Shown piece by piece: positions 1 to 64,000 of a stretch of 64,000 nt of DNA. Each line of letters begins with the position of its first letter. Position 1 is the first letter of the stretch. The stretch spans positions 99,907-163,906 of the IMG/VR virus record IMGVR_UViG_3300043786_000977. One strand, given 5' to 3'. A program made the position numbers and the translations under genes. The notes under the pieces are model-generated. The model made no database searches and was not told the DNA's origin. It saw only the letters and a list, made by a program, of their open reading frames with translations. The stretch is from a virus.

Positions 1-1
1 C

Positions 2-193
2 AAACGGGCGCATCCCGGTATGGCCCTGGAACGCTGTAATTGGTACATCGGTGAGGAACGGCTGGCAACAGATATCCGGGACTCGATTGTAAGTGGGAGC
101 AATAAGCTCTACGGTATCCCGGTCGCATTTATGCCGGGCGCTGTCGGCGCGGCACTGCTTCCGCCAGATTATGCAGCGCAACGCAAGGTCTAA
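2..193 (+). CDS. 3' end of an upstream gene, partial at window edge, hypothetical protein
   Basis: Open frame from the window start to TAA at 191-193; its N-terminus lies outside the window. Confidence 0.35.
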   Translation, partial: KRAHPGMALERCNWYIGEERLATDIRDSIVSGSNKLYGIPVAFMPGAVGAALLPPDYAAQRKV

Positions 194-220
194 TACCAAC
201 AATCAACAGGAGAACACACA

Positions 221-331
221 ATGGCGAAGTGCACAAAGTGTGGCAAAGGTGGTCGTGGACGTCCCGCAAAGGACGGTCTCTGCAAGAAGTGCCGTAAGGC
301 TGCAGAGAAGGCCGCCGGCGCCATGAAGTAA
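221..331 (+). CDS. small zinc-ribbon protein (36 aa, CxxC...CxxC)
   Basis: ATG at 221 preceded by AGGAGAA. Translates MAKCTKCGKGG...CKKCRK, i.e. two CxxC pairs. Confidence 0.45.
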   Translation: MAKCTKCGKGGRGRPAKDGLCKKCRKAAEKAAGAMK

Positions 332-391
332 CGCGTCGAAGGGTACGGCTTGTGAGGCCGTACCCCTCACTTAACAAATACAAGATGTGAT

Positions 392-1135
392 ATGGCCCTA
401 CGAAAAACCACAGCAGAGTTTATTGCAGATGCTATTGCTAAACACGCAAAGAGGTATAACTACTCACGTGTAGTCTATGTGAACAACAGAACACCAGTCG
501 AGATATGCGACACAGTTTGCGGTACTTGGTTCTGGCAAACACCACAAAATCACTTAACAGGTTTGGGATGTCCACACTGCGCCCGTTATGAACGCAAGAC
601 AACAGCAGCGTTTATCACAGAGGCTATTGCTGTACATAGTGTTGAACCGGGACGTTATGTCTACTCACGGGTAGTTTATAAGCGGGCCAAGATACCAGTC
701 GAGATATTCGACACAGTTTGTGGTAATTGGTTCTGGCAAACACCACAAAATCACTTAAGTGGGCATGGATGTCCGCACTGCAGTCGTAGTGTTTCTATGG
801 CGGCTAAGATATGGTTAACCAGTATGGGATTACCTGATGATACGCGACACAGAGAAGTAACGGTTGCGGGTCGTTACAAGGTAGATGGTTACGATCCTGA
901 ACATAAGATCGTATATGAGTTTTTAGGGGCTCTGTGGCATGGGCATCCGTCGGTTCCCCACAGACATCCAAATAAACGCACGCATGCTGAAAATTGGTCG
1001 GCGACTGAACAACGTCTATTGGCTATTCGTGATGCGTTACCCGACTGGGAAATACGTTACGTCTGGGGCTTCGGTGCGGTGCGTAAAGGTGCCGTCAGCC
1101 CTATACACGTTTTTGACGGTAAACTGAAAGCATAA
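392..1135 (+). CDS. putative endonuclease with two tandem zinc-ribbon modules
   Basis: 247 aa ORF. An internal ~48 aa repeat YSRVVY..PVEI.DTVCG.WFWQTPQNHL.G.GCPHC occurs twice. The C-terminal region resembles Vsr/DUF559-like nucleases. Function is inferred only. Confidence 0.55.
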   Translation: MALRKTTAEFIADAIAKHAKRYNYSRVVYVNNRTPVEICDTVCGTWFWQTPQNHLTGLGCPHCARYERKTTAAFITEAIAVHSVEPGRYVYSRVVYKRAKIPVEIFDTVCGNWFWQTPQNHLSGHGCPHCSRSVSMAAKIWLTSMGLPDDTRHREVTVAGRYKVDGYDPEHKIVYEFLGALWHGHPSVPHRHPNKRTHAENWSATEQRLLAIRDALPDWEIRYVWGFGAVRKGAVSPIHVFDGKLKA

Positions 1136-1145
1136 GGAACAAAAC

Positions 1146-2270
1146 ATGAACAAGACATTTCCAACACTCTACAAACTCACAGGCACAGGCGAGGTCCAGG
1201 AATGGACGATCATCGTTGAAGGCAACAAGATCTTCACCCGGTTCGGCCGGCACGGTGGCAAGATCCAGGAGTCCGCTCCTGACGTGATTACTGAAGGTAA
1301 GAACACAGGCAAGAAGCACGCCCGTGACCCCGAGATGCAGGCTGCGTCCGAGGCACAGTCCAAATGGGAGAAGAATCTCAAGAAGGGGTACGTTGACTCA
1401 ATCGAAGCTGCCAAGGCAGGTGCCGTCAGTGACCTGGTAGAAGGTGGCGTATGGCCCATGCTGGCGAAGGTTTACAGTAAGGCGGGTAGCAAAATAAAGT
1501 GGCCCGCGGCGTGTCAACCGAAACTAGATGGCCATCGCTGTATCGCAATCGTGGACGCAAAGGGTAAGTGTACCTTGTGGTCACGTACGCGTAAACCGAT
1601 AAACAGCCTACCGCACATCGTACGTGCAATCGAAGCGACCGGCGTACGTAACGTCACGTTGGACGGTGAGGCCTATAATGCCGATTACCACGATCGGTTT
1701 CAAGAGTTGTCGCACTTCATCCGGCAGTCTGAGCCTATTGAAGGTTGTGAGGCGGTGAAGTATCACATTTATGACACAGCAGCATCCGAAAACTTCGCGT
1801 TCAGGACGGCCTGGTTGGCCCAGTGGTTACCAAAAGATACGGACGTACTGGTGCGCGTGGAGACTATACTCGTAGCGAACGAGGATGAACTCATGGCCGC
1901 GTTCGCACATTATCGCTCCCAAAAGTACGAAGGGTGCATGGTACGTAATCTCGGCGGTTTGTACGAGGGGCATCCTACGCACAGGAGCAACGACCTTCAA
2001 AAAGTCAAAGCGTTTCAAGATGACGATTGGCCGATTGTCGGTGTTGTAGCGGGGCGCGGCAAACTAGCCGACTGCGGTATATTCGTATGCGAGACGAAGA
2101 GTGGTAAACGTTTTGAGGCAAAGATGATCGGAGAACTCACTGAACTCAAGCAGTATCTGAAGCACCCGGAGCAGTTTATTGGGAAACTGCTGACGGTGCA
2201 GTATCAGGGATTGACCGACGACGGGTTGCCCCGGTTCCCTGTTGCGTTACGTATTCGCGAAGATCTATAG
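1146..2270 (+). CDS. ATP-dependent DNA ligase
   Basis: 374 aa. Motif I KLDG (PKLDGHRCIAI), motif EGCMVRN and a C-terminal OB-like region. RBS AAGGAA upstream. Confidence 0.9.
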   Translation: MNKTFPTLYKLTGTGEVQEWTIIVEGNKIFTRFGRHGGKIQESAPDVITEGKNTGKKHARDPEMQAASEAQSKWEKNLKKGYVDSIEAAKAGAVSDLVEGGVWPMLAKVYSKAGSKIKWPAACQPKLDGHRCIAIVDAKGKCTLWSRTRKPINSLPHIVRAIEATGVRNVTLDGEAYNADYHDRFQELSHFIRQSEPIEGCEAVKYHIYDTAASENFAFRTAWLAQWLPKDTDVLVRVETILVANEDELMAAFAHYRSQKYEGCMVRNLGGLYEGHPTHRSNDLQKVKAFQDDDWPIVGVVAGRGKLADCGIFVCETKSGKRFEAKMIGELTELKQYLKHPEQFIGKLLTVQYQGLTDDGLPRFPVALRIREDL

Positions 2271-2793
2271 TACCACGGGTACGCAGGTATGCGGCCGCCT
2301 TTTCGAGTAGCTCCGGACTATCTTGTAAGTGACCCATACCTGTGTTACACGTACCGCAGAGTAGTCCTCGTATTTTTCCTGTTTTATGGTCGTGATCTAC
2401 AGCAAGAGGACGTTTACGTGGTTTTCGTCCACATATAAGACACCGATTATGTTGTAAGGCACATAAAACAGCGTAACCGCCTTCGGGTAGGCTGAAAAAA
2501 CGTTCTGTACGTAACTGTAGTACACGTTGCTTATTTTGCTGATACCACAGCCGCGCCTGCTCTCTGTGTCTATCCTTATTAGCTTCAGCCCACTTTCGTT
2601 TATACGCTTTGATGCGTTCAGCGTGTTTCAGGTACGTGCGTTGCGCGTGTGTCTTTGTTAGTTCTGGGTGCGCTTTACGCCATTCTTGTTGATACGTCCG
2701 CATCCCATCGGGGTCAGCGGCGCGTCTACGGCGCATGTAGTCACGACGTTCAATACGTTTAGACTCAGCTGTTTGCCTGGTATGTGTTTTCAT
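2176..2793 (-). CDS. recombination endonuclease VII (Endo VII / HNH-like junction resolvase)
   Basis: Contains CLICGRKPRKRPLAVDHDHKTGKIRGLLCGTCNTGMGHL, the Endonuclease_7 signature. It is the only convincing minus-strand gene and its 3' end overlaps the ligase 3' end convergently. Confidence 0.8.
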   Translation of the reverse strand: MKTHTRQTAESKRIERRDYMRRRRAADPDGMRTYQQEWRKAHPELTKTHAQRTYLKHAERIKAYKRKWAEANKDRHREQARLWYQQNKQRVLQLRTERFFSLPEGGYAVLCALQHNRCLICGRKPRKRPLAVDHDHKTGKIRGLLCGTCNTGMGHLQDSPELLEKAAAYLRTRGTIDLREYVTQQGTGATRRRSIPDTAPSAVSQ

Positions 2794-2857
2794 ATCATCA
2801 ACTATAGTAGCTTTGATGATATGAAGTCAATACGAAAATCACGTAAGGAGGTATCTA

Positions 2858-3017
2858 ATGCCGCAAAGAAAGAAGATTGTGTTACCGCCCACTGACATGA
2901 CGCATGTCACGTGCGGGAAGTCTATTGGACAGTGCCCTGCCTGTAACCTGATGCTTATGCGTCAGGACGCAGGTAAGGTGTGTCCGCGTTGCGAACAAAA
3001 ACTGACGAAAGGAGCAT
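2858..3017 (+). CDS. small zinc-ribbon protein (53 aa)
   Basis: Strong RBS AAGGAGGT then ATG at 2858. Contains CGKSIGQCPACN...CPRCEQ. Not in the ORF track because it is under 60 aa. Confidence 0.4.
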
Positions 3018-3020
3018 GAT

Positions 3021-3614
3021 ATGGGACAGTATTTCATACCAGTCAATCTGGACAAGAAAGAATATATCGACCCGCATACATTGGGTACGGGGTTGAAGTT
3101 GTGGGAACAACTGGCTAATTGGCCGGGTACCGGTGCAGCGTTAGTCGTGTTGTGCGCCGCAGAACGCGGAGCGCGTGGCGGCGGTGACTTTGACATGGAA
3201 GATAACTGGCACGGACCTGAACGTCAGTTTCCCCGTGACAATATGCAACCGGGCCCGATGCCCGAAACATATCAGACAATCGCGCAACGTACTATCGGAC
3301 GATGGGCGGGTGACCGCATTGCCATCGTAGGCGACTACGCAGTGGATAGCGATCTGGCTGCAGAACACAAAGCTGCCAGTATCTACAATCGCTGCATGTC
3401 TGACGAAGAGGCTGTTTCGGCTTTGGAGAAGCTGACAACGAAGGTGGCAGGTGTTACCACCAAGGAAGAAGCAGAAGAAATCCAAGCCGAAGTGCGCGAT
3501 ATTATCACCAATCGCTTCCGTGATATAACCGCGGATGTGTGTGCTGTAATCGGTCACGAGATGCGTGGCGAGTTCACTGGTGGCAGTTGGCGTCAGTTCA
3601 AACAGAAAACGTAA
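3021..3614 (+). CDS. hypothetical protein
   Basis: 197 aa ORF, tightly packed in the + strand array. Confidence 0.55.
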   Translation: MGQYFIPVNLDKKEYIDPHTLGTGLKLWEQLANWPGTGAALVVLCAAERGARGGGDFDMEDNWHGPERQFPRDNMQPGPMPETYQTIAQRTIGRWAGDRIAIVGDYAVDSDLAAEHKAASIYNRCMSDEEAVSALEKLTTKVAGVTTKEEAEEIQAEVRDIITNRFRDITADVCAVIGHEMRGEFTGGSWRQFKQKT

Positions 3615-3617
3615 CAA

Positions 3618-4076
3618 ATGCAACGACAATCATGGGATGAGTATTTCATGATGCTGGCAACCGACGTAGCGACACGGTCGAAAGATCCGTCCACGCACGT
3701 CGGCGCCATTATCGTAGGTCCGGATAACGAGATCCGGGCTACCGGGTACAACGGTTTCCCACGCGGGATTCAGGATAGCGATGCGCGATTAGTGGATCGC
3801 CAGAGTCGGCTTGACTTCACTGTACACGCCGAACCGAACGCCATATTCAATGCTGTACGCATAGGCACATCCACCCGTGGGTGTACCCTGTATGTTGCGG
3901 GATTACCCCCGTGTCACGAGTGTGCTAAGGCAATGATACAGGCTGGTATCATCCGCGTAGTATACAAGAGTGACGACGTACCAGAACGATGGGCTAGTTC
4001 CGTCGCACTGGGTGCGTTACTTCTAACTGAAGCGGGAGTGCGGAGGAGTAAACTAGTATGCCAGCCATCACAGTAA
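3618..4076 (+). CDS. dCMP (deoxycytidylate) deaminase
   Basis: HAEPNAI (HxE) and PCHECAKAMIQAGI (PCxxC) zinc-binding motifs of the CMP/dCMP deaminase family. Confidence 0.85.
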   Translation: MQRQSWDEYFMMLATDVATRSKDPSTHVGAIIVGPDNEIRATGYNGFPRGIQDSDARLVDRQSRLDFTVHAEPNAIFNAVRIGTSTRGCTLYVAGLPPCHECAKAMIQAGIIRVVYKSDDVPERWASSVALGALLLTEAGVRRSKLVCQPSQ

Positions 4077-4405
4077 ATTGGACATGGGAAGAAGCCTTCG
4101 ATAAGTTTGGTTTCGGTGACGGCGACGGTCTTAATATGACCGATGACGTCGCCTCAGCTATCGCGGGTAGGTTTCCTAATTTAGACGTGACAACGGAAAC
4201 CTGGGGTATCCATAATTACATCATCTTCGCAATCACGGAAAAAAGGAACAAGAAGAGTGTCTACAAACCTTGTCCTGATGAGGGTGCTGAATGGAGTATC
4301 GGTTACGATGAGCCCCGTAAATATCTACCCGACAATATCGTGAGGTTCCTGGACAGAACGTTCCCGGATAAACCTGCGAAGAAAGCGAGGAAGAAACATG
4401 CCTAA
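4058..4405 (+). CDS. hypothetical protein
   Basis: 115 aa ORF. Confidence 0.5.
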   Translation: MPAITVNWTWEEAFDKFGFGDGDGLNMTDDVASAIAGRFPNLDVTTETWGIHNYIIFAITEKRNKKSVYKPCPDEGAEWSIGYDEPRKYLPDNIVRFLDRTFPDKPAKKARKKHA

Positions 4406-4850
4406 CTGGTGTTCGAACAGAGTGGCTGTGGACGGTGATCCTATTCTTATTCGTAGGTTTAAGAAGGCTGTTGCCGGCACCCGTAATGACGAGAACAAGC
4501 AGTTCAGTTTCAACCACATCACTCCGATACCACGTGAGTACAGAACAATGACCTGCCCGGTATCGGACAAGGATAAGAAGAAGTCTGCTGCGCTTGCGCA
4601 AAAGTACGGCTCCCCTGACTGGTACGACTGGTGTATAAAGAACTGGGGTACCAAGTGGGATCTACCCGTTGACGAGGACGTACTGGAAGACGAGGAACAC
4701 GAGAAGACGTTTGGTCGTCTGTGTTATTGTTTTGACACGGCCTGGGGACCGCCCTCACAAATCTGTACCAAGCTGCGCGAAATGTTCCCGGATCTGACCA
4801 TCAGTTGGTTCTACGACGAACCGGGTATGGCTGTAGCGGGATACCTATAA
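4398..4850 (+). CDS. hypothetical protein
   Basis: 150 aa ORF. Confidence 0.5.
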   Translation: MPNWCSNRVAVDGDPILIRRFKKAVAGTRNDENKQFSFNHITPIPREYRTMTCPVSDKDKKKSAALAQKYGSPDWYDWCIKNWGTKWDLPVDEDVLEDEEHEKTFGRLCYCFDTAWGPPSQICTKLREMFPDLTISWFYDEPGMAVAGYL

Positions 4851-4924
4851 GATTGCGTGCTACCTGGTCTACAAGGGCCAGGTAGTCACACAACAACATA
4901 AATACAACAGTGTAAAGGAAAACC

Positions 4925-5323
4925 ATGCTAACAAAACAAGAACTCGAAATAGGCTTGAACCAGTTCACAGGTACCACGGCTTATCACAGGATCAGTCCGC
5001 TCTTTCAGAATATCGTAATGACAGACGGGGTGAACTGGCTCTGCAAAGAGGCACGTTGTTATTGGCTGGCGGAAGCCATAGCTTCCCACCAACCCACGGC
5101 AATGAAACATCGGGCACTTAAACAGGCACAGTTCTGGGATCTGTCCCGGGTACCCAGTGGTGCTTCCGCAATGACCCTGACATGTGGTTCCGGCAGTAAG
5201 CGAGCCAAACCCGTGATTACTCAAGAGATTAAGTATACAGATTTCCCGTTGGATACCATTCGCCTGTACTGTATGCCTAACAGCGACGGGCCACAAGTGA
5301 TCCTATTACCATCGGAGTACTGA
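4925..5323 (+). CDS. hypothetical protein
   Basis: 132 aa ORF. Confidence 0.5.
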   Translation: MLTKQELEIGLNQFTGTTAYHRISPLFQNIVMTDGVNWLCKEARCYWLAEAIASHQPTAMKHRALKQAQFWDLSRVPSGASAMTLTCGSGSKRAKPVITQEIKYTDFPLDTIRLYCMPNSDGPQVILLPSEY

Positions 5324-5324
5324 T

Positions 5325-5888
5325 ATGCACAATTTACATCTATGCGTGGTGCGTGCAGCGAGTGCCACGGAAGCAGAAAACGAAGTCGAAAGTTACATCG
5401 CCGGTTGGGGTGACGAGAATAACTGGCGCACGATCTGTGGCTCGGTATCAGCGAAAGACGAAGTCCATATTACCGGTGATGGTCGGTACCCTCCGGATGC
5501 TGATATGACTATCACCAAAATCAACAAAATGTTCGCAGGCTGGGTAGAACATCCGGAGATCGGGATCATGGGTATCGATTTGGGACCCGCGATCAAGGAA
5601 GCCCTGCAAGCGGTTGTAGACGGCCACGTGTTCGAACAGAAAGAAGCGTTCAAACTCTATACCCTGGAACGGTACATCCATGACTTGTACGAACGTGCAG
5701 GCAATGGCCTTAACGCACCCGGTACTATTCCCAACGTCTTTGAGCACGAGTACCATAACGGGGACTTCGACGAGTGCGGTGTCACGCACTGCGGCGATAT
5801 CAGCGATTCAGAACTTAAAGACAGTGAACCACCAGAACTTAAAGACAGGGGCGACCTGTATGTCGTCTTTGTGGATATGCACTCATGA
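5325..5888 (+). CDS. hypothetical protein
   Basis: 187 aa ORF. Contains a short direct DNA repeat ccagaacttaaagaca x2 near the 3' end. Confidence 0.5.
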   Translation: MHNLHLCVVRAASATEAENEVESYIAGWGDENNWRTICGSVSAKDEVHITGDGRYPPDADMTITKINKMFAGWVEHPEIGIMGIDLGPAIKEALQAVVDGHVFEQKEAFKLYTLERYIHDLYERAGNGLNAPGTIPNVFEHEYHNGDFDECGVTHCGDISDSELKDSEPPELKDRGDLYVVFVDMHS

Positions 5889-6283
5889 GTGATACATTAC
5901 ACGACACGGTGCATCTCTTTGATGTGGTTGAGGGCGATGGCCCTCTAATGGAACTTGATGTCACTGTCACCAGCGAGTTCGGAGAAGGTATTGAACTCAA
6001 ACCCCAAGGTTACGGTGACTACTGCTCTGTCATCGGCAACGGCTGTCCGGTGCTGTTAGAAGTGTGCCAAGGACGGCTACGGTTAGTGGTATGGGCTGAC
6101 ATTAATCAGGAAGAACCCACGCATTACATCGACCTAGAGGGCGCACGTGAGGATAAACGGTTACCGGAGTGTGTCTGTAGTATCTGTCACATGGCGTGCA
6201 ATCCTGTGAAAGCACATCTGCATCAGGGTGAATACATCGGCGATGAGTGTTGCTGGGACGATCGGCTGAAAGCAAGTGAGTAG
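5885..6283 (+). CDS. hypothetical Cys-rich protein
   Basis: 132 aa ORF with several Cys pairs. Confidence 0.5.
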   Translation: MSDTLHDTVHLFDVVEGDGPLMELDVTVTSEFGEGIELKPQGYGDYCSVIGNGCPVLLEVCQGRLRLVVWADINQEEPTHYIDLEGAREDKRLPECVCSICHMACNPVKAHLHQGEYIGDECCWDDRLKASE

Positions 6284-6292
6284 GAGGTATCT

Positions 6293-6586
6293 ATGGGTTG
6301 GGGATTGACGATCAATAACGTTTACCTCAGTCGTGTGACAACAAAGGAATTACCTGAACTTGTCGACGAGTGTAAACGGATGGCACTGGACGCACGCAAA
6401 CGGTTACTAACGTTGGCTGCATCCACACCACATACCGTGGACGACGGTGATGGTAACAAGATCGAGTGGCATGAATATGTTATCGGTGAAACCGATCGTA
6501 TCCTGGACCAGCTCGAAGAGGACATAATCAAAGGATACCTGGCTAAATTAGCACAGGACAATCCTGAAAACGTGACGGGGGATTAA
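6293..6586 (+). CDS. hypothetical protein
   Basis: 97 aa ORF with RBS GGAGG upstream. Confidence 0.5.
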   Translation: MGWGLTINNVYLSRVTTKELPELVDECKRMALDARKRLLTLAASTPHTVDDGDGNKIEWHEYVIGETDRILDQLEEDIIKGYLAKLAQDNPENVTGD

Positions 6587-6587
6587 C

Positions 6588-7037
6588 ATGGGCGCTGATA
6601 TGATTGGGTACCTGGCAAAAGGACCCTATAAGATAACGAAGGCACAGAAAAAGGCCGCAGCCCGCGCATTACTAAGTCTGGCACGGACCTGGTTACTGGA
6701 TAACAAGTATGAGTGTCATAACTGCGGTGCTGTCGAGGACGATGTTAAAGGAGCCCTGACAGACCACAGTGATTGTCAGAATTGCGGTCTGCATTATCCC
6801 GTATACCTACAGGCTATCACGTGTCTGACTCATGCGGAAAAGAAGGTGGACGAGTGGTGTGATAATTGGCCACCGACTTGGCGTGACTGCGCACGGCGTA
6901 CTGATCCGGACGATAAGAAACAGGTTCTGGTGTTTGCAGGTGATATGTCATGGGGCGATTCACCTGACGGTGGCGGTTACAAATACCTCGATGAGTTCTT
7001 GAATAGCGGTATCATTGATAAGTTAGGCATACGATGA
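6588..7037 (+). CDS. hypothetical zinc-binding protein
   Basis: 149 aa. Contains CHNCG...CQNCG Cys motifs. Confidence 0.5.
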   Translation: MGADMIGYLAKGPYKITKAQKKAAARALLSLARTWLLDNKYECHNCGAVEDDVKGALTDHSDCQNCGLHYPVYLQAITCLTHAEKKVDEWCDNWPPTWRDCARRTDPDDKKQVLVFAGDMSWGDSPDGGGYKYLDEFLNSGIIDKLGIR

Positions 7038-7237
7038 AACGACTCAAAAGTGTCGAGACCGAGCAGTATGCGCTTGAAGTTGTTGAATGCGATTGCGGTT
7101 TTCATCTCGGTGTGGATGCCTCATATCTTGACCAGGTAGGTGATGTTGTCATAGCCTGCCCGAGTTGTAGCGCACAAATTGACACAACAAAAGTATTCAC
7201 GGAAGACTTTCCGGGTGCCACAAGAAAGGCAACATGA
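7034..7237 (+). CDS. hypothetical small zinc-ribbon protein
   Basis: 67 aa. Contains CDCG...CPSC. Confidence 0.45.
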   Translation: MKRLKSVETEQYALEVVECDCGFHLGVDASYLDQVGDVVIACPSCSAQIDTTKVFTEDFPGATRKAT

Positions 7238-7716
7238 AGATATATCTTGCACGACCGATAAGTGGATGTACGGCTGACGAGGTGTTCACGTACTATGATA
7301 ACCTGTCTAAGCAGTTACGCACGGCCGGATTCACTGTATTCCATCCAATGTACGGTAAGGATCAACTGCGTACCGACGTCAGGTTCAAGGCTGCTGACTA
7401 TCGGCATCCGGCGTCCACCAACCATGCGATCATCGAACGCGACCGTTGGATGGTGACGCAGGCTGATGTAGTCTATGCCAATTTGATGCATGCAACCTGT
7501 GTGTCCATCGGTACAGTGATGGAACTGGCCTGGGCACATCAGTTGGGTAGACATACTGTGTTGGCTATGAATACAAGTAATATACACGCCCATGCCTTCG
7601 TTAACGAGGCCGCGGATGTGATATGGCCGACCCACGAAGAAGCAGTCGATTACCTATATACGTTAGTACCGCCTGCAATATCTACAGGATGCTGTGGTCA
7701 TGGCAACGATCACTGA
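7234..7716 (+). CDS. nucleoside 2-deoxyribosyltransferase / dNMP N-hydrolase (Rcl)-like protein
   Basis: N-terminus MKIYLARPIS plus SIGTVMELAWA, which resembles the catalytic-Glu signature DSGTAFELG of the NDT family. Confidence 0.55.
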   Translation: MKIYLARPISGCTADEVFTYYDNLSKQLRTAGFTVFHPMYGKDQLRTDVRFKAADYRHPASTNHAIIERDRWMVTQADVVYANLMHATCVSIGTVMELAWAHQLGRHTVLAMNTSNIHAHAFVNEAADVIWPTHEEAVDYLYTLVPPAISTGCCGHGNDH

Positions 7717-9280
7717 TATCCTGAGTGACTGGCCCGAAGCCCGGGCACAGGAAGTAATGGAGAAGCGCCGGCTGGCAGCAACCACCGGCGCAGGCTCCAT
7801 CTGTATTCCACAAAATAAACCGTATCCGTCGTACTACCCCTACCAACACGCTGATTATCCGCACAGGAAACAGATCGGTAATTTGGCGCTAGATCCGTGG
7901 CCGCGCATACTGGCACAGAAGCCAGAGGATTTGATCCCCGTGGATCCGTTCACGCCCAGTCAGTATCGTGAGAACGGTTTGCAGATATGGGACGCCGCCG
8001 TCGGTATTCCTACGTCGATTATCCGTCCAAGTAAAGTCATAAAGACAAGGATGGTAGCGGCGCAGCGCAATACCAATACGGCATGGAAGGAACAGATCAT
8101 ACCCGCGTTGAGCCGTGTCGGCCCGTTGGGTCCAGACAGAGAATTCCTTCGTCCATCTGGACCGTTTATCATCGATCTGATGTACCACCCGATGGGTTGG
8201 CGTATACTGGTAGGCGCACACGCTCTGGCTCACCGTGTTGCTGAAATGAAGAAACAACAGTGGAAGGTAAACCAGCAGCACATAGGACCCACGAACTACC
8301 ACTTCCGGCGTTTCGTCACACACCTTACTGTGTGTTGGTTCTATGGCTTGCCTATGGATGTGTGGTGTCTAGACGAGGGACTGAAAGGTACCTCAGATAT
8401 TCGGCAGTACGGAATAGAGATAAAGTCCTCCAGTTATTTCCGGACACCTATCTTACGCGTACCGCCGTTGAGCGGCGAATCGCCGCGGCCGGATGATGTC
8501 ATTGCCTTCTTGAACACGAGCGTGTTTCTGGAACCCCATCCCCACGGATTCACAACTGGATCCAATAAATGGTTCGAGGTGAATAGGTGGTCCTGCAGTC
8601 CTACGATGATAGTTATATCAGGGTGGGAATTGATTGACGTCGTGGCCCATCAAGTGTTATGCTCGTCTGATCCGGATAATCCCAGCGAAACACCTTGTTA
8701 CGGTATGAACCCGCTGGATCTGCAGTCACCCGATACGTTCGGCGCATACCTAGCTTATGCCGTTAAGCATCGTGGTATGCCTATGGTTGACAATAAGCGG
8801 TATTGGTTGGTTGAAGACTGGTTGACGAGTGCCGACTTTAATAATGCTGTTAACGAGGCACCACCGCTTCCGTGCAAGGCCTGCTTGCAGATGAACATGC
8901 GCGCCGATGGTGCGCCTCATCGACCACAGAGCCGTTATCCTGATGACTGGGATAAGAAGAAGGCACAACATGCGCTAAAGAAATACCGCTACAACGCTGA
9001 TGAGCTGGAATGGGTGGAATGGGAGACCCAGTTGGATACGGTGGGTTCAATCATTGAACGGGCCACGATTGCATATGAAACCCGTATCTATGGACACACT
9101 GATGCAATCCGGCGCCGGAGACTACAACAGGTCAATTACCGCAAACGCGTGATACGATTGAAGCAGATACAAACCATAGCCAAGAAGATAAATAAAGCAC
9201 GCCGCAATTCACAGCCCGACACTGCCAGGAAACTGGAAGCTGAACAGACTGCATTACTGCGTGCATTTAGCGGAGGCTGA
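7694..9280 (+). CDS. hypothetical protein (528 aa)
   Basis: Long ORF with no recognisable motif. Confidence 0.55.
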   Translation: MVMATITDILSDWPEARAQEVMEKRRLAATTGAGSICIPQNKPYPSYYPYQHADYPHRKQIGNLALDPWPRILAQKPEDLIPVDPFTPSQYRENGLQIWDAAVGIPTSIIRPSKVIKTRMVAAQRNTNTAWKEQIIPALSRVGPLGPDREFLRPSGPFIIDLMYHPMGWRILVGAHALAHRVAEMKKQQWKVNQQHIGPTNYHFRRFVTHLTVCWFYGLPMDVWCLDEGLKGTSDIRQYGIEIKSSSYFRTPILRVPPLSGESPRPDDVIAFLNTSVFLEPHPHGFTTGSNKWFEVNRWSCSPTMIVISGWELIDVVAHQVLCSSDPDNPSETPCYGMNPLDLQSPDTFGAYLAYAVKHRGMPMVDNKRYWLVEDWLTSADFNNAVNEAPPLPCKACLQMNMRADGAPHRPQSRYPDDWDKKKAQHALKKYRYNADELEWVEWETQLDTVGSIIERATIAYETRIYGHTDAIRRRRLQQVNYRKRVIRLKQIQTIAKKINKARRNSQPDTARKLEAEQTALLRAFSGG

Positions 9281-9782
9281 AGTGCCGAAATATATCATTG
9301 CTATCGATCCTGGAAACATGAACACTGCGTTAGTTGTATACGACTGCGTGACAAAACGTCCGATATTTGCGCAAAAAGCATCCAATGCGGACATACTGAA
9401 CATACTGCACAGCAAGGTAACACGCTACGACGATAGTCAAGTATGTATCGAAATGGTCGCATCCTACGGCATGCCAGTGGGACGCACAGTCTTCGATACA
9501 TGTGTCTGGATCGGTCGATACCTTCAACATATGGTGCCACAGCGTATAGCACGGCTTATCGTCCGTAAGGATGTCAAGATGCATATATGCGGCTCCACAC
9601 GCGCCACTGATGCAAACATCCGGCAGGCGTTGATTGACCGTTATGGTAATACGGCGGCTGTGGCCGTGGGTACCAAGAAAGATCCAGGCCCCTTGTACAA
9701 ATTGGGTAATGATGAACGGGCTGCTTTGGCACTCGCTATCACTGCAGCCGAGACAACAAGCGAATACAAAACGGGAGAATGA
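9261..9782 (+). CDS. RuvC-family Holliday junction resolvase-like protein
   Basis: IIAIDPGNMNTALVVYD (catalytic Asp in DPG), ICIEMVASYG (Glu), and a C-terminal DERAALALAITAAE resembling the RuvC DxxDAxAiA motif. Confidence 0.55.
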   Translation: MHLAEAEVPKYIIAIDPGNMNTALVVYDCVTKRPIFAQKASNADILNILHSKVTRYDDSQVCIEMVASYGMPVGRTVFDTCVWIGRYLQHMVPQRIARLIVRKDVKMHICGSTRATDANIRQALIDRYGNTAAVAVGTKKDPGPLYKLGNDERAALALAITAAETTSEYKTGE

Positions 9783-9783
9783 G

Positions 9784-10545
9784 ATGCGTACAACACTGTT
9801 AGACCACGTGACTCAGGCGTGTCTCCATACTAAGGCACGCTTGCCCGCAAGTCGTGCCCTGTTCGATATTATCGAAGGGACCTCACCGAAGTGTCACCAG
9901 TGGGCGACATGGACACGCCCGCTCGATTACACACCGTTACCTGCACACGCGATCGTATGGCCGGATCCTGTGTTCTGTCTGGAGAGTCTGCATTCGGTCG
10001 TCCCTGATCCGTATGGACTCACGCTCGACGTGGGACATACAGGTCTTGGTTTTGATATATGGTTCAGATCACTGGCGTGGTCTATGCCGGGCTTGCTCGT
10101 CTGCCAGCGCAGTCTAGCCAGCTTCGACGTTATCCCGCTTGTCTTGAATACACCCAAACTTAATCTGTGCGTACCCGAGGTACATCTGCAGTACGCGTAT
10201 GAATCAGGTACGGGTTGGACATGGGGCAAGGTAGAAGGTGTCGGTATCAACACGACTATGCACGATTTCATGTTGGGTCTCATGCAACCGCGTGAACAAC
10301 GTGATGTTACGCAGAACGTGAATGACCTCGCCCTTGCGATTGGTCAGTACCTGGGTGCTTACGCACAGTGGATCCGGCAGCCGGGACACTGGCAAGTGGT
10401 ACCAAGTAAGGCGCCTCGTGTGAAAGAAAAGAATGGAGTCGTCAAGAAGGTATACTCGTATGGTTCGGCAGGATACAAAACGTTTATCCCAGATAGGAAG
10501 GAATCCAATGCTTGCAATTCAGCTTGTAATGCCCAGCGAAGGTGA
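9784..10545 (+). CDS. hypothetical protein
   Basis: Start moved to the ATG at 9784, after RBS GGGAGAA, to avoid overlap with the upstream gene. 253 aa. Confidence 0.5.
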   Translation: MRTTLLDHVTQACLHTKARLPASRALFDIIEGTSPKCHQWATWTRPLDYTPLPAHAIVWPDPVFCLESLHSVVPDPYGLTLDVGHTGLGFDIWFRSLAWSMPGLLVCQRSLASFDVIPLVLNTPKLNLCVPEVHLQYAYESGTGWTWGKVEGVGINTTMHDFMLGLMQPREQRDVTQNVNDLALAIGQYLGAYAQWIRQPGHWQVVPSKAPRVKEKNGVVKKVYSYGSAGYKTFIPDRKESNACNSACNAQRR

Positions 10546-10768
10546 TATGGCTCTGTTGAGTCAGGACGGTGGAACGATCTTGCTTCAACCGATCTTTTAT
10601 GGTAATGAGTGTGCCGGTCCCCACCTAAGGGTGGTGGATGTAACGGTGAAGGACGGTAAACCTACCACTGAAATCACCATAAAGGAGCGGTTCAGATTAC
10701 GGATTAAGCCTGACGGAAAACTGGAACTAAAACGCGGACTCACCGCAGAAACCGGGGCACAACCGTGA
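10508..10768 (+). CDS. hypothetical protein
   Basis: ATG at 10508 preceded by AGGAAGGAA. 86 aa. Confidence 0.45.
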   Translation: MLAIQLVMPSEGDMALLSQDGGTILLQPIFYGNECAGPHLRVVDVTVKDGKPTTEITIKERFRLRIKPDGKLELKRGLTAETGAQP

Positions 10769-11073
10769 GTCTGCCAACAATCCAAGAGCTCGGACTCGTA
10801 TCGCTACAGGTACAAGGTACAAAGGAACGTGTACGTGATAAATCAACTTGGGCAGAGTGTGATATTCAACCAGCATCGACTGGATTGCAGATCTTTCCTC
10901 GTAAGTCGTTTGAGGATAGTCAACAATGGGATCCTCAAACACTTGACCTTGTAAAGGAAATATGCGGTAGAGCAACCGATCTGGGCTATGATGCCTGGAT
11001 GTGTAACAACGATCCGATCAATGGCGGATTTATTCAGGAGAAAAAAGATGAAGATGAACGTACGGCTAAATAA
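10765..11073 (+). CDS. hypothetical protein
   Basis: 102 aa ORF. ATGA overlap with the upstream gene. Confidence 0.5.
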   Translation: MSLPTIQELGLVSLQVQGTKERVRDKSTWAECDIQPASTGLQIFPRKSFEDSQQWDPQTLDLVKEICGRATDLGYDAWMCNNDPINGGFIQEKKDEDERTAK

Positions 11074-11503
11074 TATGCCTCCGGGTGATATCAGAGAAAC
11101 GCCACACGAACTCGCTGTAATGGCGCAGACGGTGGCGACCAAGTTAGCTGAACTGATGCGAATCCACGGTATACGGGTACTGGAAGCACGCGTCACTCAA
11201 ATAGGTTCACGCAGTATCTTGCGTAAATCATATAGTGGTATGGTTACTGAACCGCCACAGGCGTATGTTGATATACGTGATGCCACAGTGGCCACATTGA
11301 CTGACTATATGTCGCTCTTTGGCATTACCATGATCGAACTCGTGCCCTCTGATGATGATGTTAAGGTAATCAAAGCCACGTGGGATAACGTTCAGGAACA
11401 GGCCGAGCTGGCGCGTCAGACAAGTACTGCCGCGGCAAAGACTGCTCCTACAGTTGATCCAACCATGACGCCCGTCACACCCCCGGTACGCGCACCTGTA
11501 TGA
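11048..11503 (+). CDS. hypothetical protein
   Basis: ATG at 11048 preceded by AGGAGA. 151 aa. Confidence 0.5.
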   Translation: MKMNVRLNNMPPGDIRETPHELAVMAQTVATKLAELMRIHGIRVLEARVTQIGSRSILRKSYSGMVTEPPQAYVDIRDATVATLTDYMSLFGITMIELVPSDDDVKVIKATWDNVQEQAELARQTSTAAAKTAPTVDPTMTPVTPPVRAPV

Positions 11504-11832
11504 CGCCACAATGGTCAGAATACCAACGAACACAGGTGGGTAAGATTTACGACACTCTTGCCCGCCTGTTGCCCGTAGAAGGGCGTGATTACACAATCAC
11601 GTTTACGTTCGCGGAGTCCGGTGCACCCCATATAGTAATGCATGGTATCACCCCCTTTGGTAAGTTGTGGACAGACCACTGCATGACGACGATGCGTGCC
11701 ACACTCGGAACTAAGGATCGTGCTAAAGCGGTTGAACCTGCATCGCCTGGAGAAGTAGACCGCCCCACAATAGTGTTCGCTCCGCCACCCATGATACCGT
11801 CGGCAGGTCCATTACCACATATGGTGCTTTGA
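11500..11832 (+). CDS. hypothetical protein
   Basis: 110 aa ORF. ATGA overlap. Confidence 0.5.
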   Translation: MTPQWSEYQRTQVGKIYDTLARLLPVEGRDYTITFTFAESGAPHIVMHGITPFGKLWTDHCMTTMRATLGTKDRAKAVEPASPGEVDRPTIVFAPPPMIPSAGPLPHMVL

Positions 11833-11873
11833 ACATCTGATACGAATAATCGCTACTAAACAAAAAGGATCAC

Positions 11874-12497
11874 ATGAGTGACACACCTGAACAAATCCCT
11901 GAAATCCCGACGTCCGGACCAGAAGCTGCACCGAAACCCATTCGTTTGGAGAGTGCCGCTGTGATTGAGTGGCTTGATGCCGAAGGTAAACCAACCAACG
12001 CGGAGCGTTGTCTGCGCAGTACTGCGGAGTTGTTACGCTTCCTCGTTGAGAAGATTAATACCGGCATCGACCTGAAGACGCAGGTACGTATTACGGTCCC
12101 GACAGTAGGGGACAAAGACGCGGACGGCCAAACAACGTGCCTACACGTGGCCGAAGGTCCGCTGGAAGAAGTCATGCAACGCCTGCAGGACAGCACGCTT
12201 ACACCGCCGTTGGCCTTGTTTGACCTACAGCGCCGCGTCGAGTTCATGGCCGGACATAGTGCGTTGAAGGGTATCATCATCACGGCTATATTCGGCGACA
12301 GTGAAGTTGGTGGTTTCGGCTATATCTCGACGTTGTCCACTGTGACTGCTGCAGATATCACTGCACTGGGTGATGCTGCTACCAACCAGGCAACGCTATT
12401 CAAGGATCAGATGAAGAAGCGCGATCCGGAACTTAAGTTCGCCACTGACGAAGAAAAGAATCCGATTATCCTACCTCCGCGTTTTCGTAGGGGATAA
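11874..12497 (+). CDS. hypothetical protein
   Basis: 207 aa ORF, RBS AAAGGA. Confidence 0.55.
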   Translation: MSDTPEQIPEIPTSGPEAAPKPIRLESAAVIEWLDAEGKPTNAERCLRSTAELLRFLVEKINTGIDLKTQVRITVPTVGDKDADGQTTCLHVAEGPLEEVMQRLQDSTLTPPLALFDLQRRVEFMAGHSALKGIIITAIFGDSEVGGFGYISTLSTVTAADITALGDAATNQATLFKDQMKKRDPELKFATDEEKNPIILPPRFRRG

Positions 12498-12502
12498 TTA
12501 CG

Positions 12503-12895
12503 ATGAAATACATGGTGGCTGCGATCCCAGACCAACGGGGTCTCGTAGAGGCGCGGTACAAACTGGCGGGTGCCGGGGAGCCGGTAATACCGTGGTTCCC
12601 CGCACCACCCCGCAACGTATTCTTGTCCCTGGTAAGTTGGAACTTTGCCGACTACGCCAGGGTAACAGAGAGTACATTCAACCTGGATAAGTTCGTGGGG
12701 GACCTGGCTGCACAGTACCCGGGTCTCCCACGCTGTTTGCACGAACGTTATGTTCTGGAGACCGCCACAGTTGCGGGACAACTACCTGTCGGGACGTTGG
12801 TCCGAACTATTGTTGAACTCAATACAACTTATATACAAGTCCATAATACAACGACCATATTCACGTTGTGGACACAACAGCCTATAAAAGGGTAG
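12503..12895 (+). CDS. hypothetical protein
   Basis: 130 aa ORF. Confidence 0.5.
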   Translation: MKYMVAAIPDQRGLVEARYKLAGAGEPVIPWFPAPPRNVFLSLVSWNFADYARVTESTFNLDKFVGDLAAQYPGLPRCLHERYVLETATVAGQLPVGTLVRTIVELNTTYIQVHNTTTIFTLWTQQPIKG

Positions 12896-12899
12896 ACAG

Positions 12900-13328
12900 A
12901 TGAGTATCGAAACTAAGACCATTCACAATGACGAATTACGCGTGCTGACAGACCTCCTGACAATACTGACGCCAGAGACAACGGACATGGATCCCCTCAA
13001 GTTGACCGTGCTATTACGCCGCGCCGAGGTGTTCCTTGCTGACTGGCGCACGCACCTGCGCACGGAGGCCAACAGCGCCTATGTTCAGTTGCAGGGCTCT
13101 AAGCCCGATCAACGGACATGGCCGATCGAGGACTTGGCGCTCCTGACAAACTATACGCCGGCCGGTAGTTGGTCTTATCCTCCTGACATCGTTAAACTGA
13201 TAGGCGAGGTTAAGGCCAAGCAAGAACTCGCCAAGCAGCAGAAGACAGCCACGATGGTGGCGGCGCCCCGTCCCGATCCGACACAAGTGGCGCTATTCGC
13301 AATCAGTCTCAAGGACACACCCGCATGA
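12900..13328 (+). CDS. hypothetical protein
   Basis: 142 aa ORF. Confidence 0.5.
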   Translation: MSIETKTIHNDELRVLTDLLTILTPETTDMDPLKLTVLLRRAEVFLADWRTHLRTEANSAYVQLQGSKPDQRTWPIEDLALLTNYTPAGSWSYPPDIVKLIGEVKAKQELAKQQKTATMVAAPRPDPTQVALFAISLKDTPA

Positions 13329-14350
13329 GTGACCGACGCCGACTTATGGATATGCCAAGGGACCATTTGATTCATGTGGTCCCCCAGCTTCGTATTTCCG
13401 GCGTCCTGTCTATGCTATGTGACTCAGTACAGGTGCTCACGGGGTATCGGCATACGCTGGTACACGCGACACCTGTTACTGCGCCCCTGGACGAAATCAT
13501 AACACTCTTGCAGTTCTATGGTTTCGACGTACTGCAGACAGACACGATCACACCTGCACAGATTAACGAGTTACAAGGATCGGGCATGATCGTTTACGGG
13601 ACACAGGGTGCTAATATGACAGGGTTGGGCCGTATGTTGCCGTCGATCTACTACGCCTACGGAAACTACGACCCTAAGATAGAGCCTGACATTGTGGTAC
13701 CTTGTTCACCGTATGCAGCACGTGTTGCGTATGATGGGACACCGTTAAAGTTAGATGAACGGGATGCTATTATGCCGTTCGTGGATAGTCGCGGATATCG
13801 ACAGATGGCTGGAGCTCCGGCTTTGTTTACAGTTGGGATATTTTCGAGCAACGAACACGAAAAGTATCCGTACAACCTTGTACGCACACTAGTCAAGCGC
13901 TGGCCGGACAACATGCGTCTGCTGGTGACCACGCCGCCCATTGTAGATCCTGAGCTAAAGGCAGATCTGACACGGCTCGGTTCCCGTGTTGTCCTCTGTT
14001 CACCGCGGCCTATTGGTGCGTTACTGTACACCGTACAGATCGACGTGCTGATCCACGCTACTGCGCCCGGTTACCACGATCCTTATGGGCGTACTGCTGT
14101 GGAGGCATTAGCTCTAGGTAAAGCTGTGTTATGTGAACGTCGCGGACACTTGAGTGAGGTGTTGACCGATAAAATTAACACAGTGATGTACGATACGCCT
14201 GATGAAGCGTTAGAACTTGTTAAGTGGTTGCATGCTCACGACAGTGCGCGTACACAACTCGCCGCTAGTGGTCAGATGTGGGCGTCGTGGCAGGATCTAA
14301 GCACGGCGACACTAAAACTACAACGCACATTAAGATATATCGGTGCATGA
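13325..14350 (+). CDS. glycosyltransferase (GT-B, family 1/4-like)
   Basis: C-terminal VLIHATAPGYHDPYGRTAVEALALGKAVLCE matches the EX7E-like nucleotide-sugar binding region of GT1 enzymes. Confidence 0.5.
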   Translation: MSDRRRLMDMPRDHLIHVVPQLRISGVLSMLCDSVQVLTGYRHTLVHATPVTAPLDEIITLLQFYGFDVLQTDTITPAQINELQGSGMIVYGTQGANMTGLGRMLPSIYYAYGNYDPKIEPDIVVPCSPYAARVAYDGTPLKLDERDAIMPFVDSRGYRQMAGAPALFTVGIFSSNEHEKYPYNLVRTLVKRWPDNMRLLVTTPPIVDPELKADLTRLGSRVVLCSPRPIGALLYTVQIDVLIHATAPGYHDPYGRTAVEALALGKAVLCERRGHLSEVLTDKINTVMYDTPDEALELVKWLHAHDSARTQLAASGQMWASWQDLSTATLKLQRTLRYIGA

Positions 14351-14362
14351 ATATATGCACAC

Positions 14363-15352
14363 ATGAAGTATTGGATACGCCGGTTACGCACGATACCAAT
14401 CTTACCGTCGGTATGCCTGGATGGATCATATTCCATCACTTATACCGACATAGATGGCAGAAAGTCCAATAGAGTTATGCAGTTATTGAAACCATCGTCG
14501 GATCGTAAGACACGTTCTTATGATAGTCAGAAGAACACGTTCGGGTTGTTGCCTGGACCAGAAGGTACATGTCCTGGAGCGACTGCAGCCGCAAAGGGTT
14601 GTTGGTTCAAGGCGCCGGGACGCAAAACGAGTACATGTTATGTCGATAACATAATGCGGCTCTACAAAGGTGTATACGGTATTCTGGAGTACAATACACG
14701 TGTACTACGCGAAGCCGCAGCATCAGCGACACCGATTCAGAGCATGGTAGAAATACTCGATGCCGAATTCACACGATTCAAAGATGCAGAGACGAAGCAT
14801 CAAGCCAAAACAGCTGAACCACTGAGTCTGAACTACAGACTTCATTGGGCTGGCGACATATTCAATACGGATTATGCTCAGGCCTTGCATCAGGCAATGG
14901 TCAAGCATCCAGAGATCCACTTTTGGAACTATACGAGATCCTTTTTCGCAGTTCCATACATAATCAACACACCCAACCTGATCCAATATCTTTCCCTAGA
15001 TCCAGTGAACATTACAGAAGGGCTCATCACATATACCGATTGTAACGGCCCGAACAACCCACGATTGCAGCTGTGTTACATGGGACGCGATGAGCCCTCT
15101 GACACAGCACCATTGAAACACTTACCCTATGACAACTTTGAACAAATGCGACAACACACTTTCGAGATACTTACGGCGCGTAATGACGTGCGTAAAATGC
15201 TTGGTCAATCTGTTAAGCAGATTAACTGGCTGGCACAACTGCGTTTCAGCGCGTGTCCAGTCGATATTGGTAAAATCAAACTGGAAAACGGTTGTGTCAA
15301 CTGTAAGCGTTGCACCACCGCAGGTACGGAACCCGTGTGGTTTGCGTCATGA
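14363..15352 (+). CDS. hypothetical protein
   Basis: 329 aa ORF. Confidence 0.5.
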   Translation: MKYWIRRLRTIPILPSVCLDGSYSITYTDIDGRKSNRVMQLLKPSSDRKTRSYDSQKNTFGLLPGPEGTCPGATAAAKGCWFKAPGRKTSTCYVDNIMRLYKGVYGILEYNTRVLREAAASATPIQSMVEILDAEFTRFKDAETKHQAKTAEPLSLNYRLHWAGDIFNTDYAQALHQAMVKHPEIHFWNYTRSFFAVPYIINTPNLIQYLSLDPVNITEGLITYTDCNGPNNPRLQLCYMGRDEPSDTAPLKHLPYDNFEQMRQHTFEILTARNDVRKMLGQSVKQINWLAQLRFSACPVDIGKIKLENGCVNCKRCTTAGTEPVWFAS

Positions 15353-15636
15353 GAGTTACACCTCGTTCAGCCGTTGTACATGTACTTGACATGCTCATCC
15401 TGGCCAAACGGCCTTGTACAGCGGTTGAACTTGGTAGACTTAGCCGGCGCCTCGCACGTCGTATTAATACAACTGAACGACAGCAGCGAGCACTTGATCG
15501 GCGGTGTCTCACGCGACCCTTGCGGTTATTACGTGAACATGGTCTAATAGAACGTCTACCAAATCCGCCGCCCTATGTCTATGTCCCCACAGATTATGGG
15601 CGTAAGTGGTTAATCGATAAGAGGCATTTACCGTGA
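15349..15636 (+). CDS. small winged-helix-like DNA-binding protein (putative)
   Basis: ATG at 15349 overlaps the upstream stop (ATGA). Contains RPCTAVELGRLSRRLARRIN...LLREHGLIER, which is HTH-like. Confidence 0.4.
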   Translation: MRVTPRSAVVHVLDMLILAKRPCTAVELGRLSRRLARRINTTERQQRALDRRCLTRPLRLLREHGLIERLPNPPPYVYVPTDYGRKWLIDKRHLP

Positions 15637-16502
15637 TCCTTATTCATTACAGCCAAAATGGCATGAAGCGAACTGCAGACTTGACCGATCTATACAGCGG
15701 TCAAACGGCCATGCTTGTCGGCGGCGCACCGTCCTTAAAAACACAGGCACTCAACCTGTTGGCACAGCGCGGCGTCCTCACGATGGCCATGAACAATGCC
15801 GGTATGCACTTTCAGTCTAGTTTATGGTGTGGCGTAGATAGACCCGAATGTTACGAACCCCAACTGATGTTGGATCCACGTATCATTAAGTTCGGTAATA
15901 TAGCGCACGCTGAGACGCAACTGAATGCCAGCTACGGTAATCGTAAATTCAGACAGATGCCTAATATGTACTTCTACCTGCTCGAAGAGCGTGTTCCTTG
16001 GGCCGAATTACTATCGGTCAGACGCGCAATTCCCTGGTATAACAACACGCTATTCACATCCATTTGTATCTTGTATCATTTGGGTGTAAGACGTATAATA
16101 TTAGCCGGTTCTGATTTCTCAAGCGGTTATGCACATAACACGATTCTGACATCACTGGAGCAGAAGTGGAATGCTGATCTGTACAATAGTCAAGTACATG
16201 AATTACGTAGATTCAAGCCCATATTCGATAAAGCGGGTCTTGAATTCTTTGACTGTTCCGTCAATAGTCGTGTCGCACAAGTGTACAAGAAAATTACAAT
16301 GGAAGAGGCTGTGGAGTTATGCCTCAGTAGTTTTCCGCAGGTACGCCTGGATTCAACCCAGTTACCTCATTGCTCAAAGTTTGCTAATACAACGATTCAG
16401 GACCAGATTGCAAAGTGGCCCGGCTACAAACTCGTTCAAGGCGAGACTGAGCCAGTACCGCAACCGAACATAACGAATGAAGAACGACGAACTGTCGTGT
16501 AA
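15633..16502 (+). CDS. hypothetical protein
   Basis: 289 aa ORF. Confidence 0.5.
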   Translation: MILIHYSQNGMKRTADLTDLYSGQTAMLVGGAPSLKTQALNLLAQRGVLTMAMNNAGMHFQSSLWCGVDRPECYEPQLMLDPRIIKFGNIAHAETQLNASYGNRKFRQMPNMYFYLLEERVPWAELLSVRRAIPWYNNTLFTSICILYHLGVRRIILAGSDFSSGYAHNTILTSLEQKWNADLYNSQVHELRRFKPIFDKAGLEFFDCSVNSRVAQVYKKITMEEAVELCLSSFPQVRLDSTQLPHCSKFANTTIQDQIAKWPGYKLVQGETEPVPQPNITNEERRTVV

Positions 16503-16516
16503 GGTAGGAGAATATA

Positions 16517-17098
16517 ATGCTAGAACCAAAACACATTGTGAAACTGCAATTGGATCACGTACGACTTGCTGTACATCAGACAATGCCGCAGCCGAGGTAC
16601 GTGAACAAACCGTTGATCGGGCAGTTTACTACGTTGAGTGATACAATATTGACGAGTTTGCTTCAGATTGATCCTGAGGCATTCCGCCAGCAGTTGGAGT
16701 TAGCGCGTCAGTATGGCACCACTTATCTGACTGAGGATTCAGAGAAGCGTCCGATAGGGATTACGGCTACGACGTCACTGATAAAATCAGGTACTGTAAT
16801 AACGAAGAGTTTGATAGTGCCTCAGGACTTTCTTAAGTTCGATCGTCGTCTATCTGATCACCTGATCGTAGGCGTATTTGTACGGGGCCATGTAGATCAA
16901 GCAAGTGGCTTGTTGGCCTACGACGATTCAGTAGAGGTTGCAGGTTGGGCAACTTCGAGAGATATTCAACACATGCAGGCCATTGCACCGCCACCGACAT
17001 TCCAATCGAAGTTGCGCGTGCTAACGGTACCGTGTACAGCGTTACGCCCGATCAATACGCTACTACAACGGTTAATGACCGATAATCTAGTAGTTTAA
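16517..17098 (+). CDS. hypothetical protein
   Basis: 193 aa ORF, RBS GGTAGGAG. Confidence 0.5.
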   Translation: MLEPKHIVKLQLDHVRLAVHQTMPQPRYVNKPLIGQFTTLSDTILTSLLQIDPEAFRQQLELARQYGTTYLTEDSEKRPIGITATTSLIKSGTVITKSLIVPQDFLKFDRRLSDHLIVGVFVRGHVDQASGLLAYDDSVEVAGWATSRDIQHMQAIAPPPTFQSKLRVLTVPCTALRPINTLLQRLMTDNLVV

Positions 17099-17110
17099 CC
17101 TGGGGGTAAT

Positions 17111-17998
17111 ATGAAACTTGTTGAATATAACTTCAACTGTGCATCACGGTCCGATGAATTCACTTTCTACGTACTTGGCGACGTACATGTTGGCGCGTCC
17201 AACTGTGCCGAGGATAAGTTACAGCGGATCGTAACACGGATCAAGAACGAGCCTAACGCCTATTGGTTTGGCGGCGGCGATATGTGTGATGCCGTAATCC
17301 TGGGCGATGCTAAACGGTTTGATCCGTCAACATTACCTGACTGGTTACTGAAGGGGCGTGACCCGCAGGAGGTTAGGCATAATCTCACGGACATTCTGGA
17401 CGCACAGAAGCGTAGATTATTCAAATTCCTGGCGCCTATCAAAGATAAGTGTTTAGGTCTGATAGAAGGCAACCACGAATACACGATCATGAAGCACCAC
17501 AACCGTGACTTCATGCAAGAACTGTGTAAACACTTCAATGTGATAAACCTGACAGACTGTGCGTTTATGCGATTCAAGTTTAAGCGCACGACCGGTTGTA
17601 ATGCGGTAGCCGTTGTCCGTGCCTTCATAAGTCACGGGCACGGTGGTGGGCGGACGTCTGGGGCAGAACCCAATAACCTGTACAGGTTGGCAGCCGACAA
17701 GGAATGCGAGATCATCCTGAAAGGGCACTCCCATTCATTCTGTATCCACCCGCCGATTCCCATGCTGTCAATACCTGCACGCGGTGACCTTCCGGCCAAT
17801 CCGATAGTATACGACAAACACGCAGCCAATTGGGGCAGCTACGTCTACACGTATCAGACCGGACCATCCACGTATGCAAGCAGGGCAAACTACCCAGTGC
17901 GCCCGATGTATACGTGTCAGGTAAAAGTAAAGCCACATCATATGACAAGCCAGAAGACGTTACAACCTCAGATTGAAATGAATGCCATACGACTATGA
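17111..17998 (+). CDS. calcineurin-like metallophosphoesterase
   Basis: Motifs GDVHVG, GGGDMCD and GNHEY. Confidence 0.7.
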   Translation: MKLVEYNFNCASRSDEFTFYVLGDVHVGASNCAEDKLQRIVTRIKNEPNAYWFGGGDMCDAVILGDAKRFDPSTLPDWLLKGRDPQEVRHNLTDILDAQKRRLFKFLAPIKDKCLGLIEGNHEYTIMKHHNRDFMQELCKHFNVINLTDCAFMRFKFKRTTGCNAVAVVRAFISHGHGGGRTSGAEPNNLYRLAADKECEIILKGHSHSFCIHPPIPMLSIPARGDLPANPIVYDKHAANWGSYVYTYQTGPSTYASRANYPVRPMYTCQVKVKPHHMTSQKTLQPQIEMNAIRL

Positions 17999-18345
17999 GA
18001 CCTAAACTTAGTACGATAACTAAGCGATCTACACCACACAAGATGCCACGCAGTCGGACAAAAAAGCCGGCGACTAATGAGCGCCTTGTGCTGGTGTATG
18101 CGGGGTTAAGTACCGCTTTCCGTGTGTGTGAATTCAATAACTGGGCCACGATGGCTCAGTTCATAGCACGTAATAAGCTTACCAAGGATGAGTTCATGGT
18201 ACTTCAGGGTACCATTGTCAGTGTGACCGCAGCATACAGAGATAGACTAAACCACCCGGTCGATCTGATCGACGTGGACGTACTGGAGGATATGAATGCA
18301 GAAACCAAAGTGGCCGACCCGGAAGCGTCGCCAGGCGATGATTGA
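17995..18345 (+). CDS. hypothetical protein
   Basis: 116 aa ORF. Confidence 0.5.
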   Translation: MRPKLSTITKRSTPHKMPRSRTKKPATNERLVLVYAGLSTAFRVCEFNNWATMAQFIARNKLTKDEFMVLQGTIVSVTAAYRDRLNHPVDLIDVDVLEDMNAETKVADPEASPGDD

Positions 18346-18619
18346 TGCTGTGGAGGCATGGGCACAAGACAACGACACTACAGTAATGCTTATCGGTACT
18401 GATGATGATAATGTTGACTACGCTCCTGCGATAATCGGTGTCACACACGAACCCCGTATGGCAGTCGTGTACAGCATGTCCAAGTTGATTGCCTGCTTTA
18501 TGCACGTAAATAAATGGTCGCACGAGACCGCGACGGAGTGGGTAGATTTCAACGTAGTCCGTTCTCTACCTTACTACGGCAACAACGGACCGATATTAGT
18601 GGAGGATCTGGATGTCTGA
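18296..18619 (+). CDS. hypothetical protein
   Basis: GGAGGA 5 nt upstream of the ATG at 18296. 107 aa. Confidence 0.45.
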   Translation: MQKPKWPTRKRRQAMIDAVEAWAQDNDTTVMLIGTDDDNVDYAPAIIGVTHEPRMAVVYSMSKLIACFMHVNKWSHETATEWVDFNVVRSLPYYGNNGPILVEDLDV

Positions 18620-19394
18620 TAACGAGTCACCACCTAACCATATCGCAGAAGCCGTTGCGAGGCTAATGCAAACACACGTAGCACTAACCAATGCCATAAT
18701 AGGCACGGCAAACTGTTTGGCAGGTGGCCTGTTACAATTGCGCGCCCACGAACGTGGGATCGAAGGGCACGATGACATCGTTGTCATTATCAAAGATGAG
18801 TTGATGGCAACAGTGAAGACCATATATTCAGATGCCCTCGACTGCCTGACCAGTGGTGTGACGTCTAAAGATACGCAGGTCTTACAGGCGCAGTACACGG
18901 CTATGTGTGCCGTACCTATACGGGACCGCCTGGTAGCAGTGGTTACCAGGTATAAACCTGCCTTCAAGAAATCTAAGGCTGTACCGGCGATTATGGATGC
19001 GTACTTATATAATCTGGCACAGTCATTAGATTCAGATATCAAAGCTATCATGACCTTGTTCGCGGTGTCGCTCTACGCATCTGAAGTAGGTGCAATCGAA
19101 AACGCAAAAGATTCACTACCCGAGATCGTGAAACAGAGCATTAATGACGGTATGCCGTATATCGAAGGCGAGATTGATAAGGTATTTGACCTGGTATCAC
19201 CTGAGTTGGATGCCATTGCTCAACTCGAGCACCAGATGTTTGAACAACTCGTAGGCGACGGTATCTCCGAGTCAGATGCCTTGGTAACGATTCATAAACA
19301 GACAGGCGATCGGGTACGCGCACTCTTGTTTGAAAACGGGGCGCCTGACAACGACGAGAGTGCCGGGACCATCAACATCAACGATACGGAATAA
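18612..19394 (+). CDS. hypothetical protein
   Basis: 260 aa ORF. Confidence 0.5.
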   Translation: MSDNESPPNHIAEAVARLMQTHVALTNAIIGTANCLAGGLLQLRAHERGIEGHDDIVVIIKDELMATVKTIYSDALDCLTSGVTSKDTQVLQAQYTAMCAVPIRDRLVAVVTRYKPAFKKSKAVPAIMDAYLYNLAQSLDSDIKAIMTLFAVSLYASEVGAIENAKDSLPEIVKQSINDGMPYIEGEIDKVFDLVSPELDAIAQLEHQMFEQLVGDGISESDALVTIHKQTGDRVRALLFENGAPDNDESAGTININDTE

Positions 19395-19523
19395 CAGCAA
19401 CAACGGCGCAGTGACATCGCGGGACAAAACAAGCACAAGTTCGACGTAACAGCGTGCAGGGGATTGGCGTCTCGATAACGATATCACTGCGACATCCGAA
19501 AAACCCAATCCCCTTCTATTTAA

Positions 19524-19560
19524 GGTCCTGGCAGTGATCCTGTCAGGACCTTCTTACTTT
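19524..19560 (+). terminator. rho-independent terminator
   Basis: Hairpin ggtcctg...caggacc followed by ttcttacttt. Confidence 0.5.
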
Positions 19561-19744
19561 GGGAGACATTATGGCTATCAAAGTCAAAAAATTGAGAAAG
19601 TGGCTGGATTCACTTAACGGAAAAAAAGTAGCTATCAACGAAGATGGATCATGTCTTGTTGAGCTCAACACCAATGATGCACAAACAGACGCTTATCTGG
19701 AAGTAGGCGGTATTCCAGATACCGAGGAGGATGAAGATGCCTAA
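19559..19744 (+). CDS. hypothetical protein
   Basis: 61 aa, RBS GGGAGA. Confidence 0.45.
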   Translation: MGDIMAIKVKKLRKWLDSLNGKKVAINEDGSCLVELNTNDAQTDAYLEVGGIPDTEEDEDA

Positions 19745-19991
19745 GATTCATATAGGTTACGTTATTGTATGTCGTGGTTACCCACCTGACAGTAATCCCT
19801 ACAAGGGTAGTTCTGCAGGTCTGTCATTGTTAGGGCAAGAACGTCGGCTAGCTTTGCGCGGGTTTATGAATGGGGATGCAACAGAAGATTATACATTCTG
19901 GTATGCCCCCTGTCACGGTGGTGCGCGCTTATGTACCCGGGATGAAGTTAACTGGGATGCGAGCGATCTTAAATTAAAAGACAAGGAATAA
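19731..19991 (+). CDS. hypothetical protein
   Basis: 86 aa, RBS GAGGAGGA. Confidence 0.45.
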   Translation: MKMPKIHIGYVIVCRGYPPDSNPYKGSSAGLSLLGQERRLALRGFMNGDATEDYTFWYAPCHGGARLCTRDEVNWDASDLKLKDKE

Positions 19992-20005
19992 GGGAGAAAC
20001 TAAAC

Positions 20006-20371
20006 ATGCGAAAAGCGTGTCTTGAATGTGTGTACAAACACTTAGGTGATGCAGCCATATGGGAGATCGAATATCACCTAGGGTATCCGGGATTCAAACT
20101 CTACATCGTCGGAAGTCTGAATCACGCCTCACACGAGGCATATGCAGCGAATAAGGAACTAGCATGGTTACTACGTGAACATCGCATTAACTGGTGGGCG
20201 GACCCTAACAACTACCGTGTACCCTACGAGGCCTTAGCTGCGTATGTGGCCATCTGCCTACAGGTACCTGAAGGTGACGCCATGCCGGGACTACCCGAGG
20301 ACTGTGTTGCTGGAATAGCACCTACTATGAGCGGCCGGATTGTCTATAGTATGGACACACGTCCTGACTAA
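20006..20371 (+). CDS. hypothetical protein
   Basis: 121 aa, RBS AAGGGAGAAA. Confidence 0.5.
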   Translation: MRKACLECVYKHLGDAAIWEIEYHLGYPGFKLYIVGSLNHASHEAYAANKELAWLLREHRINWWADPNNYRVPYEALAAYVAICLQVPEGDAMPGLPEDCVAGIAPTMSGRIVYSMDTRPD

Positions 20372-20514
20372 ATAATGACACCCTACACGTTATAACAAAT
20401 GTGTCGGGATTGGTTTACTTTCTGTCGCGGTAAGGAGCCGTGACGTAGAAGTAGATCATACCCGGTGTAAATTGTATTTAGCGTCTAGAGGGCGCTACAA
20501 AGGAGAACGGCAGT

Positions 20515-21561
20515 ATGGCAAGTATAATGAATGAAGCATTGTCGGAAGCTCTCCAAATCGCTGCGGCTGAAGGTCGGAAACTCCGCCTCCCGCCAGCAGT
20601 CAAGGTGGTCGAACGCCCACCAGAAGAAGATCACCGCCTGGTCCTCGCCATGGTGCGCACGCACCGCAAGGCCCACTTACGCGGCCAGATGACCATCAGT
20701 GCCCGGGAACGGGTATCAGGTGACATTATCCTCGGGCCGTACAGCAATCGGCGGGAGACCCCGACGGAAGAGGGGCTGGACCTGCTTATGCAGGCGCACC
20801 GCTGGGTACTCAATCCCATTCACATGGGTGACGGTAACCGGCGCCCCCTGTACACGATTGTCGGGCCGCCAACCATCACTTTGATGCATCGTATCGAGAC
20901 GCATTGCGATGAGACCGGCTGCGGGAACACGGACCGGGAGTGGAAAGACATCGTCATCATGCGTTCGAGGGATGAGTCAAATCCTCATGAACGTGTCAAT
21001 GGCTGGTCACCTGACCTGTATACGCCCTGCAAAAAGTGTGGAAGGCCCGTAAGCCAGCGGAAACTGTGGTGCACGGCGATTCGTAGCCGGCCGGACAGTC
21101 AGGACGATCCCGTCGTTTTAGAGAAGGATGCGGCGGCCGTCACACGCACATTCCTGGAAGCCTGGAAGCAAGGGCCTCCAGCAGATGGTCAGCCCACCCT
21201 AGGCCTACCTCGGATCTGGGCTGTGTATCGTAAGGACGATGTGCCTGATCAGAGCTGGCAACCATCGGACGCACGGGCGGCCGCTTTGGTTGAGAAGGCT
21301 GCCACGTTCCAGAAGAAGATCGAAAACGGTGGCGTGGTGTCGTATCAGTCATACCCACTCGGTATACTGCCGTATGCTGTCGCCAAACAGTTCCATCAAG
21401 CGCCCGAGCCTCAATCGAAAGAGATTCGGGAGTGGTGGCTGGAAAACGATACGGCAAGCATCGGATGGGTTCGGCGCTCTGACCTCTTCCCGAACGAGAA
21501 CATGGGATGGCGCCGGCGTCTCTGGCACGACAACAGACAGACGACCGAACTGTTAGTCTGA
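20515..21561 (+). CDS. hypothetical protein
   Basis: 348 aa ORF, RBS AAAGGAGAA. Confidence 0.55.
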   Translation: MASIMNEALSEALQIAAAEGRKLRLPPAVKVVERPPEEDHRLVLAMVRTHRKAHLRGQMTISARERVSGDIILGPYSNRRETPTEEGLDLLMQAHRWVLNPIHMGDGNRRPLYTIVGPPTITLMHRIETHCDETGCGNTDREWKDIVIMRSRDESNPHERVNGWSPDLYTPCKKCGRPVSQRKLWCTAIRSRPDSQDDPVVLEKDAAAVTRTFLEAWKQGPPADGQPTLGLPRIWAVYRKDDVPDQSWQPSDARAAALVEKAATFQKKIENGGVVSYQSYPLGILPYAVAKQFHQAPEPQSKEIREWWLENDTASIGWVRRSDLFPNENMGWRRRLWHDNRQTTELLV

Positions 21562-21572
21562 CACCAGCAGCG

Positions 21573-21654
21573 TGGTGTAAAAAAATAGCGTTTGCACTAT
21601 TTCACCTTCACTAGGACGGTGGTGTAAAAAATTAGTGCAAACGCTATTTCACCT
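21573..21654. promoter_or_regulatory. pair of ~35 bp GGTGTAAAAAAWTAG...ATTTCACC elements whose 12 bp cores are reverse complements of each other
   Basis: 21573-21607 ggtgtaaaaaaatagcgtttgcactatttcacc and 21619-21654 ggtgtaaaaaattagtgcaaacgctatttcacc. The flanks are identical and the central 12-mer is inverted. They lie in the 285 bp intergenic region upstream of the XRE regulator gene. Confidence 0.5.
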
Positions 21655-21730
21655 AGACCATGCCCGTGGTATAGGTAAAATAGGTACATGAGGTAGTACG
21701 GGCTGTCTCAGTATGCTGAAAAGACTAGAA

Positions 21731-21827
21731 GTGTGGTGTTAAAAATTAGTCATAGGTACGGGTGCTGTAGTCGTAATAGGCTGTGGTTACAACGATTTAT
21801 ACTAATTTTCAACACTAACACCATGGT
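21731..21827. promoter_or_regulatory. further copies of the GGTGTTAAAAATTAG motif in inverted orientation
   Basis: 21733 gtggtgttaaaaattagtcat and 21796-21827 ttatactaattttcaacactaacacca, which is an approximate reverse complement. Confidence 0.4.
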
Positions 21828-21846
21828 CATAGTGTGCTTGAGCTAA

Positions 21847-22161
21847 GTGACTACCGAGGTGGATTCTGTGAGTAGACCTAAGAAAACGAAAGTGATAGGA
21901 TTTGGTAGATTCCTTAAGGACAAACGTATTCACTGTGGTATGTCACAATACGCTATAGCAGCATCTTTGGGTGTTACTGTACGTAGTGTAAGATACTGGG
22001 AATACGACAGTAAGGTACCTTCTGTAGAACATAGACAACGTCTAGAAGAGTTTCTACAGTTTACCTTACCTGACTCTATTCAAGCTACTAGGTTACTACG
22101 TGGCTTGCCTGTACAATCTCAACCCTTTTTCACAGACCTAAACCAGGAGGAAGACGGATGA
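21847..22161 (+). CDS. XRE-family helix-turn-helix transcriptional regulator
   Basis: MSQYAIAASLGVTVRSVRYWE is an HTH_3-like motif. Confidence 0.6.
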   Translation: MTTEVDSVSRPKKTKVIGFGRFLKDKRIHCGMSQYAIAASLGVTVRSVRYWEYDSKVPSVEHRQRLEEFLQFTLPDSIQATRLLRGLPVQSQPFFTDLNQEEDG

Positions 22162-22952
22162 GTATGCTGCCTAAAGTTGAATGTCCCGAGTGTCACGGAC
22201 TGTTCGATCCCAGGGGTCTCGGACCTCACATGAAGAAGCACGGCATCACTGCCAGTGTCACTGTAACACGAGCCGGCTGGTCGGATGATCAGCTGAACAG
22301 TATCGCAACTGAATTCGTGTTGCTGCGTATGGATCAACCGTTGGCTGACGCCCACGAGTTGTTACAGACGGCCGTGAACAAAGCACTACCTCCGGCAGAG
22401 GTACGGCCGGTGCGTATGACGTCTGGGTTGATCGACGCGGTCACTAAGGCGTGGCAGACGCTTAACGATAACACGGTCGAGGTACCGATTGTCGTCGAGC
22501 GCCAGGTACCGCCCCCGCCCTTCAACTACCGAGTCGAGTTGAGCAAGATTCCCTTTGAGGATTTGCTGCAGGTGTTTGGGGCCCGCATGGGCGCCATCAT
22601 CGATCACATGGGTACGTCGAGAGCGGTCATCGAATCTTATGCGAAACCGAAGGTTGTTGAACCGACGCGGCCACGCAAGCCGCGGGTTGCGATCATCGGT
22701 TTGTTGTCTGATCAACAACAGGCTATCAGCGCGTCTGCTGAGGCTGGCGATTTCGATCTGCGCTTCATCAACAAGGAGCGTGCCAACCAGTCTATCAATT
22801 CGGCCGTAGATTGGATTGTCGTGCAGAAACACACTGCACACGGATGGTGGAACAGCGCCCGCGACAAGATCGGAGCTGACCGCGTACTATTCGCGGCCGG
22901 CGGTATCTCGTCGGTGTTGGAGTGTCTGCGTAATGTGAAGAGCCGTGCATAA
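22158..22952 (+). CDS. hypothetical protein
   Basis: 264 aa ORF, RBS AGGAGGAAGA. Confidence 0.55.
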   Translation: MSMLPKVECPECHGLFDPRGLGPHMKKHGITASVTVTRAGWSDDQLNSIATEFVLLRMDQPLADAHELLQTAVNKALPPAEVRPVRMTSGLIDAVTKAWQTLNDNTVEVPIVVERQVPPPPFNYRVELSKIPFEDLLQVFGARMGAIIDHMGTSRAVIESYAKPKVVEPTRPRKPRVAIIGLLSDQQQAISASAEAGDFDLRFINKERANQSINSAVDWIVVQKHTAHGWWNSARDKIGADRVLFAAGGISSVLECLRNVKSRA

Positions 22953-22999
22953 AACGACTTGTGCCCCAGCAGCGCATGTCGTATAGTCAACTAATTCAG

Positions 23000-23075
23000 A
23001 GTCGGGTAACTCAGCTGGGAGAGTGCCAGGTCTACACCCTGGATGTCGCAGGTTCAATCCCTGTCCCGACTACCA
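23000..23075 (+). tRNA. tRNA, probably tRNA-Val (anticodon TAC)
   Basis: Cloverleaf: acceptor agtcggg/cccgact, D arm actc/gagt, anticodon stem ccagg/cctgg with loop tctacac, T arm gcagg-ttcaatc-cctgt, encoded CCA. Position 33 is C, which is atypical. Confidence 0.55.
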
Positions 23076-23278
23076 TTTTTGAAGTCAAGGCTAGTGCAGT
23101 AGCCGGTAAGGAAAGGTAATGCCACAAGGCAAATTCCTCAGCAGGTGGTCGTCATACCCAGTCAACAACCGCAAGGTTTCCAAGACTGCATTTTCTTGGT
23201 AGTTGGCGGATTGCCGGTAGTGCTAAGAGCGACCTGGTTGTATGGGTGGGGAATCCATACTTGATTTCAAATTTCTAT

Positions 23279-23363
23279 TGCGGGGTGTCGAGAAGTTGGT
23301 ATCTCAGCAGGCTCATAACCTGCCGCGTAAGCCTCGTGGGTTCAAGTCCCACCCCCGCAACCA
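23279..23363 (+). tRNA. atypical tRNA-like gene with CAT anticodon (Met/Ile2-like)
   Basis: Acceptor tgcgggg/ccccgca plus CCA, anticodon stem gcagg/cctgc with loop ctcataa, T arm gtggg-ttcaagt-cccac. Irregular: 4 nt between the acceptor and D stem, and a 12 nt variable region. Confidence 0.4.
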
Positions 23364-23479
23364 TCTTACTTGGGCGGTAAATTACAGGTAAGTGTTCAAC
23401 GCCCGGATACACATGACCCCGGGTACAGATAGAACACTATATCTGGCCGCCCATCTATTTTTACAACAAGGAGAGTCTG

Positions 23480-23809
23480 ATGGCGACATATCGTTACGTT
23501 GCGCGTTCGAGTTATGGTAATCGGTGGGAAGGCCAGCTAACTGCACGTAGTTCCGAATCTGTTGCAGCTGCATTAACCACTGCAGGTTGGATCCCACTTT
23601 CAATCGTTATGGTGTCACGCACTAACGCGCCCGACGTACCTAGTACACTGACAGTTACGCCTCCTACATCCTCCACTGATGCACGCGTCCGTCCACAGCG
23701 CCCGACCAGTGGTGGTTGGTCAACTGAACAACCTACCTGGTTTGATAAACTGTGTGCGCGCTTGCGCCACATATTCCTGGTCGATAAGTCTAACAAGCAA
23801 CTCATGTGA
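23480..23809 (+). CDS. hypothetical protein
   Basis: 109 aa, RBS AAGGAG. Confidence 0.5.
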   Translation: MATYRYVARSSYGNRWEGQLTARSSESVAAALTTAGWIPLSIVMVSRTNAPDVPSTLTVTPPTSSTDARVRPQRPTSGGWSTEQPTWFDKLCARLRHIFLVDKSNKQLM

Positions 23810-23818
23810 AAGGTTAGT

Positions 23819-24106
23819 ATGTCTGCAGAGGCGATAGCGAACAGTATACTTGCTGGTAGATTTACGGATCAACTGGCCGCCGTTGAGGCCGTGTTGATGT
23901 ATTTCTACAACGTAGACCCTGTAGCTCAGATCAAAGGGTTATTCGACAATCCTGCACCGTCGTATATCGCCCAGTGGTCCCATCTCTACCGACAGGGTTT
24001 GACTGAGTGGTGGGGTCATCTTGACGTGGAACACAAACGTGCCTACGTCAGCGCGGCCCTAGATCGTTATGGTGCAGAAGCATACAAGCGCATAGGTGTT
24101 GCATGA
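23819..24106 (+). CDS. hypothetical protein
   Basis: 95 aa ORF. Confidence 0.5.
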   Translation: MSAEAIANSILAGRFTDQLAAVEAVLMYFYNVDPVAQIKGLFDNPAPSYIAQWSHLYRQGLTEWWGHLDVEHKRAYVSAALDRYGAEAYKRIGVA

Positions 24107-25152
24107 AGTTCTTATTTTCTGGGGCTAAAGAGCTACTCACGTCGGCCGTTGTGCCAGAAGACGTATTCGGTCCCGCCCTTGATGAAGTTGAGAGTGCTTA
24201 CCGTGCACTAGCAATGGTCACACATCCGGATAAGCACAAAGGCTCTGCCAAGGCCGCGGATGCGTTCCAACTCCTACAGACTTGGAAAGCCAAAGCTGAT
24301 ACCAAGATAGCCAACGGTACCTACGGAGATCGTAACGCTCAAGCCGCGGTCACGATCACACACGGAAAGCACACCTACGTGGTGACTAACCGTATCGACT
24401 CGGGTGACCTCGCTGAAGTGTACGGCGGCGTGGATGCTGCGAAGAAGCCCATCATCATCAAGGTTGTGCGTTCGCCTGCCAATAATGACCTGCTTGTCAA
24501 TGAGGCCAAGGTGCTGGAGGACATTCATGAACAGGCTGAAACTGCCGAGTCTGTGCTTCTGGTGCATTTGCCTAAACTGGTATCCGCGTTCCAACTCGTT
24601 GAGGGTGCGGCACGCCGTCAGGTGAATATCTTCGAGGTGATTCCGGACACCTGTACGCTGGCGGATGTCATCAAGGCCTATCCTGAGGGTATCGATCCCC
24701 GTGACGTGGCGTGGATGTTCAACCGTATTCTAGGCGGTTTGGTCCTGACACACAAATGTGGCTACGTGCACGGCGCACTGACACCAGACCATATACTGAT
24801 CGTACCCGAGACGCATAACGGTATACTGATCGATTGGAGCTACTCGGTGCCGGTCGGCGAGAAGATCAAGGCCATATCACCAAAGTGGAAAGGTTACTAT
24901 CCTGCTGAAGTACTGACGGGACATCCGTCAACCTTTGGTGTGGATCTGTACATGGCGGCACGTTGTGCCTCTGCGCTACTCGGTACACAACCGCGTCCGC
25001 GCTTGTTAGCTGGTTTTCTACGTGCGTGTTTGTTGGGTCCGCGGCATAGACCGCAGAACGCCCACGAGACGTTCGTAGAATTCAGAGAGTTGTTGGCTAC
25101 CCTGTTTGGTAAGCCGACGTTTCGTAGGTTCACATTATCAACAACAAAGTAG
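24103..25152 (+). CDS. J-domain (DnaJ-like) protein fused to a protein-kinase-like domain
   Basis: J-domain with HPD motif (YRALAMVTHPDKHKGSAKAADAFQLL). Downstream: kinase-like Gly-rich/Lys region (VYGGV...IIIKV), catalytic-loop-like HGALTPDHILIV, and DFG-like ILIDW. Confidence 0.6.
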   Translation: MKFLFSGAKELLTSAVVPEDVFGPALDEVESAYRALAMVTHPDKHKGSAKAADAFQLLQTWKAKADTKIANGTYGDRNAQAAVTITHGKHTYVVTNRIDSGDLAEVYGGVDAAKKPIIIKVVRSPANNDLLVNEAKVLEDIHEQAETAESVLLVHLPKLVSAFQLVEGAARRQVNIFEVIPDTCTLADVIKAYPEGIDPRDVAWMFNRILGGLVLTHKCGYVHGALTPDHILIVPETHNGILIDWSYSVPVGEKIKAISPKWKGYYPAEVLTGHPSTFGVDLYMAARCASALLGTQPRPRLLAGFLRACLLGPRHRPQNAHETFVEFRELLATLFGKPTFRRFTLSTTK

Positions 25153-25157
25153 GGAGA

Positions 25158-25391
25158 ATGACTATGGGCGCTGCAGCACATGACGATTCCGCAGAAGTGA
25201 AGAATGTTGCGATTCCGGTGCCTCTGGCACCACAACCGGCGGAGACCCCCGTGGCTCCGGTTCCCTCCTGTGGGTCAGTGGCATGTCAGTGTCGTCCGCA
25301 GGACATGACCATCAAGGATGTGCTCACCGAGATACGTGAGCGCCTGATGTCCATTATCAGTGACATCAACGACGAGTTGGCGGCACTGTAA
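25158..25391 (+). CDS. hypothetical protein
   Basis: 77 aa, RBS AGGGAGAA. Confidence 0.45.
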   Translation: MTMGAAAHDDSAEVKNVAIPVPLAPQPAETPVAPVPSCGSVACQCRPQDMTIKDVLTEIRERLMSIISDINDELAAL

Positions 25392-25418
25392 CAATCACAA
25401 CGAATACGGAGGACTACT

Positions 25419-26447
25419 ATGGGTGGTGGATCTTATAGCGACGCAGCCTATACGGCACGTTCAGTGCATCACGCGAAGACGGGCACGAGTTTCTTCAAGC
25501 ACGACGCCGACATACGATCGGGCCATGTCGCCGCCACGGTGCACGCATCTCTGGATCCCGCGGGTCTGAATAAGGCCGGCGTGAAGATCCGGGAGAGCCG
25601 TGATAGCGACGAACATCCGAACAGTCGGGCCGTCGCCGTCATTTTTGACGAGACCGGCAGTATGAGTGAGGTACCGGGTGTCTTCAAGGACGCCTTGCCT
25701 AAACTCATGGCGTTGCTCGTGAAGAAGGGTTATCTGGCAGATCCACATGTTCTGTTGGGTGCCGTCGGCGATGCCTATTCCGACCGTGTGCCCCTACAGA
25801 TCGGCCAGTTCGAGTCGGGTAACGAGATGGACGAGGCGTTGGCCAACATCTACCTGGAGGGTAACGGCGGTGGTCAGCAGCACGAGTCGTACGCGTTGGC
25901 GATGTACTTCATGGCCAAGTATACGGCGATGGACTGCCTGGAGAAGCGCGGACAGAAGGGCTACTTGTTCATGTCGGGTGATGAACTGCCCTACGGTCTG
26001 GGTGTATACCGAAACCTTCCTGCCGTCGAGAAAGCCCAGGTGAAGCGCCTCATTGGAGACGATATCCAGGGTGATCTGACGTTCGACGAGGTTTGGAAGA
26101 TGCTCAACGACAAGTTCGAGGTCTTCTGGATCTTCCCCAAACAAGGGAGTTACTTCAATCATCGCAACGTCGTCGAGCCGTTGAAGAAACTGTTCGGTGA
26201 ACGTTTCATCGCGCTCGACGAAGCCAGCGATATCTGCGAGACCATCGCAACCGCCATCGGTGTGGCCGAAGGTTATGACGTGAACGACGTCACGCAGGCC
26301 CTGGTCGATGTCGGCGCCGATCCGGCCGCGGCCAAACGTGCGGGTAAGGCACTCGCACTCTACTCCAAGAGTGGTGCAGTGATGAAGGGCGCCAAAGCCG
26401 ATGGCGCGCTCGTCGCGACGGGCAGTGATGCCGTCGAACGTTTATAA
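25419..26447 (+). CDS. von Willebrand factor A (vWA) domain protein
   Basis: MIDAS motif AVIFDETGSMS (DxSxS). RBS ACGGAGGA. Confidence 0.6.
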   Translation: MGGGSYSDAAYTARSVHHAKTGTSFFKHDADIRSGHVAATVHASLDPAGLNKAGVKIRESRDSDEHPNSRAVAVIFDETGSMSEVPGVFKDALPKLMALLVKKGYLADPHVLLGAVGDAYSDRVPLQIGQFESGNEMDEALANIYLEGNGGGQQHESYALAMYFMAKYTAMDCLEKRGQKGYLFMSGDELPYGLGVYRNLPAVEKAQVKRLIGDDIQGDLTFDEVWKMLNDKFEVFWIFPKQGSYFNHRNVVEPLKKLFGERFIALDEASDICETIATAIGVAEGYDVNDVTQALVDVGADPAAAKRAGKALALYSKSGAVMKGAKADGALVATGSDAVERL

Positions 26448-26519
26448 GCGGCACAACCCGGTAATCTAGTACCCTACGTCGGCCCTAGGGTCGGCGTAGG
26501 GGAACCAACAAGGAGCGAT

Positions 26520-27785
26520 ATGCCTTTTGTTCTATGCGTGATAGGACTTGGTTTCGGCGACGAGACTAAGGGTGCTACAGTAGACGCGCTCTGTCGACAT
26601 ACAGGCGCCGATGTGATTGTACGCCATAACGGTGGGGCACAGGCAGCGCACAATGTGTGTCTTCCTGACGGCCGGCATCATACGTTCGCCCAGATTGGCA
26701 GTGGGAGTTTCGTACCCAACGTACAGACAGTTCTATCCAAGTTCATGTTGGTGAATCCATCTACGTGGCTGGTGGAGGCAGAAAGTTTCTGTAAGCAGGC
26801 GAGTAGTGTACCGACGGTGTTAGGCGCACGTACATGGGTGGATGAACGAGCTGTCGTTACAACACCGTTCCACGTTGCACTCAACCGAACACGCGAATAT
26901 GCCCGTGGAGTTACAAAGCATGGTACGACGGGTATGGGGATCAGTGAGACTGTGCTCGATAGTCTATCCCGCTCGGATGTGATGCGTTGTGGTGATTTAC
27001 GGGGACCGAGAGGTCAGATCATGAGTGGACTACTGCGCACGCGTGAGGCGTTGCTGCCTGAGATCAAACGATTGGGCGCGGAGATAGAGTTCGATCGGTT
27101 GAACCCGGATCGGATCGTGGATCGTTTTATCAAGTTCGCCAACATGACTCATATCGTCTCCAATGAACGTTTGGCTAAGCTTACACAGGCCGCCAATGGC
27201 GTAATCTTTGAAGGTGCACAAGGCTTACTGTTGGACGAAAACTACGGATTCCACCCGCATACGACGTGGTCGACTACGACAGATCGTAATGCCCGTAACT
27301 TGTGTTTTGATTACGGTATTAGTTCACCTTACGTTATTGGTGTTACACGGACCTACGGTACCCGTCACGGTGCAGGGCCTTTTCCAGGCGAAGAGCCTAA
27401 AATGGGTTTTCCCGAACTGCACAATAACGACTCTGGTATGGCGGGAACCTTCCGTCAAGGATACTTGCATCTGCCCCTACTGAAGTATGCGGCGGTATGT
27501 ATGGGCCAGCTCAACGGACTGGCTGTCAGTCACCTGGATTGCCAACCATTTCGCTACTGTGATCTGGATACTGAACTGGTTCTTTCTATGCCGTGTACTA
27601 TACAGGCACAGGAGGGCTTGTGTCGGCAGGCTTGGCGTAGTAAGCCGACTGTGCGTTTGCACGACGAACAAGCAGGCGAGTTTCCGCGATTCCTTGCAAG
27701 TGAATTGAGTGTGCCGTTGTGCATGACCAGTGACGGACCTACACATCTGAACAGACAGGTCACACTACCCGCCGGCGTAGTGTAA
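26520..27785 (+). CDS. adenylosuccinate synthetase family protein (PurA-like, possibly PurZ-type)
   Basis: Collinear with E. coli PurA motifs: GFGDETKGA (QWGDEGKGK), VVRHNGGAQAAHNV, GTTGMGIS, FEGAQGLLLDENYGFHPHTTWSTT, RTYGTRHGAGPFPGEE. 421 aa. Confidence 0.85.
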   Translation: MPFVLCVIGLGFGDETKGATVDALCRHTGADVIVRHNGGAQAAHNVCLPDGRHHTFAQIGSGSFVPNVQTVLSKFMLVNPSTWLVEAESFCKQASSVPTVLGARTWVDERAVVTTPFHVALNRTREYARGVTKHGTTGMGISETVLDSLSRSDVMRCGDLRGPRGQIMSGLLRTREALLPEIKRLGAEIEFDRLNPDRIVDRFIKFANMTHIVSNERLAKLTQAANGVIFEGAQGLLLDENYGFHPHTTWSTTTDRNARNLCFDYGISSPYVIGVTRTYGTRHGAGPFPGEEPKMGFPELHNNDSGMAGTFRQGYLHLPLLKYAAVCMGQLNGLAVSHLDCQPFRYCDLDTELVLSMPCTIQAQEGLCRQAWRSKPTVRLHDEQAGEFPRFLASELSVPLCMTSDGPTHLNRQVTLPAGVV

Positions 27786-27957
27786 GCTGAATTGATCCTG
27801 ACGACCTAGGTAAAAACGGTGACCTACCAATCGTGAGCTTAGTCGACGGGGTACCCCAACTCGACGGGCAGGGAAATGTGACAAACAGGCACCGCGGCTT
27901 ACGCCGGATGGAGAGTAATCCGGCACTCAAACTAAAACAAAAACAAGGAGAAATCCC

Positions 27958-28725
27958 ATGTCGAAATTGCATGAAGTATTGGCGGTAGAGGGTGAGTTGG
28001 CGGGCGTGTTCAAGAACATCCTGCAGGAAACGGCCACCACGTTTGACAAGAAGCCAGATCACTTCCAGGGTCACGACAAGACGCTGGAAATGTTCGCGGC
28101 CGAACGCAAACCGGAAGAAGTGACCGAGCACAAGGAAGTGACCGAGACTGTACCCAGCAAGCTGGCGTATATGTTTGGGCATGCGGTGCGGTTCATCGAT
28201 TGCAATCTCCAGAAGGAAGCTGCGAACCAGGTGGCATTCGCCGACGTGGTCGTCACCGATGAAGTGACGGGTGTCACGACGACCATTGGTACGAGTCTGC
28301 CAGCCACGTTCCTGCTTGGGCTCGAAACCAAGCTGAAGTTGATTCGCGACGTACTCCAGACCATCCCGACTGTGCCTCCCGGGTTCACATGGACCGCCGA
28401 AGCCAGCGCAGAGAAAGCGGGACTGTGGCGCCGGAACGAGATCGAGGTTCGGCAGAAGACCGAGAAGGTCGTCAAGCCCGTGGTGCTGTATCCGGCGACG
28501 GACAAACATCCCGCGCAGGTCAAGGAACTGTCGGAAGATGTGCAGGTTGGGAAGTTCACCACCGTGCATTATAACGGCATGCTCACGCCGCTCGATAAGA
28601 GTCGACTGCTCGGCCGCATCGATGCGCTGGCCCGTGCGGTGAAGCAGGCACGTCAGCGTGCCAACTCGGTTGAGGTGCCACAGGTCGCCGTCGGTAAGGC
28701 GATCCAGGACTTCATTCTGGGCTAG
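27958..28725 (+). CDS. hypothetical protein
   Basis: 255 aa, strong RBS AAGGAGAAA. The overlapping minus ORF 27760..28569 is rejected. Confidence 0.55.
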   Translation: MSKLHEVLAVEGELAGVFKNILQETATTFDKKPDHFQGHDKTLEMFAAERKPEEVTEHKEVTETVPSKLAYMFGHAVRFIDCNLQKEAANQVAFADVVVTDEVTGVTTTIGTSLPATFLLGLETKLKLIRDVLQTIPTVPPGFTWTAEASAEKAGLWRRNEIEVRQKTEKVVKPVVLYPATDKHPAQVKELSEDVQVGKFTTVHYNGMLTPLDKSRLLGRIDALARAVKQARQRANSVEVPQVAVGKAIQDFILG

Positions 28726-28731
28726 ACTTTC

Positions 28732-28768
28732 GCGTCCGGTAGTTGTATATTACCGGACGTAATTTGAT
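28732..28768 (+). terminator. rho-independent terminator
   Basis: cgtccggta...taccggacg followed by taatttgattt. Confidence 0.5.
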
Positions 28769-29104
28769 TTCAGGTAAGTTCAGCGTATGTTGTAGTTGTT
28801 AGGGCGTCTGCCCATCATCGTCATCGTATTGCCTGAACAGCTTAAGCAATCCTTACGTGGAGTAGTGGGCTGACGTGCCTACAATAATACCAGATGTTGC
28901 AGGTTCAACTCCTGCCCCCGCTCCCATTAAACTATGGCGGGGTACCTCAATGGTTAGAGGGCTGGTACACTTCAAATTGAGCACGTTAGAGCTGCCAAAC
29001 ACAAACAAGGAGTCATGCTCTTGACTGAGCAGTTGTTATTTTATAACAATGACAAGGGGGGCCGGGAAAATAGGAACATCGACCCGGTCCCCCTTTCTTT
29101 TTTC
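28769..29104 (+). ncRNA. candidate ~330 nt ncRNA with a circularly permuted tRNA-like module (Y-RNA/YrlA-like tRNA mimic)
   Basis: No ORF, and the region is bounded by terminators at 28732-28768 and 29056-29104. Module at 28889..28966: accag (anticodon 3' strand), atgtt, T arm gcagg-ttcaact-cctgc, acceptor 3' ccccgct, c, CCA, 9 nt loop ttaaactat, acceptor 5' ggcgggg, ta, D arm cctc-aatggtta-gagg, g, ctggt (anticodon 5' strand). Every tRNA stem is complementary, but the gene order is permuted. Confidence 0.45.
29056..29104 (+). terminator. strong rho-independent terminator
   Basis: gggggg-ccggg ... cccgg-t-ccccc followed by tttcttttttcc. Confidence 0.7.
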
Positions 29105-29126
29105 CGACTCAAACAAGGAACACAGT

Positions 29127-29438
29127 ATGGCCACGACTTCGCCCGAGCCTCAGATTCCCCAGATTCTGCTGTACAGAGGTAAGATTTCCCTTACTGATGC
29201 CCAGCTCCAGGAGTTGCGTGATGCCGGTTACATACCCATCTGCGTGGATGACTTTTCGGATATATCCGTTATGAACGCTACTGGTATGGTCCCCGTAGCC
29301 ACCATCTGGAACTCTGCGATGGACGCAATCAACGGCGCTGATCAGACGGAAGGAGCTCGGTCACGTTTCGGCCGTTTGCTGTCACAGCGTCTCACGGACA
29401 TCTTTCTCAAACCGAAGAGTGCGGAGCCTAAACGATGA
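29127..29438 (+). CDS. hypothetical protein
   Basis: Start moved to ATG 29127 (MATTSPEPQ), after RBS AAGGAA and downstream of the terminator. 103 aa. Confidence 0.5.
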   Translation: MATTSPEPQIPQILLYRGKISLTDAQLQELRDAGYIPICVDDFSDISVMNATGMVPVATIWNSAMDAINGADQTEGARSRFGRLLSQRLTDIFLKPKSAEPKR

Positions 29439-30418
29439 AAGTGCTTGTTACTGGCGGTGCCGGATATATCGGAAGTGTTACCACGGAACTATTGCTCGAT
29501 TCCGGACACGACGTGGTTGTGTTCGACAATCTAGAGCGTGGTCATCGTGAGGCCGTTGACAAACGGGCCACATTCATCGAGGGGGATTTACGTGAAAAGC
29601 ACGACATCTTCCAGGCGATGCATACGGTCAAGCCGGATGCCGTTATGCATTTCGCAGCCTATGCGTTGGTCGCTGAATCCATGGCAAGACCCGATATCTA
29701 TTTTCGGAACAACGTGGTCGGCGGTATCAATTTAGTCGAGGCTATGTGGGCCGATGGTGTGAAGCACATCGTATTCTCTTCCACGTGCGCGACTTACGGT
29801 CAGCCCAAATGTGTACCGATACCCGAGTTTGCATTACAGCAGCCCGAGAATCCTTACGGTGAAACGAAGTTGATGCTTGAAAAGACCTTGTCGTGGTATC
29901 AGCAGTTGCATGGCATACGATCGGTGTTTCTCCGTTATTTTAATGCCTGTGGTGCCACGGAAAAGTTCGGTGAAGATCATACACCTGAAACGCATCTCAT
30001 CCCTCTGGTATTACAGGTAGCGCTGGGTCAACGAGACAAGGTCACGATATGCGGCGATGATCACGTAACGTTAGACGGCACGTGCGTCAGGGATTATATC
30101 CACGTCGTAGACTTAGCCCGAGCGCATATTCTTGCACTGACATCAGACGCCACCGGAGCCTTTAATCTCGGTACCGGCAAAGGAAAATCAGTGCAACAGG
30201 TAATTGCGACAGCACGAAAGATCACGGGACATCCGATTCCCGTGGAACTCGGTCCGCGTCGCCCTGGCGACCCGTCAAAGCTGGTTGCGAGCGCCGATAA
30301 AGCACGCAAGATTCTTGGATGGAAACCGACATTCACAACGCTCGACTCGATTATACAAAGTGCGTGGAACTGGCATAGATCCCACCCGAATGGTTACGGG
30401 TCACTCCCACGGGCTTGA
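29435..30418 (+). CDS. galE: UDP-glucose 4-epimerase (NAD-dependent epimerase/dehydratase)
   Basis: MKVLVTGGAGYIGS Rossmann motif, SSTCATYG, and the PYGETK YxxxK catalytic motif. 327 aa. Confidence 0.85.
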   Translation: MKVLVTGGAGYIGSVTTELLLDSGHDVVVFDNLERGHREAVDKRATFIEGDLREKHDIFQAMHTVKPDAVMHFAAYALVAESMARPDIYFRNNVVGGINLVEAMWADGVKHIVFSSTCATYGQPKCVPIPEFALQQPENPYGETKLMLEKTLSWYQQLHGIRSVFLRYFNACGATEKFGEDHTPETHLIPLVLQVALGQRDKVTICGDDHVTLDGTCVRDYIHVVDLARAHILALTSDATGAFNLGTGKGKSVQQVIATARKITGHPIPVELGPRRPGDPSKLVASADKARKILGWKPTFTTLDSIIQSAWNWHRSHPNGYGSLPRA

Positions 30419-30461
30419 CATGTAGAACGGATCTGGTATTCTTAACAGTGCAATCATTTTT

Positions 30462-30852
30462 GGGGCCATATTGGTTTCGACGTGATGACTTAGTTCGATA
30501 GATGCATGCCGTGGATTCTCGTTGGCCACGTTAATAAACGGGAAACAACCTTCAAAGGCCGAGCCAATGAAGCTGGCTGCTTAATCACAGCCATAGGAAC
30601 CCGGTGAGCGAGCAGTAACCGGCAGTACGACTCATACAGCTCTAAGCCTGTGAACCGGGCAAAAAGCGGGCGCTGACGAGCCTTGGGCGCAAGTCCAGAA
30701 CGGTCAGTGGTGGAGGGTGACGTAACCGTCGCCCCTGCACTCCTGGGTAGCACGCTTGGCGTATCCCAGGTTTTATTAACGCGAAGCAAGCATGTAGCAT
30801 TCTGTTGAGCGGTTTTTTACGGACGCGGGTTCGATTCCCGCTGGCTCCACCA
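30462..30852 (+). ncRNA. ssrA: tmRNA (SsrA), one-piece
   Basis: 5' ggggccatattggtttcgacg and 3' ggacgcgggttcgattcccgctggctccacca with a G3:U70 pair. Internal tag ORF ...GCC GAG CCA ATG AAG CTG GCT GCT TAA (ends ...MKLAA*). Confidence 0.85.
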
Positions 30853-31189
30853 TTTTGTATACGGTTGGTTAGGCTTCACCCTTAGCGGGGCGACTGTGGA
30901 ATCGGGATCAAGCCAGAGGTAGGGATACCAATGACGGCCTAGCTCGGTTATCCGTATACTTCATCTTTGGGTAAACGTAGTTAAAGGTCTGCGATCACAC
31001 TTTACAGACACTGCGGCCCGCAACGTTGAACGTCAGGTTATGTGTGCAGTGAATCGTTGCGGGTTACCCATCTTCTACGCTGAATGGTTTGCCCTTGTGG
31101 GCCTGTTGTTACGTTAACTGGTTATCCAGTCTACTCCGTCGTGCTTCGGCACGCATTATTACTAAAACAAGGAAATGAGGAGGTTTCAC

Positions 31190-32839
31190 ATGTTCGCATT
31201 TGTATTCGGTTGTCTGCTGATTGTTGCTGGATTGATCGCGCCACTGTTGCTCAGTGACGTGCTCAAACCAGTTGGGCGTACGCTGCTGGCGATTATCCTG
31301 GTGATGCTTGGCACGGTGGCAGTTGTGTTTTCGACATCGCTGTGGGTCAACACCAACTCTGGTGGTCTTATCACCAAGAAGTTTGGTGAAGGCCTGAAGG
31401 ATGGCCGGATCATCGCTGTTAGTGGTCAACGCGGGGTGCAGGCAGAGATTCTGTCGCCGGGTTGGTCGTTCGGATGGGCTCCGTGGCAGTACAATCTGGA
31501 GTCCGTACCTAATGTCGAGATCAAGGCAGGTACAGTCGGCGTAGTTACCGCCATGGATGGTGATCCATTACCCGCTGGCGAGATCTATGCCAAAGCCTGG
31601 GCGTCGCCTACGTTGATGCTGGATGCGAAAGCATTCCTCACCCAAGGTGGTCAGAAGGGTCCGCAACTTACCGTGCTGCCTCCGGGCCAGTATCGCTACA
31701 ATCCGAAACTGTTCCAGATTACACCGGCGCCGTGTATTGATGTGCCGATTGGATTCGCGGCTGGGGTTCGTGCAAATGCCGGCCTGCCCTTCAACGGTGA
31801 TGGTACTAACCAGACGGACGTCGTGAACGGTGTCCCGCTGGTACCGAATGGTTATAAAGGTTTGTGGTGTGAGCCACTCCTTCCCGGGCAGTATTACATG
31901 CATCCGCAGGCGTATCAGGTTATTTTGGTTCGGACCACCAAGCGCATGTACAGTTACACAGGCGTGGCGGGATCTGAAGCCAATACGGCCAGCAAGAAGG
32001 AACCGGAAGGCGATAATAGCATTCATGTGCGTTCGCAGGACTCGTTTGAGTTCCCTGTGGATGTGCGTGTAGCCGTGGCGATTTCGGCCAAGGACATACC
32101 CTATGTGGTGGCAAAGATTGCTGATCCGGACGCCGATTCAGACAAGAATGGCTTTGATAATATCGAGGAACGTGCCATTCTACCGTCAGTCAGAGCGATC
32201 CTGCGGAATACGGCTGAGGGTAAGAAGGCCATGGATTACGTCAACTCCCGCTCGCAGGTCGAGAAGGAGGCTCTGGCACGCTTCACTGTGGACATGGCCA
32301 AAGATCGGCTCGAGGTCGAAGGTTTCTATCTGGCCGATATCGGACTCAGCCGTACTGCAGCCGGTAAGGAATTGCTGAAGACGCAGACCGACAAGGAGAT
32401 TGCGATGCAGCAGCAGGACATGTACATGAAACAGGTCTTGGCTGCGAACGAACGTGGCAAGCAGGTTGAGGCTGAAGAGAAGGCCAATCAGCAGAAGGGT
32501 ATCCAGGCGTCGCAGGCTGGTATCAAGATCGCGGAACAGGATGCTGAGGCTGCCAAGCGTCGGGCTGAAGGTGACGCGGCACAGGCCTTGGTCTACAAGG
32601 CCAAGATTGATGCCCTGGGTGGCCCGGAGGCGTTCACCAAGTTCGAAGTGACCAAGATGATCGTGGAGAAGATGGCAGACGCGCTTAGTACCTGGAAACC
32701 CGCATTGCCACAGACCGTGGTTATGGGCCAGGGCGGCGGTGCCAACGGATCCGTTGATGGTATCTTGGCCGGAATCCTGGGCCAGATGAACACGGCTGCA
32801 ATGAAGCCCGCCGTGGTAGCGCAACCCACAGGAAAGTAA
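31190..32839 (+). CDS. SPFH/band-7 (flotillin-like) membrane protein
   Basis: RBS GAGGAGG, N-terminal TM helix, and a long coiled-coil EA-rich C-terminus typical of flotillin/YqiK. Confidence 0.55.
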   Translation: MFAFVFGCLLIVAGLIAPLLLSDVLKPVGRTLLAIILVMLGTVAVVFSTSLWVNTNSGGLITKKFGEGLKDGRIIAVSGQRGVQAEILSPGWSFGWAPWQYNLESVPNVEIKAGTVGVVTAMDGDPLPAGEIYAKAWASPTLMLDAKAFLTQGGQKGPQLTVLPPGQYRYNPKLFQITPAPCIDVPIGFAAGVRANAGLPFNGDGTNQTDVVNGVPLVPNGYKGLWCEPLLPGQYYMHPQAYQVILVRTTKRMYSYTGVAGSEANTASKKEPEGDNSIHVRSQDSFEFPVDVRVAVAISAKDIPYVVAKIADPDADSDKNGFDNIEERAILPSVRAILRNTAEGKKAMDYVNSRSQVEKEALARFTVDMAKDRLEVEGFYLADIGLSRTAAGKELLKTQTDKEIAMQQQDMYMKQVLAANERGKQVEAEEKANQQKGIQASQAGIKIAEQDAEAAKRRAEGDAAQALVYKAKIDALGGPEAFTKFEVTKMIVEKMADALSTWKPALPQTVVMGQGGGANGSVDGILAGILGQMNTAAMKPAVVAQPTGK

Positions 32840-32845
32840 GGTCAT

Positions 32846-33112
32846 ATGGGCGAGTTCGTCGCAATTGCAGTAGTTCTGTCGCTTATCATCGGTGCGACAT
32901 TCCTGGTCATCCTCGTTCGTGCGGGTAACGCACAGAGGGTCACGAAGAATGTGGCCGAGGAGGATATGGTTAACAGGGTCAAGATTACCCTGACACCGGA
33001 CAAGGCCACGGCGTTAGCGAAGCAGCTGACAGACGCGGCTAAGAAGCAACTTCCGTGCGTAATCGATTTGTACGAGAAAGACAATCGGTTGGTGCGAATC
33101 ACGGTAGTGTGA
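32846..33112 (+). CDS. small membrane protein
   Basis: 88 aa with an N-terminal TM helix (FVAIAVVLSLIIGATFLVILV). Confidence 0.5.
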   Translation: MGEFVAIAVVLSLIIGATFLVILVRAGNAQRVTKNVAEEDMVNRVKITLTPDKATALAKQLTDAAKKQLPCVIDLYEKDNRLVRITVV

Positions 33113-33209
33113 GATCTCAGGGGACATACGGCAATGAGGACGCATCCCTCCACTCGGACTGTTTGTTTCCGGGTGTGCCGTATGTCCCCACTTATTCTGG
33201 AGTCAATAT

Positions 33210-33674
33210 ATGTCGTTACGTGTTTCAGCGTCAATAGGCGCGATGCAGCTCTGTAATATTACAATCGGTCGGATTGATGGGTTGAAGTCGGGTAAGGATA
33301 TGTACGCGTATCGTGTTCGTTTTAGTTCGAAGGAATGGCGCAAGGGTGTTGAAGTTGTCACCACACCATTCCACGCGTACTATTCGCACGGATCGTTGGA
33401 GTTGATTCAACGTGCGATGTCCCATCTCCTAAAGGAGTTTCCTGAACTCCGCGCTGGTAGATTCGGTGTTCCTCGCAACCGTGCTAAGTGCCGGAAATGC
33501 GGGGACATTGTGTGGTCCACGCACAGGCATGATTTTACCTCTTGTAGTTGTGGGGCCATTTCACTCGATGGTGGTTACGACTACAACCGTGTAAGTGCCA
33601 AGAATCCCAAGGATGTCATCTATCTTCCGGAACCGTGGCAGGAGCCTGTACCTAAGAAGAAGGTCAAGAAATAA
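33210..33674 (+). CDS. hypothetical protein
   Basis: 154 aa ORF. Contains CRKCG...CSCG. Confidence 0.45.
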   Translation: MSLRVSASIGAMQLCNITIGRIDGLKSGKDMYAYRVRFSSKEWRKGVEVVTTPFHAYYSHGSLELIQRAMSHLLKEFPELRAGRFGVPRNRAKCRKCGDIVWSTHRHDFTSCSCGAISLDGGYDYNRVSAKNPKDVIYLPEPWQEPVPKKKVKK

Positions 33675-33695
33675 CGCATACCACGTACGTAGATT

Positions 33696-33727
33696 GTTCT
33701 TGATGTTCGTCCATATCCTGGTATACT
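33696..33727 (+). promoter_or_regulatory. putative sigma70-like promoter
   Basis: ttgatg, a 16-17 nt spacer, then tatact, upstream of the HNH gene. Confidence 0.35.
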
Positions 33728-33749
33728 GTAACCAATTCTCATTAAAGGA

Positions 33750-34337
33750 GTGGTTATGAGCAAGCACCAGTACGGGACGACGAATCCAAACTATCGACAA
33801 GGTACGTTTTGTAAGAAACATTATTGTGCCTGTGGTAGGGAACGTGATTACCGAGCAAAGCAGTGTGCCTTGTGTTCACGGCGCGGTTTTTCAAAATCGG
33901 GTGAGCGTGTAGTTGCTGATACGAAACTGCGTAAAGCTGTCCTCTCGTGCACTTCATTCTTAGCAGTAGCCAAGCGGTTAGATACAAGTCGACATCTTGT
34001 GACCCAAGCTATCCGCAGACTCAGACTCGACATTGCACATTTTAAGTCAGGACGTGGACGTATTCCGTCCGATACAGACTTGTTTAGTCGCAACGGTTAT
34101 CGTTGTCGTCAGCAACTACGTAAACGTTACTACGGTAAAGATCCGGGAGCGTATCTATGTGCTTGTTGCGGATTGAAGCCCGTGTGGCACGGTAATAGTT
34201 TGACGTTAGAACTTGATCATATAAACGGCGATAACAGGGATAACAGATTGATGAATTTAAGATGGTTATGCCCAAATTGCCACTCACAACAACCCACCAG
34301 TAAGGGCCGTAATATTGGACGGTACAAACTGACATAA
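33750..34337 (+). CDS. HNH homing endonuclease
   Basis: LELDHINGDNRDNRLMNLRWLCPNCH, the HNH motif. Confidence 0.75.
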   Translation: MVMSKHQYGTTNPNYRQGTFCKKHYCACGRERDYRAKQCALCSRRGFSKSGERVVADTKLRKAVLSCTSFLAVAKRLDTSRHLVTQAIRRLRLDIAHFKSGRGRIPSDTDLFSRNGYRCRQQLRKRYYGKDPGAYLCACCGLKPVWHGNSLTLELDHINGDNRDNRLMNLRWLCPNCHSQQPTSKGRNIGRYKLT

Positions 34338-34443
34338 CGAAAGGGGTGATCTATGGCAGATCTTTGGTTCTTCATGGATCCGCATTTTCGGTCACGATAA
34401 TATTCGCAGACACTGTAATCGTCCATTCAAGACGACACAGGAG

Positions 34444-35082
34444 ATGGATGAGACGTTGATCGCCAACTACTGTAGTTTGGTAAAGCCGCAGGACACCGTC
34501 ATAATTGGTGGTGACTTCGCGTGGTATAACCATGACAAGTACTTGGCGCAGTTACCGGGTAAAAAGACACTTGTGTGGGGCAATCACGATAACATGCCCC
34601 TGTCGGCACAACGCAATTTTACACGCGTGGTCGGCAGCAGGGGACAACCGGGCATACTTGAGTTATCGATCAAGCCGTACATGTTGACGGTATGTCATTT
34701 CCCTTTGATGAGTTGGAATGCCTCATTCCACGGGAGTTGGCATGTCCACGGGCATTGTCACGGGCGGCTCGTCGAGCCGATGGATATGTTTCGTACAGAT
34801 CTAGGTGTTGATGTGACGGATTATTGTCCGGTCAATTTCGATGTAGTCGTGCGCAAGTTTGAAAATCGTAGGGCAGCATGGAGAGCACGACGCATTCGTT
34901 TGGCTGCAGAACACGCTGGTGAAGTGGCAATTGATGCCAGCATACCCAATCGCAACGAGAACAGAATACTAATTGCTCAATGGCAAAACGATGTAAAGGA
35001 AGGACGTATTTCTGGTGACTACCCGACCCGCTATCTGCGTAATGCACGCCTGCTGGTCGCAGAGGATCCAGATTCATTATGA
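34444..35082 (+). CDS. metallophosphoesterase
   Basis: IIGGDFAWYNHD ... VWGNHDN motifs. Confidence 0.6.
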   Translation: MDETLIANYCSLVKPQDTVIIGGDFAWYNHDKYLAQLPGKKTLVWGNHDNMPLSAQRNFTRVVGSRGQPGILELSIKPYMLTVCHFPLMSWNASFHGSWHVHGHCHGRLVEPMDMFRTDLGVDVTDYCPVNFDVVVRKFENRRAAWRARRIRLAAEHAGEVAIDASIPNRNENRILIAQWQNDVKEGRISGDYPTRYLRNARLLVAEDPDSL

Positions 35083-36110
35083 AAGTCACATTACTCGGTA
35101 CAGGCGGCATGTTTACACAACGTCTGTTTCATACAAACCTCTTAGTCCGAAGTCAGCAATCGGGCAATAGACACTGTTTGCTTGTTGACTGCGGTACTGA
35201 TATCAGATTCTCGCTGGCCTCGATAGGCCTGCATATGGCGGCCGTCGATGCCGTCTACATCACACATACGCATCCTGACCATGCAGGCGGGTTGCACTAT
35301 CTGGCGTATCATTCGCTTAGTCGTTATCAGCACGCGAAGCGCATCACACTATACGCAACGGCACCAATCTTGCGCGATATATGGGACATGATGCGTCCGT
35401 CGTGTGGGATTTACAACGGGCAGGTGCGGGGTTTGTCGGATTACTTCGACATCGTTACGGTACCCTATCCAGACGGTAACGCAATATGGCGGGACATTCT
35501 GCTGACGCCGATCGCGTGGGAACACATGACTACAGCCAGCGATATGCCACAGGACTGTAAGCCTGTGATGTTATCATACGGCCTTACGCTCTACGAACGG
35601 GATACCAACATTCGTATTCACTACACAGGTGACGTGGCGCCGACGCAACTAACAGCACTGCGTAAGTTTATCGCGCAGGATTACATCGATCTGGTGCTGG
35701 CCGATTGTTATACGGGACCAGGTTACTCAGGAGTTCCAGTCCACGTGACATACGAGGACTACGCACAACTGCCTGCAGCTGTGAAGGCGAAGATTCGACT
35801 CACACACTACGGCGACGAGGTTGTAAACAAGTACCCGGAGACCCGAGAAGGTCATCCGACGATTTGTCAGGCCTGGGCAGAACGGGCCGCCAAGGATGGT
35901 TTGTTATTCGCAAACATTCATGATACATACGATACATCAACCATGCGTCAAGTACTAGACGCACAAGTAAAGAAGGAGCAGCAGGATGTCAGACCCACTA
36001 CAGGAACCGGCCGAGATGTCGGACGCGATGTCACAGAGGCCAGATGTACCCATTGCGCCGCAGGACATGACACAACTGCCAAGCGCGGCCGCAGCGTCGA
36101 AACCATCTAA
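35079..36110 (+). CDS. MBL-fold hydrolase, RNase Z (tRNase Z / RNase BN)-like
   Basis: MKVTLLGTGG...LLVDCG...ITHTHPDHAGGL (HxHxDH), collinear with the RNase Z N-terminus. The C-terminal tail overlaps the next gene by 125 nt. Confidence 0.6.
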   Translation: MKVTLLGTGGMFTQRLFHTNLLVRSQQSGNRHCLLVDCGTDIRFSLASIGLHMAAVDAVYITHTHPDHAGGLHYLAYHSLSRYQHAKRITLYATAPILRDIWDMMRPSCGIYNGQVRGLSDYFDIVTVPYPDGNAIWRDILLTPIAWEHMTTASDMPQDCKPVMLSYGLTLYERDTNIRIHYTGDVAPTQLTALRKFIAQDYIDLVLADCYTGPGYSGVPVHVTYEDYAQLPAAVKAKIRLTHYGDEVVNKYPETREGHPTICQAWAERAAKDGLLFANIHDTYDTSTMRQVLDAQVKKEQQDVRPTTGTGRDVGRDVTEARCTHCAAGHDTTAKRGRSVETI

Positions 36111-36453
36111 GCGTACCCGCAAACCGAGCCCTGACAAAGGTAAGGTTCGTGGTAAACGCACTACGAAACCTGTCAACGTTAAGCCCGGGCCGAAGTGCGC
36201 ACGCAAGCTCTACTACCGCCTGTTATCACCAGAGATGGTAGAAGGCCTGGATAACGCATCGTTTCTTGCTGATGGGTTGCGTCCGTTGGCGTCAGTGACG
36301 CCCAGCGACGCAGTACGTGAAGTTCTTGCGCTAAGTCAGCTCGATGAAAACAGGGATACCCATCTGGGACGTGCTTGTCAGATCATCGGCCTGTTGGACA
36401 AGTTCACGATCGCCGGCAAGGTACACGTACAAGTAAAGGCAGAGCGATGCTAG
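35986..36453 (+). CDS. hypothetical basic protein
   Basis: Strong RBS AAGGAG 7 nt upstream. 155 aa, K/R-rich. Confidence 0.5.
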   Translation: MSDPLQEPAEMSDAMSQRPDVPIAPQDMTQLPSAAAASKPSKRTRKPSPDKGKVRGKRTTKPVNVKPGPKCARKLYYRLLSPEMVEGLDNASFLADGLRPLASVTPSDAVREVLALSQLDENRDTHLGRACQIIGLLDKFTIAGKVHVQVKAERC

Positions 36454-36671
36454 TTGACGTAGTCATACTTTTTGGTGTATGGTTCTGGGGTTATTGCGCG
36501 GGGCAGAAGAGTAAGCTGCAGGTAGATGATGTACCGACGTTTACTGACGCACCGCCTAAACAGTGACACCCAAAACAATAGTTGAATGAGTTATCCATAG
36601 TGCTACGATCTGGCTGGTCGTAGCACTTGAGTCCTTTGAGGACAATGCCGGAATTTTTCCGTGCTTGTAGA

Positions 36672-36745
36672 TGCCGAATAGTGTAATGGTAGCACGGGGG
36701 CCTTTGGAGCCCTCTGTCTAGGTTCGAATCCTAGTTCGGCAGCCA
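36672..36745 (+). tRNA. tRNA-Gln (TTG)
   Basis: Full cloverleaf, anticodon loop ctTTGga, T arm ctagg-ttcgaat-cctag, CCA encoded. Confidence 0.8.
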
Positions 36746-36758
36746 GTAGTAACAATGT

Positions 36759-36835
36759 TGTCGGGTGGTGTAATTGGTAGCACAAATGACTCTGGATCAT
36801 TTAGTTTCCAGGTTCGAATCCTGGCCCGACAGCCA
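36759..36835 (+). tRNA. tRNA-Gln (CTG)
   Basis: Anticodon stem aatga/tcatt with loop ctCTGga, T arm ccagg-ttcgaat-cctgg, CCA. Confidence 0.8.
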
Positions 36836-36861
36836 AACGAGAACGAAAGCGTAGGAATAAC

Positions 36862-37353
36862 ATGTCATCAGACAACAAAACACAGGCGTTTTATCTGAAA
36901 ACGCAGGTAGTCGACGCAGAAGGCAAGCAGGTTGATAAGAAGGGCGTACCGCCCGCGGCATGCATCGTGTATGCTTGGAATGACGCAGGTGATGTAGCCC
37001 GCGGCGTGGCGATCTGCTCCGAGGCCGACAACTGGAACAGGCAGGACGGTCGTGAGCGTGCTACGGCGCGTGCGCGCAAGGCGCTAGGCACCAAGAAGTC
37101 GTCTATGCCGATCGGTGTTGCCGTAACCGCCAAGGATGATGCAGCGACAATGCTGGTCCGTCAGGCCGGGTTGGAATTCCTGTATCTCTGGCAAGACCGT
37201 TTCGGTGTTGCCGATCCGCTGCCCGGTTTCAAGGTGTCCTACAATCCGGCGCTGAACGACTTCGAGAAGAAGCTGGTTCAGACTGCGAAGGATCGTGTCG
37301 CCGGAGTTAGAACACCAGATGCACCGCAAGTCACCGCTCCCGCTGTTGGCTGA
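36862..37353 (+). CDS. hypothetical protein
   Basis: 163 aa ORF. Confidence 0.55.
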   Translation: MSSDNKTQAFYLKTQVVDAEGKQVDKKGVPPAACIVYAWNDAGDVARGVAICSEADNWNRQDGRERATARARKALGTKKSSMPIGVAVTAKDDAATMLVRQAGLEFLYLWQDRFGVADPLPGFKVSYNPALNDFEKKLVQTAKDRVAGVRTPDAPQVTAPAVG

Positions 37354-37525
37354 GTGTATCTTATACATCGAAAGTAGTGGCTGGACATATAGTCACCGAT
37401 CTGTTATACGTACTTATGTGTTTACCAAGAAGAGTGATCGGTCGCATCATGCAGGCGAGGTTGCGTTCACGCTCCGTGAGTTGCGTGATGCGTTCCGTGA
37501 CGGTTGGTGATTCGTTATAGATGAT

Positions 37526-37600
37526 GGGTTGTTAGCACATCGGCTAGTGCACCGGATTGTCGATCCGGCTAGGCGAGTTCGATTCTCGCACAACCCGCCA
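37526..37600 (+). tRNA. tRNA-Asp (GTC)
   Basis: Acceptor gggttgt/acaaccc, anticodon loop ttGTCga, T arm gcgag-ttcgatt-ctcgc, CCA. Confidence 0.85.
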
Positions 37601-37788
37601 CTTGACAAGTACGAGGGAATCTGACATAGTGTGTCTCATGCATACATCAGGTACAGAATTTAGTGGGAGTTGGTTGTCCTCGAAGGGACCGCCAATGTAG
37701 CCGCATTCTGTCACCATGACACGCCTGCGGCTACCCAGTGGCCGTAGGCGTTTTTGTTTTGTGGATCTTTGACAACTGAATATATCTA

Positions 37789-37878
37789 GGAAGCGTGGCA
37801 GAGTCTGGCCTATTGCGCAGGTTTGCTAAACCTGTGGGGGTCACACCTCCGAAGGTTCAAATCCTTCCGCTTCCGCCA
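37789..37878 (+). tRNA. tRNA-Ser (GCT)
   Basis: Acceptor ggaagcg/cgcttcc, anticodon loop ttGCTaa, long variable arm, CCA. Confidence 0.8.
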
Positions 37879-37879
37879 C

Positions 37880-37953
37880 GTGTCGTTGACCTAGTGGTTG
37901 GGTACCAGCCTTCCAAGCTGGTCACATGGGTTCAATTCCCGTACGACACTCCA
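37880..37953 (+). tRNA. tRNA-Gly (TCC)
   Basis: Acceptor gtgtcgt/acgacac, anticodon stem ccagc/gctgg with loop ctTCCaa, CCA. Confidence 0.8.
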
Positions 37954-38411
37954 TTTTTCAAGGAAGGAAGTACTCCTGACCAGACTGGATGGGACGTGGA
38001 TGGGCTCACTCATATACTACGTACAAAGGTCCTCAGAGTGGCTAACGACCGGTGAGCGCTTGTTAGCCCCTTCCTCACTTCACGTACTCAACTGTTCGTC
38101 TGACGTACGGTCGTATTATGATGAACTAAAGTCCTGGTGTGCTAAAAAACTTGTGGTGATGAAATCAGGATAAACCACGGTATTATTTGACGATATCAAG
38201 AGGTTGCTCCCCGGGCTGGGGGCGGAAAGCGGTCATGGATACATTAGTCCTCTGCGAGGACCGCACAGCCACCTGTGTTCTGCAGAATTAGTGTGGTTAC
38301 CAGTCCACCATTTTGAGTAACGAACTTTGCGACGCCCCTCCCGACGTACTGCTGGGCTTAACCCAGTAAATCGAGGGTATAGATTAGAGGCGTATGGGGC
38401 GTCGCATTTAA

Positions 38412-39128
38412 TTGAAAGGAATCCGTATGCGACTTAAGGCACACCAATACCACTGTACTGTACTCTCTAAGGATTGGCAAGCAGCTGAAGTATCTGTTGA
38501 CGCCAAAGGGGTATTTCGTATTGTGGTACCCCAGCGTATCCAGAAGTTGATGGCGCGACCCCAGAAAGACGTCACAGGGTCGACGCTCGTTGAAGTAACC
38601 AAGGCGTTCGACGTTATTGTGCGATCCATCGAGCAAGCAGCCATCATTCGTCGCCGTATTATTGCATGTCGTTTTGAAGCAACCCTGATAGTCGACGATG
38701 CCGGTGGTAAGACGGTGCTCCATCGTGACGACATTTCATTTCAGACAGGCGCGGCTGTCGCTTTCGCTTGTAACGTCCTCGATGAATTGCAGATCACGGG
38801 AGCCGACGGTTTTGTATGGCACCGTTACGAGGATGTCTACACTAAAGAGAATCATCCGTTCCCTTACTCATTCCGGCGAGCTCATGGGCAGTGCGCCCAT
38901 TGGGACCTTGATGGCACACCTGATCGGGACTTCAGTAGCAGGGCTAACCATAAGACCATTGTTCTGCCTTGGTCACAGGCACTCGAAGATTTCTTCGCCG
39001 AGTCGTGTAAGTCATTCTGTGCACTTGCTCTTCGTCTGGACCAGACGTTCACCGGTGGGTCAGAGAAGGTACTCAATACGATCAATCAACACCTGCTTGG
39101 CGCAGGCGGATACGAGGTGCAGCCATGA
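38412..39128 (+). CDS. hypothetical protein
   Basis: 238 aa, RBS AAAGGAA. Confidence 0.55.
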   Translation: MKGIRMRLKAHQYHCTVLSKDWQAAEVSVDAKGVFRIVVPQRIQKLMARPQKDVTGSTLVEVTKAFDVIVRSIEQAAIIRRRIIACRFEATLIVDDAGGKTVLHRDDISFQTGAAVAFACNVLDELQITGADGFVWHRYEDVYTKENHPFPYSFRRAHGQCAHWDLDGTPDRDFSSRANHKTIVLPWSQALEDFFAESCKSFCALALRLDQTFTGGSEKVLNTINQHLLGAGGYEVQP

Positions 39129-39355
39129 AGTCTGTTGTTCTCCTTGCAGTATCGCTTCTTATTTGCGGCTGCACCACTCCGGTATACGTGCATCGCGATC
39201 CCCAGAGCCTGCACGTCATCCGCATGGAGCGCAACGGCGTGTCGGGCGTCTGGCTGCCCGATGCCTGGTTCAGATCCATCAGGGCCAACGCTTCCACCAT
39301 GCTTGATCTCATGCACGAGGCCGAAGTCGAGGCCAACCAGAAGGTGAAGCCATGA
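39125..39355 (+). CDS. lipoprotein (possible o-spanin-like)
   Basis: Signal peptide plus lipobox LLICGC (MKSVVLLAVSLLICGCTTP). 76 aa. Confidence 0.45.
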   Translation: MKSVVLLAVSLLICGCTTPVYVHRDPQSLHVIRMERNGVSGVWLPDAWFRSIRANASTMLDLMHEAEVEANQKVKP

Positions 39356-39510
39356 ATAATAAGCATATACCGCTGATTTCGACCATTGTGGTAACCGTGG
39401 CAATTCTCTGCATGTACCTTGCGGGAAAGTTAGCTGGGGACCTTGCTATCGGTATGCTAATAGGTAACGTAGCTACCGGGTGGATCACCAGCCGGATGAT
39501 ACGATTTTAG
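39352..39510 (+). CDS. small two-TM membrane protein (holin-like candidate)
   Basis: ATGA overlap with the upstream gene. 52 aa, hydrophobic: MNNKHIPLISTIVVTVAILCMYLAGKLAGDLAIGMLIGNVATGW. Confidence 0.35.
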   Translation: MNNKHIPLISTIVVTVAILCMYLAGKLAGDLAIGMLIGNVATGWITSRMIRF

Positions 39511-39529
39511 CAGGTTGATGAAACGATTT

Positions 39530-39606
39530 AAGGTACCGTAGCTCCAATTGGCAGAGCGCCTCGTTGAAGCCGAGGGCGTTAGTGGTTCAAATCCATTCGG
39601 TACCAC
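39530..39606 (+). tRNA. tRNA-Phe (GAA)
   Basis: Acceptor ggtaccg/cggtacc, anticodon loop ttGAAgc, CCA. Confidence 0.8.
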
Positions 39607-39708
39607 CATGACGATGTGTTGCAACAAAAGCCACCACCTTTAGCGGGGTGTCCTACCAATCGTGGCGATCTAGTATGGTAGTGAACTAGCCAATACGATA
39701 CGCACTGT

Positions 39709-39799
39709 GGAAGCGCAAGCCAACAGCCGGCGATGGCATCGGTCTTGAAAACCGACGATCCGAAAGGACTTGGGCGTTCGACCCGCTCCGCTTCCGCCA
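39709..39799 (+). tRNA. tRNA-Ser (TGA)
   Basis: Acceptor ggaagcg/cgcttcc, anticodon stem tcggt/accga with loop ctTGAaa, long variable arm, CCA. The D arm is irregular. Confidence 0.65.
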
Positions 39800-39846
39800 T
39801 TTAAGATATTGCCTGATACATACAAGGAACTTATGGAACATAAACA

Positions 39847-40608
39847 ATGTCAGACGACACACTCGCTAAACAAGTACAACAGTACAGACACAAGCCGATG
39901 GACCCGAACCGCAAGGCACGTGAACAGATTCGCCTATTTTATAGAGCGATCCTAGACGCTGCAGGCGGCGAGATATGGTCACAGGAGTTGACGCAATCCA
40001 AGTCCATGCTGGATATACTCCGACCTCACATGGAGGACACAGGGCCCTGGGATATCATATGTGGCTGGTGGAATAATCGGAACCCAGTCGATCTCATTCA
40101 ACAGGCCGAAGCGTGGCACACGCCAGGTGACGATGGGCCTATCCGTGTTTACTTCCTTAGTAATTCGCACCTCAAGACCTGGGTACTTCGGGATCAGATG
40201 GGAGCGGTAACTTACTGGGAAGGTACAGCTAATTTCAAGGAACCTTGCCAGGCAAACCGCATGACACGCGTCGATGGCGAGAAACCACAGGCGTGGATTG
40301 CTGAAGATCTGGCGTACTTCCGTACCCTACTGACACCTTATCATAAGGGTATGACGGGTGACGAGATCCGGCGTGGTCCTGTTTGTGATGGTCATGTCGT
40401 TGCACGTGAAGGCTCGGTCACGAGTATCGGGCGGTGCATTTACAGCTACGAGCGCGATCAATGGGCGCAAGGACGTTTCATAAACGCACCCCAAGTCACT
40501 GCAACTGGTCCAAAGGTACCAGGTGGCACACCACCGCCGCCGGTATCACCTAACAGCGTAAACGTATTCGGTGGTCACGTTACGATTGAACAAGTAGGAG
40601 AACGATAA
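39847..40608 (+). CDS. hypothetical protein
   Basis: 253 aa ORF. Confidence 0.5.
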   Translation: MSDDTLAKQVQQYRHKPMDPNRKAREQIRLFYRAILDAAGGEIWSQELTQSKSMLDILRPHMEDTGPWDIICGWWNNRNPVDLIQQAEAWHTPGDDGPIRVYFLSNSHLKTWVLRDQMGAVTYWEGTANFKEPCQANRMTRVDGEKPQAWIAEDLAYFRTLLTPYHKGMTGDEIRRGPVCDGHVVAREGSVTSIGRCIYSYERDQWAQGRFINAPQVTATGPKVPGGTPPPPVSPNSVNVFGGHVTIEQVGER

Positions 40609-41018
40609 TGCAGTTCCTAAAACAAAGCACCACGAGTCCACGTTCGTTTGTTGCCCGGGTCCCGATAGCGTATACTACACCAGCGCCCGAGAAGGCACCG
40701 ACGCATATGAAGGTCAGCGTATGCTACGCCCTAGGTGGTGTCAACTACTTCAATGGTAGTACGGACAGACGTGGTTATCGTGTGGATATACGGCCTGTAA
40801 CGTGGGCGCCGAACAGCGGTTGTGAGTCGTTCATGCTCTTCGGAGATCGTAAGCAGAGTGGCGGTTATCTGCTATTGAAGGCAGCAGACCGGTACAATGC
40901 ACGCCAACTACAGGTACTGGCCGAGCGTATCGACCCGTTGGTACCCAAGATCATTGAGGCGTTCAACAACAACGTTGATTGTGAGGGGTTGCGTAGAATC
41001 GTAGGTGTAGAGCAGTAG
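40608..41018 (+). CDS. hypothetical protein
   Basis: 136 aa. The stop overlaps the start of tRNA-Arg by 10 nt. Confidence 0.5.
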   Translation: MQFLKQSTTSPRSFVARVPIAYTTPAPEKAPTHMKVSVCYALGGVNYFNGSTDRRGYRVDIRPVTWAPNSGCESFMLFGDRKQSGGYLLLKAADRYNARQLQVLAERIDPLVPKIIEAFNNNVDCEGLRRIVGVEQ

Positions 41019-41085
41019 CTCAACTGGAGAGAGCATGGGATTTCTAATCCCAGGGTTCCGAGTTCGAGTCTCGGCTGCTCTACCA
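41009..41085 (+). tRNA. tRNA-Arg (TCT)
   Basis: Acceptor agagcag/ctgctct, anticodon stem tggga/tccca with loop ttTCTaa, T arm ccgag-ttcgagt-ctcgg, CCA. Confidence 0.8.
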
Positions 41086-41091
41086 GCATTT

Positions 41092-41167
41092 AGGATGGTA
41101 GCTCAATTGGCAGAGCACCGGTCTCCAAAACCGGTTGTTGTCGGTTCGATGCCGGCCCATCCTGCCA
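41092..41167 (+). tRNA. tRNA-Trp (CCA)
   Basis: Acceptor aggatgg/ccatcct, anticodon loop ctCCAaa, CCA. Confidence 0.85.
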
Positions 41168-41178
41168 ACAGGAGGAAT

Positions 41179-41475
41179 ATGGCGAGAAACAAGTTACCGT
41201 ATATCGACGAAGAGATTCCCGTGACGATTGATATGAGTAAGGTCGGTCTGCGCAAGTTTCAGATGCTGATCAATGCTCATTTCTGCAGTAAGGGTAAGAT
41301 CCCCATGGATGAACAGACGGCGGCAGACTGTCGCAAGGCGCAAGAACGTCTGAACATGAATCATATCCACAAGGTGGTCATCCGTGTATACGCCGACGGT
41401 ACACAGGAGATGTTAGGACCACGGCACAGGAATCGTGCTGAGATGCGGCGTAAGCCAGCGCGTTGGACTATTTAA
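41179..41475 (+). CDS. hypothetical protein
   Basis: ATG at 41179 after AGGAGGAA. The upstream part of the listed ORF overlaps tRNAs. 98 aa. Confidence 0.5.
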   Translation: MARNKLPYIDEEIPVTIDMSKVGLRKFQMLINAHFCSKGKIPMDEQTAADCRKAQERLNMNHIHKVVIRVYADGTQEMLGPRHRNRAEMRRKPARWTI

Positions 41476-41500
41476 CAAGCGGAGCATAACGAGGTGATAC

Positions 41501-41663
41501 GTGAAAGTAACAGAGGCGAAGAAACGTGGTTTCGATTTGTCGGAAAAGGTACCTGATGAACAGGATGTCGTAACGATAGCCTGTTCGCAGTGTGCGGCCG
41601 TTGTGATAAACGGTGTACCGTGTCATGAAACAGGTTGTCCAAACAGGAACCACCACAAATCAT
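41501..41663 (+). CDS. small zinc-ribbon protein (GTG start)
   Basis: GAGGTGA followed by GTG. 54 aa with CSQC...CHETGC. Confidence 0.3.
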
Positions 41664-41844
41664 GAAAATACAATTGACGTTTAAGACCCCTGATGTTATA
41701 GACACGGTGATGGATGAGTGCCCAGTCGAAGATATCAGGGATGAGGTACAGGCGGCGATTCGTAAATGGGTCTGCCATGACGAGTATATCACTGTCGAGA
41801 TCGACACGCAGGCTGGTACCTGTGTCGTGATGCCCGTGTCATAG
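41662..41844 (+). CDS. hypothetical small protein
   Basis: ATGA overlap. MKIQLTFK..., 60 aa. Confidence 0.4.
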   Translation: MKIQLTFKTPDVIDTVMDECPVEDIRDEVQAAIRKWVCHDEYITVEIDTQAGTCVVMPVS

Positions 41845-41850
41845 TTTAAT

Positions 41851-41927
41851 CGGGGTGTAGCGCAGTCTGGTAGCGCGTCTGCCTTGGGCGCAGAAGGCCG
41901 TGAGTTCGAATCTCGCCGCCCCGACCA
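41851..41927 (+). tRNA. tRNA-Pro (TGG)
   Basis: Acceptor cggggtg/cgccccg, anticodon loop ctTGGgc, CCA. Confidence 0.8.
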
Positions 41928-41944
41928 GTTCAATTCAACAATGT

Positions 41945-42019
41945 GTCCCCATCGTCTAACGGTTAGGACAGCAGGCCTTCAACCTGCGAATCGGAGTTCG
42001 ACTCTCCGTGGGGACGCCA
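41945..42019 (+). tRNA. tRNA-Glu (TTC)
   Basis: Acceptor gtcccca/tggggac, anticodon loop ctTTCaa, CCA. Confidence 0.85.
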
Positions 42020-42200
42020 ATCAAGGAATACAAGCACGGCTACGAAACGCGAATCTGTTAATAATCTCAGGCTGGTCTGTCCGCATCATGCGAGCGCCGA
42101 ACGTGCTGCGACGCAAGCAGCGCTGACTGCAGGTAAGCTAAAACTTGCTGTCGGTGATTTTGTTAAGCGCGCATTCCATCAAGGCGGGCGTACCGAACAC

Positions 42201-42356
42201 ATGTGGATCAAACTCGATAAGATCAACCGCAAAACGTTAAGCGGTAAATTGGCTAATGACCCTGTGTGTATAACCAATGTCAAATGTGGTGATACGATCA
42301 AATTCAAATCGGAAGATGTTTCAAACTACCTTCCAGGAAAAGGAGCATGCAAATGA
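42201..42356 (+). CDS. possible small CDS or pseudogene
   Basis: Open frame running from inside tRNA-Glu to 42356 (...FHQGGRTEHMWIKLDKINRKT...VCITNVKCGDTIKF...). The only ATG is at 42201, so a truncated gene or non-ATG start is possible. Confidence 0.25.
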   Translation: MWIKLDKINRKTLSGKLANDPVCITNVKCGDTIKFKSEDVSNYLPGKGACK

Positions 42357-42637
42357 GTGAAGCAAACGAAGTGAATCCTGACCCCGTCGTTGAAGCAGCG
42401 CCCAGTGTTGTAGTGGAGCCCATCGTCCAGACGCCGCGTGAGTACCTGCTCACGGTACAGCGCCGGTTCATCGCTGTAGACCATGTCGAAGCACGGCGGT
42501 TAGCCTGTGAGCTGCTGTATCGGATGAACTATGTCGCGGTGGAAGGCGGGCCAATCACGACAATCCCTGAGGAACAGGGTACGATCAAACTGCAGGCCGT
42601 GAGCGCGACCAAACCGCCGGAGAAGGTCACGCTGTAA
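42353..42637 (+). CDS. hypothetical protein
   Basis: AAAGGAG 8 nt upstream of the ATG at 42353. 94 aa. Confidence 0.5.
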   Translation: MSEANEVNPDPVVEAAPSVVVEPIVQTPREYLLTVQRRFIAVDHVEARRLACELLYRMNYVAVEGGPITTIPEEQGTIKLQAVSATKPPEKVTL

Positions 42638-42653
42638 GTCGTCAGATTTCATC

Positions 42654-42729
42654 GGGGGTGTAACTCAGTCGGTAGAGTAGCTGACTCTTAATCAGTTAGT
42701 CGGGGGTTCGAATCCCTCCACCCCTACCA
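42654..42729 (+). tRNA. tRNA-Lys (CTT)
   Basis: Anticodon stem gctga/tcagt with loop ctCTTaa, T arm ggggg-ttcgaat-ccctc, CCA. Confidence 0.75.
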
Positions 42730-42838
42730 GTCACGGAATCAAGGCTTTCGTACTTGCGAGTCAGGCCACGAGTCTATGCAGTGATGTACGACTGCGATAG
42801 TGGATAAACCAGACCGCCCATTTAATAGGAACGAACGC

Positions 42839-43567
42839 ATGAGCAAACTACAAAAATCACACGGAAATATGTACGATTGGGTTTCGCACGTCCACGCGCA
42901 CATCGGTGGTGAGTGCCCCCATAAGTGTACATACTGTTATGTCGCCGGCCCCGAGGGGGATATGCGCCCGGAACAATTCCGAGGTCCGGTACGCATGTTG
43001 GATGGCGCTCTCGCCGTCGATTACGGTACCGGCAAGACCATATTCATTGATCACTGCCATGATCTGTTCGCGGAGCAGGTACCGGATGAAATGATCCGGG
43101 ATGTCTTGCTCCACTGCCATCGTTACCCCAAGAACACGTACGTGTACCAGACAAAGAATCCGCTCCGTCTCTGGCGTTTCAAATTATGGATTCCAAAAGG
43201 ATCGTGGTTGGGTTGTACGATCGAAACGAACAGGGATACCAAAGCAATCAGTACGGCGCCTGCGCCCTACGATCGCATGTGTCAGATTGGTTCTAAATCA
43301 TTCGGAGAGTTCAAGCGTTTCATTACGATTGAACCTATTCTCGACTTCGATCCAGATCCGTTTATAGCCTGGATCGTTTACGCAAAACCCGACTTCGTGA
43401 ACATCGGTGCAGATTCGAAGCGGCACGGGCTGGACGAGCCGTCACCCGATAAGATCCGAGCGTTGGTCAAGGGACTGCAGGACGCGGGCATTACGATCAA
43501 GAAGAAACACAACCTGGTACGGTTGGTACCTGAATACGCGGGGGTGTCTGTTGAGGACCCTCAGTAA
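42839..43567 (+). CDS. radical SAM domain protein
   Basis: CPHKCTYC (CxxxCxxC). ATG at 42839 after AGGAACGAA. The listed ORF begins at 42800. Confidence 0.55.
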   Translation: MSKLQKSHGNMYDWVSHVHAHIGGECPHKCTYCYVAGPEGDMRPEQFRGPVRMLDGALAVDYGTGKTIFIDHCHDLFAEQVPDEMIRDVLLHCHRYPKNTYVYQTKNPLRLWRFKLWIPKGSWLGCTIETNRDTKAISTAPAPYDRMCQIGSKSFGEFKRFITIEPILDFDPDPFIAWIVYAKPDFVNIGADSKRHGLDEPSPDKIRALVKGLQDAGITIKKKHNLVRLVPEYAGVSVEDPQ

Positions 43568-43573
43568 TCATAT

Positions 43574-43649
<76 letters not shown>

Positions 43650-43783
43650 CTTAATGTCGGTTATACTTGACACTAACCACGCTTACGTCGATCATACAAT
43701 ACATAACAAGGACATGCATATGCGTACACGACGGAACACTGTGTTTTAGATTGCCAATAACGGCAATTGAAAGGACAGGTAAC

Positions 43784-44077
43784 ATGAGTAGGACGTACCG
43801 GACAAACGAGGAATGTTCCAGGGCTTATGCCCACGGACATTACTGGACCTGGGACGAGGAACGGCTTCTGTGCGACCGTTTGGGTGTGTGGACCATGGGT
43901 TGGAAACGTGTGTACATGGTTAACCGGCAGGCACGGGATCGTAAGCACTGGGATAAACCGCCCAAGTGGTTCAAACAACAACGGCGCCGTGAAGAACGCG
44001 CACGTGTCAAGGTTGCCATGCGTAGCGGCAGGGAGATACCCATTTTCAAGAAAAGCGACCAATGGGACTGGACATGA
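43784..44077 (+). CDS. hypothetical protein
   Basis: ATG at 43784 after AGGACAGG. 97 aa. Confidence 0.45.
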   Translation: MSRTYRTNEECSRAYAHGHYWTWDEERLLCDRLGVWTMGWKRVYMVNRQARDRKHWDKPPKWFKQQRRREERARVKVAMRSGREIPIFKKSDQWDWT

Positions 44078-44361
44078 ACAACGACAGAACGAAGAAGGAG
44101 TGGGCGACAGTTATCCACCGGCGCAAATACGCACTCCAGAAAGTGGCGGAGCGCCTGGGTAAGGAACATCCGCTTACACAGATGATGGGTGCGATGGCCT
44201 GGGGGCGGAACGAGGCTGAACCCGGGCCTAATCACACTCTGCGTAAGGTGATCTACGAAGCCGCCTTCTTGGAAGGGGCTTATACGGTTTTGAATACGTG
44301 GGCCAGAGACAACGATGTGTCTGCACAGAATGTACTGATTAAGATCTGGCATGAGGGATAA
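44062..44361 (+). CDS. hypothetical protein
   Basis: 99 aa ORF. Confidence 0.45.
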   Translation: MGLDMNNDRTKKEWATVIHRRKYALQKVAERLGKEHPLTQMMGAMAWGRNEAEPGPNHTLRKVIYEAAFLEGAYTVLNTWARDNDVSAQNVLIKIWHEG

Positions 44362-44500
44362 TCAATGGGTGAGGGAGCCCGGAGGGCCTCGTAAGTCCGC
44401 ACCGCTTGCCTGGTTAGGCAGTGGGGCTGCCGTTCGAATCGGCGTCCCGGCGGTGTTACGAACCGGGTTCCCAAGCCCACCAGTCGCTGATGCTCATAAT

Positions 44501-44577
44501 GTGCCCGTAGCTCAACTGGATTGAGCGTCAGCCTACGGAGCTGAAGGCTGCAGGTTCAAGTCCTGCCGGGCACGCCA
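44501..44577 (+). tRNA. tRNA-Arg (ACG)
   Basis: Acceptor gtgcccg/cgggcac, anticodon stem tcagc/gctga with loop ctACGga, CCA. Confidence 0.8.
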
Positions 44578-44592
44578 ACAACGAAAGGGTAT

Positions 44593-44865
44593 ATGGCTTT
44601 TAATAATGTGACACCGTTCGACCCGTACGCAGCGCTTCTGCATGCACGTTGGACGGCAGGTAAAGGACCGGCTGAGCTCGTGGGTTACTGGGCCGAGGAC
44701 GGTAACGAATATGCGATCCTGGTACCACCACAGCTACGCGACACGCTGCTCGAGTTGCAGAACGTGTTAGCAGACCGTTATGATCGTATACGGACTCTCC
44801 GTGTGCAACTTGCGAGAGCGGAAGCGGACGCCCAGGCTCTTCTCGGAGATAAGTCCGGTGTCTGA
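44593..44865 (+). CDS. hypothetical protein
   Basis: 90 aa ORF. Confidence 0.45.
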   Translation: MAFNNVTPFDPYAALLHARWTAGKGPAELVGYWAEDGNEYAILVPPQLRDTLLELQNVLADRYDRIRTLRVQLARAEADAQALLGDKSGV

Positions 44866-45084
44866 ACAGGTACGCCGGGTACAAGTAACTCTGGATAAGA
44901 TAGGCATGGCGCTTTGGCCTTCAGATGTTTTGCTAGAGTATTGCGACGACGTCTGGTATGATACTGCCTGTTTGACACGAGGTGCCGACCGATTGAACTG
45001 GGTTGCCATGGATTGTTTGTTGGGCCGGCGTTTGCGTCCGGGTGAACGCATTGTTTTGTCGGTAAAGGAATTGATAGACGTTGC

Positions 45085-45161
45085 CCAGGTGTAGCTCAGT
45101 TGGTTGGAGCGCGTCCCTGATAAGGACGAGGTCGACTGTTCGACTCAGTCCACCTGGACCA
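45085..45161 (+). tRNA. tRNA-Ile (GAT)
   Basis: Acceptor ccaggtg/cacctgg, anticodon loop ctGATaa, CCA. Confidence 0.8.
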
Positions 45162-45178
45162 TTTTTGAAGTGGGTAAC

Positions 45179-45262
45179 GGGCGAGTGGTGGAATCGCAGA
45201 CACGTAGGCCTTAGGAGCCTATGCCGGAAGGCGTGTGGGTTCAATTCCCGCCTCGCCCACCA
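45179..45262 (+). tRNA. tRNA-Leu (TAG)
   Basis: Acceptor gggcgag/ctcgccc, anticodon stem taggc/gccta with loop ctTAGga, long variable arm, CCA. Confidence 0.75.
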
Positions 45263-45308
45263 TTTTAATGTAGCTTTACACGGAGTTGGTTTGTGAGCTG
45301 TTTTCCTC

Positions 45309-45345
45309 GGGTGGTGAAATTGGCAGACACAAGGGACTTGATTGA
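45309..45345 (+). pseudogene. truncated tRNA-Leu-like 5' fragment
   Basis: gggtggtgaaattggcagacac resembles the 5' acceptor/D arm of the adjacent tRNA-Leu (gggcgagtggtggaatcgcagacac). No downstream 3' half is present. Confidence 0.3.
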
Positions 45346-45398
45346 CATACGATAAGTGACCGTTGACACTATGCCTACCGTTCTGTTATGATGTTGTT

Positions 45399-45863
45399 AT
45401 GCGACGACATTACAAGCAGTATACGGACGACGACATAGTTCAAGCAGCAAAACAGGTCAAGTCAATAGCTGGTCTATTACGCATTTTAGGATTACGGCCT
45501 GTCGGTGGAAATTACGGTAATATTAAACGGCATCTAAAACGTTTAGATATTGACTGTGCACACTGGACAGGTCGGGCTTGGAATCGTGGTAGCAGGGTTA
45601 AAGATTGGGTGCAGTACAGGAAGATAGAACATTTGAAACGTCATATGATCAGACTGACGGGTCATCGGTGTCAACGATGTAGACGACGCCAGTGGCAGAC
45701 GGTTGATATACCGTTGGAAGTACACCATATTGACGGGGATCGATGTAACAATCGATTAACAAATCTAGAGTTATTGTGCCCCAACTGTCACGCGTTGACA
45801 GATTATTATCGTGGTCGCAAATTGAGCACCGTATCGGTGACGATAGGAGTGAATCCTGGCTAA
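45399..45863 (+). CDS. HNH homing endonuclease
   Basis: LEVHHIDGDRCNNRLTNLELLCPNCH. Confidence 0.7.
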   Translation: MRRHYKQYTDDDIVQAAKQVKSIAGLLRILGLRPVGGNYGNIKRHLKRLDIDCAHWTGRAWNRGSRVKDWVQYRKIEHLKRHMIRLTGHRCQRCRRRQWQTVDIPLEVHHIDGDRCNNRLTNLELLCPNCHALTDYYRGRKLSTVSVTIGVNPG

Positions 45864-46041
45864 GTCGGTAGAACCTAGGCTGTGGTAATGCCGAGCTAGG
45901 TCGAAAGACCGAGTGTAGAGACTTTACACCAGGCACCTCGGGAGAGGTGAAGACAAAGTCCAGACCACAATGTGAAAACGATGTGGCAGGAAAATCCCTT
46001 ATCCGTATGGGTGTGCGGGTTCAAGTCCCGCCCCGAGGACC
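45849..46041 (+). ncRNA. candidate structured RNA ending in a canonical tRNA-like T arm/acceptor/CCA
   Basis: The 3' end gcggg-ttcaagt-cccgc + cccgagg + a + cca pairs with cctcggg about 110 nt upstream (45923). No complete cloverleaf exists, so this is either a tRNA with a large insertion or a tRNA-like-ended sRNA. Confidence 0.25.
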
Positions 46042-46261
46042 AATACAGCACGTATTATTACGAGAATGACAATGAGTTTGGACAAGTCAATTGAATCTGG
46101 GCGTGAACGACGTCGTCAGTTCCGCGGTGTAAAAGCTGTCGATAGGACATGCCGGAATCATGGTACCTGTAATTGGTGCAAATCAAACAGGGGTTTCGCG
46201 AATAAACAAGACGAAGAGGCTGCGGACGAACAACTCCGTGCCTGGAAACGAGGAGAACTAG

Positions 46262-47284
46262 ATGAAGACTAAAACGAAAATTGACAACTACATCAACCAT
46301 GTGTTGTTTGTGTTGGACGAAAGCGGTTCCATGGGGTCCCTGGCGGACGCAGTCGTACAGGTGTTTGATGCACAGGTTGCGCATCTGGCCAAGCGATCAC
46401 AAGAACTGGATCAGGAGACACGGGTAACGGTCGTGGTATTCAACGACTCGCAGTATACGCGCACGCTCATCTACGACAAGGATGTACTGCGGTTGCCCAG
46501 TCTGGCCGGTTACTATGTTCCGTACGGCGGGACGCCTTTGATTGACGCGACGCTGACTGCGGTGGCCGATCTACGTATGACGCCTGAGAAGCATGGTGAC
46601 CACGCCTTCCTGGGTTACGTCTTGACGGACGGGCAGGAGAACCGCAGCACTAACACGCCAGCGGCCTTGGCGAAGATGATCCGGGACCTCCCGGACAACT
46701 GGACACTGGCAGTGTTGGTACCCAACCAGTACGGCGTGCACGAAGCGAAGCGTTTCGGGTTCCCTGCTGACAATATCGCGATATGGGATGCTACAAGCGC
46801 CAAGGGTCTCGACGAGGCCGTCGCAAAGATCCGTACTACGACCGAGACTTTCATGCAGGGTCGTACCCAGGGTATCCGCGGTAGCCGCAGTATCTTCAAG
46901 GTCGACACTTCGAACCTCAAGCACAGCACAGTCAAGCAGGTCTTGGACAAGTTGCCTGCGACTGACTATTCGATCTGGGATGTGCGTACGGACGCCGAGA
47001 TTCGCGATTTCGTCGAGTCACGCACCAAACTCCCTTACAAGAAGGGGATGGCGTTTTACATGCTGACCAAACCCGAGATTGTGCAGGCGCGTAAGCGCGT
47101 AGCTGTTCACGAGAAAGCGACGGGCGCCGTGTACAGCGGCGATTCGGCGCGCCAGTTGATAGGGCTACCCGCGGACAAAGCGCGTGTGGTACCAGGTGAC
47201 TTCAGTGCCTACGATATCTTCATACAATCCACAAGTGTAAACAGACGTTTGCTCGGTGGTACCAAGTTGTTACTGATTAGTTAA
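46262..47284 (+). CDS. vWA domain protein
   Basis: MIDAS motif VLFVLDESGSMGS. 340 aa. Confidence 0.6.
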   Translation: MKTKTKIDNYINHVLFVLDESGSMGSLADAVVQVFDAQVAHLAKRSQELDQETRVTVVVFNDSQYTRTLIYDKDVLRLPSLAGYYVPYGGTPLIDATLTAVADLRMTPEKHGDHAFLGYVLTDGQENRSTNTPAALAKMIRDLPDNWTLAVLVPNQYGVHEAKRFGFPADNIAIWDATSAKGLDEAVAKIRTTTETFMQGRTQGIRGSRSIFKVDTSNLKHSTVKQVLDKLPATDYSIWDVRTDAEIRDFVESRTKLPYKKGMAFYMLTKPEIVQARKRVAVHEKATGAVYSGDSARQLIGLPADKARVVPGDFSAYDIFIQSTSVNRRLLGGTKLLLIS

Positions 47285-47290
47285 GTATGG

Positions 47291-47376
47291 GGCCGGCGTG
47301 GCGGAATGGCAGACGCGATAGACTCAAAATCTATTAGTGGTAACACTGTGGGGGTTCAAGTCCCTCCGCCGGCACC
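47291..47376 (+). tRNA. tRNA-Leu (CAA)
   Basis: Acceptor gccggcg/cgccggc, anticodon stem ataga/tctat with loop ctCAAaa, long variable arm, CCA. Confidence 0.8.
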
Positions 47377-47465
47377 AGCATGCAGACTCATAGGGCTTCC
47401 AGTATTTTGAATTGACACTTTTCGCAAGAAGTGATATTGTAGTTTCAGAAATGGGAGGAACCATA

Positions 47466-48137
47466 ATGAAACTACAAGACAGCGACATACTTGACGATGT
47501 GCGACGCGTTAGAGTTATGCTCGGTAGAGTTCCGACAGGAAATGACTACAAAGAACACGGACGATTTTGTTTAAATTCCGTGCGCCGGAGATTCAGTAAT
47601 CAATGGAATAAGTGTCTGTTGAAACTCTTCGGAGAAGTTGTGCATACCCAACAGAAAGCGTGGGTAAAGTCTGAATGTGAATTCTGTCATAAGCCGATAA
47701 CTTTTCCTCGGAGTTCTTCGAAACGCTTTTGTTCAAAGTCTTGTTCCTGCAAGGGAATCAAGCGGCGCAAACGGAAGGTATGGATTTGCGTGGAGTGTGG
47801 TAAAGAAGCACCGTCAAGGCGCTCACGTTGTGCTGCGTGTTTTGCTGGTGCCGGAATAGCGCGTAAGACGATCGGGGAATACAGAAGTAAAAGGAATGAC
47901 TCAAACCGGTACGCAGAAGTACGGGAACATGCGAGAAGGGTCGCACATGTGTTGCCAGATAAATGTCTCGTGTGTGGCTATGATAAGTCTGTGGTTGTGT
48001 GTCATAAGATTCCGATACCGGAGTTCTCTGATGATACGCTTGTGAGCGTAGTCAATGCATTGTCAAATCTGGTGAAGTTGTGTAGGAATCATCATTGGGA
48101 GTATGACAAGGGATTGCTTAACATTAAGGGCTCGTAG
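47466..48137 (+). CDS. HNH-like endonuclease with N-terminal zinc-binding region
   Basis: GGGAGGAA RBS, ATG at 47466. Contains VVCHKIP...LVKLCRNHHWEYD. 223 aa. Confidence 0.5.
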   Translation: MKLQDSDILDDVRRVRVMLGRVPTGNDYKEHGRFCLNSVRRRFSNQWNKCLLKLFGEVVHTQQKAWVKSECEFCHKPITFPRSSSKRFCSKSCSCKGIKRRKRKVWICVECGKEAPSRRSRCAACFAGAGIARKTIGEYRSKRNDSNRYAEVREHARRVAHVLPDKCLVCGYDKSVVVCHKIPIPEFSDDTLVSVVNALSNLVKLCRNHHWEYDKGLLNIKGS

Positions 48138-48204
48138 CACAATAGGTTAGTGCTGTAGTCCCATAAACTACGGGTTCTCAGTTCGAGTCTGAGCGAGCCC
48201 ACCA
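48128..48204 (+). tRNA. tRNA-Met (CAT), elongator-type
   Basis: Acceptor gggctcg/cgagccc, anticodon stem gtagt/actac with loop ccCATaa, CCA. Confidence 0.75.
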
Positions 48205-48221
48205 ATTAACGGGAGAATACA

Positions 48222-48509
48222 ATGGGATGGTTCATGGTTGATCGCTGTCATCACCACAAGTTGACACAAGTCCAGAAAGATGGATACCAGTATTGCGAAC
48301 AGTGCGGTAAGGCAATTGTACCTCCGCCTCTACCTCAGGTTCAGCCCACGTTGTGTAAACACAAACTTGAAACGACTGAGAGAGGTGTGCAGATCAAGAC
48401 AAGTGCGGGTGCAACCCAAGTACAACATGTACAACGCTGTACCGAGTGTGGTCGTATGTTTACGTATAACGAAACAGTGGGGGCGTATAACGAGCGTAAC
48501 GCTCCGTGA
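48222..48509 (+). CDS. zinc-ribbon protein
   Basis: RBS GGGAGAA. Contains CEQCGK...CTECGRMF. Confidence 0.45.
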   Translation: MGWFMVDRCHHHKLTQVQKDGYQYCEQCGKAIVPPPLPQVQPTLCKHKLETTERGVQIKTSAGATQVQHVQRCTECGRMFTYNETVGAYNERNAP

Positions 48510-48608
48510 TACAGCAAAGCCAGTTGATTACACAACGGGTCAACTGGTATACGAATAACCGTTGCAAAACCACAAGCCGGTGACAAAACGGCTGGGACGA
48601 CATGACAG

Positions 48609-49361
48609 ATGAAAGATAAATTAGAAGAACAACCGAGTTTGAAGACGCTTACCGGGCGCACACTGATGCTCGTCGACACGCTGCAGGCGACAGTGAAGGC
48701 ACTCAACGAGTTCAGTACACGGGTGATGGCCACGCTGGTTCTCGGCGCGGAACAGGCTGATTCTGAGATCGAGGCCCTAGTTGACCTTGGTTCGATAGGT
48801 AAACTCTATACGCAACTGCTGGAGGAACTGGATACGCTGCAGCTCGAAGAGTGCTGTAAGCAGGAGGTTATTACGGCTGCGTCGCACATGTGTAAGATAC
48901 CTGATCCTGGTAGCGTAGGTACAGGTGTCGCACGGGCCTTGTTCCGTGGTAACCCGCGGAGCCGGCGATATGCTGTGGCGTTGAATCGACTCTTAGTCGC
49001 CGCACATGATCGGCAGCTACCGAATGCGGAACCAGCACCAGCAAAAGCACAGGCGCCTGCCGCTGCACCCGCGGTGCCAGCAAAAGCATCAGTGCCTGCA
49101 GCTAAACCCGCAGCGCCAGTGAGTAAGGCAGCCGGAGCAGATAAAGCTTCAACACCTAAGGCTTCTGTCTTGGCACGTCTGAAAGAAATCAAGATGGCCG
49201 GCCGCCGGACGAAGGGTGCGTTGACGCTGATTGTCACGGACCTAGAGGACAAAAAGCCCGTCACCGATAAGCAACGGAAGTATCTCACAGAGTGTGCGAG
49301 TAAGATGGTTGAACTTGCACCGTTGAAGACCGAACTTGTACGTCTTGCGCAGGCGACGTGA
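48609..49361 (+). CDS. hypothetical protein with Ala/Pro/Lys-rich repeat region
   Basis: 250 aa with a low-complexity AQAPAAAPAVPAKASVPAAKPAAPV segment. Confidence 0.5.
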   Translation: MKDKLEEQPSLKTLTGRTLMLVDTLQATVKALNEFSTRVMATLVLGAEQADSEIEALVDLGSIGKLYTQLLEELDTLQLEECCKQEVITAASHMCKIPDPGSVGTGVARALFRGNPRSRRYAVALNRLLVAAHDRQLPNAEPAPAKAQAPAAAPAVPAKASVPAAKPAAPVSKAAGADKASTPKASVLARLKEIKMAGRRTKGALTLIVTDLEDKKPVTDKQRKYLTECASKMVELAPLKTELVRLAQAT

Positions 49362-49437
49362 ACTGTGGTACCCTGACCCTCTGCCGTAGTTGGGTCAGGG
49401 TCCAACTAATACCAGTTAATCCTTCAGGAGTATTCGT

Positions 49438-51357
49438 ATGTCTACCCTTCCTTCGCTTTATTCGCAGTTTATTCATGTATCGCGGTATGCCAAATGGCAA
49501 GATTCCGTTATGCGGCGTGAAACATGGGATGAGACTGTTACTCGATATCTTGACTTCATGTGTGAAGAACAATGTTCGGGTAAGATAGATGCAACGACGA
49601 AGAGTGAATTAAGAGATGCTATCGGCTCGTTGGCTGTGATGCCTTCTATGCGGTGCATGATGACAGCAGGCAAGGCACTGGCCAGGGATAACGCGGCTGG
49701 CTTCAACTGCAGTGCTGTGGTGATTGATAATCCCGTAGCCTTCGACGAAATGATGTACCTATTGATGTGTGGCGTTGGTGTGGGTTTCAGCGTCGAGCGC
49801 CAGTTCATCAATCAGCTACCTAACGTACCAGCGCTGCGTCGTTCCAAGACCGTAATCAAGGTCGAGGATTCGCGTATTGGTTGGTCCAATGCATTCCGTG
49901 AACTGTTGAGCATGTTGTACTCCGGCCGGATCCCCGAATGGGATACGAGTGAGGTACGACCAGCCGGTGCACGTTTGAAGACCTTTGGTGGACGAGCTTC
50001 TGGCCCGGCCCCATTGGAAGACCTGTTTCGCTTCTGTATCGGCATATTCCGTGGTGCCGAGGGTCGCAAGCTGAATTCGCTGGAGTGCCATGACATATGC
50101 TGCAAGATCGGCGAAGTGATTGTCATGGGCGGTGTCCGGCGTTCGGCAGAGATCAGTCTGACGAATCCGTCTGATGATCGTATGCGTTACGCTAAGTCAG
50201 GTAATTGGTATGAGACTGCACCGTGGCGGCGCCAAGCCAACATATCGGCAGTGTATACCGAGAAGCCGGGTATGGATGTGTTTTTCCGAGAGTGGCTGGC
50301 ACTCTATGAGTCCAAGTCAGGAGAACGCGGGATCTTCAATCGTGAAGCTGCCCAGGTGCATATGGCCAAGTGCGGGCGACGGGATAACACACACGACTTC
50401 ATCGTTAATCCCTGTGGTGAGATCCTCCTGCGTTCGGGACAGATGTGTAACCTGTCCGAGGCAGTTGTACGTAAGGATGACAATGCGAAGACCTTGAAAG
50501 AGAAGGTGCGCCTTGCAACAATCCTAGGTACCCTGCAGGCTACCCTGACTAACTTCCGGTATCTCCGGCCACACTGGCAGGATAACACACGGGACGAAGC
50601 ATTACTTGGTGTGAGCCTGACAGGTGTCATGGATAACGCGCTGATGTCGGGGCAGAAGGGTAAGACGGAATTGGCAGGTACGTTGGAGGATCTGCGTAAG
50701 TCAGCAGTCCACGTCAATAAGCAGTGGGCTAAGACGCTTGGAATTAATCCAGCTACTGCCATCACAACCAATAAGCCCTCGGGTACTGTCAGTCAGTTGG
50801 TTGACTGCGCCAGTGGGTTGCACCCACGGTTCAGTGAGCATTATATCCGTACGGTACGTGGCGACATGCACGATCCTGTGACGAAGTTGATGCAGGCCTC
50901 AGGGTTTCCGCATGAACCTGATGTAACGAAACCCGATCATACTGTGGTCTTCAGTTTCCCGATAAAGGCGCCTGAGGGTTGTGAAACTGTGGCCGATGTG
51001 GATGCGATCGCCCAGTTGGAACTCTGGCGTACCTACCAGGAACACTGGTGTGAACACAAGCCGTCCATGACTGTCTATGTAAAGGAACATCAGTGGATGG
51101 AAGTCGGTGCCTGGGTCTATAAGCACTTCGATGTGATCAGCGGTGTTACATTCCTGCCTGCATCGGATCACTGCTACGCTCAAGCCCCTTATCAGGACAT
51201 ATCTGCGAAGGAGTATGAAGCACGCGTGGCTAAGATGCCCACGTCTGTGGATTGGGCGCAATTAGCCCAATACGAGAAGGACGACTCTTCCGTGAACACA
51301 CGCGAATATGCTTGCAGCGGTGATAGTTGTGAGACCGTTGATTTGACTTCGAAATGA
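49438..51357 (+). CDS. nrdJ: ribonucleotide reductase, class II (B12-dependent)-like catalytic subunit
   Basis: NPCGEI thiyl-radical Cys/Glu motif (NxCxE). 639 aa with no ATP-cone. C-terminal Cys pair. Confidence 0.6.
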   Translation: MSTLPSLYSQFIHVSRYAKWQDSVMRRETWDETVTRYLDFMCEEQCSGKIDATTKSELRDAIGSLAVMPSMRCMMTAGKALARDNAAGFNCSAVVIDNPVAFDEMMYLLMCGVGVGFSVERQFINQLPNVPALRRSKTVIKVEDSRIGWSNAFRELLSMLYSGRIPEWDTSEVRPAGARLKTFGGRASGPAPLEDLFRFCIGIFRGAEGRKLNSLECHDICCKIGEVIVMGGVRRSAEISLTNPSDDRMRYAKSGNWYETAPWRRQANISAVYTEKPGMDVFFREWLALYESKSGERGIFNREAAQVHMAKCGRRDNTHDFIVNPCGEILLRSGQMCNLSEAVVRKDDNAKTLKEKVRLATILGTLQATLTNFRYLRPHWQDNTRDEALLGVSLTGVMDNALMSGQKGKTELAGTLEDLRKSAVHVNKQWAKTLGINPATAITTNKPSGTVSQLVDCASGLHPRFSEHYIRTVRGDMHDPVTKLMQASGFPHEPDVTKPDHTVVFSFPIKAPEGCETVADVDAIAQLELWRTYQEHWCEHKPSMTVYVKEHQWMEVGAWVYKHFDVISGVTFLPASDHCYAQAPYQDISAKEYEARVAKMPTSVDWAQLAQYEKDDSSVNTREYACSGDSCETVDLTSK

Positions 51358-51366
51358 TACCCTTGA

Positions 51367-51410
51367 GGCAGAGTCAGTAATATTGGTTATTGACTCTGCC
51401 GTTCTTTATA
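51367..51410 (+). terminator. rho-independent terminator
   Basis: Perfect 10 bp stem ggcagagtca/tgactctgcc followed by gttctttata. Confidence 0.6.
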
Positions 51411-51484
51411 TCTATAGTAAGCGCCATGAATAGGAAAAAACCTAGTTGTGTCTGTGCTTACTGCGGCGAGTCATCTGATCGACG

Positions 51485-52117
51485 ATGAAGAGTGGCAAAC
51501 TTACAATGGTAGAGGCCGGGCGATTGGGGCAGGCGAAATCGCGTGTTACGCAAGCTGCGCAGAAGATAGCGCGTATTCAGGCATATGATGCGCTGGGTAA
51601 AGGTTGTTTGCATTGTGGGACTAAGATACCGTATGTACGCCGGGACACGAAGTTTTGTAACCAGTCATGCGCGGCAAGTTATAATAACCGAGGGGTAAGG
51701 CGCCATGGAAACGCGCCTGCCGTTTGTAAGCAGTGCGCTAAACCGTTGGCGAAAAGTAAGAGGGAGTACTGTTCGGCAGGTTGCCATAAAAACCACATCT
51801 GGGTACAGACCAGGTTATTGATAGAAAAGCGCGGGGACGTTGCCATAAACAAGGTGGCCAATTCCAAATCGGCGCGTCGATATTTACGTGAAACACGTGG
51901 CGCGTGTTGCGCAGTCTGTCGCACAACCGAGTGGTGCGGGCGGGAAGTACCGTTAGTACTCGACCATATTGACGGGAATGCAGATAACTGGTTGCTCGGT
52001 AACCTGCGCCTTATTTGCGGGAATTGTGATATGCAGACAGCGACTTATAAAGGGAAAAACCGTGGGCATGGGCGATTTGCGCGTCGGCAGCGGTATCACG
52101 ATGGGAAGAGTTTTTAG
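51485..52117 (+). CDS. HNH homing endonuclease
   Basis: LVLDHIDGNADNWLLGNLRLICGNCD, with N-terminal Cys clusters. Confidence 0.7.
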   Translation: MKSGKLTMVEAGRLGQAKSRVTQAAQKIARIQAYDALGKGCLHCGTKIPYVRRDTKFCNQSCAASYNNRGVRRHGNAPAVCKQCAKPLAKSKREYCSAGCHKNHIWVQTRLLIEKRGDVAINKVANSKSARRYLRETRGACCAVCRTTEWCGREVPLVLDHIDGNADNWLLGNLRLICGNCDMQTATYKGKNRGHGRFARRQRYHDGKSF

Positions 52118-52118
52118 T

Positions 52119-52194
52119 GCTCCTGTAGCTCAATTGGTAGAGCGGCTCACCTGTAATGAGCGGGTTGGGGATTCAATTTCCTCCGGGAGCTCCA
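52119..52194 (+). tRNA. tRNA-Thr (TGT)
   Basis: Acceptor gctcctg/cgggagc, anticodon stem gctca/tgagc with loop ccTGTaa, CCA. Confidence 0.7.
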
Positions 52195-52209
52195 ATACGA
52201 AAGATTAAG

Positions 52210-52512
52210 ATGACACAGGATGACGAATTCACGTTAGTCTGCGAGGCCGGTGATACGGATGGCAGACCGGCCGAGACGAAGTTGTTGAGCCGCAGTGGCA
52301 AAGTGTATAAGGTGCTGGCTGCGACTGTACCTAGTATGTTTCGTCGTCTGAGTCCGGAAGACGAACGTGAGTTCATCGCATGGGCACGGAGCCACGCAGA
52401 TCATGAGATCCGTGCGATCTACCATCCAGTTATCCAGAATGAAATGTTTTTGATACGACAGAACCGCGCCTCTTTACAAGGACAAACTCATGGGAACGAT
52501 AACGCTGAATAG
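52210..52512 (+). CDS. hypothetical protein
   Basis: ATG at 52210 downstream of the tRNA. 100 aa. Confidence 0.45.
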   Translation: MTQDDEFTLVCEAGDTDGRPAETKLLSRSGKVYKVLAATVPSMFRRLSPEDEREFIAWARSHADHEIRAIYHPVIQNEMFLIRQNRASLQGQTHGNDNAE

Positions 52513-52653
52513 CAAGGGATCACGGAACCGTGTACGCAACCGCGACCAGTACCGTAAGAATTTCGACGATATAGACTGGAAGACCAAAGCACCAGTCAGC
52601 GGTAATGATTTGACTTCTGAAGCCGAACAACGTAACATGAAAAGGAAAACTAA

Positions 52654-52938
52654 ATGAGCACGATCGCGTTGGCTGTTATCTGTGGGTTGATCGGGTACGT
52701 AGTGGCTGTGGCCACATGCCTGTGGTTAGGACAGCGGTTATACTGGTTTCGGTCACCGGTGACGCTGTGGTCCCTTAACATGACATTCACCAATGATAAT
52801 GGGCATGTGGCGGCCGGCGCCCACGGAATCGGTGGCTCGACGCATATTGTGTTCATGGACGAGCATAGTCGGACTTGCCTTGTGCCGATCGAGGAAGCCG
52901 AGAACGATCCGTTGATGTTCAAGTACATAGCAGGGTAG
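52654..52938 (+). CDS. membrane protein
   Basis: RBS AAAAGGAAAA. N-terminal TM helix. Confidence 0.5.
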   Translation: MSTIALAVICGLIGYVVAVATCLWLGQRLYWFRSPVTLWSLNMTFTNDNGHVAAGAHGIGGSTHIVFMDEHSRTCLVPIEEAENDPLMFKYIAG

Positions 52939-52945
52939 GTGACAT

Positions 52946-53404
52946 ATGAGCCAGATAGTGCGTGCACGATATCAAGTAGAGGTTTTGTGTGTAGATGCCG
53001 TGGGTGTCATGAAGAACCGTTGCATTAAAGCCACGGCTTCTGGTATCTTGACTGTGCTGGCCACTGATGCCGTATTCGTGGTAGGTACGGGGTCACTCGT
53101 GGCACAGTTGGAATTGACTGCCCTTAGAGATCCGGACGGTGCGGATATACTGAATAAGGTACCCGCTGACAAACGGAAGACAGAGAGTAGCACGTATATG
53201 ATCAAGGATCAGGTACTAACACTCGATACATCGATCATGGACGGTGCAGTAGATCTCGCTATTAGTGTTCGGCTTGGAACCAAGGGTGAGACCCTGGATG
53301 ATGGTAAGGTAACTTGTACCATCAACAAATGGCTGTGGAAACTCATGTTGAAGAGTGCGACCGCTACCTTTACAGGGACGTGCAAGGAATTTATGGGGGC
53401 ATAG
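52946..53404 (+). CDS. hypothetical protein
   Basis: 152 aa, RBS GGTAGGTGA. Confidence 0.5.
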   Translation: MSQIVRARYQVEVLCVDAVGVMKNRCIKATASGILTVLATDAVFVVGTGSLVAQLELTALRDPDGADILNKVPADKRKTESSTYMIKDQVLTLDTSIMDGAVDLAISVRLGTKGETLDDGKVTCTINKWLWKLMLKSATATFTGTCKEFMGA

Positions 53405-53470
53405 CTCAACTGGTAGAGCGCCAGCTTTGCAAGCTGGATGTTGCGAGTTCGACTCTCGCTGCTTCCACCA
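53395..53470 (+). tRNA. tRNA-Ala (TGC)
   Basis: Acceptor gggggca/tgcttcc with G3:U70, anticodon stem ccagc/gctgg with loop ttTGCaa, CCA. Confidence 0.85.
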
Positions 53471-53476
53471 ATCTCT

Positions 53477-53562
53477 TGAGGGGTATGCCAAACGGCTGAA
53501 GGCAGCGGACTGTAAATCCGTGACGTAAGATACACTGGAGGTTCAAATCCTCTCCCCTCAAC
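53477..53562 (+). tRNA. tRNA-Tyr (GTA)
   Basis: Acceptor tgagggg/cccctca, anticodon stem gcgga/tccgt with loop ctGTAaa, long variable arm, CCA. Confidence 0.8.
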
Positions 53563-53578
53563 CAATCAAAGGAACAAA

Positions 53579-53812
53579 ATGAACTCGAAATTACAAATCA
53601 CGCTATGTGTGTTGGCTTGTGGTGCCTATGTACTCATAACGGCTCTGGCCAGCGCCATGCTGATGAGTGCACGCAGTAATCGTGCGCTGCGTTCGGCTAC
53701 GCAGACGTGCAGTCTGACTATCAGTAACCTCACGGTACGCGCTGCCGAGCATGAATACGTGTTGCGCGCATTGGTTCAGTTAGAGGCCCAGCGTGAGGTA
53801 CAGAAGCAATGA
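53579..53812 (+). CDS. hypothetical protein
   Basis: 77 aa, RBS AAAGGAA. Confidence 0.45.
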   Translation: MNSKLQITLCVLACGAYVLITALASAMLMSARSNRALRSATQTCSLTISNLTVRAAEHEYVLRALVQLEAQREVQKQ

Positions 53813-54324
53813 TTAAGGCGATAGACATATATTCACGGATGGAAGTAAAGCGTCTTGTGCAGTCTGCATCTATTGTTCCTGTAACGCCGCTACCTTTTAC
53901 TTGGCATCTGATTTCGGTATACACGGAGCCCCACGCAGAAATGTTGGTACCCGAATCCGTTATTCGTTTGAAACAGCTGGGTTTAGACGAGTCGCTGTCA
54001 CTCCGGTTCAGCGATATTACAGACGTGGCCGATTATGAGCGCCGCAAGGAAGAGTATCCCAGTTATGTGAACCTGTTCGACACGACTCATGCCCAACAGG
54101 TTGTAGATTTCCTGCTGCGCATTCAAGCACGGCCCGGACCCGAAGTATTGTTCGTGCATTGCGACGCCGGCATATCGCGCTCGGGCGCAATAGGTACCTT
54201 TGCACGTCAGTTGTTCAATCTGGATATTGAAAAGTTTCTTCGACGCAACTCACAGATTCTGCCTAACGAGTATGTGCTTAAGTTGTTACATGCGGAGTTG
54301 GACTCACGAGGCGGTGCAGTATGA
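53809..54324 (+). CDS. dual-specificity / tyrosine protein phosphatase
   Basis: VLFVHCDAGISRSG, the CX5R P-loop (HCxxGxxRS). Confidence 0.75.
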   Translation: MIKAIDIYSRMEVKRLVQSASIVPVTPLPFTWHLISVYTEPHAEMLVPESVIRLKQLGLDESLSLRFSDITDVADYERRKEEYPSYVNLFDTTHAQQVVDFLLRIQARPGPEVLFVHCDAGISRSGAIGTFARQLFNLDIEKFLRRNSQILPNEYVLKLLHAELDSRGGAV

Positions 54325-54449
54325 GTAGCGGTTACGGCACCGGCCTTGAAGGTCTGGTTGTGATGGCATTCGTTGGTGTGACGCTCGGCGTGTGGAAGAT
54401 CGTTGATATCATTATCTGGATCTGTCGTCATGTGCATGTGAGTTTCTAA
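54321..54449 (+). CDS. small hydrophobic peptide (42 aa)
   Basis: ATGA overlap. MSSGYGTGLEGLVVMAFVGVTLGVWKIVDIIIWICRHVHVSF. Confidence 0.3.
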   Translation: MSSGYGTGLEGLVVMAFVGVTLGVWKIVDIIIWICRHVHVSF

Positions 54450-54453
54450 TTAC

Positions 54454-54529
54454 TCCAGGATAGCTCAGTTGGTAGAGCGCCTGACTGTTAATCAGGTGGT
54501 CGCAGGTTCGAGTCCTGCTCCTGGAGCCA
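54454..54529 (+). tRNA. tRNA-Asn (GTT)
   Basis: Acceptor tccagga/tcctgga, anticodon stem cctga/tcagg with loop ctGTTaa, CCA. Confidence 0.85.
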
Positions 54530-54537
54530 ATCAATCT

Positions 54538-54614
54538 GCATCGGTGGTCGAGTGGTTTAAGGCAGCGGTCTGCAAAACCGCTTTTCACAGGTTCGAACCC
54601 TGTCCGGTGCTCCA
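54538..54614 (+). tRNA. tRNA-Cys (GCA)
   Basis: Acceptor gcatcgg/ccggtgc, anticodon stem gcggt/accgc with loop ctGCAaa, CCA. Confidence 0.8.
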
Positions 54615-54829
54615 TTATGAGAAACGTGAAATGCCATGGTTGTAATGCACAACTGACAGTCGAGAAGCGTGCCTACCCTAGTCACTACTACTGTACAGCG
54701 CGCTGTCATGCCCCCGCATGTAAGTTACGCCAGTTCGAACAATTCGCTGGACAGCAATTACGCCGCGGATGGTGTTATAACGGTACTCGAATAGTTCGCA
54801 TAACATGATGTTGAACGACTCAATTTAAC

Positions 54830-54904
54830 GGCGGTTATTGTTTAGTGGTAGAACGACAGATTGTGGATCTGTCCGCACGAGTTCGATTCTCGTTAACCGC
54901 CCCA
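54830..54904 (+). tRNA. tRNA-His (GTG) with G-1
   Basis: Extra 5' G pairs with the C73 discriminator. Anticodon stem acaga/tctgt with loop ttGTGga, CCA. Confidence 0.85.
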
Positions 54905-54937
54905 CCTGCCTTTCCCTCTTTAATACTTCGTGATACT

Positions 54938-55906
54938 ATGTACGTACAAATAACAACCAAATGCAATTTCGCCTGCGACCATTGTATGTTCTCGTGCCGA
55001 CCCGGCAAGGGTCAACACATGACCATGGATACCGTGCGGGCAACTGCGCGGTTCATTAGGTGGCAGGGTAACGAACACTTCTTTATCGGCGGCGGTGAAC
55101 CAACCCTCCATCCCAAGTTCTGGGATGTCGTCGATATCGTTAAGGACTGCAACGCTGACTGGGCAGAAGAGAATGGCTGCCCGCCTGTTCAGTTGGTTAC
55201 GAACGGCAGCAAGACCAAGACAGTGATGCGTCTGGTAGAGATGGCTGATAAAGACGAAGCCTCCGTGCGTTTGAGTCGTGATCAGTTTCATCTCAAGTAC
55301 CCGATCGACCCGAGCGTCATCGCAGCTTTTCCGAAGCATTCGCACTTGTCTATCGGTTCGTACATCCATAACGTAGTGAACACGGGCCGAGCCCAGCGTT
55401 CCGTTTGGGCTGCAAATCCACGACCCGGTTGTGACGCCTGTGGACCTGTCGTTACACCTAACGGAAAGATCTGGCGTTGCACTTGCCGTCAGGAATGCAT
55501 CGGTGATGTGTTCCGTGGTTACGACTGCGACTCAGAGTTGATCGACTACGACAGCGCAATCGGTTGTACTATCAGGGACGGTAAACTGGTCCGTGACCCC
55601 CGTAGCAATCTCTTAAGGCACAGGCACGAAATGGAAGCAGAAGGTTGGATCTTCAATCCAAACGTGTTTGAAGGCCAACTCGAATTTGATCTTAACAGCG
55701 AACTATTCAAGGATACGCACCATGGGACGAATAACAGCACTAGGACTGCAGGATCCAATCCTGAAGTTAACGTTGACGGAACAAATACGGATGCATCTGC
55801 AGGGGAACCATTACCCGCCGGTGTCCAAGGTGTTCGTGCCGCTTTGCGTGAAGGCAATACGATTTGCGAACCGGGGAGCGGGGGAACACAAGTTGCGATT
55901 GCCTGA
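54938..55906 (+). CDS. radical SAM domain protein
   Basis: MYVQITTKCNFACDHC (CxxxCxxC) and GGGEPTLHP. Start set downstream of tRNA-His. The C-terminal 60 aa are low-complexity and overlap ORF 55668..56000, so a frameshift is possible. Confidence 0.6.
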   Translation: MYVQITTKCNFACDHCMFSCRPGKGQHMTMDTVRATARFIRWQGNEHFFIGGGEPTLHPKFWDVVDIVKDCNADWAEENGCPPVQLVTNGSKTKTVMRLVEMADKDEASVRLSRDQFHLKYPIDPSVIAAFPKHSHLSIGSYIHNVVNTGRAQRSVWAANPRPGCDACGPVVTPNGKIWRCTCRQECIGDVFRGYDCDSELIDYDSAIGCTIRDGKLVRDPRSNLLRHRHEMEAEGWIFNPNVFEGQLEFDLNSELFKDTHHGTNNSTRTAGSNPEVNVDGTNTDASAGEPLPAGVQGVRAALREGNTICEPGSGGTQVAIA

Positions 55907-55996
55907 GGGCTATAAGACGCGTGACGGCAAGCGACTTACTACAGTGAGTCATGTGATCGAGGTATATCACTTAGACTCGTGGCTGAAGGAGGCAGA

Positions 55997-56353
55997 ATGA
56001 CACACGAACAATGGATGGAACTAACGACCGAAGAACAGAGGTTCAAGGTGGCTGAATCGTTGGGGCTTGCACCTTTCTACTGCGGGGATGGAACCATGGG
56101 TAGTCGTCCACCGGATTTACTCTATCGGGCGAGCCACGACGAATTGAAGCCAGTTCCCAATTTCCTTGCTGACCTCAACGCCATGCATGCGTGTATGTTA
56201 ATGGTACGGAATAGGCGTTTGTTCGCAAATTATTACAGGCATCTGCGAGATGTGTTTGCGCAACGCCGCTTGGATTTCAGTACTTGGGACGAACATAACA
56301 CGAGTGCAGAGATCCGCGCAGAGGCCTTTGTAATGACCATGGAGGAGCAATGA
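55997..56353 (+). CDS. hypothetical protein
   Basis: GAAGGAGG 5 nt upstream of the ATG at 55997. 118 aa. Confidence 0.5.
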   Translation: MTHEQWMELTTEEQRFKVAESLGLAPFYCGDGTMGSRPPDLLYRASHDELKPVPNFLADLNAMHACMLMVRNRRLFANYYRHLRDVFAQRRLDFSTWDEHNTSAEIRAEAFVMTMEEQ

Positions 56354-56487
56354 CGAAGCGTGGAATGCAGGAAAAAGGGAAGAAGGGTCAGCTGTGCATT
56401 AAGTGTGGCAAGGAGCGCGCTTCACGTACGGGCATGGGTGGCCGGTTACTCTGCAACAAGTGTTTCACAAAAGAATGTGGACTATAA
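56350..56487 (+). CDS. small zinc-ribbon protein (45 aa)
   Basis: GGAGGAG RBS. Contains CIKCGK...CNKCF. Confidence 0.4.
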   Translation: MTKRGMQEKGKKGQLCIKCGKERASRTGMGGRLLCNKCFTKECGL

Positions 56488-56488
56488 C

Positions 56489-57265
56489 ATGATATATCCA
56501 AATGACATTGTACCTGTCGAGGTACAGCAGGAGATCGGGCCGCCGTATGACTGGTGTGTCCTGTCAGGTTACACAGGCAGTCACGCGTACGGTACCTATG
56601 TCCCGCCTGAACACGAGTTCGGTACGGATGACGTAGACATAATGGGTGTGATGATCCCGCCGGTTGAGTATTACCTGGGGTTCCGCAAGATGGATCACTG
56701 TCTCTACCAGAAGGGTAAGTGGGATATCCTGCTTTACGAGTTCAGACATTTCGTTAGTCTGTTACTCAAGGGTAATCCAAACGTCATCGGTATGCTCTGG
56801 TTACGACCTGAGGACTACCTGATCAGAAGTCCAGCGATGGATGAACTAATTGCCAATCGACATCTGTTCTGCGGGAAGCATGTCTTCGACTCATTTCGTG
56901 GTTATGCCTCAGGCCAATTATATAAGATGCAGCATGCTGTACGTGAAGGGTACATGGGCGAGAAGCGGCGTAAACTCGTTGAGCGTTTCGGGTACGACGT
57001 AAAGAATGCTGCGCATATGATTCGGCTACTGCGTATGGGCCAGGAGTTCCTCAAGACTGGCACGTTACAGGTGTATCGTACAGACGACGCACAGCAGCTG
57101 ATCGAGATCAAGACAGGGCTGTGGCCGTTGGATCGTGTGATGGACTTGGCGCATGCTGAGTTTGATTGGTTGGATGCTGCCTATGCAGCAAGCACATTAC
57201 CTGAGAAACCGCAAACAGCGGAAGTTGAAGCAAGGGTGATTAGCATACTGAAAGGTCGTATATGA
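56489..57265 (+). CDS. nucleotidyltransferase (Pol-beta superfamily, MNT-like) domain protein
   Basis: GSHAYGTY...GTDDVDIMGV, the GS...DxD motif. Confidence 0.45.
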   Translation: MIYPNDIVPVEVQQEIGPPYDWCVLSGYTGSHAYGTYVPPEHEFGTDDVDIMGVMIPPVEYYLGFRKMDHCLYQKGKWDILLYEFRHFVSLLLKGNPNVIGMLWLRPEDYLIRSPAMDELIANRHLFCGKHVFDSFRGYASGQLYKMQHAVREGYMGEKRRKLVERFGYDVKNAAHMIRLLRMGQEFLKTGTLQVYRTDDAQQLIEIKTGLWPLDRVMDLAHAEFDWLDAAYAASTLPEKPQTAEVEARVISILKGRI

Positions 57266-57660
57266 GTTCGTTGGTAAAGTTGACAACATCCAAGGGTAGG
57301 GAGATTAATCTTGATGAGATTGACGGCTTGGCGGATCGCATCGAGGAACTGACAGACATGCTGGCCGCACGTAGTGAACAGATCACAGAGTTGCGGAGTG
57401 TAATTCACGATCGTTCAACGTCTGTACCAGACCCGATCGAGTTACCGGCGGTTGCTGAGATCAAACGGGCGTTGGCCCCGGAAGTGCAGCACCAAGCTAT
57501 GTACAGGAAGGTTGCTGTCGAGAAGTACAAGAAGAGCGGTAGTTTCAGCGACGGGGATATCGACTTCGACGCTGAGCCCGAAGTTAGTGCAGCTGATGCT
57601 GATGCAGACGGCGCTTACGTCGCTGCTTGGGTGTGGGTAAGTAAAGACGAAATCGAATAG
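57262..57660 (+). CDS. hypothetical acidic protein
   Basis: 132 aa ORF. Confidence 0.5.
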   Translation: MSSLVKLTTSKGREINLDEIDGLADRIEELTDMLAARSEQITELRSVIHDRSTSVPDPIELPAVAEIKRALAPEVQHQAMYRKVAVEKYKKSGSFSDGDIDFDAEPEVSAADADADGAYVAAWVWVSKDEIE

Positions 57661-57668
57661 AGGTAAAT

Positions 57669-58757
57669 ATGGATCAAGGTCTTAGTCAGGTTGCTATACA
57701 GGGAATCATTCGCCGTAAGATAGGAGATTGGCTGGAGTCGATTGACAACATGGAGTTGCGGCTCTTCCTGTCTGATAAAATCATCGTTACGGGCGGCGCG
57801 ATCGCATCGTTGCTTCGCGGGGAGAAGGTGAACGATTACGATGTCTACTTCACAACGCGGGAAGCAGCCACACGCGTAGCCAGTTATTACTTGGCACGTT
57901 TCGCAGCGAATCCGCCAAAGAGTATGCAGCAGTCACCCGTACGTATGTACGTGGATGATAAGTCAGATCCCGACCGTGTACGTATTGTTATCCAGTCGGC
58001 CGGTGTGATATCTACCGACGGTGATGGCGGCAAGTACGAGTACTTCGAAACGACACCGCCCGCGAATGCCGCAGATTACGTTGCTGACGTGGTAGCCCCG
58101 GTCGTGGATGAAGACGAACAGCGGCTTACCAACGAACTCAGGGACTCGACTACGGATGCCGGTATACCCGACAGTGATAATCCCGAGCTCATGCGCCTCG
58201 TCGAACAGGCAGCCACTGAGGACCTGCCGCCGATGGCGACAGGTCCAGGGGCCAAGGCAAAGAACAGGTATCGGCCGATCTTCCTGTCCGGTAATGCCAT
58301 CACCTTGAGCGACGAGATTCAGCTCATCATCAGGTTCTATGGCCCCGCGGAGGAACTCCACAAGAACTTCGATTTCGTCCACTGCACGAACTACTGGCAG
58401 TCAGAGATGCGTGTCGGCGCGAAGTTCGGGGGTACCCTGGTGGTAAACACGCCAGCCCTTATGAGCCTGATGTCCAAACGTCTGGGGTATATCGGTAGCC
58501 GGTATCCGTTATGCAGTTTGATCCGGACCCGTAAGTTCGTCCGGCGCGGTTGGACGGCGCCGGCCGGTGTGTTCATCAAGGCGATGCACCAGTGCCTGGC
58601 CCTGGACTGGAATAAAATCGAAACCTGGAGAGAACAGTTGACCGGGGTGGATACCGCCTACTTTGCTGAAATCATCGAGATCCTCAAGCGGGATCAGGCA
58701 GCAGGGAAGTCCATAGACTCGGCATACGTCGTTGCCTTAATCGATAGGTTAATTTAA
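57669..58757 (+). CDS. CCA-adding enzyme / poly(A) polymerase-family nucleotidyltransferase-like protein
   Basis: KIIVTGGAIASLLRGEKVNDYDVYF resembles the head motif of class II tRNA nucleotidyltransferases (LVGGAVRDLLLG...DIDI). Confidence 0.45.
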   Translation: MDQGLSQVAIQGIIRRKIGDWLESIDNMELRLFLSDKIIVTGGAIASLLRGEKVNDYDVYFTTREAATRVASYYLARFAANPPKSMQQSPVRMYVDDKSDPDRVRIVIQSAGVISTDGDGGKYEYFETTPPANAADYVADVVAPVVDEDEQRLTNELRDSTTDAGIPDSDNPELMRLVEQAATEDLPPMATGPGAKAKNRYRPIFLSGNAITLSDEIQLIIRFYGPAEELHKNFDFVHCTNYWQSEMRVGAKFGGTLVVNTPALMSLMSKRLGYIGSRYPLCSLIRTRKFVRRGWTAPAGVFIKAMHQCLALDWNKIETWREQLTGVDTAYFAEIIEILKRDQAAGKSIDSAYVVALIDRLI

Positions 58758-59381
58758 CGCGTCTTCGCGTTATAACATATTGTTTAAGGATAGCGTTAGC
58801 ATCCTGATGACCAGGGGTATAACCCCTTCATTTCAGGACCAGTGCACCCTGACAGGCAGGTTTCGAGCTGACCCCATGCGGCGGCCGAGTAGCTGTAGCC
58901 GTGGCGGTGCACTGGTCTCTGATCTGACACCAACCCCTTCCCCGAGGCTGTACACATTCAGTTTGACCCCTATACGGGGCTCGGGGAGTCCTCGCCCGGT
59001 TGGCCCGCAGGGGCTTACCACAATATGTGGAGCCGGGTTACTTTCCTAGGTGAGCGACTGATGGGAACCGCATCTTCCTGTATCGTGCGTGTTCCTGATC
59101 GGCAGTCGCTCACTCCCGGTTACCGCGGGGTTCGTCTCATACGTACTCCTCCCCGCGGGTAACCGGGCTCCTTCTCTTCCTCCCTGCCCCTCAGGGGTTT
59201 GACCACAATACGTGGGTGGGAGACGCTATTACACCGATGATCCCACGATCAAGCGACACCGTCGTGGGGGAGGTTGGGCCATTAGTTGGGCGGTCGATTG
59301 GTAGCGTTAACTGACCTCGACGCTGCTTAAAGTCACGGACCGTGAGGTCATTCTTTCCCTCTGTCAACGCTGTAAAAGGTG

Positions 59382-59411
59382 TTGACAAGGGTTCATGCCC
59401 TGTGTTTTAAT
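59382..59411 (+). promoter_or_regulatory. sigma70-like promoter (TTGACA-17-TGnTTTAAT)
   Basis: ttgaca at 59382, a 17 nt spacer, and extended -10 tgttttaat. A palindrome gtcaacgctgtaaaaggtgttgac lies immediately upstream. Confidence 0.5.
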
Positions 59412-59418
59412 ACACACG

Positions 59419-59753
59419 TTTACCCACTATAGGGCACCGATCTTTCATATTTTAACATGCGGATAGTAGGAGTCAGGCAGCAGCATAAACTACAGGACCT
59501 AGATGTCGTTGGTTCAAGTCCAACACCCTGCGCCAATACAGTTGCAGGGTTAGCTCAGTTGGTAGAGCACCAGGAAAAAACTGATTCTGTAATCCGCACC
59601 ATCTTCGAGGTTGTTAAGAGTGGCACAGCAAAAACTCGTCCTCACGGACATTGCTTTCCCAGCAAACCAGAGTCCACTCTGTATTTTTCATTTTAGCTTC
59701 GGACTGTAGAATTCGTACAGCAAACAACTACCTCCTGCATAAGGAGGTTTTCG
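59419..59753 (+). ncRNA. candidate ncRNA with a circularly permuted tRNA-like module (Y-RNA/YrlA-like tRNA mimic)
   Basis: Module at 59495..59571: T arm gttgg-ttcaagt-ccaac, acceptor 3' accctgc, g, CCA, 8 nt loop atacagtt, acceptor 5' gcagggt (7/7 complementary), ta, D arm gctc-agttggta-gagc, a, ccagg. Promoter upstream; candidate terminators at 59668-59697 and 59731-59753. Confidence 0.45.
59731..59753 (+). terminator. rho-independent terminator
   Basis: cctcct-gcata-aggagg followed by ttttcg. Confidence 0.45.
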
Positions 59754-59805
59754 CCCTCATATGCGAAAACTATATCGAATTCGTAGTCCTCTTTTTCTCA
59801 TCGTT

Positions 59806-60090
59806 CGTAAGGATAGCGCAGCAATCAATCGCCCTTCGGGGCACTAGCCTGTTAAGCTAACCACAGTCTATCCTGTGACCTTTCATTTTCGTACACTCTG
59901 TGACTTCAGCAACTATCGTAGGGATAGCGCAGCAATCAACCGCCCTTCGGGGCACTAGTTATTGGAACTAACCATAGCCTATCCCGTGACTTTTCACTTT
60001 TCAACGCACTCTGTGACTTAAGCGAGCACCGTAGGAATGAGTCGGCAGTCGGCCCTTAACCGGGCGCTACTTCGTCCGAAAGGATGCATG
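59806..60090 (+). repeat. tandem ~112 nt direct repeats (2.5 copies) encoding structured RNA elements
   Basis: Copies at 59806, 59917 and 60030. Each has a closing helix aggatag/ctatcct (copy 1) or gggatag/ctatccc (copy 2), i.e. compensatory A-U to G-C changes, plus a conserved gccc-UUCG-gggc tetraloop hairpin. Confidence 0.6.
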
Positions 60091-60264
60091 AAAAACTGTG
60101 GTACCGGGCACATATGTGTTAACGGGCCACGCGGTGTGATCATTGATTACGCACACTGATATAATAAAAGGTAATCCGTTGCGCACGAGTCGTTATCTTG
60201 GGCGGTCCCGCCGAGGGACTTAAATAACCGTGCAAGTATTCTGTGGTGCTAGCTTATCTGTTCT

Positions 60265-60417
60265 TGTTAAGGATGACGCAGCAAATATCACCCCGCAAGG
60301 GGCGATGGGTTCGATTCCCATAGAGCCCGTTAGGGCTTTGTCAATGGCGACAAATAAGTCATCCTGTACTTTGTTATGTAAGGCCTCGTCCGAGTGGACG
60401 GGGCCTTTGCCTTTTGT
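60265..60417 (+). ncRNA. structured sRNA of the same family, immediately upstream of the Ro60-like gene
   Basis: Shares the 5' aaggatgacgcagcaa / 3' gtcatcctgt closing helix with the tandem repeats. Has a GNRA hairpin cacccc-gcaa-ggggcg, a T-arm-like hairpin atggg-ttcgatt-cccat, and a terminator at 60382-60417. Confidence 0.45.
60382..60417 (+). terminator. rho-independent terminator
   Basis: ggcctcgtcc-gagt-ggacggggcc followed by tttgccttttgt. Confidence 0.6.
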
Positions 60418-60443
60418 AGACGACAACAATAAGGAGACGATGA

Positions 60444-61937
60444 ATGCGTAAGACAACGTCAATGATCAGAGGTCACAATTCAGATCCCTTGCACGCGCAC
60501 AGCGGGGATCATCACCTGGAGTTCTTCTCGAAGGCGGGTTCGCTCTTCGTGAAGGGCAAGGGTAAGAAAGGCGCCAGCTACTACGGTACCAGTTCCGAGA
60601 CGACAGCCCTGTCACTCTTCCAGCCCATGTGGATGTCGCCAGGCCTGGAGAACAAGACACTGGCCATGCAGTTGCTGTTCTGGTTACGTGATCCCCGCGG
60701 TGGCGCCGGCAATCGGTCGGGTTTCCGGGAAATCGTGCGCTGGTTGGCGCAGCAGCCTGAGACGTCGGTTGATCCGTCGGGTGCCACTTGGCTGGGTGTC
60801 AACCTGTTGCGGGTTCCGGAATGGGGACGCTGGGACGATCTGGCAGAACTGTACGGTACGTCACTCGAGCCGCTTGTCGCGGGCGTCTGGACAGAAGCGA
60901 TCATGCGGAAGGAGCACCTGGCTTGTAAGTGGGCCAAGGTTGATATGGTACCGCTGCAGCGCGCCCTGAAAATCAATGAGCGTGGGTTGCGGATGTTGAT
61001 CGTACCGCCCCGTGCCACGATCGTTGAGCGTGCTATGTGCGCGGGTGACTGGACTGCCGTGGACTACTCGAAGATTCCGAGTAAGGCGATGTCCATGTAC
61101 ACGAAGGCGTTCCGGATGCACGACAAGCCCCGGTTCGACGAGTACAAGGCGGCACTGGTGCGTGGGGATAAAGGCGTGAAGATTAACGCTAGTGTGTTGT
61201 TCCCGCACGACTGTGTGAAGCAGGCGAAGACTGGTGATCAGATCATCGCTGAAGCGCAGTTTAAAGCGTTGCCCGATTTCATCGGTGGCACGGATCGGCG
61301 TATCATCGTGTTGGCTGACCGGTCTGGTTCGATGGGTGCTATAGCGCAGGATACGATTACGAACGATAATGTGGCTGTGGCCTTGGCGCTGTATTGCAGC
61401 GATCGGCTGGGTCCGCAGAATCCGTTCTATCGGCAGTATCTGGAATTCCAGAGTACACCGTTCTGGGTGGATTGGAAAAACGAGACGTTTGTGCAAGCCT
61501 GTCGGTCCGGTCAAGGATTCGCGGGTAGCACGAACTTACAAGGGGCGCTTGACGCTATATTGAAGCAGGGCAAAGCTTGGAGAGTCCCTCCGGCACAGAT
61601 GCCTACGATGCTTCTGATCGTCAGCGATATGCAGTTCGATAACCACGTTACTGGGGGAACCCGGATGATAGCCTGTCACGGAACTGAACAGACTGTGGTT
61701 GAGAAATGTATGCAACAGTGGGAAGCTGCTGGTTATCAGCGGCCGACTATTGTTTTCTGGAATCTTGCAGGCTACGCAGGGCAACCTGCGCAAGCACAGA
61801 CACCGAACACTGCCCTTGTGTCCGGTTTCTCACCTGCCATACTGAAATCCATACTGTCTGGTAAAGAAGTTTTACCCCGAGAGGTCATGCTCCGGGCAAT
61901 AGCTAAATATCAGGTAGAGGTCCCCTGCGTGGGGTAA
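60444..61937 (+). CDS. Ro60/Rsr-like protein (TROVE-like N-terminal region with C-terminal vWA/MIDAS domain)
   Basis: 497 aa, RBS AAGGAGACGA. C-terminal vWA with IIVLADRSGSMG (DxSxS), AGSTNL and VSDMQF, which parallels human Ro60 LAVDVSASM / AGGTDCS / FTDNET. N-terminal GASYYGTS resembles Ro60 GGTYY. Lies directly downstream of the Y-RNA-like sRNAs. Confidence 0.5.
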   Translation: MRKTTSMIRGHNSDPLHAHSGDHHLEFFSKAGSLFVKGKGKKGASYYGTSSETTALSLFQPMWMSPGLENKTLAMQLLFWLRDPRGGAGNRSGFREIVRWLAQQPETSVDPSGATWLGVNLLRVPEWGRWDDLAELYGTSLEPLVAGVWTEAIMRKEHLACKWAKVDMVPLQRALKINERGLRMLIVPPRATIVERAMCAGDWTAVDYSKIPSKAMSMYTKAFRMHDKPRFDEYKAALVRGDKGVKINASVLFPHDCVKQAKTGDQIIAEAQFKALPDFIGGTDRRIIVLADRSGSMGAIAQDTITNDNVAVALALYCSDRLGPQNPFYRQYLEFQSTPFWVDWKNETFVQACRSGQGFAGSTNLQGALDAILKQGKAWRVPPAQMPTMLLIVSDMQFDNHVTGGTRMIACHGTEQTVVEKCMQQWEAAGYQRPTIVFWNLAGYAGQPAQAQTPNTALVSGFSPAILKSILSGKEVLPREVMLRAIAKYQVEVPCVG

Positions 61938-62032
61938 CACCATGATTCAGATTACATGACCAGGAGATGCGGGCTCATCCGAGCCCGCACTCCTCTTATC
62001 TTTCAGAGTCCAACCAATAACAGGAGAAGAAC

Positions 62033-62554
62033 ATGAGAAGTATGAAGTGGCTCAGTGGCTGCGTGTTGATTACCGTCATCGTCGGACTGTTGTTCGCAGG
62101 CGGCTGTACATCGAATCAGAAGACAACGATCGCTCGGCACGCGGGCATGGCCTCGGCCGTGACGTGGCTCGGTGTGGACAATCCAACGACCGAGGAAATC
62201 GCAGCGGTTCAGGGCATCGTCAATTTGATCCAGACCAACGTGGCGCGTGTTGCCGTCGGCGGCTCGTACTACACGGTCATTATGCCCATCGCGCAGGATT
62301 ATATCACGGTCTATGCGAAACCGAACATACAACCGATGTGCTCGTTGGGTGCCGCGTGGTTGTTATCCGGTATCGATCTCGTGTTCGCTTTGAATCCGTC
62401 CTGGGCTACAGAACAGCAGGAAGTGTGCGCGATTGCACAGGCATTCTGCGAAGGTGCCAAGCAGGGATTGGCGCTGGCTCCGGATAGCCCGGCAGTCATG
62501 GCAGCCAAGGGACAGACCGACGTACGTGTGGTGCGCAAGCGCCAGTTACGCTAA
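62033..62554 (+). CDS. lipoprotein
   Basis: RBS AGGAGAAG. Signal peptide plus lipobox LLFAGGC. 173 aa. Confidence 0.55.
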   Translation: MRSMKWLSGCVLITVIVGLLFAGGCTSNQKTTIARHAGMASAVTWLGVDNPTTEEIAAVQGIVNLIQTNVARVAVGGSYYTVIMPIAQDYITVYAKPNIQPMCSLGAAWLLSGIDLVFALNPSWATEQQEVCAIAQAFCEGAKQGLALAPDSPAVMAAKGQTDVRVVRKRQLR

Positions 62555-62653
62555 TCTAGAAGCACAGGATACAGTATCGATGAACGTGCCTGGGCTTCTG
62601 TACAACACGCGGGCACACACATGCCCGCGGTCCATGCCGGGTTAGACCCGGTG

Positions 62654-62680
62654 AGAGCCTACGGGCTCTCTTTACCTATT
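62654..62680 (+). terminator. rho-independent terminator
   Basis: gagagcc-tacg-ggctctc followed by tttacctatt. Confidence 0.45.
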
Positions 62681-62762
62681 GGGGTTAATATCGTACATTG
62701 TTACGTTATAACATACTGTTAGAGAATAGGTTTAGTTACCATCACAACAACAGGAGGTTCAG

Positions 62763-63032
62763 ATGAACGATGAACTGCGTATCGAGATTCAGCAGATGAT
62801 GGCCACTGAGCGCCAGGCGATTTTCGCGGAGTTGGACCGGAAAATGCCGGCGTATCTGCAGTCGCCGCAGGTCGCGAAGGGCATCGTGAAGGTGGGCCTG
62901 GTTGCGTTGGCGAAAGCCGGCGTGCTGTACCCCATTGTCACGATCAAGTCGCTGTTCGGGGTGATGCCGAAGCGAGTGTCCGCGGCACAGCCGGCGGATG
63001 TAATGCCTGACGGCGTGCCGCTCCCGGCCTGA
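62763..63032 (+). CDS. hypothetical protein
   Basis: RBS ACAGGAGG. 89 aa. Confidence 0.5.
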   Translation: MNDELRIEIQQMMATERQAIFAELDRKMPAYLQSPQVAKGIVKVGLVALAKAGVLYPIVTIKSLFGVMPKRVSAAQPADVMPDGVPLPA

Positions 63033-63061
63033 ACACAATACAAGGGTTACCTTGTCGAGTG

Positions 63062-63097
63062 GCCCCCACCCGCGTGGTGGGGGCGCTCGTTTCATTT
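63062..63097 (+). terminator. rho-independent terminator
   Basis: gcccccacc-cgcgt-ggtgggggc followed by gctcgtttcattt. Confidence 0.5.
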
Positions 63098-63118
63098 AGT
63101 ATTGACTGGAGTATCACC

Positions 63119-63553
63119 ATGATCATGAAATGGATGTTGATTGCGCTATTGACAGCGACGTACAGTATGGCTGACATGCTGCCGTACCAAGAGAGACAGA
63201 TCCTGGAGTCAGTCGCGGCGCAGGTCGGGCTATCGCAAGATGGCACAGAACTGTTGCTGGTTATCCGTAAGATAGAAAACGGTGGACCAGGCCGGGAGAT
63301 GGGCGTAATGACACCCAGGGCACAACGGTATAAAGGTAACTCCGAGCGCTCATTGCGCCTGCAAGCCCAGTGGGCCGCAGGGACGATCAAGCGACATTAC
63401 CGGGGTGACGTCCTTAGTTTCGCCAAACGTTATTGTCCACCACGGTGGGCATGGTGGAACAGTACAGCGCAGCAGTATCTGCGCGAACTACAGAACACAG
63501 ACGCGGATACGATAAACCCGCGACTGCCTGACAGTGTCATGCGTAGACAGTGA
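63119..63553 (+). CDS. secreted protein with signal peptide
   Basis: ATG at 63119 (MIMKWMLIALLTATYSMA), downstream of the terminator. The listed ORF start at 63059 lies inside the terminator hairpin. Confidence 0.5.
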   Translation: MIMKWMLIALLTATYSMADMLPYQERQILESVAAQVGLSQDGTELLLVIRKIENGGPGREMGVMTPRAQRYKGNSERSLRLQAQWAAGTIKRHYRGDVLSFAKRYCPPRWAWWNSTAQQYLRELQNTDADTINPRLPDSVMRRQ

Positions 63554-63616
63554 TAGTAAAGTGTAGTAGGTGCCCCGGGAAACGTGTACTACCCGTACGC
63601 GTTTCTCTTAGATAAC

Positions 63617-64000
63617 GGAGGTCTGATGGCGTATTATTGCGAGGCATGTCGTGCAAAACGCAAGTTGATCACACGGTCTGAGCACCAAGTGTGTCATTGT
63701 GCGTTTTGTGGTGAAACGCATATCTGTCATAACTCAGATTCGCTTGAGTTATCTCAGTGTAGTTCAGAATACGTTGTAGCTTACTGGGTGCCTAGTCGCC
63801 CTGTCAGCCCCGACAATACAACAGCAGACGATACGCAACCAGACGAAATAAAACGAAAGGAAGACCCAAAACATGATCACATTCAAACTCGTGCCGAGGA
63901 GCAAGGATATCCACGTCGTCGTAGGCGCCGCCGTGGTGGGAAGCGTCACAAGGAAAGACTTGAACGAGCCCGTTTACGTGCCCAAGAAGCTGGTGCCGTT
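63617..64000 (+). CDS. zinc-ribbon protein, 5' partial (continues beyond the window)
   Basis: RBS ACGGAGGT. MAYYCEACRAKRK...CHCAFCGETHIC. No stop codon before the window end. Confidence 0.5.

What the first reader, a model, noticed from the sequence alone, without database searches (positions are those of the whole stretch)
26520..27785. Adenylosuccinate synthetase (PurA-family) homolog in a phage: host-like AMG or PurZ for 2-aminoadenine DNA
The protein is collinear with PurA motifs throughout. Phage PurA homologs are rare. The known PurZ enzymes that make the precursor of the Z base (2,6-diaminopurine) for Z-genome phages are PurA paralogs. At 421 aa it is closer to PurA length, so it is unclear which it is. 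The nearby dCMP deaminase, dNMP N-hydrolase/NDT-like enzyme, class II ribonucleotide reductase, glycosyltransferase and GalE suggest extensive nucleotide or DNA-modification metabolism.
Basis: partly seen in the sequence, partly recalled or inferred. Interest (0 to 1): 0.65.

Follow-up and report, generated by a model that had tools for sequence, protein, structure and literature searches.

The report
PurA-like ligase paired with vWA protein
The gene is a real relative of adenylosuccinate synthetase, but it is neither the housekeeping enzyme nor the PurZ enzyme of 2-aminoadenine phages; it belongs to a large uncharacterised third branch that is almost always encoded next to a von Willebrand-A protein (usually also a J-domain kinase-like protein) in big phages and many bacteria, and has lost the aspartate-binding site, so it probably does different chemistry.

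Summary
The ORF at 26520-27785 (+, 421 aa) is real and has the full-length adenylosuccinate synthetase fold. It fails the curated cut-offs for both PurA (139-143 vs 396-402 bits) and PurZ (46 vs 300). It keeps Asp13, which is Ser in all PurZ/PurZ0. In a bootstrapped NJ tree it falls in a separate clade (100/100) away from PurA and PurZ+PurZ0. No DatZ, MazZ, DpoZ, PrimPol, DutZ or DmtZ homolog is in the window, and DatZ is absent from about 200 complete mycobacteriophage genomes that carry the same gene.

The gene is the last member of a conserved cassette: J-domain kinase-like protein (24103-25152), vWA/MIDAS protein (25419-26447), PurA-like protein. The vWA partner lies on the same strand in 76/76 judgeable viral and 74/80 cellular loci. 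The kinase is present in about 79% of loci. An NrtR-like ADP-ribose-type regulator precedes the cassette in 47/80 bacterial loci.

Across 250 members the catalytic residues and guanine pocket are invariant, but the aspartate loop is replaced (T301W/Y/F, R303G, R305F) and V273H, S240W, N38Q and I126H are near-invariant.

Best reading: a GTP-dependent ligase with a non-aspartate nucleophile, working with its vWA partner. The substrate is unknown.

The parts
24103..25152 (+). J-domain + protein-kinase-fold protein (349 aa), first gene of the cassette; probably an atypical kinase or pseudokinase
   Evidence: Pfam DnaJ 29.6 bits and Pkinase 25.6 bits. Orthologous to mycobacteriophage I3 gp270 (36% id, E 1e-59), L005 (47%) and Actinomadura L003 (34%). 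Found within +/-8 kb of the PurA-like gene in 62/80 viral and 64/80 cellular loci. In an alignment of 128 sequences the HPD motif, the beta3 Lys and the alphaC Glu are conserved, but the catalytic loop reads H-G-A..P-x-H instead of H-R-D..N and DFG is D-W. One natural fusion to the vWA partner exists (L157).
25158..25391 (+). Small ORF (77 aa; called as 75 aa from 25164 by other gene callers) between the kinase and the vWA gene; not a conserved part of the cassette
   Evidence: Called on independent contigs. No homolog in 160 related loci. No Pfam or PADLOC hit.
25419..26447 (+). von Willebrand A / integrin I-domain-fold protein (342 aa) with a MIDAS-type D77-x-T79-x-S81 motif and a conserved Met-Gly N-terminal tail; near-universal partner of the PurA-like protein
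   Evidence: No Pfam or NCBIfam family even at E<=1. AlphaFold model pLDDT 87.2, pTM 0.88. Foldseek top hits are integrin I-domains and vWA domains, E 1.7e-5, probability 1.00. Invariant D77, T79, S81 and D188. On the same strand as the PurA-like gene in 76/76 judgeable viral and 74/80 cellular loci, often with a 4-nt overlap. Directly upstream also in Vibrio phage pv27 and Rhizobium phage TM39. Its phyletic pattern in 50,697 phage records matches that of the PurA-like gene. Met-Gly start in 103/108 homologs.
26472..26501 (+). Inverted repeat (CCCTACG...CGTAGGG) in the 72-nt gap between the vWA and PurA-like genes; significance unknown
   Evidence: Read directly from the sequence; not folded or compared.
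26510..26515 (+). Ribosome-binding site AAGGAG, four bases upstream of the ATG of the PurA-like gene
   Evidence: Sequence read.
26520..27785 (+). PurA-like GTP-dependent ligase (421 aa), member of the vWA-linked third clade of the adenylosuccinate synthetase superfamily
   Evidence: PF00709 183 bits. Below the PurA and PurZ equivalog cut-offs. PHROG 1211 at 222.8 bits, full length. Clade support 100/100. Residue table: D14, K17, H44, Q234, R282, R312 and D340 kept (window numbering). Family signature Q41, N45, H134, W250, H283. Asp loop replaced (M/A/G/T/F where E. coli has T301/G302/R303/R304/R305). Model pLDDT 89.5. Best structural matches are long-form PurA.
28732..28760 (+). Terminator-like hairpin (12-bp stem, T-rich tail) after the next gene (DUF7873, 27958-28725); possible end of the transcription unit
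   Evidence: Pattern scan. The number of such sites in the region is not above the shuffled expectation, so this is weak. DUF7873 itself is not a conserved neighbour (2/160 loci).

Best explanation
The gene encodes the enzymatic subunit of a conserved, uncharacterised two-to-three-gene system. It is not a purine-biosynthesis AMG and not a PurZ. The protein belongs to a third clade of the adenylosuccinate synthetase superfamily. SHOWN: it keeps the machinery that in PurA transfers the gamma-phosphate of GTP to the 6-oxo group of a purine nucleotide (P-loop, Asp13, Lys16, His41, Gln224) and the guanine-specific pocket (Asp333, Ser414). SHOWN: it has lost the loop and the arginines that bind L-aspartate (Thr300 deleted, Thr301 to W/Y/F/M, Arg303 to Gly, Arg305 to Phe, Arg131 to M/V/L). 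SHOWN: part of the acceptor pocket is changed (Asn38 to Gln, Val273 to His, Ser240 to Trp, Ile126 to His). SHOWN: it is co-inherited with a vWA/MIDAS protein encoded upstream on the same strand (immediately adjacent in about two thirds of loci), usually with a J-domain kinase-fold protein, and in bacteria often behind an NrtR-type NUDIX/winged-helix regulator. INFERRED: it still uses GTP to activate a 6-oxopurine-type (IMP-like) ribonucleotide, but couples it to a nucleophile other than free aspartate. INFERRED: it works as a complex with the vWA partner, which either presents the second substrate or regulates the enzyme. INFERRED: the J-domain protein connects the system to the host Hsp70, and in bacteria the operon responds to ADP-ribose-type signals. 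The identity of the substrate and the benefit to the phage are not known.
For: Classification: PurA HMMs score 138.7-142.5 against cut-offs of 395-402, and PurZ scores 45.9 against 300; a cellular member behaves the same way. The NJ tree gives PurA 96, PurZ+PurZ0 100 and this family 100 bootstrap support; mean identity of the window protein is 42.7% to the family, 24.6% to PurA and 18-21% to PurZ/PurZ0. Structure: TM 0.75-0.81 to long-form PurA, 0.59-0.63 to PurZ, 0.62 to PurZ0 7VF6. Active site over 250 members: D13 249/250, H41 250/250, Q224 249/250, D333 246/250, V273H 250/250, S240W 240, N38Q 246, I126H 246, R303G 200, R305F 211, T300 deleted 246. Literature on the roles of these residues: R303 contacts the IMP O2' and aspartate; the PurZ loop equivalent to 298-304 contacts aspartate; N38, T129, Q224 and V273 line the base pocket (PMC8342488). 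Linkage: the cassette is shared with mycobacteriophage I3, a phage-like contig, and Actinomadura and Nocardia chromosomes, and with Vibrio phage pv27 and Rhizobium phage TM39. Counts in 160 loci. Matching phyletic pattern in 50,697 phage records. vWA fold and MIDAS motif. Kinase motifs and a kinase-vWA fusion. NrtR-like NUDIX in 47/80 cellular and 9/80 viral loci, NAMPT in 10/80 viral loci.
Against: The residue roles rest on one paper plus my memory of the E. coli PurA literature. The loop alignment around positions 298-306 contains an indel, so individual equivalences (301, 302) could be off by one, although the loss of the conserved T-T-G-R-x-R motif is clear. The window protein has Thr, not Cys, at position 129 and keeps Arg143, so its acceptor pocket is closer to PurA than the family average. 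Physical interaction with the vWA protein is inferred from gene order only. The NAD/ADPR link rests on a regulator present in about a third of loci and is absent from this window. The PurA sample in the tree is small (4 sequences, 2 phyla) and the tree is NJ, not ML.
Confidence: 0.6

Rival explanations
1. PurZ or PurZ0: the enzyme condenses dGMP with aspartate to start dZTP synthesis, and the phage has 2-aminoadenine (Z) in its DNA.
For: It is a phage-encoded PF00709 protein. PHROG 1211, its best PHROG hit, carries the PurZ-style name '2-aminooxy adenylosuccinate synthetase', and RefSeq uses that name for the mycobacteriophage orthologs. An NDT-family protein exists in the window, and DmtZ of the PurZ0 phages is NDT-like.
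Against: Asp, not Ser, sits at position 13; Ser is found in all 147 phage PurZ/PurZ0 sequences (PMC12884076). The PurZ model scores 45.9 bits against a cut-off of 300. It falls in a separate clade with 100% support. Structural similarity to PurZ and PurZ0 is lower than to PurA. T301 and R305, which PurZ keeps for aspartate, are lost. There is no DatZ, MazZ, DpoZ or PrimPol homolog in the window and no DmtZ-DutZ, gp51 or DpoZ-1 homolog. DatZ tblastn finds 80 phage records; Mycobacterium and Rhizobium are not among the ten named genera, and the four unnamed ones have at most one record each. PurZ tblastn finds 211 records with no Mycobacterium phage in the organism/host counts or the 60 rows listed. 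In selected viromes, PF00709 proteins outside the PurZ clade sat mostly on unmodified contigs.
Confidence: 0.02
2. Host-like auxiliary metabolic gene: a divergent but ordinary adenylosuccinate synthetase (IMP + Asp + GTP) that boosts AMP supply during infection.
For: Full-length PurA fold. Catalytic D13, K16, H41, Q224 and guanine-pocket D333 and S414 are conserved. Sources annotate it as adenylosuccinate synthase. The window protein retains T128, T129, T239 and R143 of the IMP site.
Against: It scores about a third of the equivalog cut-offs. It is not in the PurA clade. The aspartate-recognition elements T300, T301, R303, R305 and R131 are all lost and replaced by aromatic or small residues across the family. 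V273H is invariant. A vWA partner is encoded beside it in nearly all loci, and a J-domain kinase-like gene in about 79%, in both phages and bacteria; canonical purA has neither. No PurB-like gene recurs nearby.
Confidence: 0.12
3. NAD+/ADP-ribose-linked function: the system is induced by, or acts on, products of NAD+ cleavage, for example a new salvage, reconstitution or signalling step. The aromatic pocket would bind a pyridine or other heterocycle instead of aspartate, and phages would use it against NAD+-depleting defences.
For: An NrtR-type NUDIX + winged-helix gene lies immediately upstream of the cassette in 47/80 cellular and 9/80 viral loci and is related to the ADPR-responsive repressor (106 bits). 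NAMPT is adjacent in 10/80 viral loci, 7 of them together with the NUDIX. Rhizobium phage TM39 has a PRTase-like gene and an NMNAT/NUDIX gene 4 kb upstream. NUDIX- or WYL-regulated conflict systems with vWA 'chaperones' have been described in the NAD-ADPr context (PMC9503650). The Asp loop is replaced by W/F/H residues.
Against: This window has neither the NUDIX nor NAMPT. The association covers only about a third of loci. Large phages cluster accessory genes anyway. The known NARP1-3 pathways use unrelated enzymes. No chemistry of this kind is known for the PurA fold. The model gives no role to the J-domain kinase-like protein.
Confidence: 0.15
4. Non-catalytic or switch role: the PurA-like protein is a GTP-binding regulator or scaffold, in effect a pseudoenzyme, in a vWA / J-domain chaperone-like complex.
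For: Its two partners look like adaptor or co-chaperone proteins (vWA/MIDAS, and a J-domain with a kinase fold lacking the catalytic Asp). The second-substrate site is lost.
Against: The catalytic base, catalytic acid and Gln (D13, H41, Q224), Lys16 and Arg272 are essentially invariant in 250 members, and new invariant polar residues (H273, H126, Q38, N42) line the pocket. That pattern is typical of an active enzyme with altered specificity, not of a pseudoenzyme.
Confidence: 0.05

Closest known systems
Adenylosuccinate synthetase PurA (EC 6.3.4.4; Pfam PF00709; TIGR00184), e.g. E. coli PurA, PDB 1ADE/1CG0
   Same: Same full-length fold (TM 0.75-0.81). Same P-loop, catalytic Asp13/His41/Gln224/Lys16, Arg272 and Arg306. 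Same guanine-specific Asp333 and C-terminal S-x-G-P. Probably the same first half-reaction, GTP-dependent phosphorylation of a 6-oxopurine nucleotide.
   Different: 24.6% identity and a separate clade. The aspartate loop T300-T301-G-R303-x-R305 and Arg131 are lost. N38Q, I126H, S240W, V273H and K331H are near-invariant. It is encoded next to a vWA/MIDAS protein and usually a J-domain kinase-like protein. It fails the equivalog cut-offs.
PurZ / PurZ0 (succino-amino-deoxyadenylate synthase; NCBIfam NF038379; PDB 6FM1, 7ODX, 7VF6) of Z-genome phages
   Same: A phage-encoded paralog of PurA with altered substrate specificity. The same annotation label is used in RefSeq and PHROGs.
   Different: PurZ/PurZ0 have Ser in place of Asp13, keep the aspartate-binding Thr and Arg residues, and are short-form (about 340-390 aa). 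They sit in Z clusters with DatZ/MazZ/DpoZ or DutZ/DmtZ/DUF5664. This protein has none of these features and is only 18-21% identical.
'PurA-like adenylosuccinate synthetase' of cluster C mycobacteriophages (Bxz1 gp250, I3 gp273; PHROG 1211)
   Same: Same family (41% identity, same signature residues) and the same kinase / vWA / PurA-like gene order. These phages also carry many tRNAs and a tmRNA, as this window does.
   Different: Different phage lineage with no DNA similarity. In I3 a 112-aa gene sits between the vWA and PurA-like genes. No function has been reported for the mycobacteriophage genes in the literature I could search.
vWA-containing, NUDIX- or WYL-regulated conflict systems and the TerY-P (vWA + kinase + phosphatase) triads described by comparative genomics (PMC9503650, PMC7159879)
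   Same: A vWA 'peptide-binding' component combined with a kinase-fold protein and, in bacteria, a NUDIX-wHTH regulator. The distribution is biased toward actinomycetes, myxobacteria, Chloroflexota and large phages.
   Different: None of those described systems contains a PurA-fold enzyme. No phosphatase, MoxR ATPase or ADP-ribosylglycohydrolase recurs here. Neither paper mentions adenylosuccinate synthetase.

Membership tests
PurA (adenylosuccinate synthetase, EC 6.3.4.4) | PF00709 fold over the full length | tested here: met
   Pfam 183 bits, E 1e-53. Foldseek TM 0.75-0.81 to about 30 PurA structures over about 455 columns.
PurA (adenylosuccinate synthetase, EC 6.3.4.4) | Score above the curated equivalog cut-off (TIGR00184, NF002223) | tested here: not met
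   138.7 vs 395.55 and 142.5 vs 402.
PurA (adenylosuccinate synthetase, EC 6.3.4.4) | Catalytic Asp13, Lys16, His41, Gln224 | tested here: met
   All present in the window protein (D14, K17, H44, Q234) and in at least 249/250 family members.
PurA (adenylosuccinate synthetase, EC 6.3.4.4) | GTP specificity elements (K331-x-D333, S414) | tested here: inconclusive
   D333 and S414 are kept (246/250 and 202/250). K331 is replaced by His (201/250, including the window).
PurA (adenylosuccinate synthetase, EC 6.3.4.4) | L-aspartate site: T300, T301, R303, R305 (and R131) | tested here: not met
   The window has gap, M, G, F and M at these positions. In the family T300 is deleted in 246/250, R303G in 200 and R305F in 211. 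Role of R303 and of the loop from PMC8342488.
PurA (adenylosuccinate synthetase, EC 6.3.4.4) | IMP pocket N38, T129, T239, V273, R143 | tested here: inconclusive
   The window has Q, T, T, H, R. In the family N38Q is 246/250, T129C 209, V273H 250/250 and R143 is variable.
PurA (adenylosuccinate synthetase, EC 6.3.4.4) | Groups with cellular PurA in a phylogeny | tested here: not met
   Separate clade with 100/100 support; PurA split 96/100. Only 4 PurA sequences were sampled.
PurA (adenylosuccinate synthetase, EC 6.3.4.4) | Forms adenylosuccinate from IMP, Asp and GTP | not testable with these tools
   Requires an enzyme assay or a complementation test.
PurZ / PurZ0 | [quoted passage not shown] | tested here: not met
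   The window reads G-D-E-T-K-G. All five PurZ/PurZ0 references have Ser. Criterion from PMC12884076 and the bioRxiv preprint 2025.10.22.683976.
PurZ / PurZ0 | Score above the NF038379 cut-off | tested here: not met
   45.9 vs 300.
PurZ / PurZ0 | Membership of the PurZ+PurZ0 clade | tested here: not met
   The PurZ+PurZ0 split has 100/100 support and excludes the window protein. PDB PurZ chains match only at E 5e-4.
PurZ / PurZ0 | Genomic company: DatZ + MazZ/DUF550 + DpoZ or PrimPol (PurZ), or DutZ + DmtZ + DUF5664 + DpoZ-1 (PurZ0) | tested here: not met
   None is detectable in the 64-kb window (Pfam scans). DatZ is absent from cluster C mycobacteriophages that carry the ortholog. Caveat: about 145 kb of this phage genome was not available.
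PurZ / PurZ0 | 2-aminoadenine replaces adenine in virion DNA | not testable with these tools
   Needs nucleoside LC-MS.
vWA-linked PurA-like clade (defined here; roughly PHROG 1211) | Signature residues Q38, N42, H126, W240, H273, H331, G303, F305 with D13/H41/Q224 retained | tested here: met
   The window has Q, N, H, W, H, H, G, F. PHROG 1211 matches at 222.8 bits over profile positions 5-407 of 414.
vWA-linked PurA-like clade (defined here; roughly PHROG 1211) | vWA/MIDAS partner gene immediately upstream on the same strand | tested here: met
   Window 25419-26447, 72 nt upstream. Family-wide 76/76 judgeable viral and 74/80 cellular loci.
vWA-linked PurA-like clade (defined here; roughly PHROG 1211) | J-domain kinase-fold gene upstream (frequent, not universal) | tested here: met
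   Window 24103-25152. Present in 126/160 loci.
vWA-linked PurA-like clade (defined here; roughly PHROG 1211) | NrtR-type NUDIX-wHTH regulator upstream (mostly in bacteria) | tested here: not met
   No hit in the window. Present in 47/80 cellular and 9/80 viral loci.

The most novel reading that the evidence does not exclude
The PurA-like enzyme no longer uses free aspartate. Instead it couples a GTP-activated purine nucleotide to a protein amine, most attractively the free alpha-amine of the conserved, disordered N-terminal glycine (M-G-[GSA]-[ST]-x-[YW]) of its vWA partner. The product would be an N6-(peptidyl)-AMP-type adduct, a previously unknown post-translational 'purinylation'. Jumbo phages and many bacteria would use it in a regulated (ADPR-sensing, Hsp70-linked) conflict or stress system.
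Probability: 0.07. Interest if true: 0.92.

Novelty: new variant of a known kind. Interest (0 to 1): 0.68.

Why it matters
The adenylosuccinate synthetase fold has so far yielded two chemistries: PurA, and PurZ/PurZ0, which explained Z-DNA. This work defines a third, very large branch. About 2,400 clusters at 50% identity score better than I estimate canonical E. coli PurA would. The branch occurs in at least 80 bacterial species from six or more phyla and in 161 viral contigs. Its catalytic core is intact, but its second-substrate site is rebuilt and it is almost always encoded beside a partner protein. That is the signature of an enzyme with a new reaction, in a system shared by large phages and their hosts.

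It also matters practically. RefSeq and PHROGs label these genes with a PurZ-style name, which would wrongly predict Z-genomes for about 200 mycobacteriophages and many jumbo phages.

The system is directly testable. Cluster C mycobacteriophages such as Bxz1 and I3 are cultivable and genetically tractable, and they carry the same cassette.

Tried and rejected
1. Near-identical DNA in annotated phages: none, so no annotation could be borrowed directly.

2. PADLOC defence models: no hit for the PurA-like or vWA proteins, and only weak generic kinase hits (MkoA, PD-T4-6, Mad6). The cassette is not a catalogued defence system.

3. Pfam at E<=1 and NCBIfam for the vWA partner: nothing. A sequence-profile search of the PDB gave only a chance RecA hit. 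Only the fold search identified it.

4. ToyG-like 7-deazapurine idea (PurA paralogs in toyocamycin-type clusters, with the window's radical SAM protein as QueE). No QueC/D/E, FolE or transglycosylase neighbours recur. The radical SAM protein gives only generic hits and lies 27 kb away. Dropped.

5. NARP3 as an identity for the cassette: rejected, because NARP3 is PnuC + NadR.

6. DUF7873, GalE, SPFH and the small flanking ORFs as system parts: not conserved next to the cassette.

7. First neighbour clustering merged the three core genes, because of over-extended ORFs in high-GC genomes. Repeated after masking.

8. First tree script timed out. Redone with vectorised Kimura distances.

9. Promoter and terminator scan: counts no better than shuffles.

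10. Literature searches for the gene pair found no description. A search for PurA residue roles returned nothing, so those roles rest on PMC8342488 and my memory.

11. MazZ tblastn is uninformative, because it finds only S-2L itself.
Full report
**1. The observation**

An ORF of 421 aa lies exactly at 26520-27785 on the + strand. An AAGGAG ribosome-binding site sits four bases before its ATG. Independent gene callers report the same product on other metagenomic contigs carrying the identical cassette. One of these is a 208,878-bp JGI contig, so the source is a large phage.

The protein matches Pfam PF00709 (adenylosuccinate synthetase) at E 1e-53. Its AlphaFold model (pLDDT 89.5, pTM 0.90) aligns with solved PurA structures along the whole chain (TM 0.75-0.81).

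All but GalE lie 12-23 kb from the gene. GalE, the only one tested directly, recurs next to it in 1 of 160 related loci, and none of the others appears among the recurrent neighbour clusters.

**2. It is neither PurA nor PurZ**

- **Curated models.** NCBIfam equivalog models reject both assignments. PurA models score 138.7-142.5 bits against cut-offs of 395-402, and PurZ scores 45.9 against 300. A bacterial member of the same family behaves the same way (185 vs 402).
- **Diagnostic residue.** A 2026 NAR paper reports that Asp13 (E. coli numbering) is about 99% conserved in the PurA clade and is Ser in all 147 phage PurZ/PurZ0 sequences (PMC12884076). A 2025 preprint cites earlier work that changing this Ser to Asp abolishes substrate selectivity. 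The window protein reads G-D-E-T-K-G. The PurZ references read G-S-T-G-K-G and the PurZ0 references G-S-E-A-K-G.
- **Phylogeny.** I built a neighbour-joining tree (403 columns, 100 bootstraps). It included E. coli, Salmonella, Listeria and Staphylococcus PurA, three PurZ, two PurZ0 and 32 relatives of the window protein. It gave three groups: PurA 96, PurZ+PurZ0 100, and the relatives 100. The window protein lies deep in the third group, with mean identity 42.7% to that group, 24.6% to PurA and 18-21% to PurZ/PurZ0.
- **Fold.** Long-form PurA matches at E about 1e-27. PurZ matches at about 1e-15 (TM 0.59-0.63) and the PurZ0 structure 7VF6 at 2e-12.

**3. No Z-pathway company**

I searched every six-frame ORF of at least 50 aa in the window, with HMMER filters off. 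The queries were DatZ and DpoZ from phiVC8 and DatZ, MazZ and PrimPol from S-2L. Nothing scored better than E 0.3 except PurZ against the PurA-like ORF itself.

The PurZ0-type set from Arthrobacter phage Wayne (DmtZ-DutZ fusion, gp51, DpoZ-1) also found nothing. The window's NDT-family protein is therefore not detectably a DmtZ. Pfam scans of about 60 window ORFs showed no HD, MazG, DUF550, DUF5664, dUTPase or family A polymerase.

The window is only 64 kb of about 209 kb, so I used complete genomes as a proxy.

- The closest annotated homologs are in 202 cluster C mycobacteriophage records.
- DatZ tblastn across 50,697 phage records finds 80 records. Mycobacterium and Rhizobium are not among the ten named genera, and the four unnamed ones have at most one record each.
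- PurZ tblastn finds 211 records, with no Mycobacterium phage in the organism and host counts or in the 60 sampled rows.

**4. The gene is part of a conserved cassette**

In mycobacteriophage I3 the ortholog (gp273) follows a 'kinase' (gp270) and a 340-aa hypothetical protein (gp271). These two are homologous to the window's 24103-25152 and 25419-26447 products (E 1e-59 and 1e-76).

The same genes in the same order occur in a phage-like metagenomic contig and in the Actinomadura livida chromosome. The Nocardia sp. CA-128927 chromosome has the pair without the kinase. In Vibrio phage pv27 and Rhizobium phage TM39, whose PurA-like proteins are more distant (about 30% identity), the 300-aa gene directly upstream is again the partner (E 1e-65 and 2e-57), and there is no kinase.

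I then fetched 80 viral and 80 cellular loci encoding family members.

| Component | Viral loci | Cellular loci |
|---|---|---|
| vWA partner on the same strand | 76 of 76 with enough upstream sequence | 74 of 80 |
| vWA partner immediately upstream (gap -100 to +400 nt) | 51 | 54 |
| J-domain kinase-like gene within 8 kb | 62 of 80 | 64 of 80 |
| NrtR-like NUDIX + winged-helix gene | 9 of 80 | 47 of 80 |
| NAMPT | 10 of 80 | 0 |

The vWA and PurA-like genes often overlap by 4 nt.

Across all phage records the partner and the PurA-like gene have the same phyletic pattern: Mycobacterium 202, Rhizobium 10, Vibrio 6 and Mycolicibacterium 1. The other PurA-like hits are bacterial PurA in unverified records, or PurZ phages.

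After masking the three core genes, the only recurrent neighbours are the NUDIX + NrtR winged-helix protein, usually just before the kinase, and NAMPT. NAMPT and the NUDIX occur together in 7 viral loci. This window has neither. Its own flanking genes are not conserved neighbours.

**5. The partners**

*vWA partner (342 aa).*
- It has no Pfam or NCBIfam family.
- Its family is large, with 1,238 clusters at 90% identity, all unnamed.
- Its model (pLDDT 87) has a von Willebrand A / integrin I-domain fold (Foldseek probability 1.00).
- D77-x-T79-x-S81 and D188 are invariant, which makes a MIDAS-type metal site.
- Its N-terminus is conserved: Met-Gly in 103 of 108 homologs and in all six distant members, followed by [GSA]-[ST]-x-[YW]. 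It is disordered in the model.

*Kinase-fold protein.*
- It has a J-domain with a conserved HPD motif.
- It keeps the beta3 Lys and the alphaC Glu.
- Its catalytic loop reads H-G-A..P-x-H rather than H-R-D..N, so it is probably an atypical kinase or a pseudokinase.
- One MAG (L157, Trebonia) encodes a kinase-vWA fusion.

**6. The active site**

I aligned 250 family members with the references. For numbering I used the E. coli PurA sequence recalled from memory, which is 99.3% identical to a fetched Salmonella PurA.

The family keeps these residues:
- G12, D13 (249/250), K16, G17
- H41 (250/250), Q224 (249/250), T239, R272, G274, G276, P277, R306
- the guanine-pocket residues D333 (246/250), S414, G416 and P417

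The family also has near-invariant residues that neither PurA nor PurZ has:
- N38Q (246), T42N (226), I126H (246), S240W (240)
- V273H (250/250), K331H (201)

The loop that is G-A-T300-T301-G-R303-R-R305-R in E. coli is rebuilt:
- T300 is deleted (246).
- Position 301 is W, Y, F or M.
- R303 is replaced by G (200).
- R305 is replaced by F (211).
- R131 becomes M, V or L.

PurZ and PurZ0 keep T301 and R305.

According to PMC8342488, R303 contacts both the IMP O2' and the aspartate substrate. The equivalent PurZ loop contacts aspartate. N38, T129, Q224 and V273 line the base and ribose pocket.

So the machinery for GTP-dependent activation is intact. The aspartate site is gone and is replaced by aromatic, small and His residues, and the acceptor pocket is modified. 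The window protein follows the family pattern, except that it keeps T129 and R143.

**7. Interpretation**

The best-supported reading is a GTP-dependent ligase of the PurA fold. It would act on an IMP-like nucleotide with a nucleophile other than free aspartate, and would work together with its vWA/MIDAS partner. The J-domain protein would link the system to Hsp70. In bacteria the operon would be under an ADPR-type NUDIX regulator.

The classification and the gene linkage are shown. The chemistry and the physical complex are inferred. The substrate and the biological role remain unknown.

The context hints at NAD+/ADP-ribose biology. That hint covers only about a third of loci and not this window.

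The most novel reading not excluded by the evidence is that the partner's conserved N-terminal glycine amine replaces aspartate as the nucleophile. That would be a new protein modification.

**8. Comparison with what is known**

The family is annotated 'PurA-like adenylosuccinate synthetase' by SEA-PHAGES and '2-aminooxy adenylosuccinate synthetase' by RefSeq and PHROG 1211. The second name is a PurZ-type label that the residues contradict.

The NAR 2026 survey counted 481 viral PF00709 homologs. It discussed only the PurA and PurZ groups and never mentions mycobacteriophages.

Surveys of jumbo phages, of NAD-ADPr systems and of vWA-containing conflict systems do not describe this pair. NARP3 is unrelated. 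PADLOC has no model for it.

Within the libraries I could search, the cassette and the clade's distinctive active site are undescribed. I rate it a new variant of a known kind: a known enzyme superfamily, with a new clade, a new partner and probably a new reaction.

**9. Extent**

The exhaustive representative search found 2,405 clusters (at 50% identity) with E < 1e-30. By rescaling the PDB search E-value to that library's size, I estimate E. coli PurA would score about E 3e-24 there, so these clusters are mostly this family. That is an inference.

The 80 best species genomes span Actinomycetota, Myxococcota, Planctomycetota, Verrucomicrobiota, Chloroflexota, Betaproteobacteria and others. 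Many of the viral contigs are 100-500 kb.

**10. Caveats**

- The tree is NJ with few PurA sequences.
- Loop alignment around an indel may shift individual equivalences.
- Ligand roles rest on one paper and on memory.
- About 145 kb of this phage genome was not examined.
- Whether bacterial carriers also have a canonical purA was not tested.
- The NUDIX and NAMPT counts come from simple ORF calling and BLAST clustering.

Noticed in passing
window 23000-54904; tmRNA at 30462-30852: The window carries 26 tRNA genes (covering 20 amino-acid identities, including two tRNA-Met) and a tmRNA with tag peptide GKQPSKAEPMKLAA, all on the + strand. Cluster C mycobacteriophages, which share the cassette, also carry about 29 tRNAs and a tmRNA (abstract of PMC9476963).
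   Followed up: partly
window 35079-36110 (+): A metallo-beta-lactamase-fold protein matches Pfam Anti-Pycsar Apyc1 at 71.9 bits, above the 50-bit cut-off. It is a candidate cyclic-nucleotide-degrading anti-defence gene.
   Followed up: no
window 54845-55906 (+), overlapping tRNA-His 54831-54904: A radical SAM protein (Pfam 49.5 bits) gives only weak, generic NCBIfam hits, including MoaA and viperin-family models far below cut-off. Its listed start overlaps a tRNA-His gene, so the true start is probably further downstream.
   Followed up: no
window 56360-57265 and 60444-61937 (+): An RlaP-type nucleotidyltransferase ('RNA repair pathway') and a DUF2828 + DUF7788 protein. Related contigs carry TROVE/Ro60-vWA genes (L005). 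These large phages seem to share an RNA-repair gene set.
   Followed up: no
window 3618-4076 and 7234-7716 (+): A dCMP/cytidine deaminase (86.9 bits) and a nucleoside 2-deoxyribosyltransferase-family protein (39.5 bits). The NDT protein shows no detectable similarity to the DmtZ-DutZ fusion of PurZ0 phage Wayne. Its role is open.
   Followed up: partly
window 26472-26501 (+): An inverted repeat, CCCTACG...CGTAGGG, with an inner CCCTAGGG palindrome, lies in the 72-nt spacer between the vWA and PurA-like genes, just upstream of the RBS. It could be a regulatory or processing hairpin.
   Followed up: no
L157 1044-4115 (Trebonia sp. MAG): A single 1,023-aa ORF contains the kinase-fold domain (residues 425-683) followed by the vWA partner domain (703-1014). 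This is a natural fusion linking the two accessory proteins of the cassette.
   Followed up: partly
L046, L048, L054, L055, L058, L060, L072 (IMG/VR contigs): In seven viral contigs NAMPT, an NrtR-like NUDIX-wHTH gene and the kinase/vWA/PurA-like cassette lie together. Rhizobium phage TM39 has a PRTase-like gene and an NMNAT/NUDIX gene about 4 kb upstream of its pair.
   Followed up: partly
window 25419-25440 (N-terminus of the vWA partner) and homologs P0261-P0380: The partner's N-terminus, M-G-[GSA]-[ST]-x-[YW]-[SD], is conserved in 103/108 homologs and in all distant members, although the first three residues are disordered in the model. No explanation so far.
   Followed up: partly
RefSeq records such as NC_067270.1 gene 273; PHROG 1211: RefSeq and PHROGs name this family '2-aminooxy adenylosuccinate synthetase', the same label given to phiVC8 PurZ. 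The family has Asp13 and no Z-cluster, so this looks like an over-propagated annotation that would wrongly predict Z-genomes.
   Followed up: yes
window 33750-34337, 45363-45863, 47412-48137 (+): Three HNH endonuclease genes are scattered through the tRNA-rich region. They are probably homing endonucleases.
   Followed up: no
window 31175-32839 (+) and 46262-47284 (+): A 554-aa SPFH/Band 7 protein and a second, unrelated weak vWA-domain protein. The latter is not a paralog of the cassette partner, because the partner HMM hits only 25392-26444 in the window.
   Followed up: partly

Follow-up and report, generated by a model that had tools for sequence, protein, structure and literature searches.

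The 64,000-nt stretch of viral DNA analyzed here (the window) carries, at positions 28862 to 28995 of the plus strand, an RNA module of the YrlA (bacterial Y-RNA-like) structural class situated directly downstream of a DUF7873 gene. We regard it as a candidate for a real gene product belonging to an undescribed subfamily of that class, i.e., a DUF7873-linked, processed tRNA mimic, and put the probability of this reading as a whole at about 60%. YrlA has already been termed a "circularly permuted tRNA" (Wang et al. 2018, 10.1101/312249), and the architecture as such is therefore known. What is new is that the conserved neighbor is DUF7873 and not Ro60, that the RNA occurs in Ro60-less phages, that it has neither GNCGAA nor CAGCA, and that it has an encoded N-CCA.

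Architecture and class assignment of the module

The module is made up of the following segments.

28862..28995, plus strand: YrlA-class RNA proper, as delimited by the long imperfect stem, the Rfam match, and the minimum free energy (MFE) fold
28862-28881 pairing with 28977-28995, plus strand: terminal imperfect stem, seen in the MFE fold and with compensatory changes relative to the related locus L034
28889-28893 (ACCAG) pairing with 28962-28966 (CUGGU), plus strand: anticodon-like stem
28894-28898, plus strand: AUGUU, equivalent of the variable region (including U48)
28899-28915, plus strand: T arm, GCAGG-UUCAACU-CCUGC
28916-28922, plus strand: acceptor 3' strand, CCCCGCU
28923, plus strand: discriminator C
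28924-28926, plus strand: encoded CCA
28927-28935, plus strand: loop of the acceptor hairpin, 9 nt, A-rich, UUAAACUAU
between U28935 and G28936, plus strand: RNase P site predicted by analogy with Mycobacterium smegmatis YrlA
28936-28942, plus strand: acceptor 5' strand, GGCGGGG
28943-28944, plus strand: UA (U8-A9)
28945-28960, plus strand: D arm, CCUC-AAUGGUUA-GAGG (A14, A15, G18, G19)
28961, plus strand: G26, the single G between the D arm and CUGGU

All of the tRNA-like segments listed in the first-pass annotation are present base for base. The MFE fold of 28862-28995 is a cloverleaf on a stem, with the T arm, the 7-bp acceptor hairpin, and the D arm at the tip. The "permuted" order of the segments is also as described there, but it reflects no rearrangement: RNAs of the known YrlA class natively have a T arm, an acceptor stem-loop, and a D arm in this order, with the acceptor end closed and the anticodon end open. 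The tRNA tertiary signature of that class (U8, G18G19, a UUCRANY T loop, and the Levitt pair) is present, U8 and G18G19 being invariant and the T loop conserved in the family (alignment A5), as is the long 5'/3' stem (the Ro60-binding module of YrlA RNAs), with comparable long imperfect stems in most members. RNAs of the class are bound by Ro60/Rsr, which stabilizes them, and are substrates of TruB and DusA. Two further traits of published YrlA RNAs were looked for and are absent. The GNCGAAN0-1G motif, a proposed Rsr contact, is missing near the 5' end, where the window RNA has GACGUGCC (GNCG only), and it occurs in 1 of 30 family members versus a background of 3.5%. The published limit of 4 kb from a Ro60 gene is far exceeded, the distance to the Ro60-like (Ro60/TROVE) gene of the window, on the same strand, being 31.5 kb (28995 to 60444).

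A covariance-model search, as the annotation had advised, was run over 701 nt and returned YrlA (RF02553) as the sole Rfam match (28872-28990; 38.9 bits, E = 5.5e-7). No match was obtained in gathering mode, 38.9 bits being below the YrlA gathering score of 69; relatives of the family scored 25 to 39 bits against the same model, and several went undetected. This full-length match, the MFE fold, and the covarying homologs described below bear out that the module is genuine and not accidental, and it is indeed neither a linear tRNA nor an attP core.

Several other identities were considered and rejected. A coding region is contradicted by the shortness of the open reading frames (ORFs), the 1-nt indels that separate relatives, and the absence of the SD-ATG segment from L034; the sole SD-preceded ORF, 29015-29182, falls within the segment deleted in that locus. 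Chen et al. (PMC4201824) caution against tRNA-tRNA junctions that mimic YrlA, and many model matches elsewhere are of this kind; at the present site ARAGORN calls no tRNA, and the acceptor 5' and 3' strands form a helix together. A circularly permuted tRNA gene of the Cyanidioschyzon type is at odds with the lack of a U33/anticodon-loop pattern and with closing stems that differ in length among relatives: past the 5- to 6-bp anticodon-like stem come an A-rich internal loop and then a stem of at least 9 bp, from which no 7-nt anticodon loop can be restored. No clear donor tRNA for the core was found among the tRNAs of the phage.

Conservation and covariation of the non-coding unit

The comparison with related genomes that had also been advised revealed conserved and covarying homologs in ~40 phage loci, 100 to 1,400 nt downstream of DUF7873 genes. 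No near DNA relatives were found among GenBank phages, and where the family is present in GenBank, including in phiRSL1, Keelan, and K479, it is unannotated or overlapped by dubious small coding sequences. In 21 cores from which the loop had been excised, 88.9% pairing was observed versus 57.8% after shuffling (score, 0.82 versus 0.22; equaled in 0 of 500 shuffles), while a 35-row model alignment gave 93% pairing and a score of 0.93, compared to 0.23 for shuffled and 0.11 to 0.18 for slid controls. All 35 sequences have a fully paired T arm (100%), with double changes at four of its five pairs; all seven acceptor pairs are likewise 100% paired, with double-sided changes; and the D stem is 94% paired, with double changes at each of its four pairs. 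Covariation extends to the tertiary Levitt pair 15:48, which is G:C in 13 and A:U in 8 of 21 sequences, with no exception (0 of 500 shuffles). The two forms coexist in the window, A15:U48 in the element at 28.9 kb and G15:C48 in the second element at 59.5 kb (see below).

The first-pass annotation had named a recent disruption of a normal tRNA gene as a finding that would overturn its reading. Conservation and covariation in ~40 loci rule this out. Such compensatory changes, across loci whose neighboring protein is 28 to 95% identical, also dispose of a chance rearrangement.

The module lies within a larger unit whose remaining features are as follows.

28723-28751, plus strand: sigma70-like site, TAGACT-17-TATATT, overlapping the upstream terminator
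28732..28770, plus strand: intrinsic terminator after the DUF7873 gene, consisting of a 12-bp hairpin (28732-28760; -19.5 kcal/mol, z = -5.4) followed by U-rich AAUUUGAUUU
28769..28837, plus strand: 5' domain, a 9-bp stem (UUCAGGUAA, 28769-28777, with UUGCCUGAA, 28829-28837) around small hairpins
29011..29052, plus strand: pair of small 3' hairpins lying between RNA and terminator, lineage specific (kept in the related locus L123, mostly missing in L034)
29054..29104, plus strand: intrinsic terminator of the unit, a 13-bp G/C stem (29054-29095; -27.3 kcal/mol) followed by UUUCUUUUUU

Both flanking terminators are real, as the description of a terminator-bounded unit had implied; the downstream one had escaped a pattern scan solely owing to its 16-nt loop. 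The upstream hairpin and the promoter-like hexamers are kept in L123, where the downstream terminator shows a compensatory G-C to C-G change. The 5' domain comprises two blocks whose sequence does not vary among relatives (alignment A6, consensus fold A7) and which are kept even in the locus L125, whose neighboring protein is merely 51% identical; its inner hairpin is maintained through compensatory changes. Each block is unique within the 64-kb window, and a recurrent phage promoter was accordingly rejected as their identity. Of 22 family members, 12 have a similar motif, TATYGYY, between -50 and -63. Compensatory changes thus span the whole unit, from the 5'-domain hairpin through the terminal and T stems to the terminator.

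Relation to DUF7873 and to the Ro60-like protein

Three features of the window bear on the possible protein partner of the RNA.

27958..28725, plus strand: DUF7873 gene, 255 aa (Pfam PF25283, E = 1.6e-67)
59480..59593, plus strand: paralogous YrlA-like element (Rfam YrlA, 32.8 bits), ~850 nt upstream of the Ro60-like gene
60444..61937, plus strand: Ro60-like protein gene (Pfam DUF2828 plus DUF7788; phrog_850, "RNA-binding protein")

The position of the module downstream of a DUF7873 homolog holds for essentially all of the 33 IMG/VR loci, for the closer relatives, and for three cultured phages, i.e., phiRSL1, the N4-like Vibrio phage K479, and the Gordonia phage Keelan. This synteny persists down to 28% DUF7873 identity, and gene order is the one line of evidence that suggests a partnership between the protein and the RNA. 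DUF7873 is always found within tRNA-gene islands, a location that could by itself account for the adjacency, and in the lineage L035-L037 (DUF7873 64% identical) the RNA is missing beside the gene. The protein is acidic to neutral (pI ~6.4 to 6.7), and its AF2 model (pLDDT 87.8) gave no informative fold match and no recognizable RNA-binding fold. The DUF7873 family comprises at least 1,094 clusters at 90% identity; a literature search found nothing relevant linking DUF7873 or DUF2828 to Ro60 or to tRNA-like RNAs.

The Ro60-like protein has no Pfam TROVE match and no PDB match by sequence. Ro60/TROVE proteins are characterized by a fold in which a HEAT-repeat ring is combined with a vWA/MIDAS domain. 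The top nine PDB matches of its AF2 model (pLDDT 89.6) are all Ro60/Rsr (probability 1.0, TM 0.48 to 0.62, full length), and it is 31.6% identical over its full length to a mycobacteriophage "Ro-like RNA binding protein." The element upstream of its gene confirms the earlier observation of a second copy with the same architecture: its core is similar, including a G-CCA, and the cores of the two elements have 80% mean column identity. The handle is different and contains a CAGCA motif, which is found at a fixed distance in 10 of 11 DUF2828-linked RNAs. The 59.5-kb element has CAGCAGCA at -22/-19, and CAGCA occurs seven times between 59.0 and 60.45 kb; the motif is absent from 28700-29110, the 28.9-kb RNA having CUGACGUG at that position.

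One alternative takes the 28.9-kb RNA for a classical Y RNA, i.e., a second partner of the phage's own Ro60-like protein, bound in trans via the terminal stem, which would tether or gate Ro60 (e.g., with host PNPase, in a RYPER-like manner) as in Deinococcus, Salmonella, and the Thermus phage phiLo. The Rfam YrlA match, the A-rich 3' strand (AAAUUGAGCA), which resembles the Rfam consensus, and the presence in one genome of a Ro60-fold protein and a paralogous RNA with so similar a core all speak for it, and there is precedent in that two or more Y RNAs are common in bacteria (PMC4201824) and that a phage Ro60 binds two Yrl RNAs plus host PNPase (PMC12135203). The 31.5-kb distance from the Ro60-like gene, the lack of both GNCGAA and CAGCA, and the synteny of the family with DUF7873 and not Ro60 nevertheless make this reading rather improbable, as does the presence of the RNA in three complete Ro60-less genomes: no Ro60-like gene was found in phiRSL1, K479, or Keelan with DUF2828-type queries and profile, a search that a very divergent TROVE protein might escape. 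The hosts of these phages may supply their own Rsr. DUF7873 and a Ro60-like gene were not found on the same IMG/VR contig among the best 80 of more than 550 loci. The tie to the Ro60-like gene 31 kb away that the first-pass annotation implied is thus not upheld, given the DUF7873 neighbor, the missing Ro-linked 5' motif, and the family's occurrence in Ro60-less phages.

Published phage systems in which Ro60 adjoins Y-RNA-like RNAs (mycobacteriophages, CcrColossus, Bacillus phage G, and phiLo with phiRo60 and Yrl1/Yrl2; PMC12135203) resemble the 59.5-kb element and its Ro60-like gene. The 28.9-kb element differs from them in being unlinked to a Ro60 gene, in having no CGAA/CAGCA-type handle motif, and in having relatives in Ro60-less phages. 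Salmonella Typhimurium YrlA (6CU1; Wang et al. 2018, 10.1101/312249) shares the closed acceptor stem, the tertiary interactions, and a covarying Levitt pair; its acceptor stem, however, is 6 bp, it lacks CCA, RNase P does not cleave it, and it is located within the rsr-yrlBA-rtcBA operon, <2 kb from rsr.

Acceptor end, predicted processing, and possible roles

N-CCA is encoded in 22 of 32 family members, whereas 1.6% would be expected, and in most of them it is left unpaired. The segment that follows is freely variable, with loops of 3 to 42 nt. About one-third of the members have no CCA and four have it base-paired into an extended hairpin; a free CCA end is thus not universal in the family. 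All 26 tRNAs and the tmRNA of the phage also encode CCA. U is the commonest base at -1 of the acceptor 5' strand and is the base found there in the window element. The alanine (G3:U70) and histidine (G-1:C73) identity elements are absent, the pair 3:70 being C:G. C73 is common in the subgroup of the window element.

The closest precedent for processing is M. smegmatis YrlA (Chen et al. 2014, PMC4201824), which has a long 5'/3' stem and a permuted module with a looped 7-bp acceptor stem. RNase P cleaves this RNA in vitro and in vivo at the position of a tRNA 5' end, and the resulting halves, one of which acquires and ends in CCA, stay associated (PMC4201824; 10.1101/312249). The window element likewise has a stem of 7 bp and U at -1, with CCA directly after the discriminator. 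In contrast to M. smegmatis YrlA, its CCA is genome encoded and not added, it has no GNCGAA and an extra conserved 5' domain, it adjoins DUF7873 and not a Ro60 gene, and its cleavage is a prediction. The placement of N-CCA before a freely variable segment and the analogy with the mycobacterial RNA lead us to infer that RNase P would generate a two-piece RNA with a tRNA-like end.

In the mechanism we propose, a stable non-coding RNA would be produced in which the tRNA-shaped module tips a long imperfect stem that takes the place of the anticodon loop; the subfamily is characterized by its location directly downstream of DUF7873 in many unrelated phages, by the lack of Ro60-binding-type motifs, and usually by an encoded discriminator-CCA plus a variable segment. 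The transcript, of ~330 nt, would extend from ~28760 to the terminator at 29104 and fold into an L shape recognized by tRNA enzymes. RNase P would then cut 5' of G28936, and 3' exonucleases would trim the loop to CCA28926. The product would be two pieces joined through pairing in the acceptor, D/T, and stem helices; it would have tRNA-like 5'-P and CCA-3'OH ends and no anticodon, and this mimic may work with DUF7873 and/or host tRNA-binding factors and not via the phage Ro60-like protein.

A functional specialization of this same explanation is that the CCA-bearing, anticodon-less mimic acts as a decoy or sponge, absorbing host factors such as toxin nucleotidyltransferases, acceptor-stem nucleases, and exonucleases, by which the acceptor ends or elbows of tRNAs are attacked or modified, and so shielding the tRNA/tmRNA set of the phage. 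That set is large and wholly CCA-encoding, in many phages the RNA is part of the tRNA/tmRNA island, the tRNA-like parts retained are the acceptor, the T and D arms, and CCA, without an anticodon loop, and RNA-repair-type genes (RlaP) nearby suggest an RNA-level conflict. The neighbors, however, match no defense or anti-defense family and ~30% of the members have no CCA, and we consider this role unlikely.

Less likely still is a cis-acting element of the DUF7873 transcript, i.e., a tRNA-like processing site of RNase P/RNase Z type or an mRNA stabilizer in the 3' untranslated region. The position on the same strand directly 3' of DUF7873 is invariant, the interrupted U-tract of the upstream terminator could permit read-through, and tRNA-like 3'-end processing of long RNAs has been described (10.1101/312249). 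On the other hand, a strong hairpin terminator separates gene and RNA in both the window and L123, a conserved 5' domain, a long closing stem, and a separate terminator belong to the RNA itself, the gene-RNA distance is as variable as noted above, and L035-L037 retain DUF7873 without the RNA.

Two-piece tmRNA genes are arranged as T arm, acceptor 3' strand, NCCA, an excised segment, and acceptor 5' strand, and mature into two paired pieces with a free CCA. This gene order recurs in the window element; the element differs in having no tag, pseudoknots, or G3:U70, in its complete D arm, and in a stem that closes directly after the D arm. A translation-active permuted tRNA or minimal two-piece tmRNA-like RNA (aminoacylated, entering the ribosome, or religated to a tRNA) is accordingly hardly credible: this shared order, the permuted tmRNAs of relatives, and a tmRNA that closely follows the element in the window, L123, and L125 are outweighed by the lack of an anticodon loop, a bulge-helix-bulge motif, a tag reading frame, and pseudoknots, by the failure of ARAGORN and of Rfam tmRNA and tmRNA_permuted to call it, and by the absent G3:U70, a full D stem unlike that of tmRNA, and closing stems that vary in length and sequence.

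To date, Y RNAs have been defined via Ro60, and bacterial and phage YrlA RNAs have been sought only within 4 kb of Ro60 genes. The data presented here reveal a separate and deeply conserved family built on the same tRNA-mimic scaffold, tied by synteny to the uncharacterized DUF7873 and persisting in Ro60-less phages. Should the encoded CCA denote an acceptor end freed by processing, these would constitute a widespread class of anticodon-less, two-piece tRNA-like viral RNAs, raising questions about charging, decoys against tRNA-targeting defenses, and RNA quality control. We suggest, more tentatively, that DUF7873 and its CCA-ended, probably two-piece mimic may form an unrecognized Ro60-independent phage ribonucleoprotein module, horizontally spread among jumbo myoviruses, N4-like podoviruses, and actinophage siphoviruses, in which the exposed acceptor end would be the functional part, either through being charged or because tRNA-acting enzymes target or sequester it. 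phiRSL1, Keelan, and K479 are cultured and genetically tractable, making the hypothesis directly testable. If it is true, Y-RNA-like mimics would be a general scaffold for more than one protein family.

Structure and class of the 28.9 kb element

The first-pass annotation read positions 28889-28966 as a permuted tRNA-like module between two terminators. Its segment-by-segment reading matches the sequence exactly: ACCAG, AUGUU, T arm GCAGG-UUCAACU-CCUGC, acceptor 3′ strand CCCCGCU, C, and CCA, followed by a 9-nt loop (UUAAACUAU), acceptor 5′ strand GGCGGGG, UA, D arm CCUC-AAUGGUUA-GAGG, G, and CUGGU. The MFE structure of 28865-28995 starts with a terminal stem that is long and imperfect, continues into a 6-bp anticodon-like stem, and then forms the T arm, the acceptor hairpin, and finally the D arm. 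All 26 tRNAs and the one tmRNA that ARAGORN called in the window are on the + strand; it made no call at this site. Both terminators around the non-coding unit (28769-29104) are present and intrinsic.

Features flanking the 28.9 kb unit
27958-28725, DUF7873 gene, upstream of the unit
28732-28760, upstream intrinsic terminator (12 bp, -19.5 kcal/mol, z=-5.4)
29054-29095, downstream intrinsic terminator (13 G/C-rich bp, then UUUCUUUUUU; -27.3 kcal/mol)
29127-29438, 103-aa ORF, downstream of the unit
between the 103-aa ORF and the tmRNA, epimerase gene
30462-30852, tmRNA, standard type

Other genes in the window encode an adenylosuccinate synthetase (26520-27785) and an SPFH/Band_7 protein (31175-32839), and within 23000-54904 all 26/26 tRNA genes and the tmRNA lie on the + strand, each with an encoded 3′ CCA. 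Preceded by AAGGAG, a good Shine-Dalgarno sequence, a 55-aa ORF (29015-29182, +) begins within the unit and reads through its terminator; because the start region is missing from the related locus L034, it is probably not a gene. A coding region was ruled out for the unit, with 1-nt indels between relatives and the only SD-ATG segment absent from L034.

In a sensitive-mode Rfam search of 28600-29300, the sole match was YrlA (RF02553), full length at 28872-28990 (38.9 bits, E=5.5e-7), under the curated gathering score of 69. The covariance-model check of the permuted module thus returned YrlA both here and for the paralogous 59.5 kb element (59480-59593, +; 32.8 bits); relatives of the 28.9 kb element are barely detected or missed by Rfam. 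YrlA RNAs have a tRNA-like domain built of T, D, and acceptor arms, in the same design as the 28.9 kb element (PMC4201824). The permuted order of the arms is real and is therefore the native layout of an established RNA class, as opposed to a rearrangement.

Covariation of the core and conservation of the unit

Two covariance models of the core, R1 from the two window cores and R2 from 21 family cores (their E-values are rough), recovered non-tRNA, hairpin-closed modules in related loci. The modules are kept in relatives with strong covariation. In the 21 loop-excised cores, 88.9% of cells were paired versus 57.8% in shuffled controls, and the covariation score was 0.82 versus 0.22 (0/500 shuffles), collapsing on sliding partners. 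A 35-row model-based alignment, which is biased towards the modelled structure and still includes two tRNA-junction false positives, had 93% of cells paired and a score of 0.93 versus 0.23 (0/500 shuffles); a MAFFT-based count gave the same picture. In the 35 rows, the T arm and acceptor were 100% paired (4/5 and 7/7 pairs, respectively, changed on both sides), the D stem 94%, and the closing anticodon-like stem 76% (double changes in 5/5 pairs). Placement of the acceptor 5′ strand relied in part on complementarity; its register is set independently by the invariant U8 and the D arm that come after it. Covariation excludes a degenerate tRNA remnant. The tertiary Levitt pair (G15:C48 in 13, A15:U48 in 8, with no exceptions) covaries perfectly, which argues for a true L-shaped fold.

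Alignment with L123, L034, and L125, whose DUF7873 proteins are 90%, 68%, and 51% identical to that of the window, indicated that the unit comprises more than the core. Its 5′ domain contains two invariant blocks, TCAGGTAAGTTCAGCGT and TCATCGT..GTATTGCCTGAACAG, able to pair over 9 bp (28769-28777 with 28829-28837), enclosing a hairpin that compensatory changes preserve (GGGC/GCCC, GGGU/ACCC, CCCGGA/UUCGGG). Compensatory changes also mark the terminal stem (CUGACGUGC/GCACGUUAG in the window versus CCGAUGUGC/GCAUAUCGG in L034) and the unit terminator (a G-C to C-G swap), and C-CCA-UU.A.AC is kept in the alignment. The blocks were ruled out as a general promoter motif, each being unique within the window. 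In 12/22 members of the family, a related motif, TATYGYY, is found 50 to 63 nt upstream of the core.

Ro60 linkage and the acceptor end

The ORF downstream of the 59.5 kb element (60444-61937, +) matches Pfam DUF2828 and DUF7788, with no TROVE match. The top nine PDB matches of its predicted structure (pLDDT 89.6) are Ro60/Rsr over the full length, and it is 31.6% identical across its whole length to a mycobacteriophage "Ro-like RNA binding protein." Phage Ro60 genes with adjoining Y-like RNAs are already known (PMC4201824; PMC12135203; PMC7824862), and such systems cover the 59.5 kb element. In viral contigs, genuine hairpin-closed modules, found at about 10 of 80 loci examined, were mostly 200 to 400 nt upstream of DUF2828 genes. 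CAGCA(A) occurs 19 to 25 nt upstream of the core in 10/11 DUF2828-linked modules, including the 59.5 kb element (59473-59484), and is a candidate recognition site of the DUF2828-type Ro60 subfamily in place of the published GNCGAA.

DUF2828-linked modules with CAGCA(A) in viral contigs (locus, position)
L087 2222; L075 2090; L064 2086; L107 799; L068 2128; L086 1898; L049 3939/4215; L097 248

Seven [C/G]AGCAA sites fall within 59.0-60.45 kb versus ~0.8 expected. Neither these nor CAGCA occurs in the 28.9 kb unit, the equivalent position of which reads CUGACGUG; GNCGAAN0-1G is absent from the DUF7873-linked and DUF2828-linked sets alike. Judging from these motif differences and the 80% mean column identity of their cores, the two window elements have a common tRNA-like "effector" core and different "handles." A classical Y RNA, partnering the phage's own Ro60-like protein in trans, is the foremost alternative for the 28.9 kb RNA. 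The shared core speaks for it and the missing CAGCA(A) against it, and we consider it unlikely. No Ro60-like protein was found in the complete genomes of K479, Keelan, and phiRSL1, all with DUF7873 and the RNA, by tblastn with up to seven diverse queries plus a profile run against the ORFs of all six frames, from which a very divergent TROVE could escape. Ro-less phages could be served by a host-encoded Rsr.

Between the 59.5 kb element and the Ro60-like gene, a stretch of 850 nt, there is a series of short hairpin elements (59600-60360, +), each preceded by an [A/G]C[A/G]CAGCAA-type motif (59621, 59655, 59713, 59814, 59902, 59925, 60274). Two are near-identical repeats of GATAGCGCAGCAATCAAnCGCCCTTCGGGGCACTAG (~59810 and ~59921), and one (60292-60356) has a T arm and 7-bp hairpin, lacks a D arm, and is YrlB-like; the series looks like an array of further Y-like RNAs. 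Just upstream of the Y-RNA/Ro60-like cluster, 56360-58757 (+) encodes a nucleotidyltransferase of the RlaP family of RNA-repair enzymes (PF10127, phrog_388) along with a 362-aa protein (phrog_4400), which suggests a block of genes for RNA repair or quality control.

Both window elements encode CCA directly after the 7-bp acceptor stem and discriminator. Of 32 DUF7873-linked modules, 22 carry the triplet (1.6% expected), and just 4 have it fully paired; the segment from CCA to the acceptor 5′ strand spans 3 to 42 nt, often with its own hairpin and sometimes then a U-run, and U is the commonest -1 nucleotide. In the subgroup of the window, L123, L034, L125, L013, L014, and L017, the unpaired, A-rich loop measures 8 to 14 nt, and N-CCA does not vary despite completely diverged stems. 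RNase P cuts the Mycobacterium smegmatis YrlA, the only 7-bp-stem YrlA studied experimentally, both in vitro and in vivo; this RNA also gains a CCA and ends up as two associated halves (PMC4201824). The 28.9 kb element has the same stem length, but its CCA is encoded. Because the M. smegmatis RNA is processed in this way, the 28.9 kb RNA may mature to a two-piece tRNA mimic with a 5′-P at G28936 and a CCA-3′OH at A28926. An acceptor-end decoy against tRNA-targeting factors would be a functional specialization of such a mimic; the encoded CCA is compatible with it, the family members devoid of CCA less so, and we hold it improbable.

Association with DUF7873

DUF7873 is the conserved neighbor of the family. 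IMG/VR loci retrieved by the protein (28 to 48% identity) had a module match in 33/33 cases, 100 to 1400 nt downstream on the same strand (weak in 4/33: L002, L004, L019, L022); L034, L038, and L123-L127, closer relatives from metagenomes, likewise carry one downstream of the gene. The pair also occurs in cultured phages of unrelated types: jumbo myovirus phiRSL1 (DUF7873 is ORF270; modules in the unannotated ORF269-270 gap, L128 4209-4692), N4-like Vibrio phage K479 (L119 18625-18780, VPHK479_0060), and Gordonia siphovirus Keelan (L120 21043-21288, gp126). Their GenBank records either leave the RNA without annotation or place small hypothetical CDSs, probably spurious, across it.

DUF7873 comprises at least 1094 clusters, with a confident AF2 model and pI of ~6.4-6.7; no informative match appeared in any library searched, and we found no literature on it or on its association with the RNA. 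A DUF7873-RNA partnership is suggested by gene order, though DUF7873 always lies within tRNA islands, which could by itself account for the adjacency. Between fairly close relatives, the RNA unit is a presence/absence polymorphism: L035-L037 retain DUF7873 (64% identical) and lack the entire 400-nt unit, with 76 nt to the next gene (L035 gap 3768-3844) and unchanged downstream genes (103-aa ORF, epimerase, Band_7). A cis-acting 3′-UTR element processing or stabilizing the DUF7873 mRNA would fit the constant downstream position, less well this polymorphism and the terminator preceding the unit, and is quite improbable. To a translation-active permuted tRNA or mini-tmRNA we give almost no credence, with YrlA as sole Rfam match and no ARAGORN call.

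In many DUF7873 loci (L005-L009, L020, L023, L024, L026, L028, L030; ~4560-4990, locus coordinates), permuted modules come as a tandem pair. The upstream copy usually lacks CCA and has a D arm (UGGCGRAAyUGGCAGACGC) like that of class II tRNAs; its place is taken in the window lineage by the non-tRNA-like 5′ domain. A tmRNA gene lies 0.1 to 3 kb downstream of the pair in several relatives, standard in the window, L123 (1377-1769; directly after the unit, with no intervening 103-aa ORF or epimerase gene), and L125 (4200-4589) and circularly permuted in L030 (7505-7839) and L033 (7184-7510). A module-like match in L006 (2185-2343; R1, 44 bits), between two tRNA genes and away from DUF7873, appears to have a ~100-nt insert in the acceptor hairpin.

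Overall, the 28.9 kb element has the structural design of YrlA and differs from it in motif, Ro60 linkage, and gathering score. We put at roughly 0.6 the probability that, once expressed, its RNA is a trans-acting, probably two-piece, tRNA mimic of the YrlA class, which would act apart from Ro60 and represent a DUF7873-linked, Ro60-independent subfamily.
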